64,000 bases of DNA from Chloroflexota bacterium (lineage in GTDB: Bacteria > Chloroflexota > Dehalococcoidia > Dehalococcoidales > UBA2162). Each line of letters begins with the position of its first letter. Within the stretch, counting starts at the first letter, position 1. The notes under the pieces were generated by a model. It was not told where the DNA came from, ran no database searches, and saw only the letters and a list, made by a program, of their open reading frames with translations. Below, in pieces: positions 1 to 64,000 of the stretch. The stretch covers positions 1,625 through 65,624 of the forward strand of contig JACPPR010000096.1 in assembly GCA_016190895.1 (NCBI GenBank). The letters are read 5' to 3'. The position numbers and the translations under genes are program-made.

Positions 1-27
1 AAATAAATAAAGAATGGAGGTGTAAAC

Positions 28-240
28 ATGGCGAGAGTATTTGTCTATGACGGCAGAGAGCTGCCAGACCCAGACCCGAAGATGGCGGTCGAAGAAGTGC
101 GCCAGAACATGAGCTCTTTCTTCCCCGAGCTAGCCAACGCTGACACCGCTCACAGCAAGCGGAAAAGCAAGACCGACCCGGCAGTGGAAGACGACATCTA
201 CGAGTTCAAGCGGCGAGTCGGCACGAAGGGCCTGTCCTGA
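28..240 (+). CDS. PRTRC protein C-like small ubiquitin-like (beta-grasp) protein
   Basis: 70-aa ORF with GGAGG RBS upstream. Signature VFVYDGRELPDPDP...YEFKRRVGTKG matches my recollection of the PRTRC protein C family. A Gly lies 2 residues from the C-terminus. Confidence 0.7.
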   Translation: MARVFVYDGRELPDPDPKMAVEEVRQNMSSFFPELANADTAHSKRKSKTDPAVEDDIYEFKRRVGTKGLS

Positions 241-286
241 GCACATTCGCTTCGCTCAGTGTAAACTCCGCCGAAGGGGGTTAAGT

Positions 287-535
287 ATGACAGAATCCGC
301 AGATATTGAAAGAGTCGTCGCCGCTCTCAAGAAAGTCCCCGAAAAAAGGCTCCTGATAATCGACCTGGCTAACCGTATCCCGATGAAAGACGGCCAGCTC
401 GATTATGACGCGGTGACAGCAATACAGCCGGAAGTCAACATGGCCGTCGCCGAGGCCAAGATGTACGGAACGCAAACTCTGATGGCAGTAGACAGTCTGA
501 AGAGGCTAATCGCCCGGGGCAAGGACGATGTATGA
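287..535 (+). CDS. hypothetical protein
   Basis: 82-aa ORF co-directional with neighbours. Its stop overlaps the next start by 8 nt. No recognisable motif. Confidence 0.45.
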   Translation: MTESADIERVVAALKKVPEKRLLIIDLANRIPMKDGQLDYDAVTAIQPEVNMAVAEAKMYGTQTLMAVDSLKRLIARGKDDV

Positions 536-1496
536 CCTTGAAACCCTGAGGAGACTGAACGAGCAGGCTTGTTTAGCAGCCGCAGCCCTGGCGAGTAGCA
601 AAAAACCACCCTCCGTGCAGGCAGAGGAAAGGACAAAGGACACTGGCCCTCCTCCGGTATTCCCCCTGTCCGTTCTGGCGCGCAAGCTAATGAGAGGGCC
701 TCCCTCTCTGGCATACTTCATGGCGCTCCTGGAACAGGGCGAATCGTTTACGGGCTTCCGCGACCTTATCAGGGAGTACCTGCCGGAGCACGAGGTCAAT
801 ATCATGGCTGAAGACCTTGACCGTCGTGCGTGGAGATTTAGCCAGCTCTTTAGCCAGTATTACTTTCCTCTCCATGACGATACGCTTTCGGATGAATACG
901 GCATCGGCGACCTGCTGGGCGGCATACCATTCCAGCCGCTGGGCTTTTCATATGAGGGCTATCACGCGTTCGGCGACTTGAGGCAAGGTTACGTCATGGC
1001 TCTGGCGCTTGTAGAGTGCAACTGGGCGGAGGGAGACCCCCTGGGACTGTCAGATGACGAGGAAGACGCCGATGGAATACCAGGCCCTCGGATTCCCATC
1101 CTGGAGGCAGTCGGCGGTATCGTCGGGGAAGGACTTGTCCGCCTTATCCCAGCTAAGGGCTGGTCGGCTGAAGACTTGCACGAGATGACCGATAATACCG
1201 AGTTTGACGGCTTAGGCCTATTCGCGGACTGGGTAAACGGCAACACCGGCTGCATTCACCTCGATACCATGGGCGAGTCACTTGAGATGGAAGGGTTGCC
1301 AGAGTGGGACCCGGAAACAGTTGACGAAATGACCAATGACTGGCACCACGCTACTGAAATCCTGGACAAGATTCACCGGGTAGCGCTGCTGCTTGAGCAA
1401 GACCCGGAGCGCACCTTCAGAAAGCTCGTGGCTCTGCTCACCGACAACAAAGACCTGATTATACCCAAAGAACAGCTGCCTCTGCCTATTGGCTAG
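528..1496 (+). CDS. hypothetical protein in the position of PRTRC protein F; C-terminal QLPLPIG
   Basis: 322-aa ORF overlapping the upstream stop. Acidic. Ends ...KEQLPLPIG, a QLxLxL-type clamp-binding-like peptide. Confidence 0.6.
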   Translation: MYDLETLRRLNEQACLAAAALASSKKPPSVQAEERTKDTGPPPVFPLSVLARKLMRGPPSLAYFMALLEQGESFTGFRDLIREYLPEHEVNIMAEDLDRRAWRFSQLFSQYYFPLHDDTLSDEYGIGDLLGGIPFQPLGFSYEGYHAFGDLRQGYVMALALVECNWAEGDPLGLSDDEEDADGIPGPRIPILEAVGGIVGEGLVRLIPAKGWSAEDLHEMTDNTEFDGLGLFADWVNGNTGCIHLDTMGESLEMEGLPEWDPETVDEMTNDWHHATEILDKIHRVALLLEQDPERTFRKLVALLTDNKDLIIPKEQLPLPIG

Positions 1497-1524
1497 CATA
1501 GTGAATTCAGAAAGAAGGTAAGGA

Positions 1525-2214
1525 TTGGCAAAGAAGAAAACAACTGACTTCAAATGGGCCGTGCCTGACGAGCTCGGCATCCCTCCGGATAAGCTGAGAG
1601 CTCGCCTCGACTTCTACCACCAGGCCGTAGTGCTGAGTATCTACGACCAGGAAGTCTCGTCAACCAGGGTAGTCTCGGCAATGGACGTGGCCCACGCCCT
1701 GGCCAATGACCTGGCGTTCGGTACCGGGCTGCTGCCGCCCGGAACTATATGGTGGCGTAATACCCGGGGCGGGCCGGTGTACGCAATCTACGTAGAGCCG
1801 AAGATATGGAAGGTCGCCCTCGAGCTCGACATCAATTCAGCCCCACGGCGTTTTAATCTGCCTTTGCCCGGTCTTATATTCCTGTGCTCTCCCGGTAAAG
1901 CGCCCTGGGTCTATGCGGTGAAAAAGAAGCCGACGAAAGAGACGGACGAAGTTTACAATGCCCCTCTCTGCAACATCCACGAAAGCGGACTCTCCTGCGC
2001 CGGCACTCACAAGTACCCCACGAGAGTCGCCGATACGGTACAGTCTTTCTTCACTTCGTTCTTCACGGCGAGCGCCAACCTGAAGAACAGGTCTCAGCTC
2101 TACCCGAATAACATCGTCAGGCTCTGGGAGTCTCTGGACAACAAGAAGAAGTTTCCGGCCGCTGACTTGGTCCGTATTGGCAGCCTGAAAGACCTTATGA
2201 ACATGGAGATGTGA
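1525..2214 (+). CDS. PRTRC protein B-like protein, possible E2-like component
   Basis: 229-aa ORF with TTG start after AAGGTAAGGA. Cys/His patch APLCNIHESGLSCAGTH. Sits between the Ubl and the JAB/E1 genes. Confidence 0.55.
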   Translation: MAKKKTTDFKWAVPDELGIPPDKLRARLDFYHQAVVLSIYDQEVSSTRVVSAMDVAHALANDLAFGTGLLPPGTIWWRNTRGGPVYAIYVEPKIWKVALELDINSAPRRFNLPLPGLIFLCSPGKAPWVYAVKKKPTKETDEVYNAPLCNIHESGLSCAGTHKYPTRVADTVQSFFTSFFTASANLKNRSQLYPNNIVRLWESLDNKKKFPAADLVRIGSLKDLMNMEM

Positions 2215-2217
2215 TAC

Positions 2218-2901
2218 ATGAACATGGTCGGGTACTTAGTTAACGTCCCTGAGGGACTCTCCGGGGAGAAAGGTATCTACTACAACTATATTCTGGCTGC
2301 CAACGGCCTTTTCATCGAGGCCTCTAACCCAATGCTCGCCGCCCGGGTGCCGGTCGCCGAGTGCCAAGTTCGAGGGCTGGCGCCCATGAAGGCGAAGATT
2401 GCCCTGACGTACGGAAGTATTCCGCAGCACTTCTTTGACCTGGCTCTCGATACTTTTCTGGCCGCCCCTGATAAAGAGCGCTACGTTGCTGTGACGGCCG
2501 CTGCTGGATACCACCTTTACGTGCCGGTACAGGATGAGAGCGATGCCAGTGTCGTTTATGAGATGGGGGATTCGGTCGTGCTCGATATCCACTCCCATGG
2601 CCACATGCCGGCATTTTTCAGCCATCAAACGGACGATAAAGACGAGACCGGGCTGAAACTGTATGCCGTGGTCGGTAGATTGAACGCCACGCCGGTAGTC
2701 AGGCTGAGAGTCGGCGTCTACGGCTATTTTCACAGCCTGACCTGGCGTGATGTCTTTGACGGCTCCCTGACCAGGGCAGTCGAATCTGAAGAAGAGGAGG
2801 TGAAAACCGAAAGTGACCTACACGGTATCACTGGCCCGGATGCCCCAGAACTTCAGCATCATAGTAGTTGGTTGCGGTGGGACAGGTTCTTTCGTCGCTG
2901 A
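2218..2901 (+). CDS. JAB/MPN-like metallopeptidase (PRTRC protein A position)
   Basis: LDIHSHGHMPAFFSHQTDD gives HxHx7S followed by Asp. This is a near-canonical JAMM motif, with Asp one residue later than in Sx2D. Confidence 0.6.
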   Translation: MNMVGYLVNVPEGLSGEKGIYYNYILAANGLFIEASNPMLAARVPVAECQVRGLAPMKAKIALTYGSIPQHFFDLALDTFLAAPDKERYVAVTAAAGYHLYVPVQDESDASVVYEMGDSVVLDIHSHGHMPAFFSHQTDDKDETGLKLYAVVGRLNATPVVRLRVGVYGYFHSLTWRDVFDGSLTRAVESEEEEVKTESDLHGITGPDAPELQHHSSWLRWDRFFRR

Positions 2902-3664
2902 AGGCTTATGCCGGCTGCTTATTGGCAGCGATATACCTATCCTCCTTATAGACCCTGACCGGGTTGAGCAGCAAAACCTGATTCGCCAGAACTTTTACGA
3001 GGGCGACCTGGGCAAGTTCAAGTCTCAGGCGCTGGCGGAGAGGCTATCCCGGCAGTTCCACCGGCGCATCGCATACAGCGTCTACCCCTATATGCCTGAC
3101 CTTATCGGTGAGAACTGGGGCGGCGGCCTGCGCAGTCCTGCCATCCAGGGGATCATTATCGGCTGTGTTGATAACGCAGATGCCCGGCGGCAAATCGGCC
3201 AAACCCTGCGCTTCGGCAACTGGTGGCTCGATGCGGGTAATGGATTCTCATCGGGGCAGGTGCTGCTTGGCAGCGCTAAAAATCTTGAGCTTCTCGGCAG
3301 TCCTTTTATCAAAGAATCCGGAGAGGTAGAAGGGCTGCCCATGCCATCGTGGCAGCTCCCCAGTCTCCTGGCGCCGCCTACCAGGAAGAAACCTGAGACT
3401 CGGGATTGCGCCGAGGCGGTGGCCGCCGAAGAGCAGAGCCCCGTCATCAACCAGGCTATGGCCACGCTGGTACTGGAATTCATCTACCTGCTACTCAACA
3501 AAAAGCTTACCTGGATGGGGGCTTACATCGATTTGGATGCCGGCACCTTGCAGACAGTACGTGCCGAACCGGAGATAGTAGCCCGCATGTGTGGGGTGAA
3601 GGTCGACACCCTATTTAGGAATGATTGCTCTACAGGCAATCGATATTCACTTAGAAGGAGGTAA
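2813..3664 (+). CDS. ThiF/MoeB/E1-like adenylyltransferase (PRTRC ThiF family)
   Basis: IIVVGCGGTGS Rossmann motif and DPDRVEQQNLIRQ. GTG start 12 nt after GAGGAGG. Overlaps the JAB ORF by 89 nt. Confidence 0.85.
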   Translation: MTYTVSLARMPQNFSIIVVGCGGTGSFVAEGLCRLLIGSDIPILLIDPDRVEQQNLIRQNFYEGDLGKFKSQALAERLSRQFHRRIAYSVYPYMPDLIGENWGGGLRSPAIQGIIIGCVDNADARRQIGQTLRFGNWWLDAGNGFSSGQVLLGSAKNLELLGSPFIKESGEVEGLPMPSWQLPSLLAPPTRKKPETRDCAEAVAAEEQSPVINQAMATLVLEFIYLLLNKKLTWMGAYIDLDAGTLQTVRAEPEIVARMCGVKVDTLFRNDCSTGNRYSLRRR

Positions 3665-3667
3665 CCA

Positions 3668-4075
3668 ATGTCTGACGAAGAAGAGATCCCAGGTTCTGAA
3701 GAAGAAGAGGGTGGGGAAGAACAGGTGGCAATATCTACCGCACAGGAAGCGCCTGCAGCGGTGGCCGCGGATGCTCCTAACACGGAGAAGCCGTCCAATG
3801 AACTGAAGGTCGTAATCATACTGAAGGCCAACAAAGCGATGCTGGGAGTGCAGTCCCCCGATTGTGACCCGGTGTACAAGACCATGGAAGGCGACCTGGC
3901 CGCTGTTCTGAAGGTAGTACCTATACTGGTGGCTGATGCCAGGCTGAAGTGGTCCGCCGCTCCTCGGTATCCGAAGGCTGATTTACCCAAGCCGACAGCG
4001 CCTGCTACCACGACGCCCCCAGCGACAAGCAAGCCTGCTGCTAAAGCGGCCCCGGCGCAACCGAAATTCTTTTAG
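3668..4075 (+). CDS. acidic / Pro-Ala-rich protein (possibly PRTRC protein E-like), C-terminal QPKFF
   Basis: Strong RBS GAAGGAGG. Acidic N-terminus, PA/T-rich tail. Ends ...AQPKFF. Confidence 0.6.
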   Translation: MSDEEEIPGSEEEEGGEEQVAISTAQEAPAAVAADAPNTEKPSNELKVVIILKANKAMLGVQSPDCDPVYKTMEGDLAAVLKVVPILVADARLKWSAAPRYPKADLPKPTAPATTTPPATSKPAAKAAPAQPKFF

Positions 4076-4145
4076 GAGGCAACTATTATCTGCAAGCTTT
4101 TGGGCTGGCCTCCAAAGGCTGAATAAGTGGCCAAAAAGGAGGTGA

Positions 4146-5450
4146 ATGAAATTGGAAATTCAAGTTAACAAACTGAGAGAGCTGATGACCCTGATGAAAC
4201 CGGTAATCCCCAGGAAGTCTACCCTAAAGGTCACCGGCTATATCAGGGTCGGTGACGGCAAAGCGGTGGCGACCGACCTGGAAACCATGGTCATATACGA
4301 CCTACCCCAGGCTACCGAGCCTATGCTCCTGCCTTATACCTCCCTTGCCGATACCCTGAAGTACATACCCGGCAATACACTCAAGATTGAGGCGCAGGGT
4401 AGGAAGCTTTCCCTGGCATGGGACGGCGGCACTGCTGTCTACCCCACCGAGGATGTCGAGGACTTCCCGGTGTTGCCCGAACTGGAAACCAGAGCCGAGG
4501 GCTTAATCGATGGCGACGCTCTGGTATCGGCGATGCAGGCCGCTTTACCCTACACGGCAACTGATAGCCAGCGGCCGGTGCTTAGCGGCGTGACCCTGGT
4601 GTTGGGCAGCCCTATCGAGGTAGCCGCGGGAGACGGCTTCACCATGTCCCATCAGGTGCTGGGTCTTACCTTCCCTCTTGAAGAGAAAGTGATAGTACCA
4701 GCGCGCAGCGTATCCGTCCTGGGGCATGTCTTCGACAAGACGCCGCGGACACCGCCATCAACTGCCGATTCCTTGATATCGGTAATTACCGCCAAGCGGC
4801 AGATCCACATGGCTCTCATCGGCGAAAACAAGCTCAAGGTCGACTTCGGCGAGTCGGCATCCGTCGTCATCAACCTGATACAAGGGAACCCGCCCGAATG
4901 GCTGCAGCTAATCCCCAAGGGACAACCTACCCTGCAGAGCCATCTCTTCGCCCCGCAGTTCGAAGCGGCGGTCAAACGGGTCCGGGACATCGCAAAGGAT
5001 GGTAGCGGTATTGTCCGCATGGCGTTCGCTGACGGCAAGCTGACCGTCTCCGCAGTAGGAGAGGAGCAGGAAATCAGGGCCACCCTGGACGTCATAAGCA
5101 CTCAGGGCGAGCCGGGGAGAACGGCCATCAACTATGCCTACCTTCTCCGTTACCTTACCGGCAAGCAGGGTATCATCACTTTATCCCAATACGACAAGAC
5201 CGGCCCGCTAGCCTTCGAGTACCAGAATTCGCCGCGTGTCCTTATCATGCCCATGTTCGTACAATGGGGCGATGAGGCGGTGGCCACCAAGGAGCCGGAA
5301 CCAGAACCTGAGGCGGTTGAGGAAAATCCGGAAGGGGAGGAACCAGAGGCATCTCTCGAAGAGGAGACTCCTCAGGGAGAGACGGAAGAAACTGTTACCG
5401 CAGCAGCGAAACCAGCCGGCAAGAAACGCCGCAGAAAGACAACTCCCTAA
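4146..5450 (+). CDS. DNA polymerase III beta sliding clamp homologue (element-encoded) with charged C-terminal tail
   Basis: The N-terminus MKLEIQVNKLRELMTLMKPVIPRKSTLKVTGYIRV...ATDLETM and RPVLSGVTLV...AAGDGF resemble DnaN. An extra Glu-rich then KKRRRK tail follows. Confidence 0.8.
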   Translation: MKLEIQVNKLRELMTLMKPVIPRKSTLKVTGYIRVGDGKAVATDLETMVIYDLPQATEPMLLPYTSLADTLKYIPGNTLKIEAQGRKLSLAWDGGTAVYPTEDVEDFPVLPELETRAEGLIDGDALVSAMQAALPYTATDSQRPVLSGVTLVLGSPIEVAAGDGFTMSHQVLGLTFPLEEKVIVPARSVSVLGHVFDKTPRTPPSTADSLISVITAKRQIHMALIGENKLKVDFGESASVVINLIQGNPPEWLQLIPKGQPTLQSHLFAPQFEAAVKRVRDIAKDGSGIVRMAFADGKLTVSAVGEEQEIRATLDVISTQGEPGRTAINYAYLLRYLTGKQGIITLSQYDKTGPLAFEYQNSPRVLIMPMFVQWGDEAVATKEPEPEPEAVEENPEGEEPEASLEEETPQGETEETVTAAAKPAGKKRRRKTTP

Positions 5451-5539
5451 TCTCGACCCGGGAAGGCGGGGGTGCTGGGGCAGGCAAGCTCCAGCACCCC
5501 TCTTTATGAGTGATTTACATACCATGAAAGGAGGTTTTA

Positions 5540-5739
5540 TGAAAATAACTTCTTACGTAGAACTAACACCGGCCCAGGAAAAGACCATTGAGGCACTGGA
5601 AACAGTTACCGTCAGGACAGCGCTTATCAAACCGGCTGTCGTGGCCACGATTCGTACCTTCGCCGCGCAGGAAGTCAGGATAACTATTGCTGCCGATGGA
5701 GGAATTGAAGACGCGGAGGTTCAATATGACAGCCTCTGA
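5540..5739 (+). CDS. hypothetical small protein
   Basis: ATG preceded by AAAGGAGG. The longer track ORF (5236..) overlaps the clamp gene in another frame and looks spurious. Confidence 0.45.
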
Positions 5740-6214
5740 ACGAAAAGTTGAGGGATGGATAGACGACATAGTCGGCGCCCTCTTCGACCCCATCATAGTA
5801 ACGCCCGGTGGCTGGGGAGATGACTTGCCCGAGTGGTTAAAAACAAGGGTTACTCTTGAGCGCCTTGCCGAAAACATAGTAGCAACCAGGGAAGGTAGAG
5901 AAATAACCGCTACTGATGCCGAAGCCGCCTGTTACCTCTTTACTGCCTCGCTCACCGCGCCGATCGGAGGCGACTGGACCCAGATATACCTGTACGTTGC
6001 CGGCGGCGAGTTGAAGGACAAAATGCCGGAAGACATAAAGGTCGAGTCGTTAACCGAGAGCCAGTGGCGCGACTTAAAAGAGTTGAAGAACTGGATTTAC
6101 CGGCAGCGGGTGAAGCACCGCAAGGAAAAGGCACACGGAGAGCGCCGTGAAACCAAAGGAGAAGCTAATACAAAAGAGCTGGAAACCAGGCCGATCCAGC
6201 CAACATTCTTCTGA
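5726..6214 (+). CDS. hypothetical protein, C-terminal QPTFF
   Basis: ATG at 5726 after GGAGGT. Overlaps the previous stop. Ends ...RPIQPTFF. Confidence 0.55.
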   Translation: MTASERKVEGWIDDIVGALFDPIIVTPGGWGDDLPEWLKTRVTLERLAENIVATREGREITATDAEAACYLFTASLTAPIGGDWTQIYLYVAGGELKDKMPEDIKVESLTESQWRDLKELKNWIYRQRVKHRKEKAHGERRETKGEANTKELETRPIQPTFF

Positions 6215-6333
6215 GGTTAGTCGGTCATTCTGCAGAGATAGCGAAGCACACTAAGTGTCGGATTCTGTACGGGTCAGTGTTCTTGAATATGACTCAACTA
6301 TATCTTCTTGCGCGTGTCCTGTTCAATTCAAAT

Positions 6334-6957
6334 CTATGTATGAAGTAATTCTGCTTCAGACAATAACCCTTGATTTTTGATAAAAGCGCTTACAGTCATT
6401 CTGTTTACGCCAAAGATTCTCGCAATCTCACATTTCGATACTTTTCGCTTTAAGAGGACCTGTATCACACTCTCTTGACCAGACAATTTGACCTTACCCG
6501 ATTTACTGCCTATCGGTCTGCCAAGTACAACACCTTCAGCACGTTTGCGAGCGAGTGCCTCTTTGGTTCTCTGACTGATGAGGTTTCGCTCTATTTCAGC
6601 CGATAATCCAAAAGCAAAGGCCAAAACCTTGCTCTGTATGTCCTCACCCAAGCGATAATTGTCCTTTATCGTCCAAACCTTGCATTCTTTACTCATGCAA
6701 AGGTTCAAGATTTCCATAATCATGAATAGATTTCGACCCAAACGTGACAACTCAGCGCAAATAATCAGATCGTCTTTTTGGACTTTCCTGAGTAATTTCC
6801 CAAGCTCGCGTTTGTCATAATTCTTTGTTCCGCTGATAGTTTCCTCAATCCAGCCATCGATTTGAATATTGTTTCGACTCACAAAATTCTCAATCTCAAA
6901 TCGCTGGTTCTCAACTGTTTGTTTCTCGCTGCTCACTCGGATGTATCCGTAATTCAT
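6334..6957 (-). CDS. small serine recombinase (resolvase/invertase, Hin/Gin-like)
   Basis: MNYGYIRVSSEKQ catalytic-Ser motif. C-terminal HTH (KCEIARIFGVNRMTV). RBS GGAGTGAGGAG before the ATG at 6957. The upstream part of the track ORF is repeat-derived. Confidence 0.85.
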   Translation of the reverse strand: MNYGYIRVSSEKQTVENQRFEIENFVSRNNIQIDGWIEETISGTKNYDKRELGKLLRKVQKDDLIICAELSRLGRNLFMIMEILNLCMSKECKVWTIKDNYRLGEDIQSKVLAFAFGLSAEIERNLISQRTKEALARKRAEGVVLGRPIGSKSGKVKLSGQESVIQVLLKRKVSKCEIARIFGVNRMTVSAFIKNQGLLSEAELLHT

Positions 6958-6991
6958 GGTCTCCTCACTCCTTTTCTTGTTAATATATAAC

Positions 6992-7082
6992 GAGCGTTTA
7001 TATTGAGCGAAACAGTGCGGCCAGCCGTTTTGATTCCAACGATAGTTGGACAATCCTTTCCCCTATTGAGCAAAGCATAAAG
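6992..7082. repeat. inverted repeat IR-A, left arm
   Basis: 91 bp. Reverse-complement of 8693..8783 with 2 mismatches (aligned by eye). Confidence 0.85.
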
Positions 7083-7196
7083 CGAAAAATTGAGGCTGTT
7101 GGCATTCCACTCAAAAAGTGGGATGTAAATATTTATCGAGGTGTTCTTACGGGCTATAACGACGCATTTATCATTTCTGGTAAGAAAAAAGACGAG

Positions 7197-7298
7197 CTTA
7201 TTGCTGCCGACCCAAAATCTGCTGAAATTATACGACCGATTCTACGTGGCAGGGACATCAAACGGTATCACTATGAGTTCGCGGATTTGTGGCTGATA
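7197..7298. repeat. inverted repeat IR-B, left arm
   Basis: About 100 bp, reverse-complement of 8477..8578. Perfect 53-bp core at 7209..7261. Confidence 0.85.
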
Positions 7299-7457
7299 GA
7301 TACTCACAACGGGATACGTGAGAAGGGGATACCACCTGTCAATGTGAATGGATACCCTGCTATCAAAGCACACCTGAATCAATTTTATGATGCGCTTGAG
7401 AAAAGGCTTGACAAGGGTGATACGCCCTACAATCTGCGCAGTTGTGCTTATACGGAC

Positions 7458-7480
7458 GATTTTTCCAAGCAGAAAATTGT
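7458..7480. repeat. inverted repeat IR-C, left arm
   Basis: The 23-bp sequence gatttttccaagcagaaaattgt is the perfect reverse-complement of 8265..8287. It encodes DDFSKQKIVW in both cassettes. Confidence 0.75.
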
Positions 7481-7882
7481 TTGGGCTGAACTAGCCAGGA
7501 CAGGGAATGCTTTTACAATTGATACGTTGCATTCCATTGTCTTAAACACATCCTATGTCCTTACATCATCCAGTGACGATATCAACGAATTGAAGTATCT
7601 ATCTGGAATGTTAAATAGCATGACGACGATGTTTTATATGAACTTAATATCTAGTAAATTCGATCAAACAGGATGGCGATGGTTAAAACAATTTGTAGAA
7701 CGGTTACCTATTCCCAAACTATCTTATAATGAGCAACAGCCATTCATCAAGATGGTTGATGAAATTCTCGATTTGAAACGAAAACACCTTGACACCACAA
7801 CTTTAGAAAGAGACTTGGACAAAATGATTTATAGATTGTTCGACTTTTCGGACGAAGAGATACAAGCAATAGAAGCGTGAGC

Positions 7883-10800
7883 TCACTTTCCCATTAAGAA
7901 AGTTCTCTCTTCTTCATTAAATCCATACAAGTCACAAATCATATCATCCAGCCTTTGTTCTTCAACAGTAGTCGGATTGTTCTGACTTTTTGCCTCTAAG
8001 ATCAGACTGACACATGAAATGAAAGGCGTCTTTTCAGCTTCACTCAATATGGGAACCGGAAGTTTCTCTATAAACATCGGCTTATATTCAAAGTACCCGC
8101 CATTCCTTGTGACGCCAAGGCCTCGAACATAAAAATCTGCTACTTTAGAATTCAGCACGGACAGCAAATATCTATCTCCAGGGACAATCATGGTGGCCGG
8201 AGCACTGATGAAGTATAGTTCTCCAACAAGTGCATATTGAGCACGCAGACAAAGGTTTCCCCAGACAATTTTCTGCTTGGAAAAATCGTCCCAATAGCTT
8301 ATGCTATCCTGTGTTTCAAACCATTTGTTATTCGTTTTTTTCCGCGCAGTAACTATTTGGCCACCCACAATATGCTTTTCCCCAGTCTGCCGAAGGCGTT
8401 CTATTCCAAATGAAAGAAGATATTCTTTTACCGATGGATATTGCTCAATATCGTACTTTAGGCTTGGAAAGGTAGCTATCAACCACAAATTCGCGAACTC
8501 ATAGTGATACCGCTTGATGTCCCTGCCACGTAGAATCGGTCGTATAATTTCAGCAGATTTTGGGTCTGCAGCAATAAGTTCATCTCGTTTTTTCCGATCA
8601 ATAATGAAAGCCTCGTTGAATCCAGTTTTTATCCCGTAGTTTATATGTACATCCCACTCCTTGAGTGGAACACCAGCAGTATCAATTTTTCCCTTTATGC
8701 TTTGCTCAATAGGGGAAAGGATTGCCCAACTATCGTTGGAATTAAAACGGCTGGCCGCACTGTTTCGCTCAATATAAACGCTCAAATTGTTCAAGCAATC
8801 ATCCTTGATCACGCACGCTTCGGTTTGACCCTTGTTCTTGCCCTTCTCAAAAATCATAATGCTGACATCCACCGTTGCTGAATCAAAGATTCTCTGCCCC
8901 GCAAAATCTATCAGACGCAGCGGATTGGTCTTGTGGGCAAAGAATTCCCGAATCGCCTTACCATAACCAGCGCGTATCCATTTGTTGGAAGTGATGAATG
9001 ATAAAACTCCGCTATCAGCAAGAAGGCCGTATCCCCTCTCATAAAAAAGGCAATAAATATCACCCATGCGCGCAAAGGATTGATACTGCATCTTTTCCAG
9101 ACGGTCAGCCTCTTGCTGCACAGATTGGAGTTGGATATAAGGCGGATTGGCTATCACCACATCAAATCCATCACTTACGCCAAACATCCACCCGGTGTCG
9201 AACCAATCACATCTTTTGTATGAGAAGGGGTCCCATTCGGCGAGCATGCGAGTCTGGGTCGTATCTTTGGATTCTATCTTCTTGGCAGCTCCCGTGAGAT
9301 CGGTCTTTACTGCGACTAGCATTTTTCTCGCGTGTTCGCTTAGTTGTGCCTGTACCGCTTTGAATTCGTGCTTGATAGCCTCTTTGTTTTCGCTATCGGC
9401 AAAATAACTCTTCCTGAGTGTCGCCAATTTGCTAATCAATTCTTTGTTTTCCATTAATCCCATACCAGTGATCTCGGGTAAGCCGATAAGCGTATTTGCC
9501 GCTACGAACTTGAATTCCAGATTGGGTAAAGGCTCGATGCCTCTGTTTCCCTCATTGTCCAGAACCATCTCATCCACAACGAGAGATAGGAAACACCGCA
9601 GTTTGGCAATCTCCACGGCGATGGGCTGGATGTCCACGCCATAGATAGAGTCACGGATAATCATCAGCTTGCGGATATACGCCCAGTTTTCCCGCTTGAC
9701 GTTCTTCTCCACAGTCTGGCGGACGATACTATCTAGCGTGCTCAGATACTGCTTTCTCCAGATTTCAAGCTTCGGGTCAACCCTCTCCAGCGCGAGCAAC
9801 ATCCGGTGCAGGATGCCCATCGGGAAAGCTCCCGAACCGCAGGCTGGATCTATAATTTTAATTTCCTTCAGAGCTGTAACTACGCTGTTCTTCTGCTCAT
9901 CTGTAAGCTCTACACCCTCATCTTCATACGAGAGCAAAGCAGCAAGGTTGTCCTCAGATATGGCGGTCTTCGTGAGCAGGTACTGCTTCAAAGACTGCTC
10001 CACCATATAATCAACAATGACGCGCGGGGTGTAATAGCTACCGGTTGCCTTGCGGGCGGTCTCGCCCGTCTCTGGCACCACCTCTGCCAGCAGGTTCTCA
10101 AAGATTCTGCCGAGCATTTCTGGGTCGACCGAGACTTCCGCGTCCACAGTGCTGTTTTCATCTATGGTGAAGTTATACTGTTCCAGAACGCTGAAGAAAT
10201 CCTTGAACCAGGTATCCGGTATTTTAAGAGCGTCAATCAGTGATCGCTTATAAAAATCGTTCTCGTGCGGCTCGAACAGCCCGCCGTTCAAGAACGGAAC
10301 TTTGTCTGCCTCCGGAACCGCAACTGGCTTCCGTTCTTTAACCGGCGTATTCATCAAGCCGAAGAAGAGCGGCTCCAGGACGGCATGGTAATAGCCGAGA
10401 TGCGTACTTGCTGCCGCAGTCGAAAGCGCGCTGTCAGAAATAAGCGGGATGCCCGCCGCTGACTTCTTATGCTTCAAGAACCAGCAAAATATCGCCCGGC
10501 CGATAAGCCTGACCGCGAATTCTTCATACGCCTTTTTGTCACCATCGTCGACTGACGACAATGTCAGCTCTTTTGGAAAGCCGCCTCTGCCGGTGAGGCG
10601 GTAGAAATAACGGGCAATTTCCTCATAGAATAGCTTATTGACCTTCTCCACGGAGAAAGCGTCTTTGACAATATCCAAACTGGCAAAGCTACATTCACCG
10701 ATTCTCTTTTTGAAGGTGTTGTTGGTCTGGCCGCTGCTGACAAAGTAAGTGAAGCGGCGGAAATTGCTCCAGACCGTGCGCGCGGCGTCCGGCGTGCCGT

Positions 10801-11143
10801 AAACCAGGCTCAGGCGGAAATTGCCGGACTGGTCGCTGAAGACGAACATGCCGGCGTCATACCGCATATATTGTTTGAGGATTTTCCTGGCCTTTTCGTA
10901 CTGGGCTTTCTTGCCGCTTCGCTCGGTTAAACCCCCGGCGATACTGGCCGTGACCACTACCAGCCTTTCGGCGGGACTGAAGTTGATTTCGCCAATTGCG
11001 TGGAAGCCTGAGAACTCGTCATCATCGTATTCAGAGAGGTCGTCTTCCGCTTCGGCATAGCAGTTAGTTGCATTCTGGAAGAATTCGTTCAAGTAGCCCT
11101 CTACGCCTTTATCGATGACTTTTTGCAGCAGTTTCTTGCTCAT
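7883..11143 (-). CDS. large N6-adenine DNA methyltransferase with C-terminal specificity region (Eco57I / PglX / DrmMI-like)
   Basis: 1086 aa. Motif I IIDPACGSGAFPMG and motif IV VVIANPPYIQ. The start overlaps the helicase stop (ATGA). Confidence 0.85.
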   Translation of the reverse strand: MSKKLLQKVIDKGVEGYLNEFFQNATNCYAEAEDDLSEYDDDEFSGFHAIGEINFSPAERLVVVTASIAGGLTERSGKKAQYEKARKILKQYMRYDAGMFVFSDQSGNFRLSLVYGTPDAARTVWSNFRRFTYFVSSGQTNNTFKKRIGECSFASLDIVKDAFSVEKVNKLFYEEIARYFYRLTGRGGFPKELTLSSVDDGDKKAYEEFAVRLIGRAIFCWFLKHKKSAAGIPLISDSALSTAAASTHLGYYHAVLEPLFFGLMNTPVKERKPVAVPEADKVPFLNGGLFEPHENDFYKRSLIDALKIPDTWFKDFFSVLEQYNFTIDENSTVDAEVSVDPEMLGRIFENLLAEVVPETGETARKATGSYYTPRVIVDYMVEQSLKQYLLTKTAISEDNLAALLSYEDEGVELTDEQKNSVVTALKEIKIIDPACGSGAFPMGILHRMLLALERVDPKLEIWRKQYLSTLDSIVRQTVEKNVKRENWAYIRKLMIIRDSIYGVDIQPIAVEIAKLRCFLSLVVDEMVLDNEGNRGIEPLPNLEFKFVAANTLIGLPEITGMGLMENKELISKLATLRKSYFADSENKEAIKHEFKAVQAQLSEHARKMLVAVKTDLTGAAKKIESKDTTQTRMLAEWDPFSYKRCDWFDTGWMFGVSDGFDVVIANPPYIQLQSVQQEADRLEKMQYQSFARMGDIYCLFYERGYGLLADSGVLSFITSNKWIRAGYGKAIREFFAHKTNPLRLIDFAGQRIFDSATVDVSIMIFEKGKNKGQTEACVIKDDCLNNLSVYIERNSAASRFNSNDSWAILSPIEQSIKGKIDTAGVPLKEWDVHINYGIKTGFNEAFIIDRKKRDELIAADPKSAEIIRPILRGRDIKRYHYEFANLWLIATFPSLKYDIEQYPSVKEYLLSFGIERLRQTGEKHIVGGQIVTARKKTNNKWFETQDSISYWDDFSKQKIVWGNLCLRAQYALVGELYFISAPATMIVPGDRYLLSVLNSKVADFYVRGLGVTRNGGYFEYKPMFIEKLPVPILSEAEKTPFISCVSLILEAKSQNNPTTVEEQRLDDMICDLYGFNEEERTFLMGK
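8265..8287. repeat. inverted repeat IR-C, right arm
   Basis: Partner of 7458..7480. Confidence 0.75.
8477..8578. repeat. inverted repeat IR-B, right arm (inside the MTase gene)
   Basis: Partner of 7197..7298. Perfect core at 8514..8566. Confidence 0.85.
8693..8783. repeat. inverted repeat IR-A, right arm (inside the MTase gene)
   Basis: Partner of 6992..7082. Confidence 0.85.
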
Positions 11144-14100
11144 TTCTGTTCCCCGATATTTTCAATGGCGACAATGACCTCTTTATCCAATTGCCCGATT
11201 TTCTGCTTTATTTTAGCCAGATAATCCGGGCCGAGGTCCAGTTGCAGGCTGCCGAGTTCTTTTTGAACTATGGCAATCTTCGCTTCATCTCCAGCATCTG
11301 CCGCTAGGTTAGCGATGCGTCTTAAAGTGTAATCGGAAAGCGTCTTATAATCCTCGATGTCCTCCACCAGGTTCAACAGGAGTTGGCGGAACTCACGATA
11401 GTTATCTGTCTTGTCCGCTAATAGAGCTTTCACCTTTAAGTGAGCTTTTTTCTCGACGCTCAGCTCGCTGGAAGGCACGCCGGACTTTTCTTTCAGGTCC
11501 TTGATTCTGGTGTATTTCTCCCAGAAGCCGTCACTGAGCGGCAGAGCCTTTTCATCCTTGCCGCATTTAATCAACGGCAATGCTTCTTCAAACAGCAGCT
11601 CGGCCGGTTCTTTGGTTTCTCCTGACATGCCCCTGATAAATAGTCCCATCCCTTTCTTGATAAAGACGGTCAGTGAGTATTCATCGTTTGATTTGGCTAC
11701 TTTCACGCGGGAGGGGAGGGTGGCGATCCTCTGCTTGGTTGCTTCATCGATTTCAGCATACATTCTGCGTATGCCGGTCTGGAAACTCTCCAGCTCCAGC
11801 CCGTCCGGATTTTGCTGAATCTTCTCGAATAATCCGGAGGCCGTGGGTTCTTCGTCTGCTTCAAATACCTTTGAATCCTCCCCAAGGGTATTGTGAATCA
11901 TAAACATCTTCTCTGTGGCGATTTGTCTGCTCCGCACGATCGATGCGCCCTGGAGGGTAGGGAAGAAGTTGTAAACATAGAGGTTATCGAAGACCTTCTT
12001 ACTGATGCGGTTGATTCTGCCGACGCGCTGGACAACTCGGGTGGGATTCCAGGGAATATCGAGATTAATCACGGCGCCGGCGCGGTTAAGATTCACGCCC
12101 TCTGACATTTTATCTGTGGTAATCAGAATCTGATATTTGTTGTTCTGGTTTTTATACGTGGTATCGAAGTTGCTTATGATTTCTGTAGCTTTCGTCTTAT
12201 TCAAATCCCCTTTGACACTGATAATCTGGCCGCTGAATTTCTTTTCCAGGCGAGCCTCGACATACTTAACCGTATCGGCGTATTCGGAGAAGACAATTAC
12301 CTTTCTTATCGGCTCAGTGGCTTTGTCCTTTTGCTTCAGAATCTTGGATAGTTCAGTTTCCAAAGCAGCTAATTTCGGGTCATTATCTACCAATTTCAGG
12401 GTATCCAGTTCATCGAGGATTCTTCCGAAGAGGGCAATATCGGCTTCAATATCTGCCAGGAACACCTTCTTTTGTTTGAATTCTTTATTCAAATCATAGA
12501 CCTTGTAGTGTTTGGGGAAATTGCCCGAGGTGAGCATCTGTTCGAACTTCTCCAACTCCTCGGCAATATCATCCTCGTCATCCTGGTATATCCGGTCGAT
12601 AAGCTCGCGGTCGAGGATATATTTCTCTCCGCTGTTAACGATGAAGGTTTGGACCATTTCGGTGATGCGTTTGAAGTTTTCCATACTCTGCCGGAACGCG
12701 CCAAAGGAACTTTCGAACCTTTTCACCAGCAACCGTCTCATAAAGTCATACAAGTTCTTCTGTATCAACGCTGCCCGGTTTTCCTCTTCGTCAAGTGAGC
12801 CGGGGTCCTTGCCAACAATACCAGCTTCATACTCGAAGGGGCGGTAGATGGTGCCTTTGAAATCGCCGCCCTCACCGAAATATTTTGAAATAACGCGGTC
12901 GTAAAACTCCGACTGCTCCGGGGTCAACGCGAAAAAAGCTTCACACGGGTCTTTGACCTCGGACAACTCATAGATTTCTTTTGAATATACCGGGTCTTTC
13001 TTTAAGTCAATGCGGTTGCGCCGGATGGTGACCGGCGAGATGACCGATTTGATGTCATTGGCCAGGTATTTAGATCGTGCAGTTACCCGTTTCAGGTCAA
13101 TCCTATCTGACTCAAACAGAGCTTTATAGTCCGCTAGGGCGCTTTCGCGCCTGTCTTTATCCGTGGAATTGTGGTTCTTCTTGATATTTGAGAGTCGCCT
13201 GAAAGTTTGGCTATACTGCCGGAATCTTTCATCCAGATTGTTAGACAAGATAAGACTTGATTTACCCGGCACGGTAAACAGCTTGAGCATCGAGAAAATG
13301 TCCGCGGGTGTGTTGTTGAAAGGGGTGGCAGTGAGCAAGATAACGATTTTATTGCGGCAGATATCACTCAAAATTGAGTATGCTTCTGTATCCTGGTTAC
13401 GGAATCGGTGCGCCTCGTCGATGATTACCACTTCGAAGTCGCTCTCATTCTGCACCAGCTTGAGCGTGTCTCTCAAGGTCTCCAAACCGCAACTTCTGAT
13501 TTCCCATCCGTTAAGCTCGAAATCTTGCCTGTATTTGTCCCAGCCGGTCCGGATGCCGTCATCAACCCCGCCCTTGAGAGCTGGCGGGCATATGATTAAG
13601 CCCCTCTTGTACAGGCACTTAGCGACCATTCCTGCAATAATGCTTTTCCCAAGACCAACGACGTCCGATATTATGACGCCATTTTCTTTTTCGATAATAC
13701 TCAAAGCTTGCGCGACAGCATTTACCTGGTAAGCATATTTCTTGTACCCGTTTTTCTCCAGAAGCTGGAAGACGTAATCCTTGATGTCTTTGGGCTTATG
13801 CAATTCCAGATACGTTTTTAGAACAAAAGCAAAGGCTTCGTAAGGAGTTACTTCAGCTATTAGTGTGGCTTCTCTCAGTAGTTTTACTAATTCCCATCTA
13901 AAAGCATCGTCTTCGGTGATTTTGACGGCTTTCGTCCAGAGGTCATCGAAATAATCCTCTGCCTCCTGAGTTCCGTAATCACTGATTTCAACATTAAACT
14001 CATTTTGCTGGCCTAACCCGGCCCGAGTGAGATTGCTACTTCCGGTGATGAAACAACACGGTTTCAAGTCTGCATGGTCGTCCTTCATGTTGAAGAGGTA

Positions 14101-14520
14101 CAATTTGGCATGATTAGGTTCACGAGTCTTCTTGATGATCAGTCTGTTGTCCAGAATGGCCTGAACAAAGAACTTGGCTTGTTCATAGAATTCTTCAGTA
14201 TCAAACTCATCCGAATTGACGGACTTGACGATCGATTCTTTGAACAGTTGTTGATGTTTGTTCCCATCGATTTTACCAACGGCTCCGTACTCAACAAGGC
14301 CGTAGCCTTGTTTATCGACACTGAGACCCACAAGAACCTTGGTAACTACGTCGGGATTGTGCTTGATAGCCTCATACAATTCTCTAATACCGGAGAAATA
14401 GAAGAAACCGACCAGGAATTTCAACTCCTTGCTGAAACCAATGAGCTTTGAGATTCTATCCTTTAGGATCTTGCTGCCCGCATTATTGATGAAGGTGTTT
14501 TGTGACCTTGAGTCCGACAT
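11140..14520 (-). CDS. PLD-family nuclease domain fused to an SNF2-family helicase
   Basis: N-terminal HKD motif NHAKLYLF...ITGSSNLT. SNF2 motifs DVVGLGKSIIAG, DEAHRFRN, LLTATPFNN and VVQRVGRINRI. ATG 14520 lies after AAGGA. The ORF stays open to TTG 14559. Confidence 0.85.
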   Translation of the reverse strand: MSDSRSQNTFINNAGSKILKDRISKLIGFSKELKFLVGFFYFSGIRELYEAIKHNPDVVTKVLVGLSVDKQGYGLVEYGAVGKIDGNKHQQLFKESIVKSVNSDEFDTEEFYEQAKFFVQAILDNRLIIKKTREPNHAKLYLFNMKDDHADLKPCCFITGSSNLTRAGLGQQNEFNVEISDYGTQEAEDYFDDLWTKAVKITEDDAFRWELVKLLREATLIAEVTPYEAFAFVLKTYLELHKPKDIKDYVFQLLEKNGYKKYAYQVNAVAQALSIIEKENGVIISDVVGLGKSIIAGMVAKCLYKRGLIICPPALKGGVDDGIRTGWDKYRQDFELNGWEIRSCGLETLRDTLKLVQNESDFEVVIIDEAHRFRNQDTEAYSILSDICRNKIVILLTATPFNNTPADIFSMLKLFTVPGKSSLILSNNLDERFRQYSQTFRRLSNIKKNHNSTDKDRRESALADYKALFESDRIDLKRVTARSKYLANDIKSVISPVTIRRNRIDLKKDPVYSKEIYELSEVKDPCEAFFALTPEQSEFYDRVISKYFGEGGDFKGTIYRPFEYEAGIVGKDPGSLDEEENRAALIQKNLYDFMRRLLVKRFESSFGAFRQSMENFKRITEMVQTFIVNSGEKYILDRELIDRIYQDDEDDIAEELEKFEQMLTSGNFPKHYKVYDLNKEFKQKKVFLADIEADIALFGRILDELDTLKLVDNDPKLAALETELSKILKQKDKATEPIRKVIVFSEYADTVKYVEARLEKKFSGQIISVKGDLNKTKATEIISNFDTTYKNQNNKYQILITTDKMSEGVNLNRAGAVINLDIPWNPTRVVQRVGRINRISKKVFDNLYVYNFFPTLQGASIVRSRQIATEKMFMIHNTLGEDSKVFEADEEPTASGLFEKIQQNPDGLELESFQTGIRRMYAEIDEATKQRIATLPSRVKVAKSNDEYSLTVFIKKGMGLFIRGMSGETKEPAELLFEEALPLIKCGKDEKALPLSDGFWEKYTRIKDLKEKSGVPSSELSVEKKAHLKVKALLADKTDNYREFRQLLLNLVEDIEDYKTLSDYTLRRIANLAADAGDEAKIAIVQKELGSLQLDLGPDYLAKIKQKIGQLDKEVIVAIENIGEQK

Positions 14521-14585
14521 TGATTGAGTCCTTCGTAGTAAGCTATGTTCCGAAATCAAGTCCCTCTGATTATCGTAATTATACT

Positions 14586-14600
14586 ACGATTGCCAATCGT
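14586..14600. promoter_or_regulatory. 15-bp perfect palindrome in the putative helicase-MTase promoter
   Basis: ACGATTG-c-CAATCGT. On the minus strand it lies between a TTGACG and a TATAAT (14-nt spacer), upstream of the 14520 start. Confidence 0.3.
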
Positions 14601-14797
14601 CAACAAACCATCATCATTGTGCTGCCGGTCAGTGGGGCGATTTTACCCTTCGTGGGTCACAAATCGTCGGCTTGTTTACCGAGCTCGATGTGGTCGTTTG
14701 CGGGTATTCAACCAGAGTGGTAAAATTGCGATTGTTGAAATGTCGTGCTTCCAGTGACTGGACCACTGTGGAGAATGGACACTTAAAAGGATAAGAC

Positions 14798-16858
14798 ATG
14801 CCGATAACCGCTACCCAAAAGGCACAAGCCGAACAGCATCAGTGGACTGCGGCAAGGGATGGCGCACCGCAGGTGAGACTTGTCGCCGGACCGGGCACTG
14901 GAAAGTCATACAGCATCGAAAAGCGGGTCGCTCATCTTCTGACGAACGGAGCGACTCCTGGCAACGTATACATCATCTCATTCACGCGAGCCACGTGCGC
15001 AGAACTTCGTGACCGCATCACGCGTTTCTGTAGCACTCTTACGTGTGCAAACGAAGCGACACAAGTGCGAGTTTCGACAATGCATTCACTTGCTCTTCGA
15101 ATCCTACGGCGAGCCAACTTGCTTGCTTCGTATCCCAGTACTCCGATTATGTTGGACGACTGGGAGCAAGCCAAGATTTACGATAGGGAATTGGCCGAAA
15201 GCCTCGGGTCCACACCTTCCCGCGCTGCTGAAATCAGACTCGCTCATGACTCGCAGTGGCAAACCCTCAATCCGCAGTATGTCAACCAGGCACAGATAAC
15301 ACCTGCCGAGGTTCAGGGGTTTAACGCGTTCCATTCTGCTCGAACCAACCTATATTGTTGTGTGCTTCCGGGCGAAGTGATCTTCAGATGTGTTCAAGCT
15401 CTCCAGCAAGGCGCTTTAGGAGCCAGCCAATTACCTCAAATCGATCACTTAGTCGTTGATGAATTCCAGGACCTTAACGCGTGCGACCAGGAATTCGTGC
15501 ATCTGCTGTGTGCAATGAACACGATTTTGTTTGTAGCAGGTGACGACGACCAGAGTATCTATTCTTTCCGTCACGCAGATCCCAACGGGATAGTTCAGTT
15601 CCAATCCGCCTATCCGGCATCGGCTACACACATATTAAATGACTGCTTCCGATGCGCTCCGAACATTCTTAGCGCAGCCAGCCGATTGATAGCCTATAAT
15701 CCAAATAGAGTTCCAAAGAATCTTACGTCGCTCTATAGTACTGCCTCGCCTCCTGTTCAAGGCACAATGCGAGTATGGTCTTTTCAGACGGCCCAAGAAG
15801 AGAGTCGAGCCATCGCCCAATCCTGCCAAGAACTACTCAAAGCTGGAATGGCGGGACAAGAAGATGAAATTCTAATTCTAATCTCCAATCGTCGGGTTCA
15901 ACTCGATATCTTGGCACAGGAATTAGGAAACCTTGGCCTTCCATACGAACCTCCTCGGGGTAGGGCACTCACAGATGAGTTTGAAGCCATTAGGGCCGTA
16001 TACTCGTTTCTTCGTATTGCCAAAGACAACTCGTCTGGCGAAGAAGACTACCCTTCACATAGGGACCTACTTGAGGTTCTCTCCGGTGTAGGAGCCTCCA
16101 CTGCGAAGGCTGTTGCGGATGCATGTATCTCCAACAATCAGAACTTCCGTCAACTGTTCTACTTGCCAACTTGCCCCGCTTGGCTTCCGGGACGGTGCCC
16201 TTCGGCGGTACAGCGTGTGATGGCTATTGTCCAGGCTGTTCGTGCGTGGAGCATGAGCGATACGCTGGCGACCCGGAGCAGCGACATCATGACTCTTCTG
16301 TCATCACAGGCGTTCACATCCGGTATCCACGCAACAAGCAGCTTGGCAACATGGAACGCCCTTCTTGGCTCACTTCCGTCTCAGATGACACTGGAGGAAT
16401 TGCTTCAGTTCCTTGCAGCAGACAGTGAATCTGATCAACAGACGATAATTAATTCGGTCAACCAGCGTATCGGAGGGACCCAGCCCCAAATCCAGGCTCC
16501 GAGCCGGATTCGGATTCTTACTATGCATGGGGCCAAAGGGCTAAGTGGAAAGGTCGTGTTTATTCCTGGAGCGGAGCAGGGCCTTATGCCTAGTTTCAAA
16601 GCCTTACAAGCCACGGGATTACTCATTGAACAACGACGCCTTTTTTATGTATCGGTCACCCGAGCGATGGCCTCCTGCATAGTCTCTCACGTGGCTCAGC
16701 ATTCGGGTGCACAAGCGATGGCTTTGACGCAGCGATCTGTCACGCGACTGACCCGCTCACAGTTCCTGAATGAGATGAATGTCTCAAGTGTCACACGCGC
16801 CTCGGGCCTGACGCAGGCAGAGGCACAAGCGATAGCGAGAGACGTCAACAATCTATGA
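14798..16858 (+). CDS. UvrD/Rep-family (SF1) DNA helicase
   Basis: Walker A LVAGPGTGKS, VVDEFQDLN, LTMHGAKGLSGKVVFIPG and RRLFYVSVTRA. Confidence 0.85.
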   Translation: MPITATQKAQAEQHQWTAARDGAPQVRLVAGPGTGKSYSIEKRVAHLLTNGATPGNVYIISFTRATCAELRDRITRFCSTLTCANEATQVRVSTMHSLALRILRRANLLASYPSTPIMLDDWEQAKIYDRELAESLGSTPSRAAEIRLAHDSQWQTLNPQYVNQAQITPAEVQGFNAFHSARTNLYCCVLPGEVIFRCVQALQQGALGASQLPQIDHLVVDEFQDLNACDQEFVHLLCAMNTILFVAGDDDQSIYSFRHADPNGIVQFQSAYPASATHILNDCFRCAPNILSAASRLIAYNPNRVPKNLTSLYSTASPPVQGTMRVWSFQTAQEESRAIAQSCQELLKAGMAGQEDEILILISNRRVQLDILAQELGNLGLPYEPPRGRALTDEFEAIRAVYSFLRIAKDNSSGEEDYPSHRDLLEVLSGVGASTAKAVADACISNNQNFRQLFYLPTCPAWLPGRCPSAVQRVMAIVQAVRAWSMSDTLATRSSDIMTLLSSQAFTSGIHATSSLATWNALLGSLPSQMTLEELLQFLAADSESDQQTIINSVNQRIGGTQPQIQAPSRIRILTMHGAKGLSGKVVFIPGAEQGLMPSFKALQATGLLIEQRRLFYVSVTRAMASCIVSHVAQHSGAQAMALTQRSVTRLTRSQFLNEMNVSSVTRASGLTQAEAQAIARDVNNL

Positions 16859-16920
16859 GTATGGCTGCACGGTTTTCTAACTTTTCATCTTCTTCAAGTG
16901 TGATAGATATCAGAAGTTGC

Positions 16921-17000
16921 TGGAGCGCAGCGATCGATCGCTTCTTTTCAAAAAGGAGTTCGGGACTGTTCCGAGTAGCCCAACTGAGGGGATTCGAACC
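16921..17000. repeat. direct repeat copy 1 with tRNA 3'-end-like core
   Basis: Core 16957..16999 is agttcgggactgttccgagtagcccaactgaggggattcgaac. It matches 19939..19982 with 2 mismatches plus 1 indel. Weaker similarity extends about 35 bp to the left. Confidence 0.7.
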
Positions 17001-17219
17001 GGCTATCAAAACACTAGCGGGAAAGTCTTCTCGAAAGTTTTACCTTTTGAACGGAATGGTGGACCTTAGCGGGTTCGGACTTTATAGACGTGGTCCCTTA
17101 GCGTAGCTGGCTGGCCATTGGAAGGTTATTGAAAAGACTCTCCGTCCCCTTTTGGTGGAACCTCTAGGGCCACGCTACCAATACGGTAGTGTATCATACA
17201 TACCACCAATACCGAATAC

Positions 17220-17247
17220 TTGACAATCACCATCACACGATTATAAT
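17220..17247 (+). promoter_or_regulatory. near-consensus sigma70-type promoter (TTGACA-N16-TATAAT)
   Basis: TTGACA at 17220..17225 and TATAAT at 17242..17247. It lies about 85 nt upstream of ATG 17333, which has a GAGGAGGG RBS. Confidence 0.55.
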
Positions 17248-17332
17248 GTAAGACAAAGAATAATTGTGTTGGAGGTAACCGGGAGGGGGCTGTTGCAAAA
17301 GGAAAAGCTGAGTCTTAACGAGGAGGGATTCC

Positions 17333-17782
17333 ATGGGCAGACATTTATCAGCAGAAATCGACAATAGCTTCGAGAGGAAACTGGTAGTCGAAAACGCTCT
17401 GGTCGCCGCTGCCAAAAGTGAGTTGGGTGAAAAACTAAGTGCGCGAGACCGAGCCAATTTGGAAGAGATAGTGAAGCTCTTCGAAGCTATCTTGCAAGGA
17501 GAACAGCAGTTACGGTCTCCGAGCTTGTCAGCTGTTTCTATTGACATGGCACAGGTTGCAAACAGGGTTGGGAGTATTTACAATACGAGATTCAAATTTT
17601 CCCAGTTTATCGCATTTGTGGCAGAGTTAAAGCAGATTGCTGAGGCAATGCTCGAAAACCGCAGAGTTATTGAAAGAAAGAGGCGCAATTTTGATGAGTT
17701 TCTCAATTTGCTCTCAGAATCAGAAGGCAAAGAAATAGAGCGGCTACAGTCTCTGCCGCTTGGGAGTTTCTCTGTGGCATGA
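17333..17782 (+). CDS. hypothetical alpha-helical protein
   Basis: 149 aa with a strong RBS. Its stop overlaps the next start (ATGA). Confidence 0.6.
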   Translation: MGRHLSAEIDNSFERKLVVENALVAAAKSELGEKLSARDRANLEEIVKLFEAILQGEQQLRSPSLSAVSIDMAQVANRVGSIYNTRFKFSQFIAFVAELKQIAEAMLENRRVIERKRRNFDEFLNLLSESEGKEIERLQSLPLGSFSVA

Positions 17783-19212
17783 GCACCCCGGCGGCGATTG
17801 CCCAGGACGCTTTGAATCTACTTGTTTCCCGCAGTAGAAGCGTTCGATTGTCGGCGGAGGCGCTCCTAGCAAAAGACTACCCTTCGGAAGTTCCTCGTAA
17901 TCTGATTCGCTGTGTGGTGTGCGCGACAAATCGGATTGACGCAGAAGTCTCCGAGATGTCATTCAGATTGAAGGCCAAACCTGAATATTCTGAGGTCACT
18001 CTCAAGGAAGCAAAGCTTCGTCATACTTTTCTCACTTATCTTCAAACGGTGATACTGTCTCTTGTTGATGGCGCCGAAACGGGTAAGGCTCCGGCTGAAT
18101 GGATCTGGCCAATCCAACGCATGGTAGAGGAGCTTTTCCCTGGGTGCCAAATTCTGGTCAGGTCGGTACACGAACTGAACTATTTCTTTGCTCCTCTTGG
18201 TGCGATGATCCAGAAGAAATTTGCGTCACTAGGTATGGACGACATTCTCAAGGATAACGGCCTTCTTGAGGAGATCTGGATGCTAGGGACATCTTCGTTC
18301 CCTCCTAGCGGAATTTTGACTCATTGTTTAATTGCCCATGAGATTGGCCATGGTATATATGAAACACGCAAACTGGGCGACCAAATTCTGAGGTCAGTTA
18401 AGATAGATGACCGTGCTGCTTCGAATATCGTTGATCTCATCGCTTCACAAATGGTGGAAGAGTCTTCGAGTCAAGAAACGGGTCCAAGGATTACGGGTAC
18501 ACGACTAGATACGCACATAGACAGAAGTTGGCTTGAATTGTCTGTAAATGCAAGACTCAAAGAAATCCTCTCCTGTTGGGCCGAAGAGTTTGCTTGCGAC
18601 GTGATAGGGTTAAGAATCCTTGGTCCCGCGTTCCTGTTATCGCAACTCTATTTCTTATTTCCGCTAGCTTCTATCGATGTGGGCGATGTTGAACACCCGA
18701 CCCCTCGGATGAGGCTGCGGTTATCAATCAACGCTCTACTTGGAACTGAAGAAGGACTTGGATACCGAATCGTTAAGTCACTGGATATTCAGAGCGTTTT
18801 ACAGAATTGGCAGAAAACTATCATGTCGTCAGAACCGAAGGCTAATGACCCGTATTTCGATGAGGCCTATAAAATGTTACGCCCAAGCCTGCGGGAGATA
18901 TTGAAGTTGTGCAAAAAGGAAACTAAGACATTAGCATACAGTCCGGACCGCTTAGACAAGGATGTGCCTAAACTTCTGACTCGTATTGGAGACGGTATTC
19001 CTCCTAATGAGCTTTGGGATGAGAAATCACAGTGTTTCCAGCCTGCTTATATGGCTTCAATCCTAAATGCAGGGTGGCTAGCTTTCGTTGCACCAGAGTT
19101 GCCCATGCCTTTTCGGAGTGTGACCAAGCAAGAGGCAGAAGGTAGGTTGCTTTCTTTGGTCGAGAAGGCAATGGAGTATTCTGAATTGGCACGGTTGAGC
19201 CAAAAGAAGTAA
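17779..19212 (+). CDS. HExxH zinc-metallopeptidase-like protein
   Basis: 477 aa. CLIAHEIGHGIYE (HExxH) and a downstream EEFACDVIGLRILGPAF helix. Translationally coupled to both neighbours. Confidence 0.65.
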   Translation: MSTPAAIAQDALNLLVSRSRSVRLSAEALLAKDYPSEVPRNLIRCVVCATNRIDAEVSEMSFRLKAKPEYSEVTLKEAKLRHTFLTYLQTVILSLVDGAETGKAPAEWIWPIQRMVEELFPGCQILVRSVHELNYFFAPLGAMIQKKFASLGMDDILKDNGLLEEIWMLGTSSFPPSGILTHCLIAHEIGHGIYETRKLGDQILRSVKIDDRAASNIVDLIASQMVEESSSQETGPRITGTRLDTHIDRSWLELSVNARLKEILSCWAEEFACDVIGLRILGPAFLLSQLYFLFPLASIDVGDVEHPTPRMRLRLSINALLGTEEGLGYRIVKSLDIQSVLQNWQKTIMSSEPKANDPYFDEAYKMLRPSLREILKLCKKETKTLAYSPDRLDKDVPKLLTRIGDGIPPNELWDEKSQCFQPAYMASILNAGWLAFVAPELPMPFRSVTKQEAEGRLLSLVEKAMEYSELARLSQKK

Positions 19213-19213
19213 T

Positions 19214-19861
19214 ATGTCAACACTTGCTGCTAGCGAGATCAGGCGAAGAATCCGGAGCACTCAAAATGACGCGCTAGTTATCACGCCTCTACTGAATGAA
19301 GCTGATCAGGTTCGTGGAGCATCTGTGGATGTTAGGTTAGGAAACTACTTTATCTCGTTCGTCCGTGGGAAGAAGGGCATTGTGGACCCCAAGAAAATGC
19401 AGGATATCTCCGACCGATACGAGACAAATGAGGAAATATACGTGCCTTATGGTAGGAATTTTATTTTGCATCCCCGCCAATTTGTCGTAGGGGGTACTCT
19501 TGAATACTTCGGCTTGCCGAAAGATCTAGCAGCTTATGTGGTTGGTCGATCATCTTGGGGTAGACTGGGACTGGTAGTTGCTACCGCGATAGGAGTTCAT
19601 CCTGGCTATCGGGGCATTATCACATTGGAACTGACCAATCTTGGTGAGGTGCCAATATTACTGTATCCGGGTTGGTCTATCGCTCAAGTGTTTTTCCAAA
19701 CTATCATAGCAGATGCGAATTGTCCCGTGGAGGGATGTGATGTGGACAATTCAAGGTACAGCCTTGCGGTCAAACCGGAGATGAGTCGTCTGGTAGAGCC
19801 GGAAGACTTAAGGCATTTGGAAGAAGCGATCAACAAGCGGGGCGGCTTAAGGCAGACGTAA
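19214..19861 (+). CDS. dCTP deaminase (Dcd/dUTPase-fold) family protein
   Basis: ASVDVRLGN, GRSSWGRLGL and VHPGYRGIITLELTNLG follow Dcd-family motifs. It starts 2 nt after the previous stop. Confidence 0.75.
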   Translation: MSTLAASEIRRRIRSTQNDALVITPLLNEADQVRGASVDVRLGNYFISFVRGKKGIVDPKKMQDISDRYETNEEIYVPYGRNFILHPRQFVVGGTLEYFGLPKDLAAYVVGRSSWGRLGLVVATAIGVHPGYRGIITLELTNLGEVPILLYPGWSIAQVFFQTIIADANCPVEGCDVDNSRYSLAVKPEMSRLVEPEDLRHLEEAINKRGGLRQT

Positions 19862-19903
19862 GCGAACTGTTATATTCAAGTGAGACATGATACCAGTAGT
19901 TGT

Positions 19904-19982
19904 TGGAGCAGGGGTACCAATCCTTTTTCTCAAACAGAAGTTCGGGAACTGTTCCGAGTGGCCCAGCTGAGGGGATTCGAAC
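19904..19982. repeat. direct repeat copy 2 with tRNA 3'-end-like core
   Basis: Partner of 16921..17000. The minus strand reads ...GGAGTTCGAATCCCCTCAGCTGGGCCA. Confidence 0.7.
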
Positions 19983-20183
19983 TCCGCCTTGTCGCCTTAT
20001 GGCTGGATTGATATAATGGTCTTGACTGGTTAGACCAAGACACAACTTCTTGAGCAATTCACGCAGTATTGGAACTAATGTGAAAAACTGAAGGTCTTAG
20101 AAAAAGTTCTACCTTCTATCATACGCGGCTCACCACCGGAATTTCTCTTTTTGATATCTAATTCAAAGAAACTGGGAGGGTCT

Positions 20184-20555
20184 ATGGAAATATTCAAGAT
20201 AGCTGACTATATTAAGAAAGTGAACCCGGAGCCTGACCAACGGCTGACTATTCAGCTTCTGGAGAAGAAGGCGGAGAGCATGGTCGGGATGTTCATCGTG
20301 CTGCCTCCCGGCGGGCAGACGCCTTACCACTTCCATGACAAGCGCGAATCGATACTCATTGTCATCAGCGGCAAAGCGAAAGAGATGGTCGAAGGCAGGA
20401 AAATCCCCATCGAGTCCAATGACATCCTGTTCATCCCGGCCAAGCAGAAACATGGCGTTCTGAACGATAGCGGCCAGGAATTCCGCTTTATCGAGTTTCA
20501 AGTGGGCAAGCCCGATGAGCCGGATAGGGTCGAGGTCGAGTGGCGGGAGAGCTAG
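20184..20555 (+). CDS. cupin domain protein
   Basis: GGQTPYHFHDKRESILIVISG...FIPAKQKHGVLN. ATG follows GGGAGG. Confidence 0.75.
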   Translation: MEIFKIADYIKKVNPEPDQRLTIQLLEKKAESMVGMFIVLPPGGQTPYHFHDKRESILIVISGKAKEMVEGRKIPIESNDILFIPAKQKHGVLNDSGQEFRFIEFQVGKPDEPDRVEVEWRES

Positions 20556-20610
20556 GAAGATTGGACGGATTTATCTATCCTGCCGATTCTAGAGGCACCG
20601 CAACAAATGA

Positions 20611-20690
20611 AATTGTAGGGGGACCGGAGAATCTACGTCCCCCTCCGTTCCCTCTGGATTCCCCGCCTGAAGCGGGGAATGACACATAGG
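20611..20690. repeat. GC-rich intergenic hairpin cluster
   Basis: Hairpins GGGGGAC..GTCCCCC (20618..20643) and ATTCCCCGC-ctgaa-GCGGGGAAT (20658..20680), followed by tgacac. Confidence 0.6.
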
Positions 20691-20738
20691 AGACTTGCTA
20701 TTTTCGGGGTAATGCCACAATCACAATAATGAAGTTGG

Positions 20739-20984
20739 CTATTTCTTCGGGTTTTCCTGTTTGACCAGGACTACTTCGAAAGGGCAGCGGATAGCCCCGG
20801 AAGGACATATGGTCTCGCACTCCGTGCAGTAGGTGCAGGCTTCAGGTTTGACTACAGTAGCCTTGCCGTTCACAATGGCGACGGCGCCGGTAGGGCAAAA
20901 CTCAACGCAATCACTGCAGCCGGTGCAGAGTTCCGGATTAACTTCGGGTGTAGGCATTCCCAGTCGATTCTCCTGTGCTTCCAT
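20739..20984 (-). CDS. 2x[4Fe-4S] ferredoxin
   Basis: Two Cys clusters, CTGCSDCVEFCP and CTYCTECETICP. The start could instead be the internal ATG at 20957. Confidence 0.85.
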   Translation of the reverse strand: MEAQENRLGMPTPEVNPELCTGCSDCVEFCPTGAVAIVNGKATVVKPEACTYCTECETICPSGAIRCPFEVVLVKQENPKK

Positions 20985-21031
20985 TTCCAGCGACTTACAT
21001 TCCGATTCTAACGCGTCCGTGTGTCAGCCGA

Positions 21032-21047
21032 TACGACATTTGTCGTA
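21032..21047. promoter_or_regulatory. palindrome TACGACATTTGTCGTA (ACGAC-N4-GTCGT), candidate Crp/Fnr-type site
   Basis: 16-bp palindrome between the crp/fnr stop and the ferredoxin start. A minus-strand TAGAAT (-10-like, 21010..21005) starts 29.5 bp from the palindrome centre. Confidence 0.45.
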
Positions 21048-21050
21048 AAT

Positions 21051-21776
21051 CTACCTCGCCTCTTTTAGCTTCTCCGGGTCTACCACCAGGATACGCTGGC
21101 CCTCGATACGGATTGCCCCCGCCTTTTCCAACGCCCTCAAACCCCTGCCTACCACGTCCCGGACCGAGCCTATCATAGTCGCCATCTCCTCCTGAGTCAG
21201 CCGGGGAACCGGCGAAGGGCCGCCCTGGACGACGGCCGAATCCAGCAGCAGGCGGGCAAGCCGGCTGACTACGCTACGGAAAGAAAGGTCTTCAACCACG
21301 CTGCTGAGATGGCGCAAGCGGCCGGCGAATAGCTTGATGATTGCCTGCGCTGCCGGACAGCCCGCCAGCAGCGCGTTCACCGTCTTGGTCGGGACAACGT
21401 ATATAGTAGTCTGTTCAAGCGCCGAGGCGCTGGCTGGATTCGGTCCGCCATCGAAGACAGGCACCTCGTTGAAGGTGGTGCCGGCGGCGGCCGTCATCAA
21501 TACCTGTTCTCTGCCTTCCGGCGAGCTTTTGAAGATGCGCACCCGCCCGCTCTTGACCAGATACAGTCCCTGGCACGGCTCGCCCTCCAGAAATATTACC
21601 TCGCCCCTATCGAAAGAGCGTTCCAGAGTGTCTTTGGCTATTTTCTCTCTTTCTTCAGGGCTGAGGGCGCTGAAATAAGGAACCCCTTTTAAATAGTCAG
21701 CTAATGATGACACAGGCAACTTCTCCGCTAAAATCCTACCATATCCATAAGAACGGTGTATAGGTATCAACCTCAC
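21051..21776 (-). CDS. Crp/Fnr family transcriptional regulator
   Basis: cNMP-binding-like domain (GEVIFLEGEPCQGLYLVKSGRVRIF) and C-terminal HTH (QEEMATMIGSVRDVVGRGLRALE). The 5' end runs into a repeat. An alternative GTG start is at 21713. Confidence 0.8.
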   Translation of the reverse strand: MRLIPIHRSYGYGRILAEKLPVSSLADYLKGVPYFSALSPEEREKIAKDTLERSFDRGEVIFLEGEPCQGLYLVKSGRVRIFKSSPEGREQVLMTAAAGTTFNEVPVFDGGPNPASASALEQTTIYVVPTKTVNALLAGCPAAQAIIKLFAGRLRHLSSVVEDLSFRSVVSRLARLLLDSAVVQGGPSPVPRLTQEEMATMIGSVRDVVGRGLRALEKAGAIRIEGQRILVVDPEKLKEAR

Positions 21777-21836
21777 CCCCTCGGCCCCCTCTCCGCTTGC
21801 GGAGAGGGGGAAATTTGTTTTGAGAGGGCGGAGGTG
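21771..21836. repeat. ~65-bp GC-rich repeat, family 1 copy A
   Basis: cctcaccccctcggccccctctccgcttgcggagagggggaaatttgttttgagagggc resembles the reverse-complement of 36458..36533. Confidence 0.65.
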
Positions 21837-21949
21837 AAAAATCCCCCTTAATCCCCCTTTGCCATAGGGGGATACCTAAGAAAGAGAGGTTCAACGATAA
21901 AGGCATCTCTCTTTGGTAAAGGGAGATTGAGAGGGATTTATTCAGGGAG
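21837..21949. repeat. ~110-bp MITE-like repeat with terminal inverted repeats, copy 1
   Basis: Begins aaaatccccct and ends gagagggattt. Colinear with 62267..62369. Confidence 0.65.
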
Positions 21950-21982
21950 TTAGGAACAACCTGGTAAAACGCAAAATTTGCT

Positions 21983-21998
21983 TGCGACAAAAGTCGTA
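21983..21998. promoter_or_regulatory. palindrome TGCGACAAAAGTCGTA (GCGAC-N4-GTCGT), candidate Crp/Fnr-type site
   Basis: 12 of 16 positions are identical to 21032..21047. TGCTATATT (extended -10-like, hexamer 22020..22025) starts 29.5 bp from the centre. It lies upstream of ATG 22071. Confidence 0.45.
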
Positions 21999-22070
21999 TC
22001 AGGCACGTTGGGCCGATGCTATATTGAGAGTGTTAGATCAAACCAGAATCTGAGAAAGGAGGGCAGAAAT

Positions 22071-22853
22071 ATGACTATGGATAAAACATGTCCCGGGTCC
22101 CGGACAATCCGCGAGCCGAGGCCGGAGTATATGAACTGCCCGAATTGCGGTAAAGAAGTAGAAATCTGGACTGATGAACTGAAAGCAACATGTCGTAACT
22201 GCGGGACTAAGGTCTTCAGGGCGCAGCAGGCTTCCTGTATCGAATGGTGCCCTCACGCCAAGGAATGTGTCGGTCCCGAGGTTTACGAGCGGCTGATGGC
22301 CGGCGCCGGCGAGGACCTCTCCGATGGCGATAATCCCCTGGAAGTGCTCCGCCGTGAGCACGATAGAGCTTCTGAAAAAATCAGCTTGTTGCGGGCTGCC
22401 AGCCTTTGTCTCAAGCTGGGCGCCACTTCTCCCGGTTCGCCTATCTGGGGTAAAGGGGTCGACCATCTGGCCAAAGTGACAGATTTTATCGATAAAGATA
22501 TCACGCTCCACTTCCATCGTGAGGAGGAAGTCCTTTTCCCGATGGTCGAAAAGCATCTGGGTCTAGTGAAAAGCCCGACCCGGTTATTGCTGGGCGAGCA
22601 TAAAGAAATCTGGGAGATTTACGCTGAGCTAAAGGAAATGCTTGCCGAGCTGCAGCAGGGAACGCACCGGGATGAGGAACTGATGGCAGCGCACGTGCAG
22701 GATGTCAGCGGCCGTATCGAGCAGCTTTTGAAGGACCACATCAAGAAAGAGAATGAGTCTCTGCTGCCTCTGGCCAAAGGTCTTCTCAATGAGGCAGAGC
22801 TTAAGGAATTCTCCGACAGGTGGAAATCAACCAGCCTTGAAGTCAAGGCTTAA
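22071..22853 (+). CDS. zinc-ribbon / hemerythrin-like (HHE) domain protein
   Basis: N-terminal CPNCG...CRNCG. Hemerythrin-type HFHREEEVLFP and DHIKKENESLLP. RBS AAGGAGG. Confidence 0.75.
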   Translation: MTMDKTCPGSRTIREPRPEYMNCPNCGKEVEIWTDELKATCRNCGTKVFRAQQASCIEWCPHAKECVGPEVYERLMAGAGEDLSDGDNPLEVLRREHDRASEKISLLRAASLCLKLGATSPGSPIWGKGVDHLAKVTDFIDKDITLHFHREEEVLFPMVEKHLGLVKSPTRLLLGEHKEIWEIYAELKEMLAELQQGTHRDEELMAAHVQDVSGRIEQLLKDHIKKENESLLPLAKGLLNEAELKEFSDRWKSTSLEVKA

Positions 22854-22876
22854 TGATTCTGTAAGGGGTTGAATCG

Positions 22877-23149
22877 GTGAGCGTAAAAATAGACGTTTAT
22901 CCCGGTTTTGCTCATCTCACCGGCGGTCAAACCGAGGTTGAAGTAAACGGCAGTACTGTGGGCCAGTGTCTTGAGCAGCTGGTTGCCCGGTACCCGAAGA
23001 TAAAGAAGACATTGTACAGGAAAGACGGCACATTAAGCTGCTGTGTCGAGATTTGGGTCAATTTGAAAACATCGTACCCCGAGGAACTGGATATGCCGGT
23101 CAAGGATGGAGATGAGCTTCGTATGCTGGGTCTGATGATTACCGGCTGA
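22877..23149 (+). CDS. MoaD/ThiS-family small beta-grasp protein
   Basis: 90 aa with ...VKDGDELRMLGLMITG. Family-like, but it ends in TG rather than GG. Confidence 0.55.
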   Translation: MSVKIDVYPGFAHLTGGQTEVEVNGSTVGQCLEQLVARYPKIKKTLYRKDGTLSCCVEIWVNLKTSYPEELDMPVKDGDELRMLGLMITG

Positions 23150-23212
23150 GAAATGGGTAAGCCAGGGCTTATCACGAAACATAGAGGCAAAAATAAATAG
23201 GGAGGGTTGACA

Positions 23213-23431
23213 ATGAAAGAAAGAGTAGAGGCAGCGCTGGAGAAAATAAGACCGGCGTTACAGGCAGACGGCGGTGATGTCGAGCTGGTGGATGTCAAGG
23301 ATGGCGTAGCCACAGTGAAACTTACGGGACACTGTGCGGGCTGACCGATGTCCACGATGACGCTCAGGATGGGCGTCGAGCGGGTAGTCAGGGCAGAAGT
23401 GCCTGAAATCAAAGAACTGGTAGCTGTATAA
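23213..23431 (+). CDS. NifU C-terminal domain (Nfu)-like protein with in-frame TGA (candidate selenocysteine, CxxU)
   Basis: RBS GGGAGGG. MKERVEAALEKIRPALQADGGDVELVDVKDGVATVKLTGHCAG-TGA-PMSTMTLRMGVERVVRAEVPEIKELVAV. The TGA (23342..23344) falls where Nfu proteins have the second Cys of CxxC. A hairpin lies at 23358..23378. Confidence 0.65.
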
Positions 23432-23492
23432 CACGAGCCGTCGCCGGTAATGCCGGTTGGCGCAATCAGGTAAGAACACGGGACGGGAACCA

Positions 23493-24149
23493 ATGAGCGA
23501 CACTTTCCGTAACTTTCTGGAAGAAGTTAAGCCGATAAAATTCAAAGAACCGCTGGCGGAGACGCTGGGGGCATTTGCTAGCGAAGGCGCCGTTTTAGAC
23601 TACACCTTCATCGATGCGGTCAAGATGGCTGGGCATGCCTGTCCGACCGTCGCCGGAGCCTATTTGTCCTGCCAGAAGGCGATGGAGGCGCTCTACCCCG
23701 GTGAGACTCCGGTGAGGGGGGAGATAGCGGTAACCGTATACGGTGAGCCTGATGAAGGGGTCTACGGGGTGATGGGGCAGGTATTCAGTTTTCTCACCGG
23801 GGCGGCGCCAGCCAGCGGTTTCAGAGGGCTCGGCCATAAATTCAAGCGGAAGGACTTACTCAGATTTGTCCCGAAGAAACCCGACCCTCAAGCGATGTGC
23901 TTCGAGTTTCGGAGGCTGGATAACGGCAGGACGGCTCTGGTCAGATTCAGCCCTCAGCGCATTCCGTTCCCTGCCGAAAAAGGGGCGCGAATGGGGGAAC
24001 TCCTGGAGAAAGTCCTCTGGGAGGCGGAAAGGGATAATGAGAAACAGGAATTCCAGGAACTCTGGACGGATAAAGTGAAAAGTATGCTTTTGGAAGCAAT
24101 AGATATCGATAAGTGGCTCAAGGTGGAAGTAAAGGAGGAACTAGAATGA
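23493..24149 (+). CDS. FmdE-like domain protein
   Basis: The AGHACPTVAGAYL motif resembles the FmdE family. The start is uncertain because the ORF is open from 23457. Confidence 0.5.
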   Translation: MSDTFRNFLEEVKPIKFKEPLAETLGAFASEGAVLDYTFIDAVKMAGHACPTVAGAYLSCQKAMEALYPGETPVRGEIAVTVYGEPDEGVYGVMGQVFSFLTGAAPASGFRGLGHKFKRKDLLRFVPKKPDPQAMCFEFRRLDNGRTALVRFSPQRIPFPAEKGARMGELLEKVLWEAERDNEKQEFQELWTDKVKSMLLEAIDIDKWLKVEVKEELE

Positions 24150-25372
24150 ACGCAGTAAAAACAATCGATGTTAAAGGGTTGCCCCACGCTCAGAGGGAAG
24201 AGATGATTTTCCCCGGTATCGAGGCGCTTAAGCCCGGTGAGACGGCCCGCCTTGTCGTTGAATTCAATCCGGTGCCGCTAGTCTTCTTGTTAAAGGCGGA
24301 AAAAGAGCTTGAGGTTGCCTATGAAAAAGAGGGGCCGGATGAATGGATTCTGCGGGTAACCAAGCAAGCTAAGAAAAAGGAAGAAGATAAGAAAGCGCAG
24401 TTCAGGGAATTGCTGGCCGAACTAGGAGAACCTCAGCTTTCCGACGCAGCCAAAGAGAAAGCCCGCACGCTGCTTCAGGAAGTCGATGCCAAAACCCTGG
24501 GTATCCTGGAGCAGGAACTAATCAGGGAAGGGGTTCCCCACGAGACAATCAGAAAGAGCCTGTGCGATATCCACCTCGAGGTGATGCGTGACAGCCTGGT
24601 CGCCCAGAGAAAAGAGGTTTCGGCGCCGCACCCTGTGCACACCTTCATGCAGGAGCACGAACACATCGTCGCCTCACTTAAAGACCTGGATGCCCTGGTG
24701 AAGCGGCTTCAGAGCAAGAATAGCTATGGAGCTATGGGGGAAGACCTGGAGAAACTCAAGGACATCGCCCACCACTTGGTCGAGGCGGAAAGCCATCACC
24801 GGAGAGAAGAAGAGGTGCTCTTCCCTGAAATGGAGAAGCACGATATCACCGAACCTCCGGAGATTATGAGGCTGGACCATATCGAGTTCAGAAAGAGAAA
24901 ACAGGCGCTCTATCAGATAGCCCATAACTCTACTGATTACGCCTTCCCTGAGTTCAAGGCGAGGGTGACCGAATATGGTCTATACTTGACCAAAGAGCTG
25001 GAGAGCCATATTTTCAAGGAAGATAACATCCTTTACCAGATTGCCCTCCAGGTGCTGACTCCCGAGGACTGGGCGAAGGTGAAGGAAGAATGCGATAAGG
25101 TCGGCTACTGCTGTTTTACCCCTGAAGACTATAAAATGGAGGAAGCAAAGATGGTTGAGCTCGATTTAAGACAAATTATGCCCTTCGAAAGGCACGAACT
25201 GATATTCCAGAAATGGGATGCCCTGAAACCTGGTGATACCCTGAAAATCATCAACGACCATGACCCCAAGCCCTTGCGCTATCAGTTTGAGGTAGAATAT
25301 AAAGGGCAGTACGAGTGGCAGTATGACCAGCAGGGACCGAAAGACTGGATCGTCAGCATTAAGAGAGTTTAA
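24146..25372 (+). CDS. DUF2249 / DUF438 / hemerythrin-domain protein
   Basis: RBS AAGGAGG with ATGA overlap of the previous gene. Central HHRREEEVLFPEMEKH...HIFKEDNILY. Similar DUF2249-like ends (PGETARLVVEFNP / PGDTLKIINDHDP). Confidence 0.7.
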   Translation: MNAVKTIDVKGLPHAQREEMIFPGIEALKPGETARLVVEFNPVPLVFLLKAEKELEVAYEKEGPDEWILRVTKQAKKKEEDKKAQFRELLAELGEPQLSDAAKEKARTLLQEVDAKTLGILEQELIREGVPHETIRKSLCDIHLEVMRDSLVAQRKEVSAPHPVHTFMQEHEHIVASLKDLDALVKRLQSKNSYGAMGEDLEKLKDIAHHLVEAESHHRREEEVLFPEMEKHDITEPPEIMRLDHIEFRKRKQALYQIAHNSTDYAFPEFKARVTEYGLYLTKELESHIFKEDNILYQIALQVLTPEDWAKVKEECDKVGYCCFTPEDYKMEEAKMVELDLRQIMPFERHELIFQKWDALKPGDTLKIINDHDPKPLRYQFEVEYKGQYEWQYDQQGPKDWIVSIKRV

Positions 25373-25384
25373 GACGGAGGCATC

Positions 25385-26434
25385 ATGATAGGCACGAAGA
25401 AACCAACTCAGCTATTAAAAGACGAGCATCAGGCGGTACTCCAGAAACTGACCGCCCTGGAGAAGGTTTTCGGTCGGCTGGATGAGAAAGAGGCAATCTC
25501 GGCGGAATTGAAGGAACTGACATCCTTTTTCAAGACTGAATTCTGGGTGCACTTTACCAAGGAAGAGGAGGCGCTCTTCCCTGAAATCGAGACCTTCCTC
25601 TTCCTGCCCAGGGATGCCGGGCCGCTCGGTGTCATGCTCATGGAACACGAGGACCTGCGGAAAACCAACGACGTGATTCAGAAAGCGACGGCCGAGTACC
25701 TGGCTGGTTCCTCCGGCGAAGCAACCAAAAAGACGCTCCGGGAACAGGGGTCTCACTTTATCAACGTCCTGAGAGACCACATCAACAAGGAAGACAACAT
25801 CCTGTTTATGATGGCGGACATGCACCTAAGCCAGCAGCAGATTGATAAGGTCGCCAAGCTTTTTCTGGATATAGAAGGCGGGCACAAGGCGGAAGGAGCG
25901 AAAGAAAACCCGGTAATCGAGGCGCTCCGCGCCAGGCGCAGCTGTAAAGATTTTCTTGGTACTCCGGTACCCACTGAGATACTGACGGAATTAGTCGACG
26001 TCGCCCGCTATTCGCCTTCGGGCGCCAATAAAAATACCTGGCGTTTTATCATCGTCACAGAGCGCCAGGACCTCAACCGCTTAAGTGAAATCGCCCGCAC
26101 CTGTTCCTGGTTAGCCTCAGCACAAGCAGCCATCGCCGTGATAGTGGACCCCGCCTCGACACGCTACTGGTTGGAGGACTGCTCGGTAGCTGCCTATGCG
26201 ATATGGTTGGCGGGTGAGGCGCGCGGACTGGGTGTTGCTTGGGCAGCCATGCATCAGAGTGATAACTCTGAGGAAAGCGCTCGCCGGCAGAAGTGCGTTA
26301 GAGACGTGCTGGGCCTGCCCGAGGCGCTCTACACTCCTATGGTGCTGGGACTGGGTTACCGCAAATCCCAGCCTCCGGACAAAAAGCGGCCAAATCTGGA
26401 AGATATAATTGCCTGGGGAAAGTACCCTGGCTGA
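25385..26434 (+). CDS. hemerythrin domain - nitroreductase domain fusion protein
   Basis: N-terminal LLKDEHQAVL...HFTKEEEALFP...HINKEDNILF. C-terminal RRSCKDF...ARYSPSGANKNTWRFIIV. Confidence 0.8.
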   Translation: MIGTKKPTQLLKDEHQAVLQKLTALEKVFGRLDEKEAISAELKELTSFFKTEFWVHFTKEEEALFPEIETFLFLPRDAGPLGVMLMEHEDLRKTNDVIQKATAEYLAGSSGEATKKTLREQGSHFINVLRDHINKEDNILFMMADMHLSQQQIDKVAKLFLDIEGGHKAEGAKENPVIEALRARRSCKDFLGTPVPTEILTELVDVARYSPSGANKNTWRFIIVTERQDLNRLSEIARTCSWLASAQAAIAVIVDPASTRYWLEDCSVAAYAIWLAGEARGLGVAWAAMHQSDNSEESARRQKCVRDVLGLPEALYTPMVLGLGYRKSQPPDKKRPNLEDIIAWGKYPG

Positions 26435-26475
26435 GGTAACAAATTAAGCTGTAGAGGAATCAAGGGAGGAGCTCT

Positions 26476-26970
26476 ATGATAGATACGAAAAAACCTACCC
26501 AGCTATTAAAAGAAGAACACCAGGCGGTGCTGCAAAAGCTGACAGCTATGGAGAGGATTTTCGGCCGGCTGGATAGGAAGGATGAAGTTTCGGCTGAATT
26601 GAAAGAGTTGGCGGCTTTTTTCGAGACTGAGTTCTGGACGCATTTCGATAAAGAGGAAAAGGCACTCTTTCCTGAATTCGATAATTTTATGCCGCGAGGC
26701 GCCGGCCCAATCGCCGTGATGCTGCAAGAGCACATAGTGCTGAGGGACACCAATGATGTAATGCAGGAGGCCATCGCCCGGTATCTTAACGGTGATAACG
26801 ATGCCGAAACTAAACGAACGATTAGCCAGAACGGAAGCCATTTCATCGATTTCTTAAGGCAACACATCAACAAAGAAGATGGCATTCTTTTCAGGATGAC
26901 GGACATGCATCTCAACCAGGCGCAAAATGAGAAAGTCGCCCGGCTGTTCCGGGAGATGGATAAGCGTTAG
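26476..26970 (+). CDS. hemerythrin domain protein (paralogue of the N-terminal half of 25385..26434)
   Basis: MIDTKKPTQLLKEEHQAVLQKL...HFDKEEKALFP...HINKEDGILF. Confidence 0.8.
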   Translation: MIDTKKPTQLLKEEHQAVLQKLTAMERIFGRLDRKDEVSAELKELAAFFETEFWTHFDKEEKALFPEFDNFMPRGAGPIAVMLQEHIVLRDTNDVMQEAIARYLNGDNDAETKRTISQNGSHFIDFLRQHINKEDGILFRMTDMHLNQAQNEKVARLFREMDKR

Positions 26971-26988
26971 GGAAAGGGAGTTAGCAGA

Positions 26989-27387
26989 ATGGTGAATGGA
27001 ATGGATACCGAACGGATACTGGAAGAGGAGATAACTGCCTCTCTCATCGAGGGCAGATTGCCCTGCCCGATAGCTTTCAAAGTGGCCAGAAAATTGGATA
27101 TCACCCCGAAATCGGTCGGCGAGAAAACCGATGAGTTAGGGATAAGGATAATTGATTGCCAGTTGGGTTGCTTCGGCGTAAAAAAAGCCACCCACGACGA
27201 CTTGAAAGGCGCGCCGCTGGATGCCAACATGGCTGGGGCCATTCAATCTACTCAGGTCAATGGGCAGATGCCCTGTGAAGCAGCCTGGGAAATAGCCCGG
27301 CAATTCAAGGTAAGCCGTAAAAAAATCGGCGATACGGCTACCCAGCTAAAGATAATGCTGGTCGATTGCCAGCTTGGCTGCTTCTGA
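26989..27387 (+). CDS. hypothetical protein with an internal tandem duplication ending in DCQLGCF
   Basis: Two ~60-aa repeats, each ...PC..A..IAR....(S/T).K..G....L.I...DCQLGCF. Confidence 0.6.
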   Translation: MVNGMDTERILEEEITASLIEGRLPCPIAFKVARKLDITPKSVGEKTDELGIRIIDCQLGCFGVKKATHDDLKGAPLDANMAGAIQSTQVNGQMPCEAAWEIARQFKVSRKKIGDTATQLKIMLVDCQLGCF

Positions 27388-27439
27388 TTAATCTGCCGAA
27401 GAATTGACAAAAAGAGGCTAAAACCTGTAGCCTTTATTC

Positions 27440-27862
27440 ATGACAAATGACTTCTCAGAAACAGAACTGGTAACAATCAGCCTGCACAGTGGGAGCTATG
27501 ACAGGGTAACGAATGCCCTGTCACTATCGATTATCTGCTTGGCGATGGGTATGGATGTAACTATTCTGCTTACTTACGAGGCGCTCAGGCGGTTTGTCAA
27601 AGGGCACCTGGAGGATATGGAAGGGACGGATGATGAGTTCCAGAATTTGTTTCATGACGGCATCGAAAGAGGCTCCATAACCTCTATCGAGGGCAAGCTG
27701 ACTGAAGCTAAGAACCTGGGACTGAAGTTGTATGCCTGTCCTAGCGCTATGGCCACTATGAACATCGTCCGGCAGGACCTGGTTGATGAAGTAGATGACC
27801 TGATGGGACTGGCGACCTTCATCGGTCTGGCCCGGACAGCCAAGATAAACTGGTACATCTGA
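27440..27862 (+). CDS. DsrE/DsrF-like family protein
   Basis: 140 aa. LKLYACPSAMATM is typical of DsrE-like sulfur-relay / peroxiredoxin-like folds. Confidence 0.6.
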   Translation: MTNDFSETELVTISLHSGSYDRVTNALSLSIICLAMGMDVTILLTYEALRRFVKGHLEDMEGTDDEFQNLFHDGIERGSITSIEGKLTEAKNLGLKLYACPSAMATMNIVRQDLVDEVDDLMGLATFIGLARTAKINWYI

Positions 27863-27880
27863 CCCGCGAGGCGAAACCGC

Positions 27881-28261
27881 GTGCTGAGGGTAAAGAGGGT
27901 CTACGAAGGTAAGCAGGCTGATGACGGAACAAGGCTGCTTGTCGATAGGCTATGGCCCCGGGGACTGAGCAAGGGAGAAGCCGGTATCGATGAGTGGCTG
28001 AAGGATTTAGCTCCTAGCGATGAGTTACGTCGCTGGTTTGCTCATGAGCCGGAAAAATGGCCGGAGTTCAGGAAGAGGTATCTGGAAGAACTGTCGGTTC
28101 CAGAGAAAACCGAAGCCCTGAAGCGGATTGCCCGTATGGTAGCAGAGGGAGGAGTTACCCTGCTCTATGCGGCCAAAGATACCGAGCGTAATAATGCCAG
28201 GGTGCTGGCGGATGTCGTCACCGGATTTAGGGAGAATTCGCAACGAAAAGGTGGACGGTAG
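27881..28261 (+). CDS. DUF488 (YeaO-like) protein
   Basis: KRVYE...DGTRLLVDRLWPRGLSK...LLYAAKDTERNNARVLADV is colinear with E. coli YeaO as I recall it. Confidence 0.8.
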   Translation: MLRVKRVYEGKQADDGTRLLVDRLWPRGLSKGEAGIDEWLKDLAPSDELRRWFAHEPEKWPEFRKRYLEELSVPEKTEALKRIARMVAEGGVTLLYAAKDTERNNARVLADVVTGFRENSQRKGGR

Positions 28262-28267
28262 CCGAGA

Positions 28268-28642
28268 ATGGCTGTGCTCTACGATAAACTAACCGCTAAA
28301 AAAGAGAAAGACATCAGAATCCTGGCCGATTTCATTTCGATTTTCTGCCGGGAAAAACATCCTGACGCTGAAAAAAGTCCCTTCGCCATGAGAGACGCCA
28401 GGCTTGAGCGCAGCTTCGATGGGAAAGAAGTGATACTCTGCCAGGATTGTCAGAAACTGCTGAATCACGGCATAGCCAAACGGCTCCAATGCACCTTAGA
28501 CCCCAAGCCGATGTGCAAGAGATGCCGGATTCACTGTTACGCTCCTGGCTACCGGGATAGGATTCGAGAGGTGATGAGATTCTCCGGGTTATATCTGGTG
28601 ACGCACGGCCGGTTTGATTTCTTGTTTCATTATTTCTTTTAA
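28268..28642 (+). CDS. nitrous-oxide-stimulated promoter (YgbA-like) family protein
   Basis: Cys pattern CQDC...CKRCRIHCYAPGYRDRIREVMRFSG resembles YgbA. Confidence 0.7.
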   Translation: MAVLYDKLTAKKEKDIRILADFISIFCREKHPDAEKSPFAMRDARLERSFDGKEVILCQDCQKLLNHGIAKRLQCTLDPKPMCKRCRIHCYAPGYRDRIREVMRFSGLYLVTHGRFDFLFHYFF

Positions 28643-28688
28643 GGCTGGTAAGAGATTGGCAGCGACTAAAGAAGAACTCATTCAAGCG

Positions 28689-29153
28689 ATGGAGAACTAC
28701 TTCGGGGAGGATGCGAGGAGAATAAACCACGCCCGCCGGGTGACGGCCTATGCCGAGCAGCTTATGACAACGGAAGGGGGAGACTATCCTGTAGTCATCG
28801 GGGCGGCCGTGCTCCATGATATTGGCATTCACCAGGCAGAAAAGAAGTACGGCAGTCCCAGCGGCAGGTATCAGGAGATAGAAGGACCACCCATCGCCCG
28901 CGAAATCTTGACCAGGTTAAGGTTCGGGCAAAACCAGATTGACGAGATTTGCGAGATTATTGCCCACCACCACAGCCCGGGCAAGATAAAGACAAAGAAC
29001 TTCGGCATCCTCTATGATGCCGATTGGCTGGTCAACCTGAAAGATGAGTACGATATTCAGGACAGGGAGAAACTGGGCAATATCATCGACCGCGTGTTTC
29101 TGACGGAGAGCGGGCGTTCGCTAGCCCGCCGGACGTATCTTACGCAGAGCTAG
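28689..29153 (+). CDS. HD-domain phosphohydrolase
   Basis: AAVLHDIG...IIAHHHSPG...LYDADWL. The start is uncertain: the ORF is open from 28614 and TTG 28656 is also possible. Confidence 0.7.
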   Translation: MENYFGEDARRINHARRVTAYAEQLMTTEGGDYPVVIGAAVLHDIGIHQAEKKYGSPSGRYQEIEGPPIAREILTRLRFGQNQIDEICEIIAHHHSPGKIKTKNFGILYDADWLVNLKDEYDIQDREKLGNIIDRVFLTESGRSLARRTYLTQS

Positions 29154-29263
29154 GCTGGTTAGCAGTAGTCAGTTCCCTTGGCGGGAAAGGGCTTCAAAAT
29201 AATTCCCTCTCCCTTGACGGGAGAGGAGAGAATGCAAAAGTAAGTCTAGCAACAATGTGCGAG

Positions 29264-29767
29264 TTATTTGATTGCAACCAGCTTGAGTTCGAATGTCAGG
29301 TCTTTACCAGCCAGGGGATGGTTAGCGTCTACCGTTACTGTCGTTCCAGAAACGTCCGTAATGGTGACTGTGATGGGTCTGCCATCATCGCCCATTCCCT
29401 GCAGTTTTTGGCCCACCTTCGGTGTCAGCCCTTCGGGTAAATCGCTCATCGGTACTACCATGACCAATTCATCGTTGTGCTGTCCGTAGGCGTCGGCAGC
29501 GGGAATGGTCACCGTTTTAGAGTCCCCGACTTTCATCCCGGTGACCGCCTGGTCGAACCCCGGAATCACCTGTCCGGACCCGACAGTGAACTCAAGCGGT
29601 TGTTTACCGACTGAGCTATCGAACACGGTGCCATCATTTAATTTCCCGGTGTACTCCACTTGCACGGTATTACCACTCTCCGCTCGCGGTACGGCGCCGC
29701 ATCCCGAGAACAGAATAATGCCTCCCAGAAACAGACTCCCAAGCAGAAGAACGTAATTCCTTTTCAC
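29264..29767 (-). CDS. FKBP-type peptidyl-prolyl isomerase (SlyD-like), lipoprotein
   Basis: Lipobox LFSGC. VQVEYTGKLNDGTVFDSS...VIPGFDQAV...HPLAGKDLTFELKL. Confidence 0.85.
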   Translation of the reverse strand: MKRNYVLLLGSLFLGGIILFSGCGAVPRAESGNTVQVEYTGKLNDGTVFDSSVGKQPLEFTVGSGQVIPGFDQAVTGMKVGDSKTVTIPAADAYGQHNDELVMVVPMSDLPEGLTPKVGQKLQGMGDDGRPITVTITDVSGTTVTVDANHPLAGKDLTFELKLVAIK

Positions 29768-29922
29768 AAACCCTCCCGACTTCAGTCTCAGTTCATTCTA
29801 CACCGTCTGCTTATGGGCTGACAAATGTCTGTCCTCGCTACTCTTGCTAACAATCAGCTACTGTGTAATACTTAACCAATAAGGATTACGGTTCAACCAG
29901 CAAGGGGGCGAGTAACAGAGAT

Positions 29923-32343
29923 ATGAGTTCCAACCAGCCTAAAACAAGTAGAGCTAACAGAGGGAGGCCGGCCGTTGCGGTGAGGGCATCAGCGACAGCA
30001 GCCAAAAAGGCGAGCGTGAGTAGACCGGCCGGGAGCAAAATTAAGCCGGGACTGATTACTGCGGCAATACTGACTCTTTTCATTGCTGTTGCCCTATTCC
30101 TCCGGGCCTACCTGCCTTACGATAAAGTCTTTACGCCTCTCGGGATAAAATTCACCAGCAACGATTCCTATTTCTTTCTGCGGTTGGTTGACAACCTTAT
30201 CCACAATTTTCCCCAGCACACGCATATCGACCCTTATCTCATCTACCCCGGAGCTTCAGGTGAAATCGTCATTAACTTCTTCGTCTGGCTAATTAGCGTG
30301 CCCGCCTGGATGGCTAATTTTGTCTGGCCAGGCCAGCATACCATCGATACGGTCGCCGCCTTTATGCCGGCGGTGCTGGGGGCTCTTACGGTTATCCCTG
30401 TTTACTTCATCGGCAAAGAGCTATTCGGCCGCTGGGCCGGCGTGCTCTCGGCCGGTCTCATTGCCATATTACCCGGCGAATTTCTGGGGCGGTCTATATT
30501 AGGTTTTACCGATAACCATGTTGCCGAGACGCTGCTAACCACGGTGAGCATAATGTTTTTGATTTTGGCTATCAAGGTGGCAAGCCAGCGGCAGCTAACT
30601 CTCGGACATCTTAAATCTCGCGATTGGGCAACCATTAAAAAACCTCTTGTCTACAGTCTGCTCGCCGCACTTTTCCTGGGTCTCTACATGGCTGCCTGGT
30701 TAGGAGCGCTGCTTTTCGTCTTTATCACCTTCGTTTATTTTGTGGTTCAGTTCATCTCCGACCATCTGAGGCGTAAATCTACCGACTATCTCTCTTTTGT
30801 GGGTGTTATTTTCTTCTCGGTTGCTCTGCTGGCGGCTTTGATGATTTCTTCGAGTCAGCTCTATCTGGCTTCATTGTTTATCGCCGTACTGGCGATTGTG
30901 GTCTTGAACGTCATCTCCAGGGTGATGGCGGGCAGAAGCATGAAACCCATTTACTATCCGGTGGCTTTGCTGGGGATGGCGGCGGTTGGGGGTGGTCTTG
31001 TCTTCCTGGCCAACCGTTCCATCTTCAACTCAATGGTGGGCGCCTTCAGTATTTTCAAGCCGGTGGGCGCTCAACTAACAACCATCGAGATGCAACCGCT
31101 CATCAGCCGCATCTACGGTAATCCGCTGGCGATTGCCTGGGGCAATTTCAATGTTAGCTTCTTCCTCAGCTTTATCTCGTTGGCCGTGCTTATCTATGTC
31201 CTCGTCAGATACGGTAGCGCCGAGAAGGGTCTGCTGGTGGTATGGAGTCTGATAATTCTGGGGGCTACTCTCGGGCAGCGGCGCTTCGGCTACTATTTAG
31301 CCGTGAACGTGGCGCTCTTGACAGGTTATCTCAGCTGGAAAGCTCTCGAGCTGGCCGGTTTTAAGGAACTGAGCGCCGGCATAGCCGGAGCATCCGGGGG
31401 GGTAGCTGGCAGGAGAGCTAGACGCGGCACTCCAGCTGCCGCAAACTACTTCGTTATGGTAATAGCGGTGCTGATTATCTTCTTCGGAGTCTTCTTCTGG
31501 AATATCCAGCCGGCCGTTGTCGTGGCCAGCGCCACGCCCTACGCTCCGAGTGATGCCTGGGTTAGCTCGCTTACCTGGTTGAAGGATAATAGTCCCGAGC
31601 CTCTCGGCATCGCCGATGCCTATTATCAAAACTATCCCTCACTGGCACCGGGGCAAAGTTATTATCCGTTCCCGGAATCTGCCTATGGAGTCCTTGCCTG
31701 GTGGGATTATGGCTACTGGATTACCCGCATTGCCCACCGCATCCCCAATGCCAACCCCAGTCAAGACCCTGTGTCTAATAAGGCCGTGGCTACATTTTTT
31801 ACTTCACAGAACGAGACGGCAGCCGGCGAAGTAAGACAGACGCTAGGCTCGGCCTACATCGTTATCGACCATGAGACGACTCTCAGCAAGTTCTGGGCAA
31901 TTGTTACCTGGGCAGGGAAAAACCAGACAGACTTCTTCGATACTTTCCTGGTGCCCCAGCAAAATAATACGTTCAGGCAGGCTATACTCTACTATCCTGA
32001 GTATTACCGCTCGATGGCGGTCAGGCTGTTTAATTTCGATGGTAAAGCAACGGCTCCTGACAGCCCGCTGGTAGTAACCTATACCGAAAATAAGGATGAA
32101 GCCGGTAATCCCTACAAAGTCATTACCGCCGCTCGGGAGTTCACTACAATCGAGGAGGCAGAAGCCTACCTGGCAAGCTTGCCGGCTGGTAATAGCAGGA
32201 TAGTCGGCAGTCACCCCCTGAAAAGTCCGATGCCCCTGGAGGCTATCGAACACTACAAGCTGGTTCATAACTCGGAGCAAACGCTAACTCTGCAGGACGG
32301 GACGAACCTGCCTTCCATCAAAATCTTTCAATACGAAAAATAG
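29923..32343 (+). CDS. STT3/AglB-type oligosaccharyltransferase
   Basis: 806 aa, multi-pass membrane N-terminal part. NDSYFFLR and FTDNH loops. Canonical WWDYGYW motif (VLAWWDYGYWITR). Confidence 0.85.
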   Translation: MSSNQPKTSRANRGRPAVAVRASATAAKKASVSRPAGSKIKPGLITAAILTLFIAVALFLRAYLPYDKVFTPLGIKFTSNDSYFFLRLVDNLIHNFPQHTHIDPYLIYPGASGEIVINFFVWLISVPAWMANFVWPGQHTIDTVAAFMPAVLGALTVIPVYFIGKELFGRWAGVLSAGLIAILPGEFLGRSILGFTDNHVAETLLTTVSIMFLILAIKVASQRQLTLGHLKSRDWATIKKPLVYSLLAALFLGLYMAAWLGALLFVFITFVYFVVQFISDHLRRKSTDYLSFVGVIFFSVALLAALMISSSQLYLASLFIAVLAIVVLNVISRVMAGRSMKPIYYPVALLGMAAVGGGLVFLANRSIFNSMVGAFSIFKPVGAQLTTIEMQPLISRIYGNPLAIAWGNFNVSFFLSFISLAVLIYVLVRYGSAEKGLLVVWSLIILGATLGQRRFGYYLAVNVALLTGYLSWKALELAGFKELSAGIAGASGGVAGRRARRGTPAAANYFVMVIAVLIIFFGVFFWNIQPAVVVASATPYAPSDAWVSSLTWLKDNSPEPLGIADAYYQNYPSLAPGQSYYPFPESAYGVLAWWDYGYWITRIAHRIPNANPSQDPVSNKAVATFFTSQNETAAGEVRQTLGSAYIVIDHETTLSKFWAIVTWAGKNQTDFFDTFLVPQQNNTFRQAILYYPEYYRSMAVRLFNFDGKATAPDSPLVVTYTENKDEAGNPYKVITAAREFTTIEEAEAYLASLPAGNSRIVGSHPLKSPMPLEAIEHYKLVHNSEQTLTLQDGTNLPSIKIFQYEK

Positions 32344-32390
32344 CTTGTAGTGTCTAGTAACACGAACTTCCATTCGAGGGCGTTTAATAA

Positions 32391-32492
32391 TGTCATTCTC
32401 CGGGCTTGACCGGAGAATCCACAATCTCCCGTTCTTATGGATTCCCCGCCGGAGTTTACCCCGTGCTGCGACACGGGGCGGTGAATGACAGG
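32391..32492. repeat. GC-rich intergenic hairpin cluster
   Basis: gtcattctccgg-gcttga-ccggagaatcc, ggattccccgcc... and ccccgtgctgcgacacgggg, then gtgaatgaca. Confidence 0.6.
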
Positions 32493-32565
32493 GCGTTGTT
32501 AAACACTCTCAGAGCTTCGGCAGTTTGATACCAGAAAGCTAAAGTGCTAAACTGGTATCAGACTT

Positions 32566-33546
32566 ATGAGCTATAGTATTACTCAGGAGAGTTTCGATAG
32601 TTTATCTTCCTGCTGGGACGACCCTCCATGTTGCTCCGGCTGGAGTTCCGTTTTCGTTTTGCCCGCCTGGCTTAAACTCTGGTGGCAGGAGTTCAAGCCT
32701 GAAGCTGAACTATATCTAGGGGCGGTGAGACGGGAAGGACAAATAATCGGTGTGGCTCCCCTTCAGATACTGGAAAATAAGGCATCTTTTATCGGCAGCG
32801 CCGATGTCTGCGATTATCTCGACTTTGTCATTACTCCCGGCGCGGAAAGCGATTTTTTCAAAGTCGTTCTCGATGATTTGAAGCAAAGGGGTGTCCGCCA
32901 TCTGGACTTGCAGTGTCTGCGCCCTGAATCTACGGTACTCACCAGCCTGGCCGGTATCGCCCGGAACCGGGAATATGAAGTTGTCTGTCAGCCTGAGGAT
33001 GTATCGGTAGAATTGGATTTGCCGGCCACCTTCGACGAGTATCTGGAAATATTGGAGACCAAGCAGCGCCACGAGGTTAAGCGCAAGCTGAGGAGATTAT
33101 TGGAAGCGGGAAAGGTGGATTTCCGCATCATCGAGGATAGCGCTGAAGTCAATAAGGCTATGGATATTTTCCTCAAGATGTTCACCGAGAGCCGGTCCGA
33201 TAAAGCTGCATTCCTGACCAGCCAGAAGGAATCCTTTTTCAGGTCGCTTGCCGGTACTATGACAGGTATAAAGTTGCTCAAAATGGGCATTCTCGAGTTG
33301 GACACCCGGCCCACGGCAATGATTCTCTATTTTGATTACGGCGGAAGCACTTATCTTTACAACAGTGGTTACGACCCGCAATATACATCTCTGAGCGTGG
33401 GGCTAATGAGCAAAGTCCTTTGTATTCAGGAATGTATTAACAAAGGGAAGAAAAAGTATGACTTTCTGAAGGGTAACGAGGTCTATAAATATCACCTGGG
33501 TGGGAAAGAGGTTACCCTTTCGAACTGTCAGATAACTTTCAAGTAG
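32566..33546 (+). CDS. GNAT/FemAB-like acyltransferase (CelD/BioF2-like family)
   Basis: 326 aa. The KQRHEVKRKLRRL...YLYNSGYDP...YDFLKGNEVYKYHLG pattern is typical of this family. Confidence 0.6.
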   Translation: MSYSITQESFDSLSSCWDDPPCCSGWSSVFVLPAWLKLWWQEFKPEAELYLGAVRREGQIIGVAPLQILENKASFIGSADVCDYLDFVITPGAESDFFKVVLDDLKQRGVRHLDLQCLRPESTVLTSLAGIARNREYEVVCQPEDVSVELDLPATFDEYLEILETKQRHEVKRKLRRLLEAGKVDFRIIEDSAEVNKAMDIFLKMFTESRSDKAAFLTSQKESFFRSLAGTMTGIKLLKMGILELDTRPTAMILYFDYGGSTYLYNSGYDPQYTSLSVGLMSKVLCIQECINKGKKKYDFLKGNEVYKYHLGGKEVTLSNCQITFK

Positions 33547-33568
33547 TCCCGGAGAGGTAGGACGCCCG

Positions 33569-34804
33569 ATGGCAGACCAACAACTGAAAATAGCTATGCT
33601 CAGTGTGCATAGTTGCCCGGTGGGTACTCTGGGTACCAGAGATACCGGCGGCATGAGCGTTTACATAACCGAGTTGGCCAGCGCCCTGGGCAGGCTGGGG
33701 CACCTGGTCGATATCTATACCCGCGTTCACGACCCCAGAGACCGCCAAATCTATGCCCTGGGCCGGGATGTCCAACTGATTCACCTCAAAGCCGGTGAGA
33801 ATGAGCAGATACACAAGCTGGCCGTATACACGCATCTGCCCGATTTTTCTTGCGGAATCGAGGCATTCAGGAAGGAAAATAATCTCCAATATGATATCGT
33901 GTTCAGCCATTACTGGCTCTCCGCCTGGGTGGGGGAATATCTCCAGCAGTGGTGGCACACTCCTCATGTCACCATGTTCCATACCCTGGGGGCGGTGAAG
34001 AACATCACAGGTATCGGAGAAGACGAGCCGGAACTCCGCATCGAGACGGAAAAGGAACTGGCGAGAAACTGCTTCCATATTATTGCGCCGACCGAAAAAG
34101 AAAAAGAGGGGCTGGTGATTCATTACGGCGCTCCCTCGGAGAAAATCAGCATCGTCCCCTGTGGGGTGAATCTGGAGCTATTCAAACCAACCGGGAAAGA
34201 GAAAGCCAAGCGCGAACTGGGTCTTGGCGATGATAAAGTGATACTTTTTGTAGGCCGGATTGAGCCGGTAAAGGGTATCGAACAGCTGGTGCAGGCGATA
34301 CCCCTGTTGCAGAGCGCAAAGAATATCAAACTGGTAATTATCGGCGGCGAGGGCAACAGCCCGTACGAGATGAAGCAACTCAGGCGACTTTGCGGTGAGC
34401 TCGATATCGAGGACAAGGTTGCTTTCTATGGTCTGGTAAAGCAGGACAGGTTGCCCGGTTTTTACAGCGCAGCCGATGTCTGCGTTATTTCATCTTACTA
34501 TGAAAGCTTCGGGCTGGTAGCCCTTGAATCCCTGGCTTGCGGCACGCCGGTGGTGGCTACCGACGTCGGCGGCTCCAGGAGCGTGATTCGTGAGGGAGAG
34601 ACGGGCTATGTAGTAGCCGATAATGAGCCTCACCATCTTGCCGAGAAAATAGATTTGCTCCTTTCCAGGCGCAGCCCCGATATTAACTCCGCCCTGGCGA
34701 TACGGGCATCGGTCAGCAAGTACAGCTGGGATAATATCGCCGAGACGATAGCCAGGGAATTTCAAACGGCGCTGGCTAGCTTTATGGCGCCCGTCCCCCA
34801 CTAG
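33569..34804 (+). CDS. family 4 glycosyltransferase (MshA/BshA-like)
   Basis: KIAMLSVHSCPVGTLGTRDTGGMSVY and C-terminal ESFGLVALESLACGTPVVATDVGG. Confidence 0.85.
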   Translation: MADQQLKIAMLSVHSCPVGTLGTRDTGGMSVYITELASALGRLGHLVDIYTRVHDPRDRQIYALGRDVQLIHLKAGENEQIHKLAVYTHLPDFSCGIEAFRKENNLQYDIVFSHYWLSAWVGEYLQQWWHTPHVTMFHTLGAVKNITGIGEDEPELRIETEKELARNCFHIIAPTEKEKEGLVIHYGAPSEKISIVPCGVNLELFKPTGKEKAKRELGLGDDKVILFVGRIEPVKGIEQLVQAIPLLQSAKNIKLVIIGGEGNSPYEMKQLRRLCGELDIEDKVAFYGLVKQDRLPGFYSAADVCVISSYYESFGLVALESLACGTPVVATDVGGSRSVIREGETGYVVADNEPHHLAEKIDLLLSRRSPDINSALAIRASVSKYSWDNIAETIAREFQTALASFMAPVPH

Positions 34805-34866
34805 ATTATTCTTACCCGAAATGTTGTATAATACGTGATTATTATTTCAATTCAGGGAGGCGTACA

Positions 34867-35607
34867 ATGTTGCCTGAGCAGGCGTATGCGTTGATTTTTG
34901 CCCCGCATCCGGATGATGCCGAGGGGGGCATCGGGGGAACGATGGTGCGCTGGGCCCGGGAAGGCAAGCCCATCGTCCTGGTGATATGCACCAACGGCGA
35001 TAAGGGCACTAACGACCCCAAGATAAAGCCTGCCGACCTGGTAAAAATCCGTGAAGCGGAGCAGAGGACGGCCGCCGAGTGTATGGGCGTGAGGGAGGTC
35101 ATTTTCCTGGGCCATCCCGACCAGAGTCTGCAAGATGAGCCAGGATTCCGAAGAGAGCTTGCCCGCTTGATACGGCTGTACCGGCCGGAAGTGGTGGCGA
35201 CCACCGACCCGGGACGGCGTTATATGACCCACCCCGACCACCGGACGACCGGCCGCGTAGTGCTTGACGCTGTTTCACTCTACTCCCACAATTTGTACGC
35301 TTTTCCTGAGCTGTATTTCGAAGAGGGCCTCGAGCTTCACCGGACGAAGGAGATGCTGCTCTGGGGCGCCGACGCGCCGAACTGCTGCTTGGATATTACC
35401 GATACGTTCGATGCCAAAATGTCTGCCCTGCATTGCCACATTAGCCAGTTCGGACAGCCATCTCCGGAGAGGTCCAAGCGAATGCGGGAGCGCTACAAAC
35501 AGCAGGCTGAAAAAGAGGAGTTCGAGCTGGGTGAATCCTTGCACAGGGTGCAGATGATGGGGCCGCCGCCCCCACCCCCGGCCACGCCACCACCCGCCGA
35601 GAGATAG
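34867..35607 (+). CDS. PIG-L/LmbE-family deacetylase
   Basis: FAPHPDDAEGGIGGT...HPDH motifs. Pro-rich C-terminal tail. Confidence 0.85.
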   Translation: MLPEQAYALIFAPHPDDAEGGIGGTMVRWAREGKPIVLVICTNGDKGTNDPKIKPADLVKIREAEQRTAAECMGVREVIFLGHPDQSLQDEPGFRRELARLIRLYRPEVVATTDPGRRYMTHPDHRTTGRVVLDAVSLYSHNLYAFPELYFEEGLELHRTKEMLLWGADAPNCCLDITDTFDAKMSALHCHISQFGQPSPERSKRMRERYKQQAEKEEFELGESLHRVQMMGPPPPPPATPPPAER

Positions 35608-35617
35608 CTGTAACGTG

Positions 35618-35715
35618 TGTCATTTTCGGTATCGCACGGGCAGGGACGCCCCATATCAAGCCTGCCCTGGAAAGGGTGCGCAGTCCAGGTACGGGGCAGG
35701 CTCTGTGGCACCACA
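35618..35715. repeat. GC-rich intergenic hairpin cluster
   Basis: gtgtcattttcggtatcgcacgggcagggacgcccc...ccaggtacggggcaggc. Same style as the other clusters. Confidence 0.5.
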
Positions 35716-35738
35716 TTAAGAGTAGGTGTTATTTGGTT

Positions 35739-36380
35739 CTAGGAAGTAAGCCAGACGACGTCGCCGCAGAGATTAGAGCCATGAGGGCGAGAGGAAAAGA
35801 CAGCGAATTCCTCCCGCTCTTTCTTTAATACCGTAGAATTGCCGTGCCCCGGAAATATCAGAGTGTCATCCGGAAGGACGAAAATCCTTTCGGTCAGTGA
35901 TTTGAGGAGTTGCTTCAAATCGGCCGGTGTTCTTGTCCGTCCCGGGCCGCCAGCGAAGATGGTATCCCCGGAAAGCAGGTTGCGACCGACCTTAAAGCAC
36001 AGGCTGCCAGGCGTATGCCCCGGCGTATGCAGCACGTTCAACCGGCATTCTCCGACAGCAAGGGTGTTACCATCCTCGAGCGGTATTTCAGGCGCTACCG
36101 GCAGATTTCTTGAGTCCAGGGTGTGGACAGCCAGAGGTACGTTGAGCCGGGAATGCACCTCCGCAAGGGCGCCGGTGTGGTCGGGATGGTTGTGGGTCAG
36201 TAAGATAAATTTAGGCTTGGTTCCCTCCAGCCTTTCAAGAAGCATCTCACTTCCGGCCGGAGTGTCTATCAGGACGCTTGTTCCGGTTTTCAGGCAGACA
36301 ACGATATAGGCATTGGTGCTGTAAGGACCCAGCACCAGCCTCTCGATTCGAAAAGAATTATCCTCGGCTATTATTGTCAT
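35739..36380 (-). CDS. MBL-fold metallo-hydrolase (glyoxalase II-like)
   Basis: LLTHNHPDHTGA...HTPGHTPG. Confidence 0.85.
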   Translation of the reverse strand: MTIIAEDNSFRIERLVLGPYSTNAYIVVCLKTGTSVLIDTPAGSEMLLERLEGTKPKFILLTHNHPDHTGALAEVHSRLNVPLAVHTLDSRNLPVAPEIPLEDGNTLAVGECRLNVLHTPGHTPGSLCFKVGRNLLSGDTIFAGGPGRTRTPADLKQLLKSLTERIFVLPDDTLIFPGHGNSTVLKKEREEFAVFSSRPHGSNLCGDVVWLTS

Positions 36381-36457
36381 TTTAACCTCTTTACGATTAT
36401 ACCACGCTGTCTTAAGCGGGTGTATAATTAGTCTAAATAACTATAGTGAACGGGAAG

Positions 36458-36533
36458 TTTGAGAGGGCGTCAGCCCTCTCAAACAAAACCACTTCCCCCT
36501 CTCCGCAAGCCGAGAGGGGGTCAGGGGGTGAGG
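36458..36533. repeat. ~65-bp GC-rich repeat, family 1 copy B (inverted)
   Basis: Its reverse-complement cctcaccccctgaccccctctcggcttgcggagagggggaagtggttttgtttgagagggc matches 21771..21836. Confidence 0.65.
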
Positions 36534-36534
36534 T

Positions 36535-37041
36535 TTGGAATATATCACTTTCCGGACCGCGATGGGCTGGGTGGGCATATTGGCCTCTGAGAAGGGGTTA
36601 ATGGCGGCCAGCCTTCCGCGCTCTACCGAAAAACAGGCCCGCTTGGAACTGGGCGAAGGTATGGAGCAGGCGGTCTGCTCTCCCCGGCGCTTTGCCGACC
36701 TGTCAACACGCTTTAAGGCGTATTTCAGCGGTGAGAGGGTCGAATTTCCCGATGAGATTGACCTATCGGGGGCGACACCCTTTCAAGGTGAGGTCTGGCG
36801 GACAGCCCGACTCATTTCTTACGGTGAGATGAGGAGCTATCTCTGGATAGCTGAGCGGATAGGAAAGCCGGGGGCGGCGCGGGCGGTGGGGCAAGCTCTT
36901 GGCAAAAATCCTCTTCTTATCATCATCCCATGCCACCGGGTGGTTGCCAGCAATGGGGGGTTGGGTGGCTTCAGCGGCGGACTTCAGGTGAAACGGCGGC
37001 TGCTGGAGATGGAGAATGCTGCCGTCATTGCGAGGGCGTAG
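36535..37041 (+). CDS. ogt: methylated-DNA--protein-cysteine methyltransferase
   Basis: IIPCHRVVASNGGLGGF active-site motif. TTG start. The last codons and the stop lie inside the hairpin repeat. Confidence 0.85.
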   Translation: MEYITFRTAMGWVGILASEKGLMAASLPRSTEKQARLELGEGMEQAVCSPRRFADLSTRFKAYFSGERVEFPDEIDLSGATPFQGEVWRTARLISYGEMRSYLWIAERIGKPGAARAVGQALGKNPLLIIIPCHRVVASNGGLGGFSGGLQVKRRLLEMENAAVIARA

Positions 37042-37095
37042 CCCGAAGCAATCCGTAAGCCCGGGAGCGGATTGCTTCGCTTCGCTCGCAATGAC
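37024..37095. repeat. 72-bp nested hairpin repeat (gtcattgcgag...ctcgcaatgac)
   Basis: The outer arms gtcattgcgag/ctcgcaatgac and inner arms gaagcaatccg/cggattgcttc are complementary. Confidence 0.75.
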
Positions 37096-37097
37096 GT

Positions 37098-37937
37098 TTA
37101 GGACAAGCCCTTTTCAAAGGGTGAAGACTGGGTAGCCCTGTAGAGCCTTTTCTTTGCCTCGGAGACGCCCTTCATTTTCAGATTCAGGAAGTCCAGTTCG
37201 GATTCTTCAATCAGACCGGCGCCGGCGAAGCTGAAATACTTGTTATCGCCGATGATGACGTGGTCCAGGACCTTGATGCGCATGATACTCGAGGCATAGA
37301 TAAGGTCGCGGGTCAGGTCTTTATCACTCTGGCTGGGGTCGGGGTTACCGGAGGGGTGGTTGTGGACGAAGATGAGGGAGATGGCGTTGTGCTTGATGGC
37401 GCCTTCGATAATCTCTCTGGCTGAGACGGAGCTGCTGTTGACCGTGCCTTCAAAGAGGTCTTCGGTTTCGATAATCTGGTTCTGACTGTTCAGGTAAATG
37501 ACTTTGAAGACCTCTTTTCTGAGGTCGCGCATCGAGTGGTAGAGATAGTCGAAAATCTCCTGGGCCGACTTGTAGACCGGCCTATCGATGATTTTCTCTT
37601 TGAGGAATTCCCGGGCGACTTCCTGGGCCAGCTTGATGCCGAAGGCGCTGTGGGCGCCGATGCCCTCGATTTGCTGCAGCTCTTCCAGGGGGGCTTCCAG
37701 GACGCCCCTCAGCGTCTTGAATCTCTTGATGGCTTCCTTTGCCTGGGGCTTGCAGTCGCGGCGGGGGGTGCCCAGGCTCAAAAGCAGTTCGATGATTTCG
37801 TAATCGTGGAAGCCCGCCAGTCCCGACTTGAGGAACTTCTCCCGCAGCCTCTTCCTGTGCCCGGCTGACTTGTCCTGTTTATCCCGAGAGGAGTCGAGGG
37901 GAGCGTTGCCGAGGGATTCGTTATCAGAAAGCGTCAT
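37098..37937 (-). CDS. radC: RadC-family JAB domain protein
   Basis: HNHPSGNPDPSQSD JAMM motif and an N-terminal HhH-like region. Confidence 0.85.
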   Translation of the reverse strand: MTLSDNESLGNAPLDSSRDKQDKSAGHRKRLREKFLKSGLAGFHDYEIIELLLSLGTPRRDCKPQAKEAIKRFKTLRGVLEAPLEELQQIEGIGAHSAFGIKLAQEVAREFLKEKIIDRPVYKSAQEIFDYLYHSMRDLRKEVFKVIYLNSQNQIIETEDLFEGTVNSSSVSAREIIEGAIKHNAISLIFVHNHPSGNPDPSQSDKDLTRDLIYASSIMRIKVLDHVIIGDNKYFSFAGAGLIEESELDFLNLKMKGVSEAKKRLYRATQSSPFEKGLS

Positions 37938-37971
37938 TGGTTTTTCCTTACTGATGAGAATACTAGCACTA

Positions 37972-38820
37972 TTACGTATTTTCGTGTTGAAATCTCTCTG
38001 AATCCTTAATCTTCCACCAACGGAATATTATTGGGTGTCCAGGCAGCAATGTCCCGTTAAATTCGTATCTATTCTCTCCGACTTTCTTTAGCGACATTTG
38101 ATAGTGTTCAACTGATGAGGGTTCAATTTCCAAGCCTTCAAACGCTTTGACGTTTACTAAAGGTTTCTCGGTGGCATATTTAAGGGTCAATATGTGCTCA
38201 TCATTCACGCTCTTCGTTTCCACATAAGTACACCATGTATCCAACGTACCTCCTGGTCCTAATCCGATTTTAGATGGCTTTGTATTTAACCAACGTTTCC
38301 CTTTTTCACATTCAAACTGGTTTTGTTCTTCGCCTGTATCACTCCGCCATCCGAATTCTACTATTCTAGACGGGTTCCCCTCGTGAAACCCTTCATCAAT
38401 ACTTAAACCTGCATAAACATAAACGGTAGAATTTGTAACATTTTTGAGAGTTCGATTTAGAGTAATACTCATGGTTACAAGATCATCACTTAACGGTTCA
38501 ATTTCGCATATTTGAACGTGTTTTGTGGCAACTATCTCTTGGCTATAAACCCATTTGAGTTCTGGTCTTAATTCCTCTGGCAACAAGTATCCCATAGAAG
38601 CTCGAAAAGCATCCTTGGCTAATTGCTTACTAAGCAGTCTTTCCACGGTCAACCCAAGGAAACTCGCAGTAAAGAAGGCAATACCGAAATCCCTCAATAC
38701 GGTAAACAATGTGTTTTCTGCGAACACTGGAAGAAGTATAAATGCTAGGCCAACCAAGAGAGTTGTCACTAGAAAAGTGGTCGAGGTCATCCATCGTTCT
38801 AAACGGTTTTTCCAATCCAT
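37972..38820 (-). CDS. hypothetical membrane protein (AT-rich orphan)
   Basis: 282 aa with two N-terminal hydrophobic helices and no recognisable motif. Visibly AT-richer than the flanking radC and dnaE. Confidence 0.6.
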   Translation of the reverse strand: MDWKNRLERWMTSTTFLVTTLLVGLAFILLPVFAENTLFTVLRDFGIAFFTASFLGLTVERLLSKQLAKDAFRASMGYLLPEELRPELKWVYSQEIVATKHVQICEIEPLSDDLVTMSITLNRTLKNVTNSTVYVYAGLSIDEGFHEGNPSRIVEFGWRSDTGEEQNQFECEKGKRWLNTKPSKIGLGPGGTLDTWCTYVETKSVNDEHILTLKYATEKPLVNVKAFEGLEIEPSSVEHYQMSLKKVGENRYEFNGTLLPGHPIIFRWWKIKDSERFQHENT

Positions 38821-38873
38821 AATTGTTTGACCCCCCTTATCGTCGGAGCCTCTTTTCTCTTTATGTGGAAGGC

Positions 38874-41800
38874 TTACATTATCAGAGTCTCCACCCCCAC
38901 ACCCTCCTCACCCACCAGCTCCACGAGTTGCCGGTGAAGCTCGGGGCTGTAGCCGGTGGTGGTGAGACGGAGCCTTTCCGGCTTATCACCGTTCTCTACC
39001 AGGCTCAGGATAACCTCGTCTTTGCCGGGGAAGCTCTGCAGGACTTCGCCCAGTTTATAGAGGCGGGCGAGGTCGGCGTCCTTATCATCGGTGCGGGTCA
39101 GGCTGATGACGAGGCGGTAGATTTGCGCCGGTGGGGGTGGCTCGGGGGTAACGGATTGTTTCATCCCGATTTCATCGGGACTCGCGATGACGCGCTGCCG
39201 GGGCGGCGATGATTTCACGGCGGGCGGCATCCCGTCAACCGGGGCGGCTGAAACCGACTCCTCTTTTTTGACAGGAACGGCTTCGGGCCGATAGCGCTCC
39301 GCCTTGTCGCAGTTTAGCTGGGCTTTATCATTCCTGACTCTCACTTTGCCCTGGACAATCAGGGTATTGCCCTCTTCCCATAGCTCGCGGGTCGGCTCGT
39401 AGACATTCGACCAGGCGACCACCTCAACCTGCCCGCTGATGTCTTCCAGTGTGGCGCTGACGAAGGGTTTGTGCGTTTTGGTGAACGATGGAACGGCCAT
39501 AGCCACCTCGCCGATAATCGTGATGCTCTGCCCCTCCATCTCCGTTTCAAGCTCTCCGCAGAGAGTGACGGCTGAATTAGCGTTGTTAAGACTGAAGGGC
39601 TGCCTGGAGAATGAGATGCCCAGCAACTCTTTTTCCCAGAGCGCCTTTTCCTTATCGGGGATTTCGATATCGGCCATCTCAAGGGCGGGCATAGGCACGG
39701 CTGTGCTCTGTCCGAAGAGGTCGAACATAGTGGATTGACCAGTTTCCTTCAGGCGTTGCTCCTTCTGGGCCAGCGAGAGAATACTGGGAACGCTGTTGAG
39801 CAGGGTGCCCCGGCTGCCCAGGGAATCAAAGGCGCCCGCCTTTATCAGGCTCTCCAGCACCCGCCTGTTCATATTGCCCAGGTCGCAGCGGCGGCACAAA
39901 TCTTCTATAGACTTGAACTTGCCGCCCTTGATGCGCTCGGCGATAATCGGCGCCACGGCTCCGTAGCCGACATTCTTGACGGCCGCCAGCCCGAAGCGGA
40001 TTGCCGAAGTCAGACCTTCATTCCGTTCGATGGAAAAATTTTCCTGGCTGGACTGCACATCGGGCGGGTTCACGGCAATACCCAAGCGCCGGCATTCGGC
40101 GACGGCGCTGGCCACTTTCTCCGCCTCGCCGGCGTGGGTAATCAGGAAGGCGGTGACATATTCCGCCGGATAGTTCGCTTTGAGATAGGCGGTTTGGTAG
40201 GCGATGAAGGCGTAATTGACGGCATGCGCCTTATTAAAGGCATAGCCGGAGAACGGTTCGATGAGAGCGAAGATTTCTTCAGCAAGCTGGGCCGAAAACC
40301 CTTTTTCCTTAGCGCCGTCAAGAAAATGAGTCTTTTCTTTTTTCATAACCTCGGCTATTTTTTTGCCCATCGCCTTGCGCAGGACATCGGCCTGCCCCAG
40401 ACTGAAGCCGGCAATAGCCCGGGAGATAAAGAGCACCTGCTCCTGATAGACGATAACCCCGTAGGTCGGCTCAAGGATACTCTTCAGGGCAGGATGGGGA
40501 TACTTGATGGGCACCTCGCCGTGTTTGGCCTTGATAAAAGTGGGGATGTGCTCCATGGGGCCGGGGCGGTAAAGGGCGACCATAGCGGCGATATCCCCGA
40601 ACACGGTCGGCTTTAGCTCTTTGATATAGCGGCGCATACCGGAACCTTCCAACTGAAAGACGCCTGTCGTCTGCCCTGCTGAGAGTAGCTCGTAGGTCTT
40701 TTTGTTATCCATCGGGAGATGATGAAGGTCGATATCGATGTTCTGATTCTGACGAATAAGGTCTCTAGCCCTGCCCAGGATGGTCAGGTTTGCCAGGCCG
40801 AGGAAATCCATCTTCAAAAGCCCAATCTGGGCGATGTCCTCCATGCTGAACTGGGTCATTACGATGGCTTCGCCCTCGGTCTGGCTGCCGCCCTTGCTGG
40901 CGAGCTGCAGGGGGACGTGCAGGGTGAGAGGCTCTTTCGAGATGACCACTCCGGCGGCGTGAGTGCTGGCGTGACGGGAAATCCCCTCCACATGCTTTGC
41001 TGAGTCGATTAGCTTGCGGATGGTGGCATCTTCGAGGTAGATAGTTTTTAGCTCGGCGTTCTCATCCATAGCCCGGTTCAAGGTCATACCCGGCGCAGCC
41101 GGCACCAGGCGGGTGACCCTGTCGACATCGCCGTAAGGCATCCCCAGCGCCCGCCCGACATCCCTGAGGGCGGCGCGAGCGCCCAGGGTGCCGAAGGTGA
41201 TAATCTGGGCGACGTGGTCAGCCCCGTATTTCCGCGTGACGTAGGCTATAACCTCATCACGGCGGTCGTCCTGGATGTCGAGGTCGATATCAGGCATCTC
41301 GATGCGTTCCAGGTTCAGGAAACGCTCGGAAACCAGTTCATTTTCAACAGGGTCCATCTCGGTCATACCCAGGCAGTAAAGGACGATGCTGGAAGCGGCG
41401 CTGCCCCTGACGTTGAAGAGGATGCCGCTCCGGCCAGTGAAGGAGGTGATATCCCAGACGACCAGGATGTAATTGGCGAACTGGGTCTGCTTGATGACAG
41501 CCAGTTCCGAATCGAGACGCTCTCTTATTGCCGGGGTTGGGTTGGGATAATGCTTCGGCAAGCCTTCGTAACAGAGGTCGGCAAGGAATTCATCCGGAGT
41601 TTTGCCCTCGGGTATTTCAACCTCGGGCAAATGCAGCCGACCGAACTCAAGCTTGAGGTTGCACATTTCGGCGATGCGCTCCGTGTTTTCCAGCGCTTGA
41701 GGAATATCCCCGAAAAGCTCTTCCATCTCCCCGGGGCTTTTCAAATAGAAGAAATCACTGGACATTTTCAGCCGTTTTTCATCGTTAACGGTAGTATTGG

Positions 41801-42461
41801 TGCCGATGCAGAGGAGCAGGTCGTGATACGGAGCATCCGCCTGATTGATATAGTGGACATCGTTAGTCGCCACCAACGGGATATCAAGCTCGCTGCTTAT
41901 AGCGATAAGCTGTGGGTTTATCTGGTCTAGTTCGGGTATAGGGTATCTCTGGAGTTCCAGGTAGAAGTCACCGAAGGTGTCTTTATACCAGCGGGCAGCC
42001 TGCTTGGCGTCATCGAGGCGTCCCTGCAAAATAAGCTGGGGCACCTCGCCGCCGATGCAGGCGGAGAGGGCAACCAGCCCCTCGCTGTAGCGGGCGAGCA
42101 GTTCCTTGTCCACGCGCGGCTTGTAGTAGAAGCCTTCCAGGTGGGCTTTAGTGGTCAGTTGGATGATGTTGCGGTAGCCGGTCTGGTCTTTTGCCAGCAG
42201 GACAAGGTGGTAATTTTTTTTGTCGATAGCGTTGCGGCTGGTATGGCCGTTCGGAGAGATATATATCTCACAGCCGATGATGGGCTTGATGCCTGCCTTC
42301 CTGGCCTCCTGGTAAAACTGGATGGCGCCGTGCATCACGCCATGGTCGGTGATTGCCAGTGAGTCCATGCCCAGTTCCTTCGCCCGGGCCACAAGCTGGG
42401 GAATGCGGCACATACCATCGAGCAAGCTGAATTCGGTATGGGCATGGAGGTGAGTGAACAT
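38874..42461 (-). CDS. dnaE: DNA polymerase III alpha subunit
   Basis: PHP domain start MFTHLHAHTEFSLLDG, polymerase core and OB-fold. The ORF is open to TTG 42476. It has a ~200-aa C-terminal extension. Confidence 0.9.
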   Translation of the reverse strand: MFTHLHAHTEFSLLDGMCRIPQLVARAKELGMDSLAITDHGVMHGAIQFYQEARKAGIKPIIGCEIYISPNGHTSRNAIDKKNYHLVLLAKDQTGYRNIIQLTTKAHLEGFYYKPRVDKELLARYSEGLVALSACIGGEVPQLILQGRLDDAKQAARWYKDTFGDFYLELQRYPIPELDQINPQLIAISSELDIPLVATNDVHYINQADAPYHDLLLCIGTNTTVNDEKRLKMSSDFFYLKSPGEMEELFGDIPQALENTERIAEMCNLKLEFGRLHLPEVEIPEGKTPDEFLADLCYEGLPKHYPNPTPAIRERLDSELAVIKQTQFANYILVVWDITSFTGRSGILFNVRGSAASSIVLYCLGMTEMDPVENELVSERFLNLERIEMPDIDLDIQDDRRDEVIAYVTRKYGADHVAQIITFGTLGARAALRDVGRALGMPYGDVDRVTRLVPAAPGMTLNRAMDENAELKTIYLEDATIRKLIDSAKHVEGISRHASTHAAGVVISKEPLTLHVPLQLASKGGSQTEGEAIVMTQFSMEDIAQIGLLKMDFLGLANLTILGRARDLIRQNQNIDIDLHHLPMDNKKTYELLSAGQTTGVFQLEGSGMRRYIKELKPTVFGDIAAMVALYRPGPMEHIPTFIKAKHGEVPIKYPHPALKSILEPTYGVIVYQEQVLFISRAIAGFSLGQADVLRKAMGKKIAEVMKKEKTHFLDGAKEKGFSAQLAEEIFALIEPFSGYAFNKAHAVNYAFIAYQTAYLKANYPAEYVTAFLITHAGEAEKVASAVAECRRLGIAVNPPDVQSSQENFSIERNEGLTSAIRFGLAAVKNVGYGAVAPIIAERIKGGKFKSIEDLCRRCDLGNMNRRVLESLIKAGAFDSLGSRGTLLNSVPSILSLAQKEQRLKETGQSTMFDLFGQSTAVPMPALEMADIEIPDKEKALWEKELLGISFSRQPFSLNNANSAVTLCGELETEMEGQSITIIGEVAMAVPSFTKTHKPFVSATLEDISGQVEVVAWSNVYEPTRELWEEGNTLIVQGKVRVRNDKAQLNCDKAERYRPEAVPVKKEESVSAAPVDGMPPAVKSSPPRQRVIASPDEIGMKQSVTPEPPPPAQIYRLVISLTRTDDKDADLARLYKLGEVLQSFPGKDEVILSLVENGDKPERLRLTTTGYSPELHRQLVELVGEEGVGVETLIM

Positions 42462-42480
42462 CGGCCATCCTGTCAAATTT

Positions 42481-42563
42481 CCATTCCGTGCTTGACACGG
42501 AATCCAGAAAAACCCAGCCTCTGCTATTGGCGTTATTCTGGATACCGATTTTCGTCGGTATGG
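42481..42563. repeat. GC-rich intergenic hairpin cluster
   Basis: ccattccgtg-cttga-cacggaatcc ... ataccga-ttttcg-tcggtatgg. It begins and ends like 45065..45182. Confidence 0.6.
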
Positions 42564-42571
42564 GAAACTAT

Positions 42572-42615
42572 GGTTTGACTAGATTATAGCACAGGGGGGA
42601 AGGGTTTGGGTGTAT
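42572..42615. repeat. direct repeat flanking the R-M cassette (left); contains minus-strand TGCTATAAT
   Basis: ggtttgactagattatagcacagggg... versus agtttgcctagattatagcacagggg... at 44989..45030. The minus strand reads TGCTATAAT (42591..42583), upstream of dnaE. Confidence 0.65.
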
Positions 42616-42690
42616 TTTTGAGGACGAAACGCCGTAAATTCGGCCTGCTTTTTGCTGAACGTAGACAGACTCGCCACAGTCTTTAGGTGG

Positions 42691-43557
42691 TTAGACAGCC
42701 AAGTCAAAGGGCAGGTCACTTATGTCTCTGAGCCGCTTGCCCTCTACCATTGACGAGAGAATATCCAGTTGGTCCTGGTTTTTCACTTCCTTGATCGCCT
42801 CCGCGAGTTCCGGCAAAGCAAAATGATAAACGCAGTCGATATCACCGGTGCCGAGTGCCAGCGTTGCGATTCGCGTCGGTAACGGTTCGGCGGTAACGGC
42901 AACTATATGTGGCAGGTGGCCTTTCCTGTTCCTGATCAAGTTTAGAGCTTCGGTTCGAGCATTTTGTGATCTGTCGCTTCTAATGGTCCATTTGCATGAT
43001 ATACTTGCGTGCAAAATTGGTGGCTGCTTGTCAGTATTATTTTGAAGAAACGGGGTTAACTTGGCGATGGTATCTTTAGGGTCAACGATTACACGTGTGC
43101 GGTTTACCTCTCTTCTTGTGACGAGCTTCCTGCCGATAACGATGTCTGGTTTTACGATGTAGTCTCCACCCAAGGCGGAAGACAGCGTTTTGTCCTTTTT
43201 GATAACTTGTTCTAGATAACTCAAATGCTCGTATTGACTGAAACCGGATATTGCTGTTTGGGTTGTCGAATAGTACCATTTCCCAGGGCGTAGATGCTGC
43301 AGAAGAGTGAAGCTTTTTTCTAAGAACTCACAGGTGACCTTTTCAAAAAGACCGCCTGCCGTTTGCTCGCTGATAACTGTATTGTTCGTAACGTAATTCA
43401 ATCGCTTTACTATGCCCAACGCTATGTTGACGCTCGACGTATTATTAGAATCGGCGAAATTAGGGTATTCAGTACCCTTCTTGCTGTCTGTTCTCGTTCT
43501 TATGATGTCTCGGCAAATCTTGCCATGGTATTCCTGCCGAATTTCTATTAGGCGCAT
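42691..43557 (-). CDS. type II restriction endonuclease (NgoMIV/Cfr10I-like family)
   Basis: The 288-aa ORF sits directly downstream of the MTase. HASISCKWTIRSDRSQN resembles the S/E-x-K catalytic region of this family (from memory). RBS CAGGAG. Confidence 0.6.
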   Translation of the reverse strand: MRLIEIRQEYHGKICRDIIRTRTDSKKGTEYPNFADSNNTSSVNIALGIVKRLNYVTNNTVISEQTAGGLFEKVTCEFLEKSFTLLQHLRPGKWYYSTTQTAISGFSQYEHLSYLEQVIKKDKTLSSALGGDYIVKPDIVIGRKLVTRREVNRTRVIVDPKDTIAKLTPFLQNNTDKQPPILHASISCKWTIRSDRSQNARTEALNLIRNRKGHLPHIVAVTAEPLPTRIATLALGTGDIDCVYHFALPELAEAIKEVKNQDQLDILSSMVEGKRLRDISDLPFDLAV

Positions 43558-43580
43558 GAGATTCTCCTGAGAATAAAGAA

Positions 43581-44960
43581 TTAGTTTTCAGGCTTGTAAC
43601 AACCTAAGACAAATTCTTCGTGCATCCTTTGTTGAATTTGCGAACTTAAGTCTGCTTTGTATTCCACGGGCATCATCCGGCGGTCACGGTCTAATTTACG
43701 GACACCGACTTTGGGTATATCAAACCCTATTTTTTGGCCTATTTCTTTCAGGCAAGCAGCTGTATCAGAATCGACACCTTTTATCTTGGAGTTTCCCACC
43801 ACAATGACCGCGGTTTTGCCCGGCTTTAATACTCTGAACATTTCTATTAGCACCTCGGTCATTTCCGAATAGTACCGGCGAAGTGAACGGCCCTTGTTTA
43901 CATCTTCACCCATTACTTTTTGCACAACGCTTTCTGAGTAATCCGGTAGTTCTAATAGTGTGGTGCTGTTTGTTGCATCGCTGCCAATGTACCGCTGCCT
44001 TTTTTGGCTCAGGTCGTCTATATTGTACCCTAACCAAACCAGAGAAAATTTGTGCGCTCTCATATAGTCAATTGCGTTGCTTGGATAAGGAGGGGAAGTT
44101 ACAATCAAGTCAACCGATTCATTGTCCAAAGGGAGGCTTTTCGCGTTACCGAGTTCGATTTTTGGAGCTAATGAGCCGAGCACTCTCTTCGGAGCGCTTT
44201 CCAGGTTCTGGCGGAACTTCTTTTTGAATTCCCAAAACGCTGAACGAACGTATTTAATAGAATGTTCATTGAGCTTTGGTGTAGCATTATAGACTGGTGA
44301 ATCATCTTCTTTGACGCGGTCGGCTCTGTGAAATATTAGCTTGGCTCGATGTGGCCGCGTGTGGGCCAAATCCAAAGCTAAAGATACCCCTCCTGATTTT
44401 GTGATTATTATTCCAGAGAGAGTCAGGTCAAAGAAATCGCGCAAGGTGTCCTTTTCGATTGTTTTGATCTCATTGACTAAACTCATTATTTCAAGTTGAG
44501 TGTCGTATTCAAACCAATAATCAACAAATTCTTTAGTCTTTAGATTCCAACGCGTTCTTAGTTCGTTATCAAGTTCTTCGCGTTTGGTTTCGACATTTAG
44601 CATAGCGTTACGCAATAACAATTGGCCTATGCTCAATGCTTCATCCACATCAATTGGGGTCACTTTGACCGTGGCGATCTTCAGGGCCAAGGGGTCAATA
44701 TCGAAGCCGATGCCAAATCTTCCATTCAAATAAGCTTCAACAATTGTAGTACCTGAGCCGACCATTGGGTCGAGAACCACATCGCCTGGATTGGTAAGTT
44801 CAGTAATAAACTTCGCAGGCAGTTGTGGGGGGAACTTTGCTGCGAAGGCATGGAAATTATGAGATGCATAATTAGTATTTTGGCCGTGGAAATCAAGGTC
44901 TCCCGAGAGGAGACTTTTAAGTATATGATAATAGGAAGGATTTCTATTTATGCTTACCAT
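43581..44960 (-). CDS. DNA methyltransferase (N4-C/N6-A class, SPPY motif)
   Basis: VLDPMVGSGTTIVEA (motif I) and LIVTSPPYP (motif IV). I trimmed the start to ATG 44960 because the upstream 78 codons of the track ORF cover hairpin repeats. Confidence 0.8.
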   Translation of the reverse strand: MVSINRNPSYYHILKSLLSGDLDFHGQNTNYASHNFHAFAAKFPPQLPAKFITELTNPGDVVLDPMVGSGTTIVEAYLNGRFGIGFDIDPLALKIATVKVTPIDVDEALSIGQLLLRNAMLNVETKREELDNELRTRWNLKTKEFVDYWFEYDTQLEIMSLVNEIKTIEKDTLRDFFDLTLSGIIITKSGGVSLALDLAHTRPHRAKLIFHRADRVKEDDSPVYNATPKLNEHSIKYVRSAFWEFKKKFRQNLESAPKRVLGSLAPKIELGNAKSLPLDNESVDLIVTSPPYPSNAIDYMRAHKFSLVWLGYNIDDLSQKRQRYIGSDATNSTTLLELPDYSESVVQKVMGEDVNKGRSLRRYYSEMTEVLIEMFRVLKPGKTAVIVVGNSKIKGVDSDTAACLKEIGQKIGFDIPKVGVRKLDRDRRMMPVEYKADLSSQIQQRMHEEFVLGCYKPEN

Positions 44961-44988
44961 TCTTCTCGAATAGAATTCATCCCCTTGG

Positions 44989-45030
44989 AGTTTGCCTAGA
45001 TTATAGCACAGGGGAAGAGGGTTGGGGTAT
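44989..45030. repeat. direct repeat flanking the R-M cassette (right); contains minus-strand TGCTATAAT
   Basis: Partner of 42572..42615. The extended -10-like TGCTATAAT (45008..45000) lies about 40 nt upstream of the MTase ATG. Confidence 0.65.
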
Positions 45031-45064
45031 AAGAAATTGGAGAGTGTTAACAACAACCTCTCGC

Positions 45065-45182
45065 CATTCCGTTCCCGTATCCAGTACGGGAAAGGGCTTG
45101 ACGCGCCCCGATTACATCGGGGTGGACGCGACTCCGTATCAGGTACGGGGCAGGCTTTCCGTCGGTATGGCGTAACGTCGCC
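45065..45182. repeat. GC-rich intergenic hairpin cluster
   Basis: Several short hairpins: cccgta-tccag-tacggg, ccccga-ttacat-cgggg and ccgtatcaggtacgg. Ends ccgtcggtatggcg. Confidence 0.6.
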
Positions 45183-45208
45183 AAACATTTTCACTTATGA
45201 TGGATTAC

Positions 45209-45583
45209 TCAACTTGTCCGGCTTGCCCGCGCCAGTCGCTCGTCGAATGTCGCCAGAGTTAAGCCAAGCCTGCGCGCTAGATAGAGGTAACAGGCATCGT
45301 AAGCAGTAAGATTGGTATCCAGAGCCAGTCGCAGCACTGCAGGATGCTCCACCTCACTCCAGTGGATTGGAATCGCTAACGCCAATTCGAGCCCATCAGC
45401 GAGCGCCTTTGTCTTTTCCGGGTAGGCGACCGACTTCCTTCTGGCGATACTGGTCAGTTCGTAGGCCAAAAGAAGGGGGGCATGTAGCTCGGAATCCTTG
45501 AGTATTGCCAGAGCCTCAGCAGCCCTTGGCTCTCTGAAACACCAGGCAGCAATGACAGAGGCATCCACCACTTTAGCGGGCAT
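45209..45583 (-). CDS. vapC: PIN-domain toxin VapC
   Basis: VVDASVIAAW...AYDACYLYLA... is a PIN acidic-residue pattern. Overlaps the antitoxin gene by 11 nt. Confidence 0.8.
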   Translation of the reverse strand: MPAKVVDASVIAAWCFREPRAAEALAILKDSELHAPLLLAYELTSIARRKSVAYPEKTKALADGLELALAIPIHWSEVEHPAVLRLALDTNLTAYDACYLYLARRLGLTLATFDERLARASRTS

Positions 45584-45806
45584 CCCGTAGTTCCCTCAAC
45601 CAGGACGTAGATTCATCCCCGGTCCCAAAACCGAGCGCCTTCAACCGCAGTTCTGCCTCATCCACTGAGAATCCGGACGGGCTTGTCGCCTCTTCGAGAA
45701 TCGCCATTATTTCGCCTTGCAGAGAGCGGTGATGATGCTTCGCCCTTTTGCGAAGCTTCTCCATAATCTCATCGGGAACATTCTTTACCGATACATTGAT
45801 TGGCAT
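45573..45806 (-). CDS. RHH (FitA/Arc-like) antitoxin
   Basis: MPINVSVKNVPDEIMEKLRKRAKHHHRSLQGEI is a typical ribbon-helix-helix antitoxin N-terminus. Confidence 0.75.
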   Translation of the reverse strand: MPINVSVKNVPDEIMEKLRKRAKHHHRSLQGEIMAILEEATSPSGFSVDEAELRLKALGFGTGDESTSWLRELRDAR

Positions 45807-45931
45807 TAAAATACCTCCTTAATGAATCCTATTCAGAGCTATTATAGCTCTATTCTGGGTCTAGGTCAAAATGAATCGGTTTGTTTCAAGATATCTTCTC
45901 ATACATTTACATTGTGATATAATAATCAGTT

Positions 45932-46312
45932 GTGAGTGCGAAGAAACGGGTAATGGTCGTCGATGATGAGCCGGGCATACTTCGTTTTGTGAGAACTATC
46001 CTCGACCTGGCCGGCTATGACGTTATCACAACCACGAGCGGAGAAGAGTCATTGCAGCTGGCCCAAAGCCAGCCGGTAGATATCATCATTCTAGATATCT
46101 TGATGCAGCCCTTGAGCGGTTTCGATGTGCTGGAAAAGCTGCGGACGTTTTCAAAAGTGCCTGTCATCGTGTTTACTGCCCAGAGAGAGATAGCCGAGGC
46201 AGCTTTGAAAGAGGGCGCTGACGGCTATATCGAGAAGCCCTTCAGGCCGGAGCAACTGACCAGGAAAATCCAGGACGTTCTCGATAAACAGGCCGCTACA
46301 GGCACAACCTGA
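45932..46312 (+). CDS. single-domain response regulator (CheY-like receiver)
   Basis: VMVVDDEP...IIILDILMQPLSGFDVL...VIVFTA...K. Confidence 0.8.
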   Translation: MSAKKRVMVVDDEPGILRFVRTILDLAGYDVITTTSGEESLQLAQSQPVDIIILDILMQPLSGFDVLEKLRTFSKVPVIVFTAQREIAEAALKEGADGYIEKPFRPEQLTRKIQDVLDKQAATGTT

Positions 46313-46634
46313 TACCCTGCGCTTTGACCTTCTATCAAGGACGTGAAACACTCAGCACGATTTTTGCCAGCTTCGATTCAATCTTTCTTCATGGGTATCA
46401 GAGCACACTGAACAACGAGGTAATATCCTCAAAACTAGTATTATTCCAATTTGCAATCAAGATGGCATACATAATCTGGGATATGCACAGGCGAGGACGC
46501 CTGTGCTACCAGTTTACTTGCCATCCTGAAAGCTAAAGCGAATAAATAGGTATGGTTACGTATTCTCTTTCCTTTTTGTATGTATGAAATAATGATAAGG
46601 AATTTGTTTAGGGAAAAGGAGGAAAAACCAGACA

Positions 46635-48515
46635 ATGTGGCACAAAGCAAGGGAGACATTATTCCCGGGTGCTATTTTCATTGTCCTGGTACTGCTACTG
46701 ACCGTATTTGTCATTCGTTCTAACGGCTTATTCCAGAGCCACTACGAGGGGACGATGTTCCTGACTGACGAGCCGGGTAACTGGTTCAAAAGTGACGTCA
46801 CGGGGACACCCGTAGTGATTGTGAATGTTGATGACAGGGTACAGTTCGACAGAAACACGCAGAGCGGTACCAGGCACACCGTAACCCTCTTGATTAAGCC
46901 GACCGGCTCCAATCTTGAGGTCGACCAGGACCAGGCTGGTAACGGTAAAGTAGAGGCCAGCTTCGATGTTCCGGGGGTATTCCTGTTTGTCTGTAAGGTC
47001 CATCCTTATATGACGGGCGTTGTTGCCGTCAGGGATGCCCGGGGCAACATCCCGGATGTCACCGCCCAGGAACTGCCCTTCATCGGGCACCTCGGACTGA
47101 ACTCCCTACCTGCTGTGACCGTGCTTGATGTTCTCACCACCATTGCCTCCGATGAAGCTACCAAGACGGCCAAGTGGGATATCATCGGAGCGGGCAATCA
47201 GACCTTACCGGCAGTCTCGGGCGTGGGCGAAGTCTGGCTCGACACGCAGTTCGAGCGCGTTCCCGGTCAGGTTGATGGTGCAGGTTTCGCCAAACCGGGC
47301 ACGATTACCATTGTCGATGCCGGGAAGTTTACCGTTGAAAGGGAAATCAATGGCCTTGCCGTCGAACCCGGGGATTGGAACAACCCGCACAATATGTGGA
47401 CCAACACCAACCTCAGCGTGGTCTACAACACCAACTGGTTCGGCCAGACCATCAATAAAATCGACCGCGCCAGCGGCGATATCCTCGATACGGTTGTCAC
47501 CGGGGAGGCGCCAACTCATCTCGCCACCATTCCTGATGAAGACTCGGACCAGTTCGGCATACTCACCAACCCGCTCAGCGCGGATAACGATATTGTCAAG
47601 GTAAGCAACCAGGGCGACCTTAAAGTGGTCGACCATTTCCCGACTGGCGTTGGACGCAACCATCCTCACGGCCACTGGATAACGGCTGACGGAACGAAAA
47701 TAGTCGTTCCCAACGTTTTCAAGGGACTGGGCGTGACCGGCTCCATATCCATCCTGGACGCTGACAATGGAGATATACTACGGGAGATTTCCCATCAGCC
47801 CGCAGGCCTTGAATCGGCTCTGCTGATGCCTATTGCGGCCGGCATCCGGGGCAACAACAAAGCCTACGTTTCTAATGCCGCCAGCGGAGAGGTCAGCGTA
47901 ATCGATTTGAACACGACGCAAATTATCAAGAATATCCCGGTCACTATTAAGCCGAACGGGCAGGTGGGAGGCACTATCTTCGATACTTTACAGGTGCCTA
48001 TCCAGCCGCCGGTGAGTCCGGATGGCAGATTTGTCGGCGTCGCCGTGCTTTCACTGACCACAGTCGGGCGCCCTCCGACCGGCTCGCCAGACCATGTCGC
48101 TATCATCGATACGACCACTGATACCGTGGTTAAGTTCCTTGACACAGTCGCCACCCCGAACAAAGGCGCCGGCACGCATGGCGCCAACTGGGGGGCGAAG
48201 CTTGGCGGAGGTTATTACCTCCATGTGGCCAATCAGTTCGCCAATTTCCTGACCGTCATCGACCCCGACCCCAATGGCGATGGCAGCGCTACGGATGCGG
48301 CCGTGGTGGGCAGAATCCTGCTGGCTAACGGCAACACCGGAGCCGGCGTGACGGATGGGGTTGGCGGGCAGGGCATCAAGCCGATACCCAATATGTACGA
48401 CGGCTGGATTCAGGATACTGTTGCCCTTTCAGGGACCGGGCAGCTTTCTGCCGAAGTGGAGGGGTGGATTGATGCTCTGACTGCGGCGCAGAAGAATCCC
48501 ACGCCGTCTCCCTAA
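46635..48515 (+). CDS. membrane-anchored cupredoxin domain / beta-propeller repeat protein
   Basis: N-terminal TM helix. Type-1 copper ligand pattern H(TV)...FVCKVHPYM. A long Gly/Asn-rich repeat region is consistent with YVTN-type propeller blades. Confidence 0.7.
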   Translation: MWHKARETLFPGAIFIVLVLLLTVFVIRSNGLFQSHYEGTMFLTDEPGNWFKSDVTGTPVVIVNVDDRVQFDRNTQSGTRHTVTLLIKPTGSNLEVDQDQAGNGKVEASFDVPGVFLFVCKVHPYMTGVVAVRDARGNIPDVTAQELPFIGHLGLNSLPAVTVLDVLTTIASDEATKTAKWDIIGAGNQTLPAVSGVGEVWLDTQFERVPGQVDGAGFAKPGTITIVDAGKFTVEREINGLAVEPGDWNNPHNMWTNTNLSVVYNTNWFGQTINKIDRASGDILDTVVTGEAPTHLATIPDEDSDQFGILTNPLSADNDIVKVSNQGDLKVVDHFPTGVGRNHPHGHWITADGTKIVVPNVFKGLGVTGSISILDADNGDILREISHQPAGLESALLMPIAAGIRGNNKAYVSNAASGEVSVIDLNTTQIIKNIPVTIKPNGQVGGTIFDTLQVPIQPPVSPDGRFVGVAVLSLTTVGRPPTGSPDHVAIIDTTTDTVVKFLDTVATPNKGAGTHGANWGAKLGGGYYLHVANQFANFLTVIDPDPNGDGSATDAAVVGRILLANGNTGAGVTDGVGGQGIKPIPNMYDGWIQDTVALSGTGQLSAEVEGWIDALTAAQKNPTPSP

Positions 48516-48536
48516 TCGGGCAAATTCACGCTAAAA

Positions 48537-48574
48537 GGGGGCTGGCGTTCGGCAAGCGCCAGCCCCCTTTTTTT
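48537..48574 (+). terminator. rho-independent terminator
   Basis: GGGGGCTGGCG-ttcggcaag-CGCCAGCCCCC followed by TTTTTTT. Confidence 0.85.
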
Positions 48575-48736
48575 GTTAGTTCAGACTTAAATTAAGCAAA
48601 GGTGAAAATCCGTGTCCTACTGTCCCCCCCTTATCCGTAAGTATTCGCCAGGAAAAAATACGTAAGGCTACGTATTTCCATTTCTCAGAAAAGCCAATAT
48701 GCTGGAATTAATATGTTAACCTGAGGAGGAAATATC

Positions 48737-49588
48737 ATGAAGTTCAAACGTTCGATTATGGCGATGACCGTTCTGCTGTTATCGCTGACGATGCTGATTC
48801 CCGCATGCACCGCCCAGCCTACCCAGGCTCCGGCAGGAGGGGGAAATCCGGGCACGCTCGAGTATCTGGGCTGGTCTCATTTCCGTCTTACATCCGGTAA
48901 TGGCAAGGTAATCCTGATTAACCCGTTCATCAACGGGAACCCTGACTCGATAGTGAAGCTCGAGGACATCACCAAGGCGGATATTATTCTGGTCACCAAC
49001 GGGCACGGGGACGAAGGCTCTAATGATGCCGTACCCCTGGCGCAGAAAACCGGCGCCAAGCTAATCGGCGGTGGCTTTGAGCTTGGCTCATGGTTCATTG
49101 CGAAAGGCGTGCCCGCCGCCCAGGTGATACGGACTAATCCCGGTGGAATACAACGGTTCGATGGTGTCACAGTGAGAATCGTCAATTCCGTCCATGGCTC
49201 AGGGCTGACCCCCGCCGGCAATATTAGTTACGGTGGTCCGGCGGCGGGGTTCATCATTACCCTGGAGGATGGTTACACGGTCTATTTCGCTGGCAGCACC
49301 GCTGCTACTATGGACATGCAGCTCTGGGGCTCGGCGTTCAAGCCGGACCTGGCGATTCTACCGCTCAACAATGACCGCGACCCGGTAGATGTCGCCCAGA
49401 TGGTCAGGCTGCTCCGCATTGATAATCCAAACCTCAAGAAGATAATCCCGCACCACAATCGCGTCCAGCCGCCAGCCGGCGCGACCACCATCGACCAGAT
49501 GGAGCAAGCAATCAACGATATGGTCGGTAAGGGCACGGTAACGGTTCTGCGCATCGAAAGAGGCAAGCCGATGCAGCTAACGAAATAG
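48737..49588 (+). CDS. MBL-fold metal-dependent hydrolase, lipoprotein
   Basis: Lipobox LIPAC. ILVTNGHGDEGSND. RBS GAGGAGG. Confidence 0.7.
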   Translation: MKFKRSIMAMTVLLLSLTMLIPACTAQPTQAPAGGGNPGTLEYLGWSHFRLTSGNGKVILINPFINGNPDSIVKLEDITKADIILVTNGHGDEGSNDAVPLAQKTGAKLIGGGFELGSWFIAKGVPAAQVIRTNPGGIQRFDGVTVRIVNSVHGSGLTPAGNISYGGPAAGFIITLEDGYTVYFAGSTAATMDMQLWGSAFKPDLAILPLNNDRDPVDVAQMVRLLRIDNPNLKKIIPHHNRVQPPAGATTIDQMEQAINDMVGKGTVTVLRIERGKPMQLTK

Positions 49589-49613
49589 CCTGGCGGTGTC
49601 TACGGAGGTAATC

Positions 49614-50060
49614 ATGGCGTCAGCCGGGCGTGCTCGGATGCTCTCCGCTATCGGTTTGTGTGTGAGCTTCGCAGCGCTCATCGTTGCCTGTGGTAACAGG
49701 GCGGCCGCCCCGCCGTCAGTCTCCGCCCCGACCGAAGGCGCGGCCCCATCAGTAGCCCAATCTCCGGTCGCGAATGGGAAAAACCTCTTCGAGAGCCACT
49801 GCGCTGTCTGCCATGGGCAGCTTGGGGAGGGGGGCAAAGCGCCCGATGGGAGCATCGCAACACCACTCTCCGCCCACCTGCGCGCCCATGCCGGTCTGGA
49901 GGGTGAGGACGAACACGTTATCAGCGCGGTTCTGGACGGCATTCATCATGAAGAAGACGGCAGCACCCGGGTGCTGGGTGACGCCATGCCTCGCTTCAGA
50001 GGCAAGCTGTCTGAGTCCGAGGTGACGGATATTATCTCTTATATGCAGACGCTGCCATAG
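49614..50060 (+). CDS. class I c-type cytochrome, lipoprotein
   Basis: CAVCHG heme-binding motif with a distal Met (GDAMP). ATG 49614 follows GGAGGT. Lipobox LIVAC. Confidence 0.8.
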   Translation: MASAGRARMLSAIGLCVSFAALIVACGNRAAAPPSVSAPTEGAAPSVAQSPVANGKNLFESHCAVCHGQLGEGGKAPDGSIATPLSAHLRAHAGLEGEDEHVISAVLDGIHHEEDGSTRVLGDAMPRFRGKLSESEVTDIISYMQTLP

Positions 50061-50080
50061 TCCATTCTGCTAACAACTGT

Positions 50081-50123
50081 AATCATGCTTCGCCCACGAT
50101 ATTTATCGGGGCGAAGCATGATT
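50081..50123 (+). terminator. 15-bp perfect stem hairpin after the cytochrome c gene
   Basis: AATCATGCTTCGCCC-N13-GGGCGAAGCATGATT. There is no T-tract, so its terminator function is uncertain. Confidence 0.5.
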
Positions 50124-50447
50124 CATTACCTCATACTTTCCCCTATCCAGAACTCAGCTAAAGCCTTAGCCAAATATAGTATATTACTCTATTGCTTTTT
50201 ATTCTTTCGTATATTACACTTTACCTGCTAATATTAGGCACAGGCTGAAAACGGTAGGCAATGAGGCTAGTTTGCCGAGGATGAGTGGTGGGAACTTCTC
50301 TTGTTCACCTGTGACTCGGACACTTTCTTTGCTCCTCCCATAAACCCGTCTGTGAATAACTTGGCTTTGTGGAGCCAGTTGAGATAGAGAATACTCTCAA
50401 GAAAGAATCGAGAGAGTCAGGGTGAGAAAATAAAGGAGGCAAAAGAA

Positions 50448-52304
50448 ATGCGAAGGGAAGTCCTATGGCTGTTGGTGAGCGGCTTGATGGCATTATCTCT
50501 AGTGTTGCCTGCCTGTGCACCTGCAGCCCCGCCTACTCCGACTGCTCCGGTCGCACCACCCACTCCGGCCGCTCCGACCGCTCCGGCAGCGCCGACTACC
50601 CCGACAACGGAAAAGCCTCAGCAAGAAGCGGTGAAACCGGCCGCTGAAGCGCCTAAGTATGGTGGCACGATTAACCTCGTGACAAACACCGATGTGCAGT
50701 ATATCGACACTATTTTTCATACTGTGGCGAGTATCATCATAAGCCCGGTGAATGAGGAATTGTGGGGCGGCGATTGGACGCAGGGACCTGCCGGCGGCTC
50801 CGGTACCAACAAGACAGACTGGGCGGGTAACTATAACCTCTGGCATCTCAATACCGGCGTTATGGCTGAGAGCAGTACCTGGACGGTGGACGAGGCAAAG
50901 AACCAGGGAATCATCGTCTACAAAATCCGCCCGGGAATTCACTACGCTCTCGACCCGAAGAGCGAAGCCAGCCGCCTGGTTAACGGGCGGGAATTCACTC
51001 CCGAGGACGTCATCTTCCACATAAAGCGGGTGCTTACGGACCCGAGGGCTTATATCGGCAGGTCTAATCCCGAACTAAAAACAGCCGAAATAACCAAGAG
51101 CGCCCCGTGGGAGGTCACCGTCAAGGTACCGCTGGATGCCCTGATAACAGCCATAGACCGCTTCGGGGATTCAATGCAATTCGTGCCGCCGGAAGTAGTC
51201 AATAAATACGGCGGCCAGGAGAACTGGCGGAACGTCGTCGGCACCGGCCCCTTTATCCTCAGCGAATACGTCGGGGGAAGTACCGTAGTCCTGAACAAAA
51301 ACCCCAATTACTGGCAGAAGGACCCGATAGGTCCGGGCAAGGGGAACCAGTTGCCCTACCTGGATACTATCCGGTATCTTATCGTTCCTGACGCCTCTAC
51401 CCGCCAAGCAGCCCTGCGAACGGGCAAAATCGACCAGATTACCGGTATTGACTGGGAAGATGCCGTCCAGATAAAGAAGCTGGCGCCAGCCCTGAAGGAA
51501 ATAACCGGGCCCGGCGGTGGTATGCTCAGCCTGGCTATGAGGACAGATACCGTGCCTCTTGCCGATATCCGGGTGCGCCGGGCGATGTTAATGGCAACCG
51601 ATTTTGAGACGATACACAAGAGCATCGCCGAAGGCAAGGGCAAAAGGCTAACCCGCCCCTCCAGCTACGAACAAGGGTATGAAGACCTCTACATTGACAT
51701 TGATGCCCCGGACATGCCTGAATCCGCCAGAGAGAATTTCACCTATAACCCGGAAAAGGCAAAACAGCTACTAAAAGAAGCTGGCTATCCCAACGGCTTC
51801 AAGACCACGGTTCTGGCCACCTCAGCGCAGGTCGATGACCTCTCGATATATAAGTCTATGTGGGCTAAGGTCGGCATCGACTTGACGATTGACGTTAAGG
51901 ATACAGGCATTTACAATTCTCTCGTCAATAGCAGGCAACACCCGGCGCTGCTCGCGGTGAGCGGCAATCCTAACGGGGTATTTCACACCCAGCCATCTTT
52001 CACCGGGACCTCTTCTACCAACCGGGTTATAGTCGACGACCCCTTTATCAACGAGAAGATGGCTGAGGTCAGGCGAGTCGCTGTTACTGTGGGACTGGCT
52101 GAAGCCATTAAGATGACGAGAGAAGTGACCAAGCGTGAGCTTGAGCTAGCCCTGGAGATACCGGGGCCCGGTGGTCTGTCCAGCCGTTTCTGGTGGCCCT
52201 GGCTCAAGAACTACGGTGGAGAAACCAGCGTCGGCTACTTCAATGGCTACTGGCAGAAATGGGTCTGGATTGACCAGGACCTGAAGAAGTCGATGGGGTA
52301 CTAG
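50448..52304 (+). CDS. ABC transporter substrate-binding lipoprotein, family 5 (peptide/nickel/opine type)
   Basis: Lipobox LPAC, Pro/Thr/Ala linker, then YGGT...NPNYW...PYLD...RQAAL family-5 landmarks. Confidence 0.85.
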   Translation: MRREVLWLLVSGLMALSLVLPACAPAAPPTPTAPVAPPTPAAPTAPAAPTTPTTEKPQQEAVKPAAEAPKYGGTINLVTNTDVQYIDTIFHTVASIIISPVNEELWGGDWTQGPAGGSGTNKTDWAGNYNLWHLNTGVMAESSTWTVDEAKNQGIIVYKIRPGIHYALDPKSEASRLVNGREFTPEDVIFHIKRVLTDPRAYIGRSNPELKTAEITKSAPWEVTVKVPLDALITAIDRFGDSMQFVPPEVVNKYGGQENWRNVVGTGPFILSEYVGGSTVVLNKNPNYWQKDPIGPGKGNQLPYLDTIRYLIVPDASTRQAALRTGKIDQITGIDWEDAVQIKKLAPALKEITGPGGGMLSLAMRTDTVPLADIRVRRAMLMATDFETIHKSIAEGKGKRLTRPSSYEQGYEDLYIDIDAPDMPESARENFTYNPEKAKQLLKEAGYPNGFKTTVLATSAQVDDLSIYKSMWAKVGIDLTIDVKDTGIYNSLVNSRQHPALLAVSGNPNGVFHTQPSFTGTSSTNRVIVDDPFINEKMAEVRRVAVTVGLAEAIKMTREVTKRELELALEIPGPGGLSSRFWWPWLKNYGGETSVGYFNGYWQKWVWIDQDLKKSMGY

Positions 52305-52352
52305 ACAAGAAGAGCAACCTTTACTGACACAGAGAGACAAGGGAGGAGAAAG

Positions 52353-54218
52353 ATGAGCAAGAGAATTCTGTGGCTCGTAGTGAGCGGACTAATGGCGCTA
52401 TCCCTGGTGATGGCAGCCTGCGCACCGGCAGCCCCTATCACCCCTACCACTCCGACAACCCCGACTACCCCGGCCGCTCCGACCGCTCCTGCGGCGCCCA
52501 CCACCCCGACAACGGAGAAGCCTCAGCAGGAGGCTGTTAAGCCATCCGGCGAAGTGCCCCAATATGGCGGCACGCTGAATGTCGGCCGGAGTGGGGACCT
52601 GACTTCTTTTGACCCCACGGCGAATACCGGACAGACCGCCGGGGGTGAGCATCACGACCTGGTTTATGACCCGCTCTGGCACGGCGACTGGGCGCGGGGA
52701 GTGGCCGGCGGCTACGGCACCAATGAAATTCAGTATACTGAGAATACTGACTTCTGGGAGTTGAAGGCGGGGATGGTCGCTGAAAGCACGAAGTGGACGG
52801 TCGATTCTGGTAAAAAAGAGGGCACGATTGTGTACCAGATTCGCCAGGGGATACACTGGGCGCTTAACCCGAAGAGCGAAGCCAGCCGCCTGGTCGGCGG
52901 ACGGGAGCTCACCACTGACGACGTTGTCGCCCACCTGAAGCGAATGGTGACAGACCCTAACGATTCTTATGTTTTCAGGGCACAGCCCGAGATAAGAGTA
53001 GCTCAGATAGACAAGACCGGTCCCTGGGAGGTTACCGTCAAGCTCCCGGTTGATGCCCTGGCAACCGCCATAACGCGCTTCGGTCAGGGGAAAATCGCCC
53101 CACCGGAGGTGATAAAGAAATACGGTAACCAGCGAGACTGGAGGGTATCCGCCGGCAGCGGGCCATTCATGCTTACCGATTACGTTGCGGGCAGTCAGAT
53201 AATTTATACCAAGAACCCCAATTACTGGATGACGGACCCCGTTGGGCCGGGCAAGGGCAACCAACTGCCTTATCTTGATTCCGTCAGGTCTCTCATCATA
53301 CCCGACGCTTCCACTCGGCAGGCCGCGTTCCGGACGGGAAAGATCGACATTATAGACCTTGGCTTCGAAGACGCTGGCAGGATGCGCCAGCAGGTGCCTG
53401 CGCTCAAAGAGGTAGCGGCTGGGGCGTCGTCGGCCCCGTCTACTCCTATCCGAATAGATAAAGCGCCTTTTACCGATGTCCGGGTGCGGCGGGCGATGTT
53501 TATGGCTATCGATTTCAATGCGATACTGAAGAATTTATACCCCGGTAAAGGGCAGCAAATCATAACCTGGCCATACGAATATAACCCGGCATACGCCGAC
53601 CTCTATCTCGGCCTCGATGACCCGGAGATGCCGGCATCCGTCAAGGAGCTTTATACCTATAACCCTGACAAAGCAAAGCAGCTCCTGAAAGAGGCTGGCT
53701 ATCCTAATGGCTTCAAAACTTCAGTGCTCATCACCTCCACCGACGCCGACTATTACTCGATACTAAAGGACATGTGGGCAAAAGTGGGCATCGAGCTGGC
53801 GCTCGATGTCAAAGAGAGCGGCACCAGGTCTAACATGGTCCTGAACAGACAGCAGGAAGCAATGACAACCGGCACCCGCAATCCTATCGCCATCTGGTAT
53901 GCGGCGACACATTTTTCGGATGCCGCCATGCAGAACGCCTCTCAGGTTAACGACCCCTACATTAACGAGACAATCGCTAAGATTCGACTGACTCTCCTCA
54001 CCGAAGGCACAAAGCCAGCGATGCTGATGTGGAAGGAGATGACGAAGTATGTCCTCGACCAGGCATATCACATCCCGGGCGTCAGGTCTTCAGCGACGCG
54101 CTTCTGGTGGCCCTGGCTAATAAACTATTCTGGCGAAACAGACATGGGCTATTACGTCTGGAACGCCCCAAAATTTCTCTGGATAGACCAGGAGCTGAAG
54201 AAACAGATGGGTTATTAA
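52353..54218 (+). CDS. ABC transporter substrate-binding lipoprotein, family 5 (tandem paralogue)
   Basis: Same architecture. The signal peptide and linker are nearly identical to the upstream paralogue. Confidence 0.85.
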   Translation: MSKRILWLVVSGLMALSLVMAACAPAAPITPTTPTTPTTPAAPTAPAAPTTPTTEKPQQEAVKPSGEVPQYGGTLNVGRSGDLTSFDPTANTGQTAGGEHHDLVYDPLWHGDWARGVAGGYGTNEIQYTENTDFWELKAGMVAESTKWTVDSGKKEGTIVYQIRQGIHWALNPKSEASRLVGGRELTTDDVVAHLKRMVTDPNDSYVFRAQPEIRVAQIDKTGPWEVTVKLPVDALATAITRFGQGKIAPPEVIKKYGNQRDWRVSAGSGPFMLTDYVAGSQIIYTKNPNYWMTDPVGPGKGNQLPYLDSVRSLIIPDASTRQAAFRTGKIDIIDLGFEDAGRMRQQVPALKEVAAGASSAPSTPIRIDKAPFTDVRVRRAMFMAIDFNAILKNLYPGKGQQIITWPYEYNPAYADLYLGLDDPEMPASVKELYTYNPDKAKQLLKEAGYPNGFKTSVLITSTDADYYSILKDMWAKVGIELALDVKESGTRSNMVLNRQQEAMTTGTRNPIAIWYAATHFSDAAMQNASQVNDPYINETIAKIRLTLLTEGTKPAMLMWKEMTKYVLDQAYHIPGVRSSATRFWWPWLINYSGETDMGYYVWNAPKFLWIDQELKKQMGY

Positions 54219-54280
54219 CTTGCAGATAGGTGGCTGGGGGGTGTAAATTAATAACTAAAATGAATTCAGGGAGAGGGAAT

Positions 54281-56035
54281 ATGGCAGCAAACAGCAAGGT
54301 ATACAAATGTCTCAATCCTGTCGGCAACCAGGAGCCGGTCGACCAGTTTTCGTTGGCGCCCAGGGTAAATGACCTGAACGGCAAGACTATTCATCTGAGT
54401 ATCTGCGGTGAAGCGGATATCTGGGTACCCCTGGAGAAGCGGTTAAAGACCGATTTTCCGGAAGTCAACTGGACGATGAAGAAAACATATGGTATTAATC
54501 CCGTCAAGTTATCAGAAGAAGAGAGGAAAACCACAGACGCAGTGATACTGGGAGTCTGCTGGTGACACGGGGCAGTAAACAGGCAGTTGCCTTACTTAGC
54601 CGACCTTGAGAAATCAGGCATTCCGACTGTGCTTCTTCACTACCACGAACAGACTGAAAAGCTCAATAATGATTTGAAGTTATATGGGATTCCTCATCTT
54701 CGAATGGTAGAGGCCGACCGTAAGTCTCCTGGCGGGGTAGAGGAGGCCAATATAGTTATGCAACCCTTGCTCGATGGCCTTACCAAGCCTTTGACCGCTA
54801 AAGAAAAGGAGGGCGGCCACTGGGCGATTGAAGAACCCAGGGTACTCTTCGAGGGCACCCTCGAAGAAGCCGAGGAATTCTATAATCAGACTGAAAACAT
54901 CCCCTTTTGTCTTAATACTCCCTTTGCCAAGTACACCGATGGTTTGCCGGTTGTTATTCCCACCGAAGAAAGGGTGGCGGCGATGCTTAAGGGCACCAGC
55001 CACAAATCGGACGAACTGATAACTATCCAGCGCGACATCACAGTGGGGATGGACCAGACGACTTTCAAACGTAGAAAAGGTGACCCGGTACAATTCCTGC
55101 CGATGTTCCGGACAGCTACGGTGGAACAGGTGGCGGTTAATGCGGTGATGGCAGGCTGCAAGCCCGAGCAGTTCCCTATAGCATTGGCTATTGCCGAATC
55201 AGGCGGCGGATGTGGGGATGGACGCGGCGGCGGGGGTGCCTTCCTTGTCAGTGGCCCCATCTACAAAGAGATAGGGATGAACGTTACCAACAACATATTT
55301 GGCATCGGGAATCCAGCCAACAAAGCCCTCGGCCGTCTCGGCAGTTTGCTCTGGCGCAACCTGGGCGGCTACAAGGAATCTGTCACCACCATAACGACTA
55401 TCGGCAGCCCTGTCATAAATGGCGGCTTTATCCTGGCTGAGTATACGGAGGGACTGCCGCCGGGCTGGAAAGGCTTAAATGAAGAGCTTGGCTTCAAGAA
55501 GGACGAGAGCGTCATAATGTCTATCAGGCCGGGTGCTTGGGGGCTTGGCCAGGAGCATATGCCGGGTGTTTACCGCTCACTGCAGAGAACCGGTCATGGC
55601 GCTATAGCCAGGTATCTGGGTGTTAAAGGCATCGTCGGACCACATAACTATCTGGAATTTCTCACCAAGGGGATTTGGGCTTGCAAGGAGGGCGGATTTA
55701 CTATAGCCATGCCTCCCCAGATAGCCCAGGACATGTATGACTACGGCTTTAAGACTAAACAATCCATTTACGAGTGGTTTTGGAAGAGGAGCTTCGAGCC
55801 GGTCAAAGAGTACCGCATGCGCGGCCGGCCTGATGAACATACCAATGGCTGGATGGCGATAGAAAAAACGTCAGGCAAACACTGGAAGGAATTGTCTGAT
55901 GATTACATGGTGCCGGCCGGAGGGGATGATCCGTTCGGTAGCTATAACGTAATCGTCTTCAACATGGAGGAAACACAGACTGCACGCTTCGGTGGCGGAC
56001 ACGGCGAAGCATATAGTATCGATGCCTGGAGATAA
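54281..56035 (+). CDS. candidate selenoprotein (in-frame TGA at 54563; CWU motif), UGSC-family-like N-terminal region plus a large uncharacterised domain
   Basis: Two track ORFs (54230..54565 and 54587..56035) share one frame, separated only by TGA plus 7 sense codons. Context is ...DAVILGVCW-U-HGAVNRQLPYLADLEKSGIPTVLL. RBS GGGAGAGGG before ATG 54281. A hairpin lies at 54575..54595. Confidence 0.6.
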
Positions 56036-56081
56036 AGCCTGTCTACCTCGTTTTTTCTGTAGAGACACTAATGCAGGAAGC

Positions 56082-56120
56082 GGCTACCGGAGGCACCAAA
56101 ACCTCCGGTAGCCAGTTTTC
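56082..56120 (+). terminator. rho-independent terminator
   Basis: GGCTACCGGAGG-caccaaaa-CCTCCGGTAGCC followed by AGTTTTC. Confidence 0.75.
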
Positions 56121-56156
56121 TAGTGGCGAAATACACTTCTAGAGAGGGGCCAAAGC

Positions 56157-57413
56157 ATGGCAGAACAATCAGAAAGTATGCTCAGTGGATACCGGGTCTT
56201 AGACTTGACCGATGAGAAGGGATTACTCTGTGGCAAGATACTGGGCGACCTTGGCGCTGATGTCATCAAGGTAGAGCGGCCCGAGGGCGATGCAGCCCGG
56301 CACATCGGTCCCTTCTATCACAACGAACCTCACCCCGAAAGGAGCCTCTTCTGGTTCGCTATGAACACCAGCAAGAGGGGAATCACCCTTAATATCGAGA
56401 CTATCGACGGTCGTGAAATTTTCAAGAAGCTGGTCAAGAAGGCCGACTTCGTTATCGAGTCTTTCGCGCCGGGTTACCTGAACAAACTTGGCCTGGGATA
56501 CAAAGCTTTGGAAAAAATTAATCCTGCCGTCATCATGGTTTCTATCACCCCTTACGGACCGACGGGTCCTTATAAAGACTGGAAAACATCCGACATCGTT
56601 GCCTGGGCGATGGGCGGTGAAATGAATCTGGTGGGAGATGCCGACCGTCCGCCCATCAGGATGAGCGGACATTCCCAGGTATTCCTTCAGTCCGGGTCGG
56701 ATGGCGCTATGGGTGCGCTAGCAGCTCTCTGGGGTCGGTGGAGTACCGGACAAGGGCAACAGGTGGATGTCTCCGTACTTGATTCAGCGGCTTACTCCTC
56801 CATCTACTATAATCCGGGGCCCTGGGCGAGGAGGGGGGGTGCGGGTCTTTTTATGAAGCGGGGAGTGGCGCGACAGGGCGGTCACCGCACGACAAATATA
56901 TACCGATGCAAGGATGGCTGGGTCTGCTATTCTCACGGCGGCAGCAACCGTCTTTCCCCCAGCCTGCCGCTTATCAAGTGGATGGAAGCCGAAGGGTTCA
57001 CCAACGATTTCCTGAAAAACTTCGATTGGGACCGGCCTGATTTTGCTACGATGCCACAGGAAGAGATGGACCAGGTAGAAGAGCCGACCAGCCGATTTTT
57101 CATGTCTAAGACCAAAGCCGAGCTTCTGGAGGGGTGCGTTAAATACCAGATAATGATGTATCCCTGTGCCACTGCGGCCGATATGCTGGAAAATCCCCAA
57201 CTGGCCGCCAGAGGCTTCTGGGTCAGGCTGGAGCACCCTGAGCTACACGATACCATTACCTATGCGGGCGCTTTCGGCAGCTTTTCAGAAGCTCCTATCC
57301 GCATTACCCGCCGGGCGCCGCTCATCGGCGAGCACAATGAAGAGATTTATGGGGACGAGTTGGGCATCTCAAAGGAGAAGCTCCTCACATTGAAGCAAGC
57401 CGGGGTTATTTAA
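56157..57413 (+). CDS. family III CoA-transferase (CaiB/BaiF family)
   Basis: LSGYRVLDLTDEKGLLCGKILGDLGADVIKVERP is a typical N-terminus. Confidence 0.85.
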   Translation: MAEQSESMLSGYRVLDLTDEKGLLCGKILGDLGADVIKVERPEGDAARHIGPFYHNEPHPERSLFWFAMNTSKRGITLNIETIDGREIFKKLVKKADFVIESFAPGYLNKLGLGYKALEKINPAVIMVSITPYGPTGPYKDWKTSDIVAWAMGGEMNLVGDADRPPIRMSGHSQVFLQSGSDGAMGALAALWGRWSTGQGQQVDVSVLDSAAYSSIYYNPGPWARRGGAGLFMKRGVARQGGHRTTNIYRCKDGWVCYSHGGSNRLSPSLPLIKWMEAEGFTNDFLKNFDWDRPDFATMPQEEMDQVEEPTSRFFMSKTKAELLEGCVKYQIMMYPCATAADMLENPQLAARGFWVRLEHPELHDTITYAGAFGSFSEAPIRITRRAPLIGEHNEEIYGDELGISKEKLLTLKQAGVI

Positions 57414-57450
57414 TCCCATTTGAAAGGATGGTTTGATTAAAATGCGAGTT

Positions 57451-57560
57451 GTCATGCTGGAGGGAGCGTAGCGACCGAAGCATCTCAGGGAAGGGCGGGG
57501 GCTATATCCTCCCCACCCTGAGATTCTTCGTCCCGATAAATCGGGACTCCAGAATGACAC
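57451..57560. repeat. GC-rich intergenic hairpin cluster
   Basis: gtcatgctgg...ctcagggaagggcgggggctatatcctccccaccctgag...gtcccgataaatcgggac...agaatgacac. Confidence 0.6.
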
Positions 57561-57585
57561 GACTGAGTGAAGAGAGGATAAACAG

Positions 57586-58752
57586 ATGGCGAAAAAACTG
57601 TTCGAAGGCATCAGAGTTGTCGATTTCACCCTTTACCTAACCGGTCCGCTGACAACGCAGGCTTTGTCTAATTGCGGGGCTGAAGTGATTAAAATAGATA
57701 CCAGGAGCCAGATGACGGGGGGCGGCGCCGGGGGGCAGCCGATGCAGACTAACAAGCTCAGCGCCACCCTTAATTTTGCTTCCCCGAGGGGACTGGAACT
57801 GGCCCGGCGGTTAATCGCTACGGCCGATATCGTCGTGGAGAACTTTGCCGGGGGGTCGCTGAAGCGAAGGGGACTAGGCTATGACGATATTAAGACATTC
57901 AAACCCGATATTATCTATCTCAGCACCTGTATGCAGGGACAGACCGGCCCGTATTCCAGTCACGCCGCCTCCGGACATAAACTGACCGCTTTGACTGGCT
58001 TCGACTATATCAGCGGCTGGCCCGACCGGCCGCCGAGTTATATGGCAGCTTACACCGACATTATAGCTCCCCGCTACAATATTATCGCGCTGCTGGCGGC
58101 CCTCGAATACCGACGCCGGACGGGCAAGGGACAATTCCTGGATATGTCCCAGTATGAAGGCGGCATTCAGTTTATGGCTCCCGCCATCCTCGATTATTCG
58201 GTGAATAAGCAGATTACCGAACGGGCGGGAAACAAGTATCCCTATGCTGCTCCCCATAATGCCTATCGCTGCACCGGTGAAGAGATGTGGTGCGCCATCG
58301 CCGTCTTCACTGACAAAGAGTGGCTTAGCTTCTGCAAAGTGATTGGCAAGCCAGCCCTGGCCAAAGACTCCCGGTTCACCACTTTACTGGCCAGGAAAGA
58401 GAATGAAGAGGAGCTTGACCGGCTGGTCAACGAGTGGACAAGCAGCCGCTCGGCGGAAGACGTGATGAACCAGATGCAGGCCGCCGGAGTGCCGGCCGGG
58501 ATGGTGGAAAACGGTGACGACCATATCGAGAGAAACCATCAGTTGAAGCATCGCCACTTCCTCTGGGAGTTGGACCATCCGGGTGGGCCGTTCTTTTCCC
58601 CGGCCGGAGTCCATTTCCAGCTATCCAAGACTCCCTACGAACTGCAGCGCTCCCCGATATTTGGCGAACATAACAACTATGTTTACAAGGACATCCTCGG
58701 TCTCTCGGATGAGGATATAGCTCAGTTGACACAGGATGGCGTCATCGGCTAA
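57586..58752 (+). CDS. family III CoA-transferase (CaiB/BaiF family), paralogue
   Basis: FEGIRVVDFTLYLTGPLTTQALSNCGAEVIKID... and C-terminal FGEHN. Confidence 0.85.
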   Translation: MAKKLFEGIRVVDFTLYLTGPLTTQALSNCGAEVIKIDTRSQMTGGGAGGQPMQTNKLSATLNFASPRGLELARRLIATADIVVENFAGGSLKRRGLGYDDIKTFKPDIIYLSTCMQGQTGPYSSHAASGHKLTALTGFDYISGWPDRPPSYMAAYTDIIAPRYNIIALLAALEYRRRTGKGQFLDMSQYEGGIQFMAPAILDYSVNKQITERAGNKYPYAAPHNAYRCTGEEMWCAIAVFTDKEWLSFCKVIGKPALAKDSRFTTLLARKENEEELDRLVNEWTSSRSAEDVMNQMQAAGVPAGMVENGDDHIERNHQLKHRHFLWELDHPGGPFFSPAGVHFQLSKTPYELQRSPIFGEHNNYVYKDILGLSDEDIAQLTQDGVIG

Positions 58753-58786
58753 ATCACGTATCCGCCAAGAAGGAGGGAGAAGGACG

Positions 58787-60166
58787 ATGGTCAGGAACAG
58801 AATGGACATCGCAGCAGCAAGGCTGCCTGAGAATTGGGCGCAGATGACTCCGGCACAGAAACGCCAGTACAAGCTTGATGGCTATCTCAGCACCGAAGGG
58901 AAAAACTTCGTCAGTCCCGAAGCGGAAAAAGCCTATAAGCTGAGAGCCAAGCGGATGGTGGATGTCCTCAATATCGAAGAGCCGGATACGGTGCCGGTCA
59001 ACCTGCCGGTGGGCAATCTCCCCCTGACCATGGCCGGGCTTAAACCCTACGCCAGTTTTTATGAGTATGAAAAAGTGGCTGAAGCCTATATGAAATTCAA
59101 CGAAAAATATGAAGAGGAGCTGGAGTATTTTGCCGCTCCCGCCTTCACTTCTGGCCGGATTATGGAGCTCCTGGACTACAAACTCTATTCCTGGCCCGGA
59201 TACGGGCTGCCTGAGGATGCCAGCGGCCACCAGTACATCGAGGGCGAATATATGATGGCTGACGAGTATGATGCCCTGATTCATGACCCCACAGATTTCT
59301 GGCTGAGGACCTACCTGCCCCGTGTCTTCGGCACGTTTGAAGCTTTTAGGATGTTCCAGCCGTTCACCATTATCACGGAGATTGTCCATTTCGGGCAGTT
59401 AGCGCCGCTCGGCACACCGGCGGGGCAGGGTATGCTGAAAAGGCTACTGGAGGTCGGCGAAGAATTCCAGACAAACGCCCAGATGACTGCCAAATACGCC
59501 GGCATGGGCGTCAGCCACGGCTTCCCGGTCATGGGCAGCATTTTTTGTAAGGCTCCTTTCGATACTCTCGGTGATACTCTCAGAGGCACGAAGGGTATCA
59601 TCAAAGATATGTTCACTCAGCCGGATAAGGTTCTGAAAGCGCTGGATGTGATAGCCGATATCACCATCGATGCTACGCTCAGGTCCCCGGCTTTCCCCAG
59701 GGCAGTGATGGCCGGTTATCCCCTTCATAAAGGCGCTGACGGCTGGATGTCGCAGAAACAGTTCGATACCTTCTACTGGCCGCCTATGAAGAAGGTGATG
59801 GATGCCCTCATTAAGGAGGGACTTATTCAGCGTCTCTTTGCCGAGGGCGGCTACAGTACCCGCCTCGAAGCCGTCAAGGGCTTCCCCAAAGGGACGGTGA
59901 CCTGGCATTTCGACCAGACGGATATGGCTAAAGCCAAGAAGGTTCTCGGCAAACAATGCTGCATCCAGGGCAATGTGCCCTCGGCGCTGGTCATTACCGG
60001 CACGCCGAAAGAGGTCAAGGAATACTGCCGTAAACTGATAGAAGTCTGCGGCCAAGGCGGCGGCTTCCTTCTCTGCGCCGGCGCCGTGGCCAGCAACGCC
60101 AAGCTGGATAACCTGAGGGCAATGCTAGAAGCCGTCAAAGAGTACGGGGTGTATAAGAAGGGGTAA
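58787..60166 (+). CDS. uroporphyrinogen decarboxylase (URO-D) family protein, MtaA/CmuA-like
   Basis: About 460 aa. Family-like segments DTLGDTLRG and QGNVPSALV. ATG follows GGAGGGAG. This is a family-level call only. Confidence 0.6.
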   Translation: MVRNRMDIAAARLPENWAQMTPAQKRQYKLDGYLSTEGKNFVSPEAEKAYKLRAKRMVDVLNIEEPDTVPVNLPVGNLPLTMAGLKPYASFYEYEKVAEAYMKFNEKYEEELEYFAAPAFTSGRIMELLDYKLYSWPGYGLPEDASGHQYIEGEYMMADEYDALIHDPTDFWLRTYLPRVFGTFEAFRMFQPFTIITEIVHFGQLAPLGTPAGQGMLKRLLEVGEEFQTNAQMTAKYAGMGVSHGFPVMGSIFCKAPFDTLGDTLRGTKGIIKDMFTQPDKVLKALDVIADITIDATLRSPAFPRAVMAGYPLHKGADGWMSQKQFDTFYWPPMKKVMDALIKEGLIQRLFAEGGYSTRLEAVKGFPKGTVTWHFDQTDMAKAKKVLGKQCCIQGNVPSALVITGTPKEVKEYCRKLIEVCGQGGGFLLCAGAVASNAKLDNLRAMLEAVKEYGVYKKG

Positions 60167-60291
60167 CACTCGATAAACTCAACGAGCTCGATAGATTCAA
60201 GGATGAGTTTCTCATTCTCGCCGATGGCCATATAGTTCGATAAATGCACACATTGGTGGTACTATTAATAGTATCGTAGGAGGTATCACCA

Positions 60292-60570
60292 ATGGCGAAA
60301 ACACCAAAAATCATACCAGTATCGGACCTTAGACAGAAAACCAGCGATGTTCTCAAAGAAATATCGTCCGGGGAGCCAGTTTTTATCACCCAGCGCGGAC
60401 GGGCAGCCGCTGTTATAGTCAGCATGAAAGCGTATGAACGCTCGCAGCATGAGCTGGATGTTTTGCGCTTGTTGGCTCAAGGCGAAAAGGAGATTGAAGC
60501 CGGTTCGGGCTATGAACTTGACGATGTACTCAAAGAAGCCGACCGCTTTCTGGAGTCCGCCGGGTCTTGA
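60292..60570 (+). CDS. Phd/YefM-family antitoxin
   Basis: IPVSDLRQKTSDVLKEISSGEPVFITQRGRAAAVIVS. Confidence 0.8.
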   Translation: MAKTPKIIPVSDLRQKTSDVLKEISSGEPVFITQRGRAAAVIVSMKAYERSQHELDVLRLLAQGEKEIEAGSGYELDDVLKEADRFLESAGS

Positions 60571-60926
60571 GTATTCTTTTTACCCCTACGGCTCGTCGCC
60601 AGTTCTTTGAAGCACTTGCCTATATCTATCACGATAGTCCTTCCGCCGCCATCAATTTCCGAGAGAGGATTGAAAAAGCCCTCTCTCGTCTTCATGAACA
60701 CCCTGAATCCGGGAGATACCTTCCGGAGTTTCCCACTCTTCCTTATCGGGAAGTAATTGTGAAGCCATACCGTTTCTTCTATCGCATGAAGGACAAAATT
60801 GTGTGGATTGTGGCGGTGTGGCATGGCGCTCAACTACCGAATGAACCCACCAACACTCGTTCTCTCCAGCATCCTTCCCAATGTACAAGTTGGGTGCAAG
60901 CAGAATGTTCATCCCACTTGCACTAA
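60567..60926 (+). CDS. ParE/RelE-family toxin
   Basis: TTG start overlaps the antitoxin stop by 4 nt. ...PESGRYLPEFPTLPYREVIVKPYRFFYRMKDKIVWIVAVWHGAQ. Confidence 0.7.
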   Translation: MSILFTPTARRQFFEALAYIYHDSPSAAINFRERIEKALSRLHEHPESGRYLPEFPTLPYREVIVKPYRFFYRMKDKIVWIVAVWHGAQLPNEPTNTRSLQHPSQCTSWVQAECSSHLH

Positions 60927-60985
60927 TCGTCGATTATGACGCATTATAGAAGTAGAATGCCCGGGAAGCCGGTCAGTCATTTGAG

Positions 60986-62266
60986 GTGAAAATGTTCACG
61001 GAGTTTCAGTTTCCTTACGGCGATTCCGCTTTGACCGCTCGTATTCCTACCAAAAACATCGCCTTTGCCCTGAAGAGAAAACATGCCCGGGGTCTAGCAG
61101 ATGAGACCTCCGCCCTGCTGGAGGCCGTCAGGCACCCCACCACCGCCCCTCCCCTCAGCGATTGCGTCAGCCGCGGTGACAAGGTTGTTGTTATCGTCAC
61201 GGACAATACCCGCCCCTGCCCCGATGACCGGCTGCTGCCGCCTATCCTGGCCGAGCTTGAGAAGAAACTGCCGCGGGAAAATATCACCATCATAGTCGCC
61301 CTGGGACTGCACCCGCCTCTGAGCACGGAAGAATTGATTAAAAAGCTGGGCAGGAATATCGTATCGGGCTACCGGGTGCTCAACCATGACGCCACCGATA
61401 CAGTGAACATCGGTACCACATCGAGGGGAACGCCGGTCGAGGTCAACCGGCAGGTGCTGGAGGCTGACTTTCGCATCAGCACCGGCTTCATCGAGCCCCA
61501 TTTCTTCGCCGGTTTTTCCGGCGGCAGTAAGAGCCTGTCTCCGGGCGTGGGCGGCCCTAAGTCAATCTATCATAATCACGGCTACGAGATGATAGAGCAC
61601 CAACTTTCCCGGGCCGGGATTCTGCAAGGGAACCCGGTACACGAAGATATCGTGGAGCAGGCTGGGATGGCCGGGCTCAACTTTATCGTCAACGTTTTGC
61701 TGAACGAAAGCAAGCAAATCACCCATGTGGTAGCCGGCGACCCGGTGCAGGCTCATGAGAAGGGCTGCCAGATTGAGCGAGAGCTTGCCGGCGTCGAGGT
61801 CGACCATAAAGTGGACATCACGGTGACCACCAATACCGGCGCGCCCCTCGACCTGGATTTGTACCAGACCTGCAAGGGAATCGACAGCGCCTCGCTGATA
61901 ACCCGGGACGGAGGCATAATTATCATCGCCTCTGCCTGCAATCAGGGCACCGGGCCTGAAGCGTTTACCAGGCCGCATTGTTCTGCTCGCTCGCCGGCGG
62001 AGGTGCTGCAAAAGCTAAAGCTCGACAGCCTCAACTATCTGCCCTGGCAGAACCAGCGCCTTGCCAATGTCCAGTGCATTAATGATATCTACCTGGTTTC
62101 CGAACTCGATAACAGATTGGTTGAAGATATGATGATAGCGCCTGTCCCCAGCATCGAGGCAGGTCTGGAAAAAGCGTTTCAGAAATTAGGGGCTGACGCT
62201 GAGGTGGCGGTCATACCCGAAGGACATATGGTCTTGCCTTTGCTGAAAGGCAAGACGGCTAATTAG
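60986..62266 (+). CDS. larA: nickel-dependent lactate racemase family protein (LarA, DUF2088)
   Basis: VVVIVTDNTRPCP...ALGLHPP...GFIEPHFFAGFSGG. Confidence 0.85.
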   Translation: MKMFTEFQFPYGDSALTARIPTKNIAFALKRKHARGLADETSALLEAVRHPTTAPPLSDCVSRGDKVVVIVTDNTRPCPDDRLLPPILAELEKKLPRENITIIVALGLHPPLSTEELIKKLGRNIVSGYRVLNHDATDTVNIGTTSRGTPVEVNRQVLEADFRISTGFIEPHFFAGFSGGSKSLSPGVGGPKSIYHNHGYEMIEHQLSRAGILQGNPVHEDIVEQAGMAGLNFIVNVLLNESKQITHVVAGDPVQAHEKGCQIERELAGVEVDHKVDITVTTNTGAPLDLDLYQTCKGIDSASLITRDGGIIIIASACNQGTGPEAFTRPHCSARSPAEVLQKLKLDSLNYLPWQNQRLANVQCINDIYLVSELDNRLVEDMMIAPVPSIEAGLEKAFQKLGADAEVAVIPEGHMVLPLLKGKTAN

Positions 62267-62369
62267 AAATCCCCCTCACTCCCCCTTTACGAAAGGGGGA
62301 TACCTGGAACAAAGGGAGAAAAGTAGCAGGCATCTCCCTTTGTAAAGGGAGAAAGAGGGGGGGGGATTT
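62267..62369. repeat. ~110-bp MITE-like repeat, copy 2
   Basis: gaaatccccctcactccccctttacgaaagggggatacct...aggcatctccctttgtaaagggaga...gggggattt is colinear with 21837..21949. Confidence 0.65.
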
Positions 62370-62427
62370 AGGGCACCTCGCGGGAAGCTTACCGCTGCCA
62401 ACGTCGATTACCCAGGAGAAACGGATA

Positions 62428-63570
62428 ATGAAGGTGGTTATCGCCCCCCAGGGCTTCAAAGGCAGCCTGGAGGCGCCAAAAGTAGCGCAAGCAATTGAAA
62501 AAGGAGTCAGGCGCGCCTTACCCGATGTTGTGACCGTGCTCAAACCGATGGCGGATGGCGGTGAAGGCACTGTGCAGGCTTTGATGAGCGCCTCCGGCGG
62601 GAAGATTGTCACCACGCAGGTCGCCGGCCCGCTGGGCAACAAGGTAGCAGCAAAGTGGGGTATATTCCCAGATGGCGCCAGCGCCGTAATCGAAATGGCA
62701 GCTGCCTCCGGGATTACCCTCGTGCCATCCGATAAGCTCAATCCCTTAGTGACGACAACCTATGGCACCGGCGAGCTGATTCTGGCGGCTTTGGAACGCG
62801 GCTGCCGCAAGATAATCGTGGGGCTGGGTGGCAGCGCCACCAATGACGGCGGGGCAGGGATGGCGCAGGCTATCGGTGTCAGGCTGCTGGATGAAAAGGG
62901 CGATGACCTGGCGCCGGGGGGCGCTGCCCTGGCCGGGCTGCATCATATCGAAATTTCCGGACGTGACTGCAGATTAGCCGCCGCCGAGATTTTGGCGGCA
63001 ACGGATGTGACCAACCCGCTCTGCGGAGAAGAGGGCTGCGCCGCTATCTACGGCCCTCAGAAAGGGGCTACCCCTGAAATGGTGCGCCAACTGGATGCTG
63101 CCCTTGAGCACTATACCAAGGTAATCAGGAGAGACCTGGGAATCGATGTCAGGGATGTGCCGGGCAGCGGGGCGGCGGGGGGGCTGGGGGCGGGCTTGCT
63201 CGCCTTCGCCGGCGCTAAAATCGTATCCGGCATCGAGATGGTCATCGAGGCGAGCGGCCTGGCTGAGGAGCTTGCCGATGCCGACCTCGTTTTTACCGGC
63301 GAAGGCAGGCTTGACGGACAGAGCGCCTATGGCAAGGTGCCAGCCGGAGTAGCCAGGCAGGCGAAAAAGTTCGGTCTGCCGGTGGTCGCCCTCGCTGGCA
63401 GTCTGGGTAAGGGTTACGAGAGTATTTATGAGGCGGGGGTGGATGCTGTTACGGTCATCGCCCCCGGTCCCATCAGCCTGGAAGAGGCGATGGCTGATGC
63501 CTCGTCGTTAATCACGGATGCCGCCGAACGGGCAATGAGGCTGTTTATGGCGGGGAGGAAATTGGTTTAG
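62428..63570 (+). CDS. glycerate kinase
   Basis: MKVVIAPQGFKGSL...PMADGGEGT...GGSATNDGGAGM...TGEGRLDGQS. Confidence 0.9.
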   Translation: MKVVIAPQGFKGSLEAPKVAQAIEKGVRRALPDVVTVLKPMADGGEGTVQALMSASGGKIVTTQVAGPLGNKVAAKWGIFPDGASAVIEMAAASGITLVPSDKLNPLVTTTYGTGELILAALERGCRKIIVGLGGSATNDGGAGMAQAIGVRLLDEKGDDLAPGGAALAGLHHIEISGRDCRLAAAEILAATDVTNPLCGEEGCAAIYGPQKGATPEMVRQLDAALEHYTKVIRRDLGIDVRDVPGSGAAGGLGAGLLAFAGAKIVSGIEMVIEASGLAEELADADLVFTGEGRLDGQSAYGKVPAGVARQAKKFGLPVVALAGSLGKGYESIYEAGVDAVTVIAPGPISLEEAMADASSLITDAAERAMRLFMAGRKLV

Positions 63571-63639
63571 TCCGTAGGGTGGGTGCAACCCACCGCCATC
63601 GAATCCGTAAGTGGTGGGTTTCGCTTCGCTCCACTACCC
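63571..63639. repeat. GC-rich intergenic hairpins
   Basis: GGTGGG-tgcaa-CCCACC and GTGG...CCAC hairpins between convergent genes. Confidence 0.5.
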
Positions 63640-64000
63640 CTAGTCCCCCTTCACCAACGTTACTTTCGGCGTGACACCTTCATTGACGACGTTCTTCGGC
63701 CATTTGCCGCTGAGGACGCGGGCGACTTCACGCGAGGGGTTGAAGGCTTGGACATCAAGGGCGGCATCGGACATGGAGGCGGAGTGGGGGACGACGACGA
63801 CGTTATCCATCTTGAGTAAAGGGTTGTCCGGAGCCATCGGCTCTTTCTCGAAGACATCCAGCCCGGCGCCGGCAATCATTTTCTTCTGTAGCGCTTCAAT
63901 CAACGCAGGCTCATCGACAATGGCGCCCCGGGCGGTGTTGATGAAATAGGCCGTCGGCTTCATTTCATGAAACTCTTTGGCGCCAATGAGGTGGCGAGTT
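63640..64000 (-). CDS. D-isomer-specific 2-hydroxyacid dehydrogenase (5'-truncated by the window end)
   Basis: ...TRHLIGAKEFHEMKPTAYFINTARGAIVDE...GLDVFEKEP...PHSAS. The frame stays open to position 64000. Confidence 0.85.
   Translation of the reverse strand, partial: TRHLIGAKEFHEMKPTAYFINTARGAIVDEPALIEALQKKMIAGAGLDVFEKEPMAPDNPLLKMDNVVVVPHSASMSDAALDVQAFNPSREVARVLSGKWPKNVVNEGVTPKVTLVKGD

Follow-up and report, generated by a model that had tools for sequence, protein, structure and literature searches.

What do the six close-set ORFs at the left edge of the window, the 64,000-nucleotide stretch of DNA analyzed here, encode, how far does their conserved unit extend, and on what might its products act? 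An earlier note had read them as a ubiquitin-like (Ubl), E2-like, JAB, and ThiF-E1 cassette of the PRTRC kind. The six co-directional ORFs that it listed were all recovered with the same boundaries, most of them behind GGAGG-type ribosome-binding sites, and the motifs quoted for Ubl, E2, JAB, and ThiF were all real. That first reading missed the downstream half, which comprises a sliding clamp gene and genes for proteins with clamp-motif-like ends: the unit runs past 3664 through three further genes, giving a conserved nine-gene unit at 28-6214 (Table 1).

Table 1. Genes of the conserved unit, with coordinates in the window
Gene	Coordinates	Strand	Product	Basis or remark
Ubl	28..240	+	70 aa, Prok_Ub / PRTRC protein C	PF14454, TIGR03738
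o82	287..535	+	82 aa, conserved protein	3' end overlaps next gene (o322) by 8 nt
o322	528..1496	+	All-alpha protein in the PRTRC_F position of canonical cassettes	AF2 model
E2	1525..2214	+	E2-like protein, 229 aa, TTG start, Prok-E2_D / PRTRC protein B-like	PF14460
JAB	2218..2901	+	JAB/JAMM metallopeptidase, 227 aa, N-terminal JAB-N/DUF2016-like domain, PRTRC protein A-like	
E1	2813..3664	+	Single-domain ThiF/UBA5-like adenylating enzyme, 283 aa	PF00899
o135	3668..4075	+		C-terminal QPKFF, nt 4058-4072
Clamp	4146..5450	+	Beta sliding clamp homologue (DnaN-like), 434 aa	TIGR00663, phrog_947, PDB DnaN
o175	5726..6214	+		C-terminal QPTFF, nt 6197-6211

The nine-gene order was shared by over 20 loci, the majority of them Dehalococcoidales MAGs, at identities down to ~45%. 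Six metagenome contigs, 14 genome loci, and 1 IMG/VR contig carried the cassette genes with their order kept, at amino-acid identities of 41 to 100%, and this recurrence indicated that the gene set is no chance grouping. The JAB and ThiF genes were swapped in loci L014 and L018, nine-gene synteny otherwise surviving, and in L021 the clamp gene lay upstream of the Ubl gene with the module still together. Close to the module loci lay genes for RadC, a primase, an ArdC-like anti-restriction protein, and integrases of the serine or tyrosine type, which points to a mobile element. No promoter-like site was found on the + strand of the module, and terminator-like sites there showed no excess over shuffles, so these signals did not argue against one transcription unit. 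On the best reading, positions 28-6214 form one module of nine genes on an integrative mobile element in groundwater/sediment Dehalococcoidales-type bacteria. The suggestion that the cassette is truncated by the window start, with ParB/ParM partners upstream, was not supported: relatives with upstream sequence begin the cassette at the Ubl gene, preceded instead by RadC, DUF1281_C, and small ORFs, and tblastn with three PRTRC ParB queries against 292 kb comprising the window and related loci returned no ParB (E>0.5).

The Ubl (VFVYDGRELPDPDP...YEFKRRVGTKG-LS) matched PF14454 Prok_Ub at 49.4 bits (GA 25). Its C-terminal G65-x-K67-G68 (nt 220-231) was invariant and is followed by a two-residue tail, LS; in 8 of 13 aligned sequences G68 is the last residue, and the remaining 5 carry 1-3 extra residues. 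In an alignment including canonical PRTRC_C, the invariant positions were R3, F5, D14, P15, P33-E34-L35, F60, G65, K67, and G68. The Ubl homologue of L021 has an extension of roughly 60 aa.

The E2-like protein, in which the motif APLCNIHESGLSCAGTH is present, matched PF14460 Prok-E2_D at 66.1 bits (GA 25). The Cys/His patch to which the earlier note had drawn attention is indeed E2-like, but the predicted catalytic residue is C158 (codon 1996-1998) within the active-site loop P147..N150..G155..C158.G160 (nt 1963-2004), in which N150, G155, C158, and G160 were invariant across 27 sequences including canonical PRTRC_B. The alternative, C149 of APLCN ("APLCNIH"), was rejected; it is Ala in several relatives, whereas C158 is invariant. 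The AF2 model (pLDDT 78.2) has a UBC-like element order, but a Foldseek search with it matched no UBC chain. A weak hhalign match to UBE2D2 aligned N150 and C158 with N77 and C85.

The JAB protein (IHSHGHMPAFFSHQTDD) carries a complete JAMM motif, E87 ... H125-S-H127 ... S135 ... D139/D140 (nt 2590-2637), and its E, HSH, FS, and D did not vary among 24 sequences, canonical PRTRC_A included; the window's copy has a one-residue insertion inside the motif (SHQTDD versus SPQ-DD). Its scores fell just under the thresholds of PF14464 (24.1 bits, GA 25) and PF09436 (22.2 bits, GA 24.3). The final 29 codons of its gene overlap the ThiF gene, whose start was placed at GTG 2813, the N-terminus M[TS]YT[VI] being conserved. 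The E1, with the motifs VVGCGGTGS and DPDRVEQQNLIRQ, matched PF00899 ThiF at 55.3 bits (GA 28.1), and its closest solved relative was UBA5 (E 6e-10). It contains G20-C-G-G-T-G25, D47..R58-Q59, D120, and an invariant C199 (nt 3407-3409); among 23 sequences including canonical PRTRC ThiF, GxGGTG, DxDxVxxNxxRQ, a K, the cvD-motif Asp, and the 'DCAEA' Cys were all invariant.

These matches upheld the reading as a Ubl/E2-like/JAB/ThiF-E1 cassette of the PRTRC kind, and from the conserved residues the core is very probably a catalytically competent cassette of the PRTRC/'6d' class. It is most improbable that the ThiF protein and its small partner serve sulfur transfer or peptide/cofactor modification in the manner of ThiS/MoaD or MccB, with the "E2" a noncatalytic partner. 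ThiF, MoeB, and MccB are among the sequence relatives of the E1, and the lack of a Foldseek UBC match would fit such a role, but in the E2-like loop both Cys and Asn are invariant, a JAMM peptidase accompanies the set without exception, the Ubl belongs to Prok_Ub and not to ThiS/MoaD, the context is that of a mobile element, and no rhodanese, cysteine desulfurase, thiazole, or molybdopterin genes were found nearby.

Membership of PRTRC in the strict sense is weakly supported. The Ubl exceeded the curated cut-off of TIGR03738 PRTRC_C (48.7 against 45.95 bits), and it alone did so: the E2 (TIGR03737, 55.9 against 131.45 bits), JAB (TIGR03735 PRTRC_A, 63.5 bits, E 1.8e-17, against 101.8), and E1 (TIGR03736, 127.8 against 144.75 bits) were sub-threshold, with ~20-35% identity to their PRTRC counterparts. 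PRTRC_F and PRTRC_E were undetected by HMM or hhalign, their places being taken by o322 and o135. Canonical PRTRC plasmids and ICEs (TIGR03734-03742; Polaromonas pPNAP01, Aromatoleum EbN1 plasmid 1, Paraburkholderia PGU19 p3) share with the module a mobile context, the core order of C (Ubl), large helical protein, B (E2), A (JAB), and ThiF, the invariant catalytic residues, and the Ubl C-terminus G-x-K-G. They differ in having ParB, in lacking o82, the DnaN-like clamp, and o175, in placing PRTRC_E before C whereas o135 follows ThiF, and in their hosts, Pseudomonadota as opposed to Chloroflexota.

Iyer, Burroughs and Aravind (2006; PMC1779556) described an operon class, '6d', with five components (Ub-like protein, JAB with JAB-N, E1-like, E2-like, and alpha-helical protein), all of which were found in the module. 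In that class the Ubl is small with a conserved C-terminal Gly, the E2-like protein has a conserved Cys but lacks the classical HPN His, the JAB has an extra N-terminal domain, and the all-alpha protein diverges fast around invariant charged residues (PMC1779556). A His located C-terminal to the Cys was also described as absolutely conserved (PMC1779556), whereas H162 of the module's E2 is conserved inside its clade and not in the alignment with canonical members. The cassette class was thus already known, having been predicted in 2006; new are the link to an element-encoded clamp, at which the present data hint, and the C-terminal peptides, both absent from the '6d' paper (PMC1779556). The earlier note held that PRTRC cassettes have no established function, and a literature search likewise found no functional study of PRTRC or '6d' cassettes.

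The accessory proteins were conserved. o82 sits between the Ubl gene and o322 in every relative covering that position and had no match in Pfam, NCBIfam, PHROG, or PADLOC. The AF2 model of o322 (mean pLDDT 77.3) consists of helices only and had no match in PDB or BFVD; its family comprises 722 representative clusters at E<=1e-3, all without annotation. Twenty-four columns are invariant, among them M1, P46, H146, G154, W235, D246, W260, W272, and E290, and conservation is 90% or higher at P313, K314, E315, Q316, and L319. o135 runs from an acidic N-terminal tail through a conserved domain of ~60 aa (E.K..K..G.Q.P.CDP) and a Pro/Ala/Thr-rich linker to its terminal peptide; PRTRC_E proteins are of similar build, though homology was undetected. 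o175, which combines a basic helix with a conserved PGGWGD.LP.W domain, likely starts at ATG 5726 behind a GGAGG site, the longest ORF beginning at 5687. Neither o135 nor o175 matched a Pfam or NCBIfam family.

The DnaN-like core of the clamp has three domains and extends to about residue 372 (..VLIMPMFVQW), after which comes a ~60-aa acidic-then-basic tail. The clamp matched TIGR00663 over model positions 1-365 of 367 at 79.5 bits, under the equivalog cut-off of 137.65, and also phrog_947 'DNA polymerase processivity factor' (3e-42) and PDB DnaN chains (E 1.5e-13). Clamp-binding peptides follow the consensus QL[S/D]LF or QxxLF, and Hda QLSLPL is a tight binder (PMC12309361). o322 ends in KEQLPLPIG, of which QLPLPI (residues 316-321, nt 1473-1490) resembles the Hda-type hexapeptide; the end of o135 resembles QxxLF, and that of o175 is also clamp-binding-motif-like. 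Such C-terminal peptides occurred in 3 of the 9 module proteins and in 0 of the 58 other window ORFs, and at frequencies of 0.2% (o322), 0.04% (o135), and 0.07% (o175) in composition shuffles. Among 298 ORFs of 10 related loci, 10 bore the motif, 9 of them within the module; one motif-bearing ORF was an extra gene adjoining the clamp, with the end QLSLPI... The motif was conserved among orthologues despite variable linkers before it: QP[SK][FM]F closes 13 of 17 o135 orthologues, with the close variants TPKFF and RPSMF in two more, and o175 orthologues end in LQPSMF.., LQPTLFEF, or VQPSFF. The o135 homologue of L021 ends in KSMM. QPxFF carries Pro at motif position 2, where the consensus has Leu, and short hydrophobic C-terminal peptides may instead be degrons or bind other partners.

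Functional coupling of cassette and clamp is a tentative reading that we place somewhat short of an even chance. Clamp adjacency could merely reflect a neighboring replication module. Two independent modules might then lie side by side, Ubl-E2-JAB-E1 with o82 and o322 next to the replication genes for clamp, o135, and o175; the cassette would modify host proteins, for example by disabling defense proteins, or act in addiction or establishment at element entry, and the o322 peptide would be unrelated to the clamp. We regard this as unlikely, although it has several points in its favor. Canonical PRTRC lies among conjugative-plasmid entry and establishment genes (ParB, SSB, helicases, large N6-methylase, DUF932, MobH relaxase), relatives of the module lie near ArdC-like and RadC genes, and an addiction-like or protective role was proposed by Iyer et al. 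2006 (PMC1779556). The o322 tail motif is not universal: the QLPLPL-type tail is clade-specific, is absent from long variants (L012-L016, L019, L021), and occurs in 29 of 148 family representatives, 34 of 148 having a different tail (TLMEIF type). The closest annotated ThiF relatives (34-36% identity), in the plasmid cassettes of Leptolyngbya BL0902 and Ca. Chlorohelix allophototropha, share with the module an o322-type helical protein before E2 (hhalign probability 88% for the Chlorohelix protein), and their Ubl has a C-terminal extension; the fetched regions hold no clamp gene, with RecG and helicases as neighbors. Against two modules, the clamp gene adjoined the cassette in 17/17 relatives reaching that position, rearranged loci included, and o322, encoded between Ubl and E2, carries within the clade of the window an almost perfect hexapeptide of the Hda type. 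The QITLF end of the cyanobacterial E-like protein and the GT[DN]L[AST]SLF end of PRTRC_E further suggest that clamp docking is general and independent of an element-encoded clamp.

The account that we prefer, in which a mobile element's Ubl conjugation/deconjugation cascade is brought to DNA carrying a loaded clamp, stands close to even, on the lower side. The JAB/JAMM peptidase would trim the Ubl precursor (...GTKG-LS) to expose Gly68 and later strip Ubl off targets; the UBA5-like E1 would adenylate Gly68 and load Ubl onto Cys199, from which it would pass to Cys158 of the Prok-E2_D enzyme and on to a protein target. Docking of o322, o135, and o175 on the element's clamp via their C-terminal peptides would direct conjugation to clamp-loaded element DNA. 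The likely target would be the clamp itself or replication/repair proteins bound to it, and the likely purpose control of element replication or establishment. In eukaryotes, PCNA is ubiquitylated and SUMOylated through Rad6-Rad18 and Ubc9-Siz1, a Ubl machine working at a sliding clamp via short docking peptides. The likeness is one of analogy only, since the beta clamp is not homologous to PCNA and the module has no RING E3. The clamp link hints at the targets of PRTRC-type cassettes.

Related Ubl-E1-E2-JAB operons had also been connected with antiphage activity, which is true of Bil: its operons encode these four activities and confer phage protection (PMC11601596). Bil (BilABCD), Bub, and CBASS Cap2/Cap3 share with the module the Ubl/E2/JAB/E1 logic and a mobile or defense-island setting. 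In the window, the module adjoins a low-GC defense island (invertase, type IIG restriction-modification enzyme, PLD-SNF2 helicase, UvrD, dCTP deaminase), and defense-like genes lie downstream in L021. A Bil/Bub-like role, in which Ubl would be placed on phage structural proteins at infection with JAB as a check, is nevertheless improbable. In PADLOC the only matches were generic ones to E1 domains, and Ubl, E2, JAB, and the accessory proteins had none; at 283 aa the E1 consists of one domain, unlike the tandem IAD-AAD-CYS E1 of Bil, and E1 and E2 are separate genes, unlike the E1-E2 fusion Cap2, which acts on CD-NTase. Bil, Bub, and CBASS have no clamp, and most relatives of the module are neighbored by small mobile-element ORFs and replication genes, not defense genes. 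The island differs from the module in GC content and has one third to one quarter of its read depth, which marks it as variable cargo. The defense-like genes of L021 are large. The Ubl was 100% identical across 6 contigs; neighboring genes there diverge by 4-15%.

All six co-directional, tightly packed ORFs that the earlier note had described were recovered (table below), separated by short spacers or overlapping, and with GGAGG-type ribosome-binding sites before most of them. The 70-aa product had been likened to protein C of the PRTRC set (ParB-related, ThiF-related cassette; TIGR03734-03742), and its TIGR03738 score indeed exceeded the curated cut-off of 45.95 bits. The identities proposed for the PRTRC B, JAB, and ThiF proteins stood in part: Prok-E2_D and ThiF family matches were obtained, but the scores fell below the curated PRTRC cut-offs of 131.45 (B), 101.8 (A), and 144.75 (ThiF) bits. 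Despite these sub-cut-off scores, the best NCBIfam match of each of the three proteins was the respective PRTRC model. Against the PRTRC definition, therefore, protein C lies above its cut-off, B, A, and ThiF lie below theirs, and E, F, and ParB were not detected, E and F having no NCBIfam match in the module even at E<=10. The two proteins listed previously as unknown, of 82 and 322 aa, matched nothing in Pfam, NCBIfam, PHROGs, or PADLOC.

Features of the conjugation module and of the downstream island (window coordinates; o82, o322, o135, and o175 are unannotated module proteins)
Feature	Position	Strand	Matches and remarks
Ubl, 70 aa	28-240	+	PF14454 Prok_Ub 49.4 bits (GA 25); TIGR03738 PRTRC_C 48.7 bits
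o82	287-535	+	
o322	528-1496	+	
E2-like, 229 aa	1525-2214	+	Prok-E2_D 66.1 bits (GA 25); PRTRC_B 55.9 bits
JAB, 227 aa	2218-2901	+	PRTRC_A 63.5 bits; Prok-JAB 24.1 bits (GA 25); DUF2016
ThiF/E1, 283 aa	2813-3664	+	PF00899 ThiF; PRTRC_ThiF 127.8 bits
o135	3668-4075	+	
DnaN-like clamp	4146-5450	+	
o175	5726-6214	+	
Low-GC (0.42-0.50) defence-type island	6334-19861		downstream of module
Resolvase/invertase gene	6334-7053		adjoins inverted repeats
197-aa ORF	7287-7880	opposite to type IIG gene	resembles C-terminal target-recognition part of type IIG enzyme
Type IIG restriction-modification enzyme, 1086 aa	7883-11143	-	Eco57I/MmeI-like
PLD-nuclease/SNF2 helicase, 1139 aa	11140-14559		
UvrD-like helicase	14798-16858		
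Two unknown ORFs	17333-19212		
dCTP-deaminase-like protein	19214-19861		

Alignments of the window's clade with canonical PRTRC proteins from annotated plasmids showed that the catalytic residues were retained. In the E1, the GxGGTG and DxDxVxxNxxRQ motifs, one Lys, the Asp of the cvD motif, and Cys199 were invariant, and the nearest solved relative was UBA5, a minimal single-domain E1. In the JAB protein, E87, H125-S-H127, S135, and the Asp were all invariant, giving a complete JAMM motif; the window protein carries a one-residue insertion ahead of the JAMM Asp. The Ubl residues G65-x-K67-G68 were likewise invariant, with G68 terminal or near-terminal: 8 of 13 sequences stop at G68, the others have 1 to 3 more residues (LS in the window), and the homologue at the related locus L021 has an extension of roughly 60 aa. 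Such trailing residues are the usual sign of a precursor, here presumably one trimmed by the partner peptidase. Taken together, the conserved residues would fit an active cycle of adenylation, thioester formation, transfer, and deconjugation, and the cassette is very probably a competent Ubl system of the 6d/PRTRC class, 6d being the operon class of Iyer, Burroughs and Aravind. A W..W.R.F pattern in the JAB tail looked conserved like a motif and was rejected as one because it is the out-of-frame reading of DNA coding for the GxGGTG motif of ThiF (at 2813-2901 the last 29 JAB codons overlie the first 29 ThiF codons) and is absent from loci without that overlap (L014, L019, and L020).

The E2-like protein required closer inspection of its cysteines. 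Invariant columns included P147, N150, G155, C158, and G160, and C158 is the candidate catalytic residue because it is invariant and C149, the Cys of 'APLCN', is replaced by Ala in several relatives. P147 is preceded by Ala instead of His. Within the clade, H162 shows at least 90% conservation, and no His aligned there in the three canonical or plasmid sequences. The loop P-x-x-N-I-x-x-x-G-x-S-C bears a likeness to the HPN...C loop of eukaryotic E2s, and a weak hhalign match to UBE2D2 (E 0.028) paired N150 with N77 and C158 with C85. An AF2 model (pLDDT 78.2) ran from a helix through a four-strand meander and additional strands to the Cys loop, which three helices follow, an order of predicted elements compatible with a UBC fold. 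A Foldseek search of this model against the PDB returned nothing at E<=0.001 and no UBC chain among the 50 matches listed, and PDB sequence-profile searches with o322, E2, and Ubl gave nothing meaningful.

Cassettes of this kind have been known from sequence analysis since 2006, when 6d/PRTRC became one of the earliest ubiquitin-like conjugation systems to be predicted in bacteria (PMC1779556). The module resembles 6d in its small Ubl with a conserved C-terminal Gly (a Prok_Ub match, with a beta-grasp predicted from the family), its JAB peptidase with an extra N-terminal alpha+beta domain (DUF2016, E 1.2e-4, slightly under GA), its E1-like enzyme, and a fast-evolving all-alpha protein with invariant polar residues. 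The 6d E2-like protein is described as lacking the classical His but having a conserved Cys that is followed by a conserved His (Iyer et al. 2006, PMC1779556). A Bil-like antiphage role, as in the antiviral Ubl-conjugation operons of that name, has little support: the PADLOC matches of the module were confined to the generic E1 domain, its E1 is one 283-aa domain and differs from the Bil E1 architecture, and its neighbours are mostly replication and mobile-element genes. The literature search agreed with the earlier statement that PRTRC cassettes lack an experimentally established function, as no functional PRTRC study was found; searches on Prok-E2, Prok_Ub, and leading-region ubiquitin likewise found nothing functional.

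For comparison of gene order, the window proteins were used in tblastn searches of related DNA comprising 6 metagenome contigs that carry an identical Ubl, 14 loci of GTDB genomes (mostly Dehalococcoidales MAGs), one IMG/VR contig, and two further long contigs. The order Ubl, o82, o322, E2, JAB, ThiF, o135, clamp, o175 was kept at 41-100% amino-acid identity, in keeping with the conserved neighbourhood that the earlier note had expected of a genuine cassette. JAB and ThiF have exchanged places in L014 and L018, and the clamp gene lies immediately upstream of the Ubl gene in L021. The module was delimited as 28-6214 because the nine-gene order was kept and survived these local rearrangements. 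The suggestion that the window start cuts the cassette was not upheld: in relatives whose sequence extends upstream, Ubl is the first gene of the cassette. Since the window starts 27 nt before that gene, ParB (TIGR03734) was sought in the relatives. ParB/ParM partners had been anticipated upstream, but tblastn with three PRTRC ParB proteins gave only E>0.5 across 292 kb of window and relatives, and no ParBc domain occurred among the called genes of relatives up to 10 kb on either side. Upstream of the Ubl gene the relatives instead have RadC, a DUF1281_C protein, and small ORFs, and farther out an ArdC-like anti-restriction protein, a primase, and serine or tyrosine integrases. The setting of the module is an integrative mobile element, which may be conjugative, mobilisable, or phage-like; when the tail-like ORFs that lie upstream in L015 were scanned with PHROGs, a prophage found no support.

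No match was found in a nucleotide search of 1-6300 against plasmids or in a search of the E2 protein against phages. An Rfam scan of 1-6400 gave sub-threshold noise only, a tRNA search of the window found none, and the sequencing runs in which the sequence occurs were all DNA runs. The hosts of the relatives are mostly Dehalococcoidales MAGs, and the sequence also occurs in groundwater metagenomes. One 2856-nt contig (L007, CAYOUM010000195.1), 100% identical to window 1295-4000, was binned in a Methanomassiliicoccales (archaeal) MAG; every other relative comes from bacteria, chiefly Dehalococcoidales, and the archaeal placement is most likely a binning error of a short mobile-element contig.

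Two accessory proteins invited comparison with PRTRC F and E. The canonical order on annotated plasmids is ParB, E, C, F, B, A, ThiF, and o322 occupies the position of PRTRC_F; in o135, a low-complexity linker joins a small conserved domain to a short C-terminal peptide, the same build as PRTRC_E (PF19556). The correspondence is limited to position for the one and architecture for the other. Both equations were rejected, and the names F and E were withheld, because no similarity was found by BLASTP and the hhalign probability was <1% in each case. A match to o322 was found in the protein preceding E2 on a Chlorohelix plasmid (hhalign probability 88%), and an exhaustive HMM search gathered 722 representative clusters (50% identity), 245 of them at E<=1e-30, so that the predicted o322 family is a large, unannotated one. 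The AF2 model of o322, of adequate confidence (pLDDT 77.3), was wholly helical, a fold search of the model in PDB and BFVD gave nothing at E<=0.001, and H146, D246, and E290 were invariant polar residues. An additional conserved domain of ~110 aa (..SDI.W...V..L..GG.W.APMGF...K..) is found in some members of the family as a mid-protein insertion or C-terminal addition; its carriers are L012, L013, L015, L016, and L021, with homologues of ~430 aa, and also L019 and the related sequences P0290 and P0328. In contigs of three groundwater runs, ~104 nt of the acidic low-complexity N-terminal region of o135 (3683-3788) are skipped, a length polymorphism among co-occurring variants.

The DnaN homologue between o135 and o175 matched TIGR00663 over its full length at 79.5 bits, under the cut-off of 137.65, and also matched phrog_947 (3e-42) and PDB DnaN chains (1.5e-13). 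These scores identify the predicted protein as a DnaN homologue, not the housekeeping equivalog. Its core ends in ..IMPMFVQW, of which we take ..IMPM.. to be the cleft-forming segment, by comparison with the E. coli DnaN end ..VVMPMRL. A C-terminal extension of ~60 aa follows directly (5259-5450), with an acidic stretch and then KKRRRKTTP; the clamps of some relatives (L010, L017, and L020) stop at the DnaN core. This tail could serve as a gate to the peptide-binding cleft or as a DNA-binding element.

Three module proteins have C-termini that, as read from the sequence, fit the bacterial clamp-binding motif, for which the consensus is QL[S/D]LF or QxxLF and to which the tightly binding Hda hexapeptide QLSLPL belongs (PMC12309361). 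Peptides of this kind, including the QLxLxL form, mostly stand at a terminus on a flexible tail and bind in the cleft of the clamp. The o322 protein ends in ..KEQLPLPIG, with P313, K314, E315, Q316, and L319 at least 90% conserved. The o135 protein ends in ..AQPKFF, and QP[SK][FM]F ends 13 of 17 orthologues, with close variants in two more; the o175 protein ends in ..IQPTFF, and its orthologues end in QPSMF, QPTLF, or QPSFF. Enrichment of the motif in the module over background was clear. None of 58 other selected window ORFs had such a C-terminus, composition shuffles yielded one in 0.04-0.2% of trials, and at ten related loci 10 of 298 ORFs carried it, 9 of them module ORFs; one is an additional gene beside the clamp, ending QLSLPIPAWELR. 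Similar ends occur in other cassettes: an E-like protein of a cyanobacterial cassette ends in QITLF, and 28 PRTRC_E proteins of Burkholderiaceae all end in GT[DN]L[AST/L]SL[FL], in some cases followed by one more residue, an end that we take to resemble QAMSLF of the clamp-loader delta subunit. The Pro at motif position 2 (QPxFF) is unusual, the o135 homologue of L021 ends in KSMM, and the clamp-motif tail of o322 is clade-specific, with QLxLxL-type tails in 29 and TLMEIF-type tails in 34 of 148 family representatives and long variants without the tail. The C-terminal peptides of o322, o135, and o175 could serve partners other than the clamp, and a functional coupling of the cassette with the clamp, though suggested by motif and synteny, is proposed tentatively, at slightly less than even confidence.

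In the proposed mechanism, Ubl-LS would be trimmed by JAB, G68 would be adenylated by the E1 and form a thioester on C199, and the Ubl would pass to C158 of E2. The o322 protein might act as an adaptor or E3-like factor docking on the element's clamp, where o135 and o175 would dock as well; conjugation would therefore take place on clamp-loaded DNA, with the clamp or its clients as target and JAB reversing the modification. Candidate biological roles are control of replication or establishment, anti-defence, and defence. What is new in this variant, judged by homology searches, is the lack of ParB, accessory proteins that are different or unrecognisably diverged, the Chloroflexota hosts, and a putative tie to the beta sliding clamp via proteins bearing clamp motifs. 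The 6d/PRTRC cassette is common on plasmids and ICEs, and this genetic tie, with docking-like peptides on three unannotated partners, makes the variant the first concrete, cheaply testable lead to a target. Should the peptides bind, the clamp and its clients would be the targets left to search among, and PCNA modification would have an analogue in bacteria. The cassette class is also extended to mobile elements of Dehalococcoidales-type subsurface bacteria, and the o322 family is newly defined.

ParB itself is a CTP-dependent DNA-sliding clamp, which lends appeal to Ubl conjugation at a DNA clamp as a unifying idea, though one reached by inference only. PRTRC/6d cassettes in general would then be Ubl conjugation machines on DNA sliding clamps, placing Ubl on the clamp or on host proteins bound to it, so that replication of the incoming element is licensed or protected. 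They would be a prokaryotic counterpart, on mobile elements, of PCNA ubiquitylation or SUMOylation. The Chloroflexota variant would make the link explicit through its own beta clamp and its QLPLPI and QPxFF docking peptides; in canonical cassettes, PRTRC_E (small domain, acidic linker, and C-terminal ..L[AST]SLF) and ParB would take the same role. This generalization is considered unlikely.

Downstream of the module, inverted repeats of ~300 nt (6992-7303 and 8472-8783, 86-92% complementary) bracket the 3' end of the type IIG gene and the 197-aa ORF, and 6334-8783 looks like an invertible specificity shufflon of the predicted type IIG enzyme. Beyond ~21 kb the genes are ordinary chromosomal ones (Crp, hemerythrins, DnaE, STT3, glycosyltransferases, and solute-binding proteins). 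Read depth over the module in the source groundwater metagenomes was three to four times that of the island, and therefore several related module variants appear to coexist, with the island as variable cargo. The first depth bin (1-667) reached 600-870 in the source metagenomes, compared with ~100 over the rest of the module. The spacer between Ubl and o82, which is 20 nt in most relatives, contains a 31-nt insertion at 241-271, GCACATTCGCTTCGCTCAGTGTAAACTCCGC, and dozens of contigs match this stretch alone and diverge on both sides. Because of this depth and these contigs, the 31-nt sequence was taken to be a short dispersed community repeat; it occurs once in the window and is present in one relative, L004, too.

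Follow-up and report, generated by a model that had tools for sequence, protein, structure and literature searches.

The locus described here raises the question of why a mobile element carries a sliding clamp of its own, and whether the short peptides that end three of the neighbouring proteins dock on it. The element belongs to an uncultured Dehalococcoidales bacterium and is present in two copies in the genome, the second on contig C72. The window, i.e. the whole stretch of 64,000 nucleotides that was analysed, holds at 28..6214 what is probably a single operon within a Chloroflexota integrative element. The first-pass annotation had reported terminal peptides EQLPLPIG (528..1496), AQPKFF (3668..4075) and IQPTFF (5726..6214) around a DnaN homologue with an extra charged tail and had proposed a clamp-centred hub; all three peptides were found at these positions. 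The features of the module are:

28..240, forward strand: ubiquitin-like protein (Ubl; PRTRC_C / Prok_Ub); TIGR03738, 48.7 bits (cut-off 45.95); PF14454, E 4e-13
287..535, forward strand: ORF2, small conserved protein between Ubl and ORF3; conserved in loci L005, L006, L085, L088 and L094
528..1496, forward strand: ORF3, 322 aa, with the tail PKE-QLPLPI-G, in the PRTRC_F position
1473..1490, forward strand: QLPLPI, C-terminal clamp-binding-like motif of ORF3, QLxLxL hexapeptide type
1525..2214, forward strand: E2-like protein (Prok-E2_D / PRTRC_B); PF14460, E 4e-18
2218..2901, forward strand: JAB peptidase (PRTRC_A); TIGR03735, E 2e-17; PF14464
2813..3664, forward strand: E1-like ThiF adenylyltransferase (PRTRC_ThiF); TIGR03736, E 4e-37; PF00899
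3668..4075, forward strand: ORF7, candidate clamp adaptor, 135 aa; domain of ~65 aa, Pro/Thr/Ala-rich linker, C-terminal QPKFF
4058..4072, forward strand: QPKFF, C-terminal pentapeptide of ORF7, Qxx[LMF]F type
4146..5450, forward strand: beta sliding clamp (DnaN paralogue), 434 aa; TIGR00663, E 2e-22; phrog_947, E 3e-42
5268..5447, forward strand: disordered clamp tail past ...MPMFVQW, residues 380-434, pLDDT <50
5536..5739, forward strand: ORF8, small conserved protein; homologues in L004, L088, L093 and C72
5726..6214, forward strand: ORF9, 162 aa; helical domain, long basic helix, disordered stretch, C-terminal QPTFF
6197..6211, forward strand: QPTFF, C-terminal pentapeptide of ORF9, Qxx[LMF]F type

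By its gene content (Ubl, E2-like, JAB and E1-like proteins) the module belongs to the PRTRC type of ubiquitin-like cassette, a point missed by the first-pass annotation; the beta clamp, ORF3, ORF7 and ORF9 are further members of it. The best model was a PRTRC model for all four cassette proteins, with the curated cut-off passed only by C. The E2-like and JAB proteins keep their catalytic signatures and the Ubl its terminal Gly: the Cys in the C-x-G-x-H signature of the E2-like protein is at least 90% conserved (10 relatives), the H-x-H...S...D motif of JAB is kept in its relatives, and the Ubl itself ends in GTKG-LS and its relatives in ...VG[TV]KG. No Pfam, NCBIfam or PHROG family matched ORF2, ORF3, ORF7, ORF8 or ORF9, and 61 ORF7 relatives scanned for families gave no match either. 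Models of PRTRC D, E and F (TIGR03739, TIGR03741, TIGR03742) found nothing even at E up to 10, and ParB was absent from the scanned upstream ORFs of contigs C80 and C72 and from the 10 kb around L195 and L196. In the Chloroflexota version of the cassette the clamp is a regular member.

Judged by its sequence, this clamp is a divergent paralogue, ~28% identical to the chromosomal clamps of Dehalococcoidia; it scores 79.5 bits against the TIGR00663 equivalog, below the cut-off of 137.65. A separate dnaN, that of the host, is on contig C92. The AF2 model has a three-domain clamp fold (pTM 0.69), and its top match by Foldseek in the PDB is E. coli beta, with a TM of 0.82-0.85 (target-normalised) and an E of 1e-26. 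Chromosomal clamps end at MPMFVQW, after which the element's protein continues into its disordered tail, acidic first and then reading KKRRRK; both the DnaN assignment and the extra charged tail are thereby confirmed. Between domains II and III the hydrophobic partner-binding cleft is intact, and so is the C-terminal MPM segment that forms part of it. Equivalents of R152, L155, G174, P242, N320, Y323, M362, P363 and M364, which we take to be the cleft residues of E. coli beta, are near-invariant in 24 element-type clamps, and the majority-residue fraction of these clamps is 0.77 in cleft columns vs 0.53 overall. V247 and M362 are described as cleft residues of E. coli beta (PMC7261172). An internal QSHLF of the clamp (residues 264-268) was rejected as a motif because domain III is predicted to form a beta strand there. 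Clamp searches returned no relative from a viral contig collection and no close relative from a plasmid collection, where just four chromosomal-type dnaN genes matched at 23-28% identity. No clamp loader or polymerase gene is encoded near the clamp.

Conservation of the motifs at the C-termini of orthologues had been set beforehand as the test on which the proposal could fall, and all three peptides proved to be conserved. Bacterial clamp-binding peptides include the pentapeptide QL[SD]LF of Pol II, Pol III alpha, Pol V and MutS and the hexapeptide QLxLxL of Pol IV (QLVLGL) and Hda (QLSLPL). ORF7, with the C-terminus ...APAQPKFF, has a family of 331 clusters at 90% identity and 522 at 50%, and QPKFF ends 118 of its 120 close relatives (clusters). 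Among distant representatives (50% identity) a Qxx[LMF]F end was found in 78 of 150, the remainder having mostly xxx[LMF]F. In other Chloroflexota classes the tail reads QLSLFG or QLTLFG, which is the published consensus for clamp binding, QL-x1-2-LF (PMC7261172).

The C-terminus of ORF9 is ...RPIQPTFF, and a Q-x-x-[FL]-F peptide ends every one of its close relatives (120/120 clusters; family size 941 clusters). A TTG lies upstream at 5687, yet the homologues begin at the ATG. Distant relatives end in QPALFDF, QPSYFDLIGEA, QITFF or QPRLL. Complete ORF9 relatives in the fetched loci carry Q-P-x-[FLY]-F at the end or at most six residues from it in 10 of 14 cases and a related tip (QITFF, QPRLL, RPTLF) in another three; the remaining copy is frameshifted, with the motif surviving in the +1 frame. 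The C72 copy has QPSFF followed by 14 additional residues. The AF2 model of ORF9 (pLDDT 75.5) is all-helical with residues 144-156 disordered, and Foldseek found nothing below E 1 in the PDB and BFVD. Pro at motif position 2, present in both QPKFF and QPTFF, departs from the usual Leu.

For ORF3, an initial reading of the tail as non-conserved, judged on L005 and L006, was dropped after wider searches, in which Q[LM]x[LM]x[LIFMV] occurred near the C-terminus of 50 of the 54 full-length relatives, most commonly as QLPLPL. The tail is missing in four more distant, Dehalococcoidia-type lineages (L005, L006, L085 and L088). ORF3 matches PRTRC_F of a Cupriavidus plasmid in size and position; hhalign of the ORF3 family with PRTRC_F gave a probability below 1%, i.e. 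no detectable sequence homology, and that of the ORF7 family with PRTRC_E was likewise below 1%. Since these profile similarities are insignificant, we do not call ORF7 and ORF3 homologues of PRTRC E or F, and the likeness is one of position and architecture only.

Our main reading, to which we give a probability of roughly 75%, is a clamp-centred hub inside a ubiquitin-like cassette, with the tails of ORF3, ORF7 and ORF9 docking on the clamp. Each of these accessory proteins combines a folded domain and a flexible segment with a short C-terminal peptide of a known clamp-binding class, the Qxx[FLM]F pentapeptide on ORF7 and ORF9 and the QLxLxL hexapeptide on ORF3. The element's clamp would be put onto DNA by the host clamp loader, and the hydrophobic cleft between its domains II and III would receive the three tails. 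Docking would then gather ORF3, ORF7 and ORF9, and via them the Ubl machinery, on the element's DNA. What the analysis shows is the gene set, the clamp's fold and intact cleft, and tails that are conserved and co-occur with the clamp; that the tails physically bind the clamp we infer, and an attachment of the Ubl to the clamp itself or to a partner bound on it is speculative. The hub proposed at first pass is supported by conserved tails and an intact cleft; given the PRTRC-type Ubl/E2/JAB/E1 cassette around it, it would have to be placed within a ubiquitin-like system rather than in a replication module standing by itself.

The tails might instead mainly target the chromosomal clamp of the host, so that ORF3, ORF7 and ORF9 hijack, block or sense forks while the element's clamp serves its own replication or acts as a decoy. 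We regard this as unlikely. The cleft residues of the host and element clamps are very similar, so the tails could bind either. Moreover, the tailed proteins occur in some relatives that lack a private clamp: in genome G197 a tailed ORF7 accompanies the cassette, and the single dnaN is 1.5 Mb distant; in G284, probably a second such case, ORF7 and ORF9 adjoin with no clamp between them. A hub of this kind is therefore not strictly private, and its description as specific to this element was too strong. Nor is there a dnaN near the four canonical PRTRC plasmid loci that we read, although the E-slot proteins there resemble ORF7 in running from a domain through a disordered linker to a hydrophobic tip at the C-terminus. 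Against a host target stands the close association of tails and clamp. Of the 18 clamp-baited loci that have an ORF7 relative, 17 have it immediately 5' of the clamp gene (in L005 there is one gene between), and in L101 ORF7 and the clamp occur together without any PRTRC gene. Among ORF3-baited loci, the cassette includes the clamp in L181, L182, L183, L186, L187, L195, L196 and L197. Within 10 kb in L195 or L196 there is no polymerase, primase or clamp loader with which the clamp could serve in replication of its own.

The lining of the cleft also speaks against a host target, as in our alignments it co-varies with tail type. FF tails were restricted to clamps with Gly at the T172-equivalent (12 of 15 loci) and occurred in none of the eight loci whose clamp has Ala or Cys at this position, Ala being the residue of the host clamp. 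More broadly, FF tails go with a variant of the cleft (Gly/Met/Leu/Ile) not present in the host clamp. The co-variation comes from few independent lineages, and its Fisher p of 3e-4 is therefore inflated through shared ancestry. We infer that the tails bind the private clamp in preference to the host's. If real, the pairing of FF tail and Gly-widened cleft could be a natural case of orthogonal clamp-partner specificity.

It is very unlikely that the tails are another short linear motif, a docking site for E1, E2 or JAB or a degradation tag, that resembles clamp motifs by convergence. Pro at position 2 is unusual for a clamp motif, and substrate or enzyme docking motifs are to be expected in a Ubl cassette. 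However, the tails sit on three unrelated families, whose distant relatives converge on exactly QLSLF and QLxLPL, the forms of polymerases and Hda, and pairs of clamp with ORF7 (L101) or with ORF9 (L100, again without any PRTRC gene) are retained in loci devoid of E1, E2 and JAB genes.

The motifs are not due to chance. Genome-wide, Qxx[LMF]F ends only 4 of 3844 ORFs (at least 100 aa), three of them being ORF7 and ORF9 of the element and ORF7 of the C72 copy, and QLxLx[LIVMF] at most two residues from the C-terminus is found only in both copies of ORF3. Although the motifs span only 5-6 residues, resemblance from chance or low-complexity protein ends is effectively refuted by this background of ~1 in 3800 ORFs and by the constancy of the ORF7 tail across hundreds of clusters, while the linker beside it varies freely.

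The clamp-centred hub can be compared with several known systems. PRTRC, a ParB-related, ThiF-related cassette (models TIGR03734-03742), is a Ubl/JAB/E1/E2 operon type that was described computationally by Iyer, Burroughs and Aravind 2006 (PMC1779556). The present module shares its mobile setting and the order C - small ORF - F-slot - B - A - ThiF seen on the Cupriavidus plasmid. It differs in having neither ParB nor detectable D, E or F homologues and in the dnaN paralogue, ORF7, ORF8 and ORF9 added downstream of E1. With the E1 query alone, 510 plasmid records matched. Our literature search found no functional study of PRTRC-type cassettes and no paper linking PRTRC or ubiquitin-like systems to sliding clamps. 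A dedicated clamp and three partners with conserved tails point to the DNA-loaded clamp as the cassette's place of action, and suggest that this operon type works on such clamps. ORF3, ORF7 and ORF9 thus become candidate substrates or adaptors of a long-unexplained operon type, whose function is now testable.

Like bacterial clamp-binding motifs, the tails have Q at position 1 and hydrophobic residues at positions 4 and 5 or 4 and 6, and form the very tip of a disordered segment. In contrast to these motifs, the window's clade has Pro at position 2 and Phe-Phe, closer to the end of a PIP box. The known carriers are polymerases and repair enzymes, whereas ORF3, ORF7 and ORF9 are small and their clamp binding is predicted. 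Phages and mobile elements may also encode their own clamp homologue (T4 gp45 is a phage sliding clamp; phrog_947 is annotated 'DNA polymerase processivity factor') and partners with C-terminal peptides, but here the clamp has no cognate polymerase or loader nearby and is embedded in a Ubl cassette.

In eukaryotes, PCNA is modified at K164 by Rad6-Rad18, and PIP-degron proteins are substrates of CRL4-Cdt2. The bacterial components are not orthologous to the eukaryotic enzymes. The likeness to PCNA ubiquitin/SUMO signalling is one of analogy only: a clamp, docking peptides and a set of E1, E2, Ubl and deconjugase, here in one operon. It is possible, though on balance doubtful, that this cassette, and perhaps PRTRC generally, is a bacterial equivalent of the ubiquitin signalling that centres on PCNA, in which E1 and E2 would tag the clamp or the docked ORF7, ORF3 or ORF9, JAB would reverse the tag, and a code of FF tail and Gly-Met cleft would spare the host clamp. 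Should the Ubl indeed be conjugated to the clamp or to its partners, this would represent a bacterial parallel of PCNA ubiquitylation.

Ten genes lie on the + strand between positions 28 and 6214, overlapping or spaced by at most about 85 nt. The DNA comes from a Dehalococcoidales metagenome-assembled genome of 2.09 Mb (contig C80, positions 1625-65624). Because family searches name the upstream genes as Ubl, E2-like, JAB and E1, the clamp module noticed in the first-pass annotation is, by these sequence matches, the downstream half of a ubiquitin-like conjugation cassette of the PRTRC (ParB-related, ThiF-related) type. The same operon type was described in 2006 by Iyer, Burroughs and Aravind (PMC1779556), with no mention of a clamp. 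For ORF2, ORF3, ORF7 and ORF8, no match was obtained in Pfam, NCBIfam or PHROGs.

Genes of the module.
28-240, +: ubiquitin-like protein (Ubl); PRTRC_C, over the curated cut-off; Pfam Prok_Ub
287-535, +: ORF2; no family match
528-1496, +: ORF3; no family match
1525-2214, +: E2-like protein; Prok-E2_D; PRTRC_B
2218-2901, +: JAB peptidase; PRTRC_A
2813-3664, +: E1; ThiF; PRTRC_ThiF, E 4e-37
3668-4075, +: ORF7; no family match
4146-5450, +: DnaN homologue (element clamp); TIGR00663, E 2e-22; phrog_947, E 3e-42
5536-5739, +: ORF8; no family match
5726-6214, +: ORF9; no family match

JAB and E1 coding sequences share 89 nt (2813-2901), each reading them in its own frame. The genome has a second copy of the module on contig C72, whose dnaN shares 85% DNA identity with that of the window, and contig C92 carries an ordinary chromosomal dnaN, the host clamp gene (C92:59-1192). 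The module is preceded by genes encoding a RadC-like JAB protein and a DUF1281-like protein, and related elements encode a tyrosine recombinase some kilobases upstream. Position 6214 is followed by a fall in G+C content and the start of an unrelated defence island: the lower-G+C stretch 6334-14559, directly 3′ of the module, encodes an Mpi-type serine invertase, a large N6-adenine methyltransferase and a PLD-SNF2 helicase, and is separate from the clamp/PRTRC module. Comparison of window 6197-6230 with C72 (reverse complement of 11260-11310) showed that homology between the copies stops exactly at the last ORF9 codon (...TTCTTC); TGA follows in the window, and in C72 ORF9 runs 14 residues further (QPSFF-YQKMFRIGKGLNLH). 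Thus, a module boundary or recombination breakpoint coincides with the ORF9 stop codon.

The first-pass annotation had claimed that three neighbours of an element-encoded clamp end in clamp-binding-like peptides, and had staked this on their conservation in orthologues. Its reading of the C-termini was correct (ORF3 ...PKEQLPLPIG, ORF7 ...APAQPKFF, ORF9 ...RPIQPTFF), and the tails proved to be conserved at orthologue C-termini in all three families, apart from four ORF3 lineages (L005, L006, L085 and L088) in which the tail is absent altogether. Grouped at 90% identity, the ORF7 family forms 331 clusters, and 118 of the best 120 end in QPKFF. Searching 1.84 billion representatives with a profile gave 522 clusters at 50% identity; 78 of the best 150 have an exact Qxx[LMF]F end, the remainder being mostly xxx[LMF]F or fragments. 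The ORF7 alignment consists of a conserved domain of ~65 aa and a Pro/Thr/Ala-rich linker that is free to vary, and all 61 sequences selected for alignment A4 keep the terminal Phe. ORF9 ends in a Q-x-x-[FL]-F peptide in all of the best 120 of 941 clusters (VQPSFF in 100 of those 120), and distant members end in QPALFDF, QPSYFDLIGEA, QITFF, QPRLL or RPTLF. One homologue (L006:8392-8900) has a frameshift in an A-rich run, caused by a sequencing error or else by disruption in recent times, and its +1 frame reaches ...ETEAVQPSFF and a stop. ORF9 is predicted to be helical; Foldseek found no structural neighbour of its model in PDB or BFVD. For ORF3, Q[LM]x[LM]x[LIFMV] is present near the end of 50 of 54 full-length relatives (38-90% identity), most commonly as QLPLPL with position 3 free to vary; more distant lineages have QLELAL, QMELAL, QLVLIP or xLPLxxA. 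The ORF3 tail was first judged unconserved from the tailless L005 and L006 copies, a judgement overturned by this wider search.

In the AF2 model (pTM 0.69) the element clamp has the three-domain fold of a beta clamp, and its best PDB matches are E. coli beta (Foldseek TM 0.82-0.85). Residues that we take to form the E. coli peptide cleft were located in aligned clamp sequences, 24 of them element-type and 58 chromosomal. Two of them, V247 and M362, are confirmed cleft residues (PMC7261172). The equivalents of R152, L155, G174, P242, N320, Y323, M362, P363 and M364 are near-invariant in the 24 element-type clamps, and the majority-residue fraction is 0.77 in cleft columns versus 0.53 for the whole protein, so the cleft is the better conserved. 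Residues 380-434 (window 5268-5447) form a disordered tail, acidic then basic, that ends in the K/R cluster KKRRRK; chromosomal clamps end at ...MPMFVQW without a charged tail, and many other element-type clamps have a similar basic end (KRKRKRKS, PAKRKRKR) and others none. The peptide cleft lies next to the C-terminus of the clamp, so this extension could regulate cleft access. Element-type clamps also have in common a domain II insertion (DKTPRTPPS...; residues about 199-217, window 4740-4800) of low pLDDT. Pro200 never varies across 19 element-type clamps, and a conserved Lys217 takes the place of the Glu or Asp of chromosomal clamps. This loop may be a site of interaction or of modification.

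Our preferred explanation, with a probability of about 0.75, is that ORF3, ORF7 and ORF9 would use their tails to dock into a beta clamp's cleft, mainly that of the element clamp, so that the DNA-loaded clamp would be where the cassette assembles. Among clamp-baited loci, a set biased by its bait, 17 of the 18 holding an ORF7 relative have it directly upstream of the clamp (one gene intervenes in L005). E1 precedes ORF7 wherever the contig reaches far enough, except in L101. Clamp identity in these loci ranges from 85% to about 32%, and one is from a Desulfobacterales genome. Among ORF3-baited loci, the clamp was again present in L181, L182, L183, L186, L187, L195, L196 and L197. ORF7 (L101) and ORF9 (L100) each also occur with a clamp and no PRTRC gene nearby. 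Between the ORF9 relative and the element-type clamp of L100 lies a 331-aa protein (3941-4936) ending in QKSLFDL, which, from its sequence, adds a fourth type to the proteins that carry a clamp-binding-like tail beside such a clamp.

Tails and clefts also co-vary. Phe-Phe tails were found only with Gly at the T172-equivalent (12 of 15 Gly loci), usually alongside Met, Leu and Ile at the 177, 360 and 361 equivalents. Loci with Ala or Cys at the T172-equivalent have LF, MF or LL tails, and none of these eight has FF; the host clamp has Ala/Leu/Val/Val at the four positions. Because the lineages are few, the evidence is weaker than the nominal Fisher p of 3e-4 implies. The pattern fits a cleft widened for a bulkier residue and suggests that the tails are tuned to the private clamp.

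An alternative compatible with this explanation is that the tails are mainly aimed at the host clamp. A complete genome, G197, has the cassette with a tailed ORF7 and a single dnaN 1.5 Mb off; G284 has ORF7 and ORF9 side by side with no clamp between; and L009 has an element-type clamp without a cassette. Therefore, a private clamp is usual but is not obligatory. Presumably the tails are also able to use the host clamp, though we regard the host as their principal target as rather unlikely. That the tails belong to another class of motif is considerably less probable still; in other Chloroflexota classes, where the cassette is rearranged (DnaN-ORF7-Ubl-ORF3-E2-JAB-E1), ORF7 ends in QLSLFG, QLTLFG or KLTLF, matching the published clamp-binding consensus QL-x1-2-LF (PMC7261172). 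Chance, which we give practically no weight, is not the source of the tails: among all 3844 genome ORFs of at least 100 aa only four have a Qxx[LMF]F end, three of them in module copies (window ORF7 and ORF9, C72 ORF7), and QLxLx[LIVMF] at most two residues from the C-terminus occurs only in both ORF3 copies.

With docking to the element clamp as the preferred reading, that clamp would be loaded by the host loader, because no clamp loader or polymerase gene lies within 10 kb in L195 or L196. Judged by its motifs, the Ubl machinery looks functional: E2 has a conserved Cys within a C-x-G-x-H signature, and JAB keeps H-x-H...S...D. The Ubl of relatives ends in ...VG[TV]KG, most stopping at Gly; the window Ubl (28-240) ends in GTKG-LS, two residues past Gly, and trimming is therefore implied, plausibly by JAB. 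More speculatively, and only as a tentative proposal, Ubl might be conjugated to the clamp or a docked partner and taken off by JAB.

The canonical PRTRC cassette of a Cupriavidus plasmid has its own order, ParB-E-C-small-F-B-A-ThiF, and shares with the window the core C-small-[322 aa]-B-A-ThiF. Unlike canonical cassettes, the window has no ParB among the upstream ORFs scanned, and no homologues of PRTRC D, E or F were detected in it by HMM search or by profile comparison of ORF7 with PRTRC_E and ORF3 with PRTRC_F. Four proteobacterial PRTRC plasmid loci (L165, L191, L192, L193) have no dnaN nearby. Their E-slot proteins resemble ORF7 in architecture, with a domain followed by a long linker of low complexity and then a hydrophobic tip, but with no detectable homology; the tips (SKSLFF, TDFQLF, NLDLAASF, TDLASLL) are looser than a strict clamp-binding motif. 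On a Bacillus licheniformis plasmid, a ThiF-containing cassette near recA and ssb encodes a Ubl-like protein (L194:10231-10620) that ends in ...GAKKG and has an internal QLALFD in a disordered N-terminal extension. Clamp-binding motifs, mobile-element clamp genes and PRTRC cassettes are each already known. The new part is the combination of a Ubl cassette, a dedicated clamp and three conserved, predicted clamp-docking partners, which we found in no paper of the PRTRC, ubiquitin-like or sliding clamp literature. If Ubl goes onto the clamp or a docked partner and JAB reverses this, the system would parallel PCNA ubiquitylation.

Follow-up and report, generated by a model that had tools for sequence, protein, structure and literature searches.

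The closest described counterparts of the locus analysed here are Type II restriction-modification (RM) enzymes, homologous to Campylobacter jejuni Cj0031, which undergo programmed inversions confirmed by long reads and have a PLD+SNF helicase coding sequence (CDS) immediately upstream (class b of Milman, Yelin and Kishony, NAR 2023, PMC9881135); Bacteroides ovatus provides examples (CP083813.1:5322008-5329826 and CP044495.1). Long-read-confirmed cases in that study come from Actinobacteria, Bacteroidetes, Firmicutes and Proteobacteria, Mpi-family serine recombinases are enriched beside the inversion targets (odds ratio 16), and BREX type 1 PglX and Class 1 DISARM DrmMI also show programmed inversions (PMC9881135). 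Cj0031 itself is a Type IIG enzyme with its own nuclease, which a polyG tract switches between ON and OFF (PMC4889913, as relayed in PMC9881135). A 2025 preprint describes inversions of methyltransferases (MTases) and specificity units that yield 2-8 genotypes (PMC11741434). In the Type I hsdS systems (S. pneumoniae SpnD39III, B. fragilis and the “epigenetic invertons”; PMC7672463, PMC4948785, PMC7641763), specificity resides in a separate HsdS subunit with two target-recognition domains (TRDs), and almost all of the recombinases belong to the tyrosine type (PMC7672463).

How does a locus from an uncultured member of the Dehalococcoidia (Chloroflexota) compare? The window, by which we mean the whole 64,000-nucleotide stretch of DNA analysed, very probably holds a phase-variable, restriction-type two-gene defence system in which inversion switches the C-terminal recognition region. 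Inversion at this locus is something that we infer from its sequence; only in a related element is it observed.

Layout of the locus

The features, by position in the window, are as follows.

6334..6957, minus strand: small serine recombinase, assigned by sequence to the Mpi family of DNA invertases, 207 aa; resolvase catalytic domain with a YIRVSS motif at the N-terminus, HTH at the C-terminus
6984..7880, plus strand: silent start-less TRD cassette, 298 codons and a TGA stop, convergent with the MTase gene
6992..7127, no strand: inverted repeat A (IR-A), silent arm; partner 8648-8783 (MTase residues 787-832), 92.6% over 136 nt
7128..7196, plus strand: silent variable segment V0, coding for NIYRGVLTGYNDAFIISGKKK; its partner, 8579-8647, codes for HINYGIKTGFNEAFIIDRKKR
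7197..7303, no strand: IR-B, silent arm; partner 8472-8578 (MTase residues 856-891), 95.3% identity
7304..7448, plus strand: silent variable segment V1, ~48 codons; the active V1a is 8297-8471, ~58 codons, residues 891-949
7449..7485, no strand: IR-C, silent arm; partner 8260-8296 (residues 950-962), 37 nt at 92%
7486..7877, plus strand: silent variable segment V2, ~131 codons; the active V2a is 7886-8259, ~125 codons, residues 962-1086
7878..7885, no strand: tail-to-tail junction TGAGCTCA, where both copies end, their stop codons separated by 2 nt
7883..11143, minus strand: expressed N6-adenine DNA MTase, 1086 aa; TaqI_C target-recognition domain at its C-terminus
8260..8296, no strand: IR-C, active arm, pairing with 7449..7485
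8472..8578, no strand: IR-B, active arm, pairing with 7197..7303
8648..8783, no strand: IR-A, active arm, within the MTase gene, pairing with 6992..7127
11140..14559, minus strand: 1139-aa fusion of a PLD (HKD) nuclease-like domain and an SNF2 helicase, with a stop that overlaps the start of the MTase gene by 4 nt
14569..14596, minus strand: promoter-like site TTGGCA-16-GATAAT upstream of the helicase gene, a consensus match only

The three repeat blocks are far beyond chance: every other inverted repeat in the same 8 kb is at most 39 nt long, and those above 22 nt are only 72-75% complementary. An earlier note on this DNA had given their coordinates and counts, all of which hold: IR-A pairs 6992-7082 with 8693-8783 (91 nt, 2 mismatches); IR-B pairs 7197-7298 with 8477-8578 (102 nt, 4 mismatches), including a 53-nt perfect core at 7209-7261; and IR-C has a perfect 23-nt core (7458-7480 / 8265-8287) that encodes DDFSKQKIVW in both copies. 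The full IR-C encodes Y(T/W)DDFSKQKIVW, and IR-B encodes the TRD motif IIRPILRGRDIKRY. A repeat finder draws IR-A as 6992-7132 / 8643-8783 (141 nt at 92%) and IR-B as 7149-7303 / 8472-8626. A and B share one gapless register; since these blocks of high identity are split by the 69-nt V0 gap, only 56.5% identical between the copies, they are two blocks, not one. The V1 copies do not align as DNA in a register plot and have diverged as proteins, so that the divergence that the note had ascribed to the segments between the repeats is also real.

The plus-strand cassette frame (6984-7877) is open throughout, with no ATG, GTG or TTG before 7287, where a TTG forms the first in-frame start; it aligns block by block with the C-terminal 300 aa of the MTase and contains TaqI_C (Pfam, 7.4e-12). 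Thus the note was right to call the cassette start-less, as it was about the 2-nt spacing of the tail-to-tail stops, which is identical at the junction of the D. mccartyi locus L001, and about the distance of the recombinase start from IR-A (given as about 35 bp; the ATG at 6957 lies 34 nt away). It had further predicted that the in-frame repeats would allow up to eight intact chimeras, and simulated inversion at A, B and C agrees: all eight combinations give open MTase frames of 1076-1092 aa, encoding eight distinct proteins.

The enzyme pair and its described counterparts

In Pfam, the MTase matches Eco57I (1.2e-37), N6_Mtase and, at residues 869-1030, TaqI_C; it matches the PADLOC Type IIG model at 3e-151 over residues 159-1081, leaving the first ~198 positions of that profile unmatched, and carries NPPY at residues 666-669. 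Its AlphaFold model (pLDDT 88) suggests an overall fold that resembles PglX, MmeI and CamA: Foldseek returns CamA (4e-25) and PglX/BrxX (4e-21), and also BpuSI, MmeI and DrdV. Residues 1-140 are modelled as an alpha/beta domain, and residues 1-160 show no conserved D/E...K triad among 100 homologues, with only R110, R130 and T143 invariant; the MTase thus appears to have no recognisable nuclease of its own. The overlapping upstream gene encodes the probable restriction and translocase subunit, which matches PLDc_2, SNF2-rel_dom, ResIII and Helicase_C in Pfam and “HKD+Snf2” in PADLOC (2.2e-39) and contains HAK...GSSN. The site TTGGCA-16-GATAAT is the top minus-strand consensus match within 6100-15000 and a candidate operon promoter. 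The scanned neighbours comprise a UvrD/GajB-like helicase, two ORFs without family matches and a DCD-like protein.

Would such a switch serve defence at all? It may instead act mainly in epigenetic gene regulation, as a phasevarion, with restriction absent or irrelevant: phase-variable MTases are often regulators (PMC11741434), and the lack of conserved acidic or lysine catalytic residues in the N-terminal part of this MTase fits such a role. We think this rather unlikely, because the MTase is translationally coupled to the PLD-nuclease/SNF2-helicase by the 4-nt overlap, a homologue of that companion adjoins the MTase in 54 of the 60 related loci with room for one, and the locus lies within a low-GC island (42-50% vs about 55%) next to the UvrD/GajB-like helicase. 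Regulatory and defence roles of the switch are not mutually exclusive.

As a defence system, the locus is like class b of Milman et al., judged from the published description: a large MTase CDS follows a PLD/SNF helicase CDS, inverted repeats join the MTase gene to a shorter opposite CDS, and several variants are possible per locus. The fused-TRD Eco57I-type MTase, the adjacent PLD+SNF2 CDS and the in-frame inverted repeats are all found here; the difference is the host, an uncultured member of the Dehalococcoidia. The novelty of design that the earlier note had implied is not supported, as long-read-confirmed inversions are on record in the same architecture (PMC9881135). With the hsdS systems, the locus shares the swapping of silent and expressed modules at in-frame repeats, whereby one locus gives several methylation and restriction specificities; here, however, MTase and TRD form one fused protein, what is swapped are sub-segments of a single TRD, and the recombinase belongs to the small serine type. 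A Type I hsdS shufflon was rejected: neither the MTase nor the cassette has an HsdS-type (Methylase_S) match, the partner is PLD-SNF2, not HsdR, and a Pfam scan found no HsdS, HsdM or HsdR genes. PglX and DrmMI are likewise big PglX/MmeI-like adenine MTases whose recognition part is rewritten through nested inversions, but the PglX of L. rhamnosus varies internally and requires two inversions, whereas here the swap extends to the C-terminus. BREX type 1 was rejected at 85.7 bits for BREX_1_MTaseX (cut-off 500), and so was Class 1 DISARM, with 156 bits for DrmD (cut-off 610), just 3e-25 for DrmMI and no DrmA or DUF1998 gene nearby; the neighbourhood scan found no PglZ, BrxC, DrmA or DrmB genes. 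Cj0031 belongs to the same phase-variable, Eco57I-type MTase-TRD class, but here inversion would switch specificity, and the PLD-helicase probably provides the nuclease in trans.

Probable exchange between the two copies

Serine invertases of the Gin, Cin and Hin family swap the C-termini of phage tail fibres, with Min of plasmid p15B acting at multiple sites, and Mpi of Bacteroides fragilis flips promoter segments at many dispersed loci. The recombinase gene of our locus is intact, and the earlier note had labelled its product Hin/Gin-type. By its sequence, the enzyme is instead a member of the Mpi family: it scores 335 bits against NCBIfam NF009949 (“master DNA invertase Mpi family”; profile positions 1-198 of 203), above the curated cut-off of 272 bits, and no other family reached its curated cut-off in the NCBIfam scan, whereas its best PDB match, Gin, is weak (E 1e-10). 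Pfam reports Resolvase (1.3e-33) and, weakly, HTH_23. The likeness to Gin, Cin, Hin and Min lies in a small serine invertase, encoded beside the invertible DNA, that swaps C-terminal specificity segments of its expressed target, in Min at multiple crossover sites; the target protein is a different one, the recombinase is distant from Gin, and no 26-bp gix-like site was recognised. Unlike Mpi of B. fragilis, the enzyme serves a single coding-sequence shufflon, with which it is inherited. A search for its core site defined none: B and C agree at just 18/26 nt, against 17 for the best of 100 shuffles; IR-A lacks this 26-nt similarity, and no dyad crossover site was recognised at the repeats.

The order recombinase, inverted cassette, MTase, PLD-SNF2 also occurs in D. 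mccartyi, whose recombinase (L001) is 94% identical to ours (60-79% for those of other loci), and in seven of the 56 GTDB-representative loci with enough flank, which belong to Bacteroidota, Chloroflexota, Ignavibacteriota, Elusimicrobiota and Actinomycetota. In recombinase-bearing loci, other phyla included, the repeats always lie on the same two TRD motifs; several related loci (L006, L074 and L086) have a single short repeat each, of 24-37 nt. One related element (L086-L090), with a recombinase 75.5% identical to ours, is present in public assemblies in two orientations: L086 differs from L087, L088 and L090 in the orientation of a 795-nt segment, itself 100% identical, that a 29-nt motif-C repeat delimits; the flanks are 99.9% identical between samples, and both orientations encode intact 1148-aa enzymes that differ in their last 124 aa. 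This is a real inversion at the homologous C repeat. Orientation evidence for another relative, L085, is ambiguous, and in a Riemerella locus (L002) the MTase is fragmented next to an intact recombinase and cassette. As for the source strain, no second assembly was found, a search of public proteins returned no chimeric MTase variant, a metagenome scan returned neither a junction nor a relative of the strain, and its MTase is absent from a contig index.

Is the silent copy used? The orthologous D. mccartyi locus L001 served as the reference for omega, dS and four-way site patterns. Relative to its silent cassette, the silent-only segments are under purifying selection (omega 0.05 for V0, 0.18 for V1 and 0.29 for the V2 tail; dS 0.66-0.84), a pattern that permanently untranslated DNA would not be expected to show. 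V0 can be expressed only after exchange at A. Site patterns show concerted evolution of A and B inside each genome, and ancient divergence of the segment between them: IR-A has 13 “concerted” and no “orthologous” sites and IR-B five and one (together 18 and 1), against one and 22 in the V0 stretch (Fisher p about 1e-9). Between the two genomes, dS is at background level in IR-A (0.61) but falls to 0.18 in IR-B and 0 in IR-C, against about 0.7 elsewhere; IR-C DNA is identical in L001 and L085. B plus C are depleted in synonymous differences, which affect 4/31 sites compared with 0.45 in the background (p about 1e-4), and such conservation suggests a DNA-level site in these two blocks. Cassette positions 7490-7695 align with neither L001 nor L085, while both flanks are 85-89% identical; the cassette core has thus been replaced.

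RecA-dependent homologous recombination or gene conversion could also exchange the copies, with the serine recombinase not, or only partly, the catalyst. At 136 and 107 nt, with mismatch-free stretches of 40 and 53 nt, IR-A and IR-B are long enough for it; IR-A is homogenised within genomes while its synonymous sites are not conserved between them, which fits conversion better than a fixed protein-binding site; and recombinase-independent inversion is reported at the pneumococcal SpnIII locus (PMC6620402). The idea is nevertheless improbable: (i) recombinase and inverted cassette stay together across phyla, with the recombinase 60-94% identical where the MTase backbone is only 32-45% identical; (ii) the single repeats of L006, L074 and L086 are short for RecA, yet L086 inverts; and (iii) in B and C, conservation between genomes extends to the synonymous sites. 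We favour the adjacent recombinase as the catalyst, which would act on core sites within B and C; homology-driven exchange may keep the arms of A alike. A fossil cassette, left by a partial gene duplication or old transfer in a locus now fixed in one orientation, is highly improbable: this strain is represented in a single orientation and degraded versions such as that of Riemerella exist, but the long open cassette frame, the low omega of its silent-only segments, the perfect repeat cores, the concerted evolution of A and B, the intact recombinase above its family cut-off and the eight open chimeras all speak against it.

A predicted switch of recognition specificity

Purifying selection on the silent segments, the concerted evolution of A and B, the conserved synonymous sites of B and C and the two orientations in a relative together argue for real switching. 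The mechanism proposed in the earlier note thus keeps its core, to which the open chimeras also lend support, and loses its recombinase label and its implied novelty. In this model, a PLD-nuclease/SNF2-helicase and an Eco57I/TaqI_C-type N6-adenine MTase with its own TRD would form a two-gene system, with a store downstream that consists of a promoter-less, start-less, opposite-strand copy of the last 300 codons and the gene for the Mpi-family recombinase. Repeats A, B and C sit in frame within conserved protein motifs of both copies; a flip between the paired arms of any block would swap everything distal to it: the expressed enzyme would gain V0, V1 and/or V2 of the silent copy, giving up to eight enzymes, and the displaced segments would be kept in the silent cassette. 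If the swapped segments alter the recognised sequence and the helicase-PLD protein restricts unmethylated DNA, as we expect, a population would be mixed in methylation specificity and, via the PLD-helicase partner, in restriction specificity too.

Switches of this type have already been described in other bacteria; what is new here is the lineage. With it, an uncultured member of the Dehalococcoidia could vary the end of a restriction-type adenine MTase that recognises DNA among up to eight forms.

Genes and nested repeats of the locus

The region comprises three genes that all run along the minus strand and, on the plus strand, one cassette without a start codon.

Genes of the locus
11140-14559, minus strand: PLD domain (HKD-type, HAK...GSSN) followed by an SNF2 helicase, 1139 aa; Pfam PLDc_2, SNF2-rel_dom, ResIII and Helicase_C
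7883-11143, minus strand: N6-adenine methyltransferase (MTase), 1086 aa; Pfam Eco57I and N6_Mtase, with TaqI_C at residues 869-1030
6334-6957, minus strand: small serine recombinase, 207 aa; NCBIfam "master DNA invertase Mpi family" at 335 bits (cut-off 272)
6984-7880, plus strand: silent cassette, a copy of the MTase 3' end

The MTase start is overlapped by 4 nt by the helicase stop, and the top minus-strand promoter-like site (a consensus match only) lies immediately upstream of the helicase gene; consensus matching alone found no terminator-like site between the MTase stop and the recombinase gene. The helicase protein matches the PADLOC "HKD+Snf2" model at 2.2e-39, and the AlphaFold model of the MTase (pLDDT 88, pTM 0.85) superposes on CamA, PglX/BrxX, M.BseCI, BpuSI, MmeI and DrdV. 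Where, then, is the nuclease? The PADLOC Type IIG model matches the MTase at 3e-151, from residue 159 onward only, and an alignment of 100 homologues has no invariant acidic or lysine residue in MTase residues 1-160; the MTase is thus without a recognisable nuclease of its own. The system's nuclease is probably supplied by the partner protein, in its PLD domain. Membership in Type I, BREX and DISARM systems was ruled out by scores and gene content. The recombinase, described in the earlier note as Hin/Gin-type, is only distantly similar to Gin (E 1e-10) and, scoring above the family cut-off, is better called Mpi-type.

The silent cassette encodes a TaqI_C domain (Pfam), and its alignment with the last 300 residues of the MTase alternates between near-identical and diverged blocks. 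The former are three inverted repeats (IR-A to IR-C), each with one silent and one active arm; the latter are variable segments (V0 to V2).

Repeats (silent / active arm) and variable segments
IR-A, 6992-7127 / 8648-8783: 92.6% DNA identity
V0, 7128-7196: 56.5% DNA identity between copies
IR-B, 7197-7303 / 8472-8578: 95.3% DNA identity, with a 53-nt perfect core
V1: copies not alignable at the DNA level; 48 vs 58 codons
IR-C, 7449-7485 / 8260-8296: perfect core
V2: 131 vs 125 codons

Every number that the earlier note gave for the repeats, the cassette and the stops was reproduced on recomputation: the cassette is indeed start-less, its plus-strand frame (6984-7877) being open for 298 codons with no possible start before 7287, and TGAGCTCA holds both stop codons, 2 nt apart. 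Inversions at A, B and C were simulated in all combinations, from the inner site outward; they yield eight distinct open MTase frames (1076-1092 aa), as many intact chimeras as had been predicted at most, and the displaced copy also remains open.

Selection, repeat evolution and inversion in a relative

If the cassette has no start, is its coding content ever used? Never-translated DNA is expected to drift towards an omega of 1 and to gather stop codons. A locus in Dehalococcoides mccartyi (L001) has the same gene order as the window, and its module aligns with window positions 6361-7489 and 7696-9169 at 86-89% DNA identity. Compared codon by codon, the silent cassettes of the two genomes have omega values of 0.05 in V0, 0.18 in V1 and 0.29 in the V2 tail (dS 0.66-0.84): purifying selection acts on the segments confined to the silent copy. 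The expressed gene can receive the silent V0 solely via exchange at IR-A.

Four-way site patterns, scored over the silent and active arms of both genomes, separate the repeats from what lies between them. Across IR-A and IR-B, the arms are alike within a genome and different between genomes at 18 sites, with one site of the opposite type; across V0, one site is of the concerted type and 22 are opposite (Fisher p about 1e-9). The IR-A and IR-B arms have therefore been homogenised within each genome, and the V0 copies have been held different since before the window and D. mccartyi lineages split. Synonymous differences between the genomes are also depleted in IR-B and IR-C (4 of 31 sites, where the background proportion is 0.45; p about 1e-4), a constraint that IR-A does not share (dS 0.61). 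Because IR-A behaves like a repeat maintained by homology, RecA-dependent exchange there is a live alternative to inversion by the recombinase. Do the repeats share a recombinase site? Over 26 nt, IR-B and IR-C agree at 18 positions (TTATACGACCGATTCTACGTGGCAGG vs TTATACGGACGATTTTTCCAAGCAGA), which are read in different frames; 100 shuffles gave at most 17, so that the agreement is barely above the null, and part of it lies outside the perfect part of IR-C. This may serve as a lead, at most, to a common B-C site. Comparisons of A with B and of A with C gave similarity at the null level.

A scan with one genome per species found MTase relatives in many phyla. The PLD-SNF2 gene is present in 54 of the 60 loci with room for it, while a homologous recombinase (60-79% identical) and an inverted partial cassette occur together in 7 of 56 with room for them. 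The inverted repeats of all seven sit on the same two motifs of the target-recognition domain (TRD): motif B, IIRPILRGRDIKRY, and motif C, Y.(D/E)DF.K.KI(V/I)(W/Y). Their use differs, B alone serving in some loci and C alone in others; an A-like stretch is also present in "long" cassettes such as the window's. Since TaqI_C covers motif B, V1, IR-C and the first ~70 residues of V2, V1 and V2 both belong to a single recognition domain. In Riemerella anatipestifer (L002/L003, CP029760.1, locus positions 4500-13600) the system has decayed: the MTase is reduced to several short ORFs and the helicase is split in two, next to a recombinase and a silent cassette that are both intact, and no inverted repeats were detected. 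Databases also hold thousands of stand-alone proteins of 280-310 aa from many phyla, named "TaqI-like C-terminal specificity domain-containing protein" or hypothetical; every one that was inspected proved to be a silent cassette adjoining a full-length MTase, and such entries are probably mis-annotated silent cassettes, not independent genes.

Inversion itself is seen in one relative. The silent cassette P0083, found on 47 contigs, is part of an element whose other products include Mob_Pre and DUF3987 proteins and a recombinase 75.5% identical to the window's. A 795-nt segment of this element (L086, 6892-7686) is inverted at 100% identity in the copies L087, L088 and L090, with flanks 99.9% identical between samples. 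The segment is bounded by a 29-nt motif-C repeat, GAGGATTTTTGTAAGCCAAAAATT, to which the window counterpart, GACGATTTTTCCAAGCAGAAAATT, is closely similar, and each orientation yields an intact 1148-aa enzyme, the two products being different over the final 124 residues. Two further rearrangements were noted in the element. In one sample, the recombinase gene has 116 nt of its 3' end (L087, 5883-5998) inverted relative to L086 between 8-nt repeats (AATTGCTC/GAGCGATT), swapping the C-terminal HTH for unrelated residues while keeping a 204-aa ORF; this could be a self-inactivating invertase lock or an assembly artefact. L089 (1737-7571), from one assembly of the element, is a rearranged or truncated locus: after the recombinase and silent cassette comes a 413-nt piece in inverted orientation, beyond which unrelated DNA with a tyrosine integrase replaces the MTase and helicase.

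For the window locus, inversion is inferred, since the collections searched hold no second assembly of its strain. A silent-cassette query of public proteins, made for chimeric or inverted forms, returned only the cassette itself at 100% and a next match at 68%; metagenome contigs scanned for the IR-C core yielded two, neither from the window's strain, and an exact-protein look-up of the MTase in the contig index gave no match. One metagenome contig (L085, Ga0265297_10027463) carries a module 85% like the window's, and its end is a 126-nt perfect reverse complement of its own silent V1 and IR-C (4647-4772 / 5530-5655), joining a silent-type V1 to an active-type V2 through IR-C. Such an end could be the trace of an inversion junction in a mixed population, or else a perfect repeat of greater length; 126 nt equals k-1 if the assembly used k=127, a value assumed here. 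Indirect evidence at the window locus and directly observed inversion in a relative together make the interpretation of the locus as a switch well supported.

A mosaic enzyme and a candidate portable module

How does such a switch come to be attached to an enzyme? From residue 651 onward, the window's MTase and that of D. mccartyi show 75-92% identity, whereas their N-terminal 650 residues are 12-60% identical in 50-residue blocks (36% by tblastn); the recombinases are 94% identical and the helicases 30%. The breakpoint is sharp, at window 9169-9195 (MTase residue ~650), just upstream of NPPY (666-669). Recombinase-bearing loci, compared across L004-L083, share TRD variants: the proline of motif B is preceded by R (mostly encoded by CGA), and motif C has DDF or EDF. 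Loci without a recombinase have K and EEFEKEK at these places, except for a few that are cut off at or soon after the MTase gene end; judged by these residues, invertible TRDs are a distinct subfamily. Replacement on a smaller scale is seen in the window's silent V2 core (7490-7695), which is exchanged relative to both D. mccartyi and L085 with a break exactly at the inner edge of IR-C.

The mosaic, the identity contrast and the shared TRD variants make it seem that the recombinase travels between unrelated backbones together with both cassettes and the last 40% of the MTase. We find it plausible, if a little short of probable, that there is a portable "specificity-switch module", made up of the recombinase, the silent cassette and the final 436 MTase residues (beginning just before NPPY), and that horizontal exchange passes it on whole to unrelated MTase/PLD-helicase backbones in different phyla. 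Within it there would be two repeat classes: (i) B and C, whose cores are conserved at the DNA level, as recombinase sites; and (ii) A, identical within a genome and drifting between genomes, as if maintained by homology.

Genomic setting, precedents and meaning

The window's DnaE is 68-70% identical to proteins labelled Dehalococcoidales, Chloroflexota or Chloroflexi bacterium and 77-78% to metagenomic proteins, which makes the host an uncultured member of the Dehalococcoidia. The system occupies a low-GC island, with 42-50% GC compared with about 55% on either side. A phage or plasmid setting was ruled out: dnaE and further chromosomal genes are present in the window, and no structural matches came from PHROGs. 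Divergent from the helicase gene (14798-19861, plus strand) are a UvrD-family helicase matching PADLOC GajB models (1.6e-47), ORFs of 149 and 477 aa without family matches and a dCTP-deaminase-like (DCD) gene; all lie in the lower-GC island and are possible additional defence genes. At 42691-45583 (minus strand), an NgoMIV-family endonuclease (288 aa, 1e-109) and an N4/N6 DNA methylase (537 aa) form a second restriction-modification pair, of conventional type, adjoined by a PIN-domain gene. Beside the island is a divergent sliding-clamp-like (DnaN-like) gene (4146-5450, plus strand; score below the curated cut-off), and a DNA_pol3_beta_3 gene (L001, 20499-20879) lies near the homologous D. mccartyi system.

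The earlier note named no precedent for a nested design of this kind, yet the kind is already published. In a screen of bacterial genomes for programmed inversions that alter genes, Milman, Yelin and Kishony (NAR 2023, PMC9881135) confirmed 22 loci by long reads; they report more than two variants at some loci, mention nested repeats and describe a helicase downstream in a second locus. For gut metagenomes, a 2025 preprint (PMC11741434) lists 294 structural variants that fall in MTases or specificity units, with 2-8 genotypes. Beyond Milman et al., the literature searched yielded no experimentally characterised defence system pairing PLD-SNF2 with an Eco57I-type MTase. The window locus is a further case of the published design, in a lineage outside the long-read-confirmed phyla; as the basic phenomenon is known, the finding is confirmatory rather than surprising.

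The locus is nonetheless of some value, as a clean case for tests of cassette activity that need no reads and for the idea of module transfer. Its pairing with D. mccartyi provides three such tests, namely purifying selection, concerted repeats and synonymous-site conservation, which lend themselves to use on the stand-alone "TaqI_C domain proteins" that databases contain by the thousand. Were module transfer true, existing defence systems could acquire specificity switches ready-made. The case would extend inversion-driven switching of restriction and methylation specificity to the Dehalococcoidia, a class that includes the organohalide-respiring Dehalococcoides and in which phage defence and barriers to DNA uptake are poorly studied and genetics is hard.
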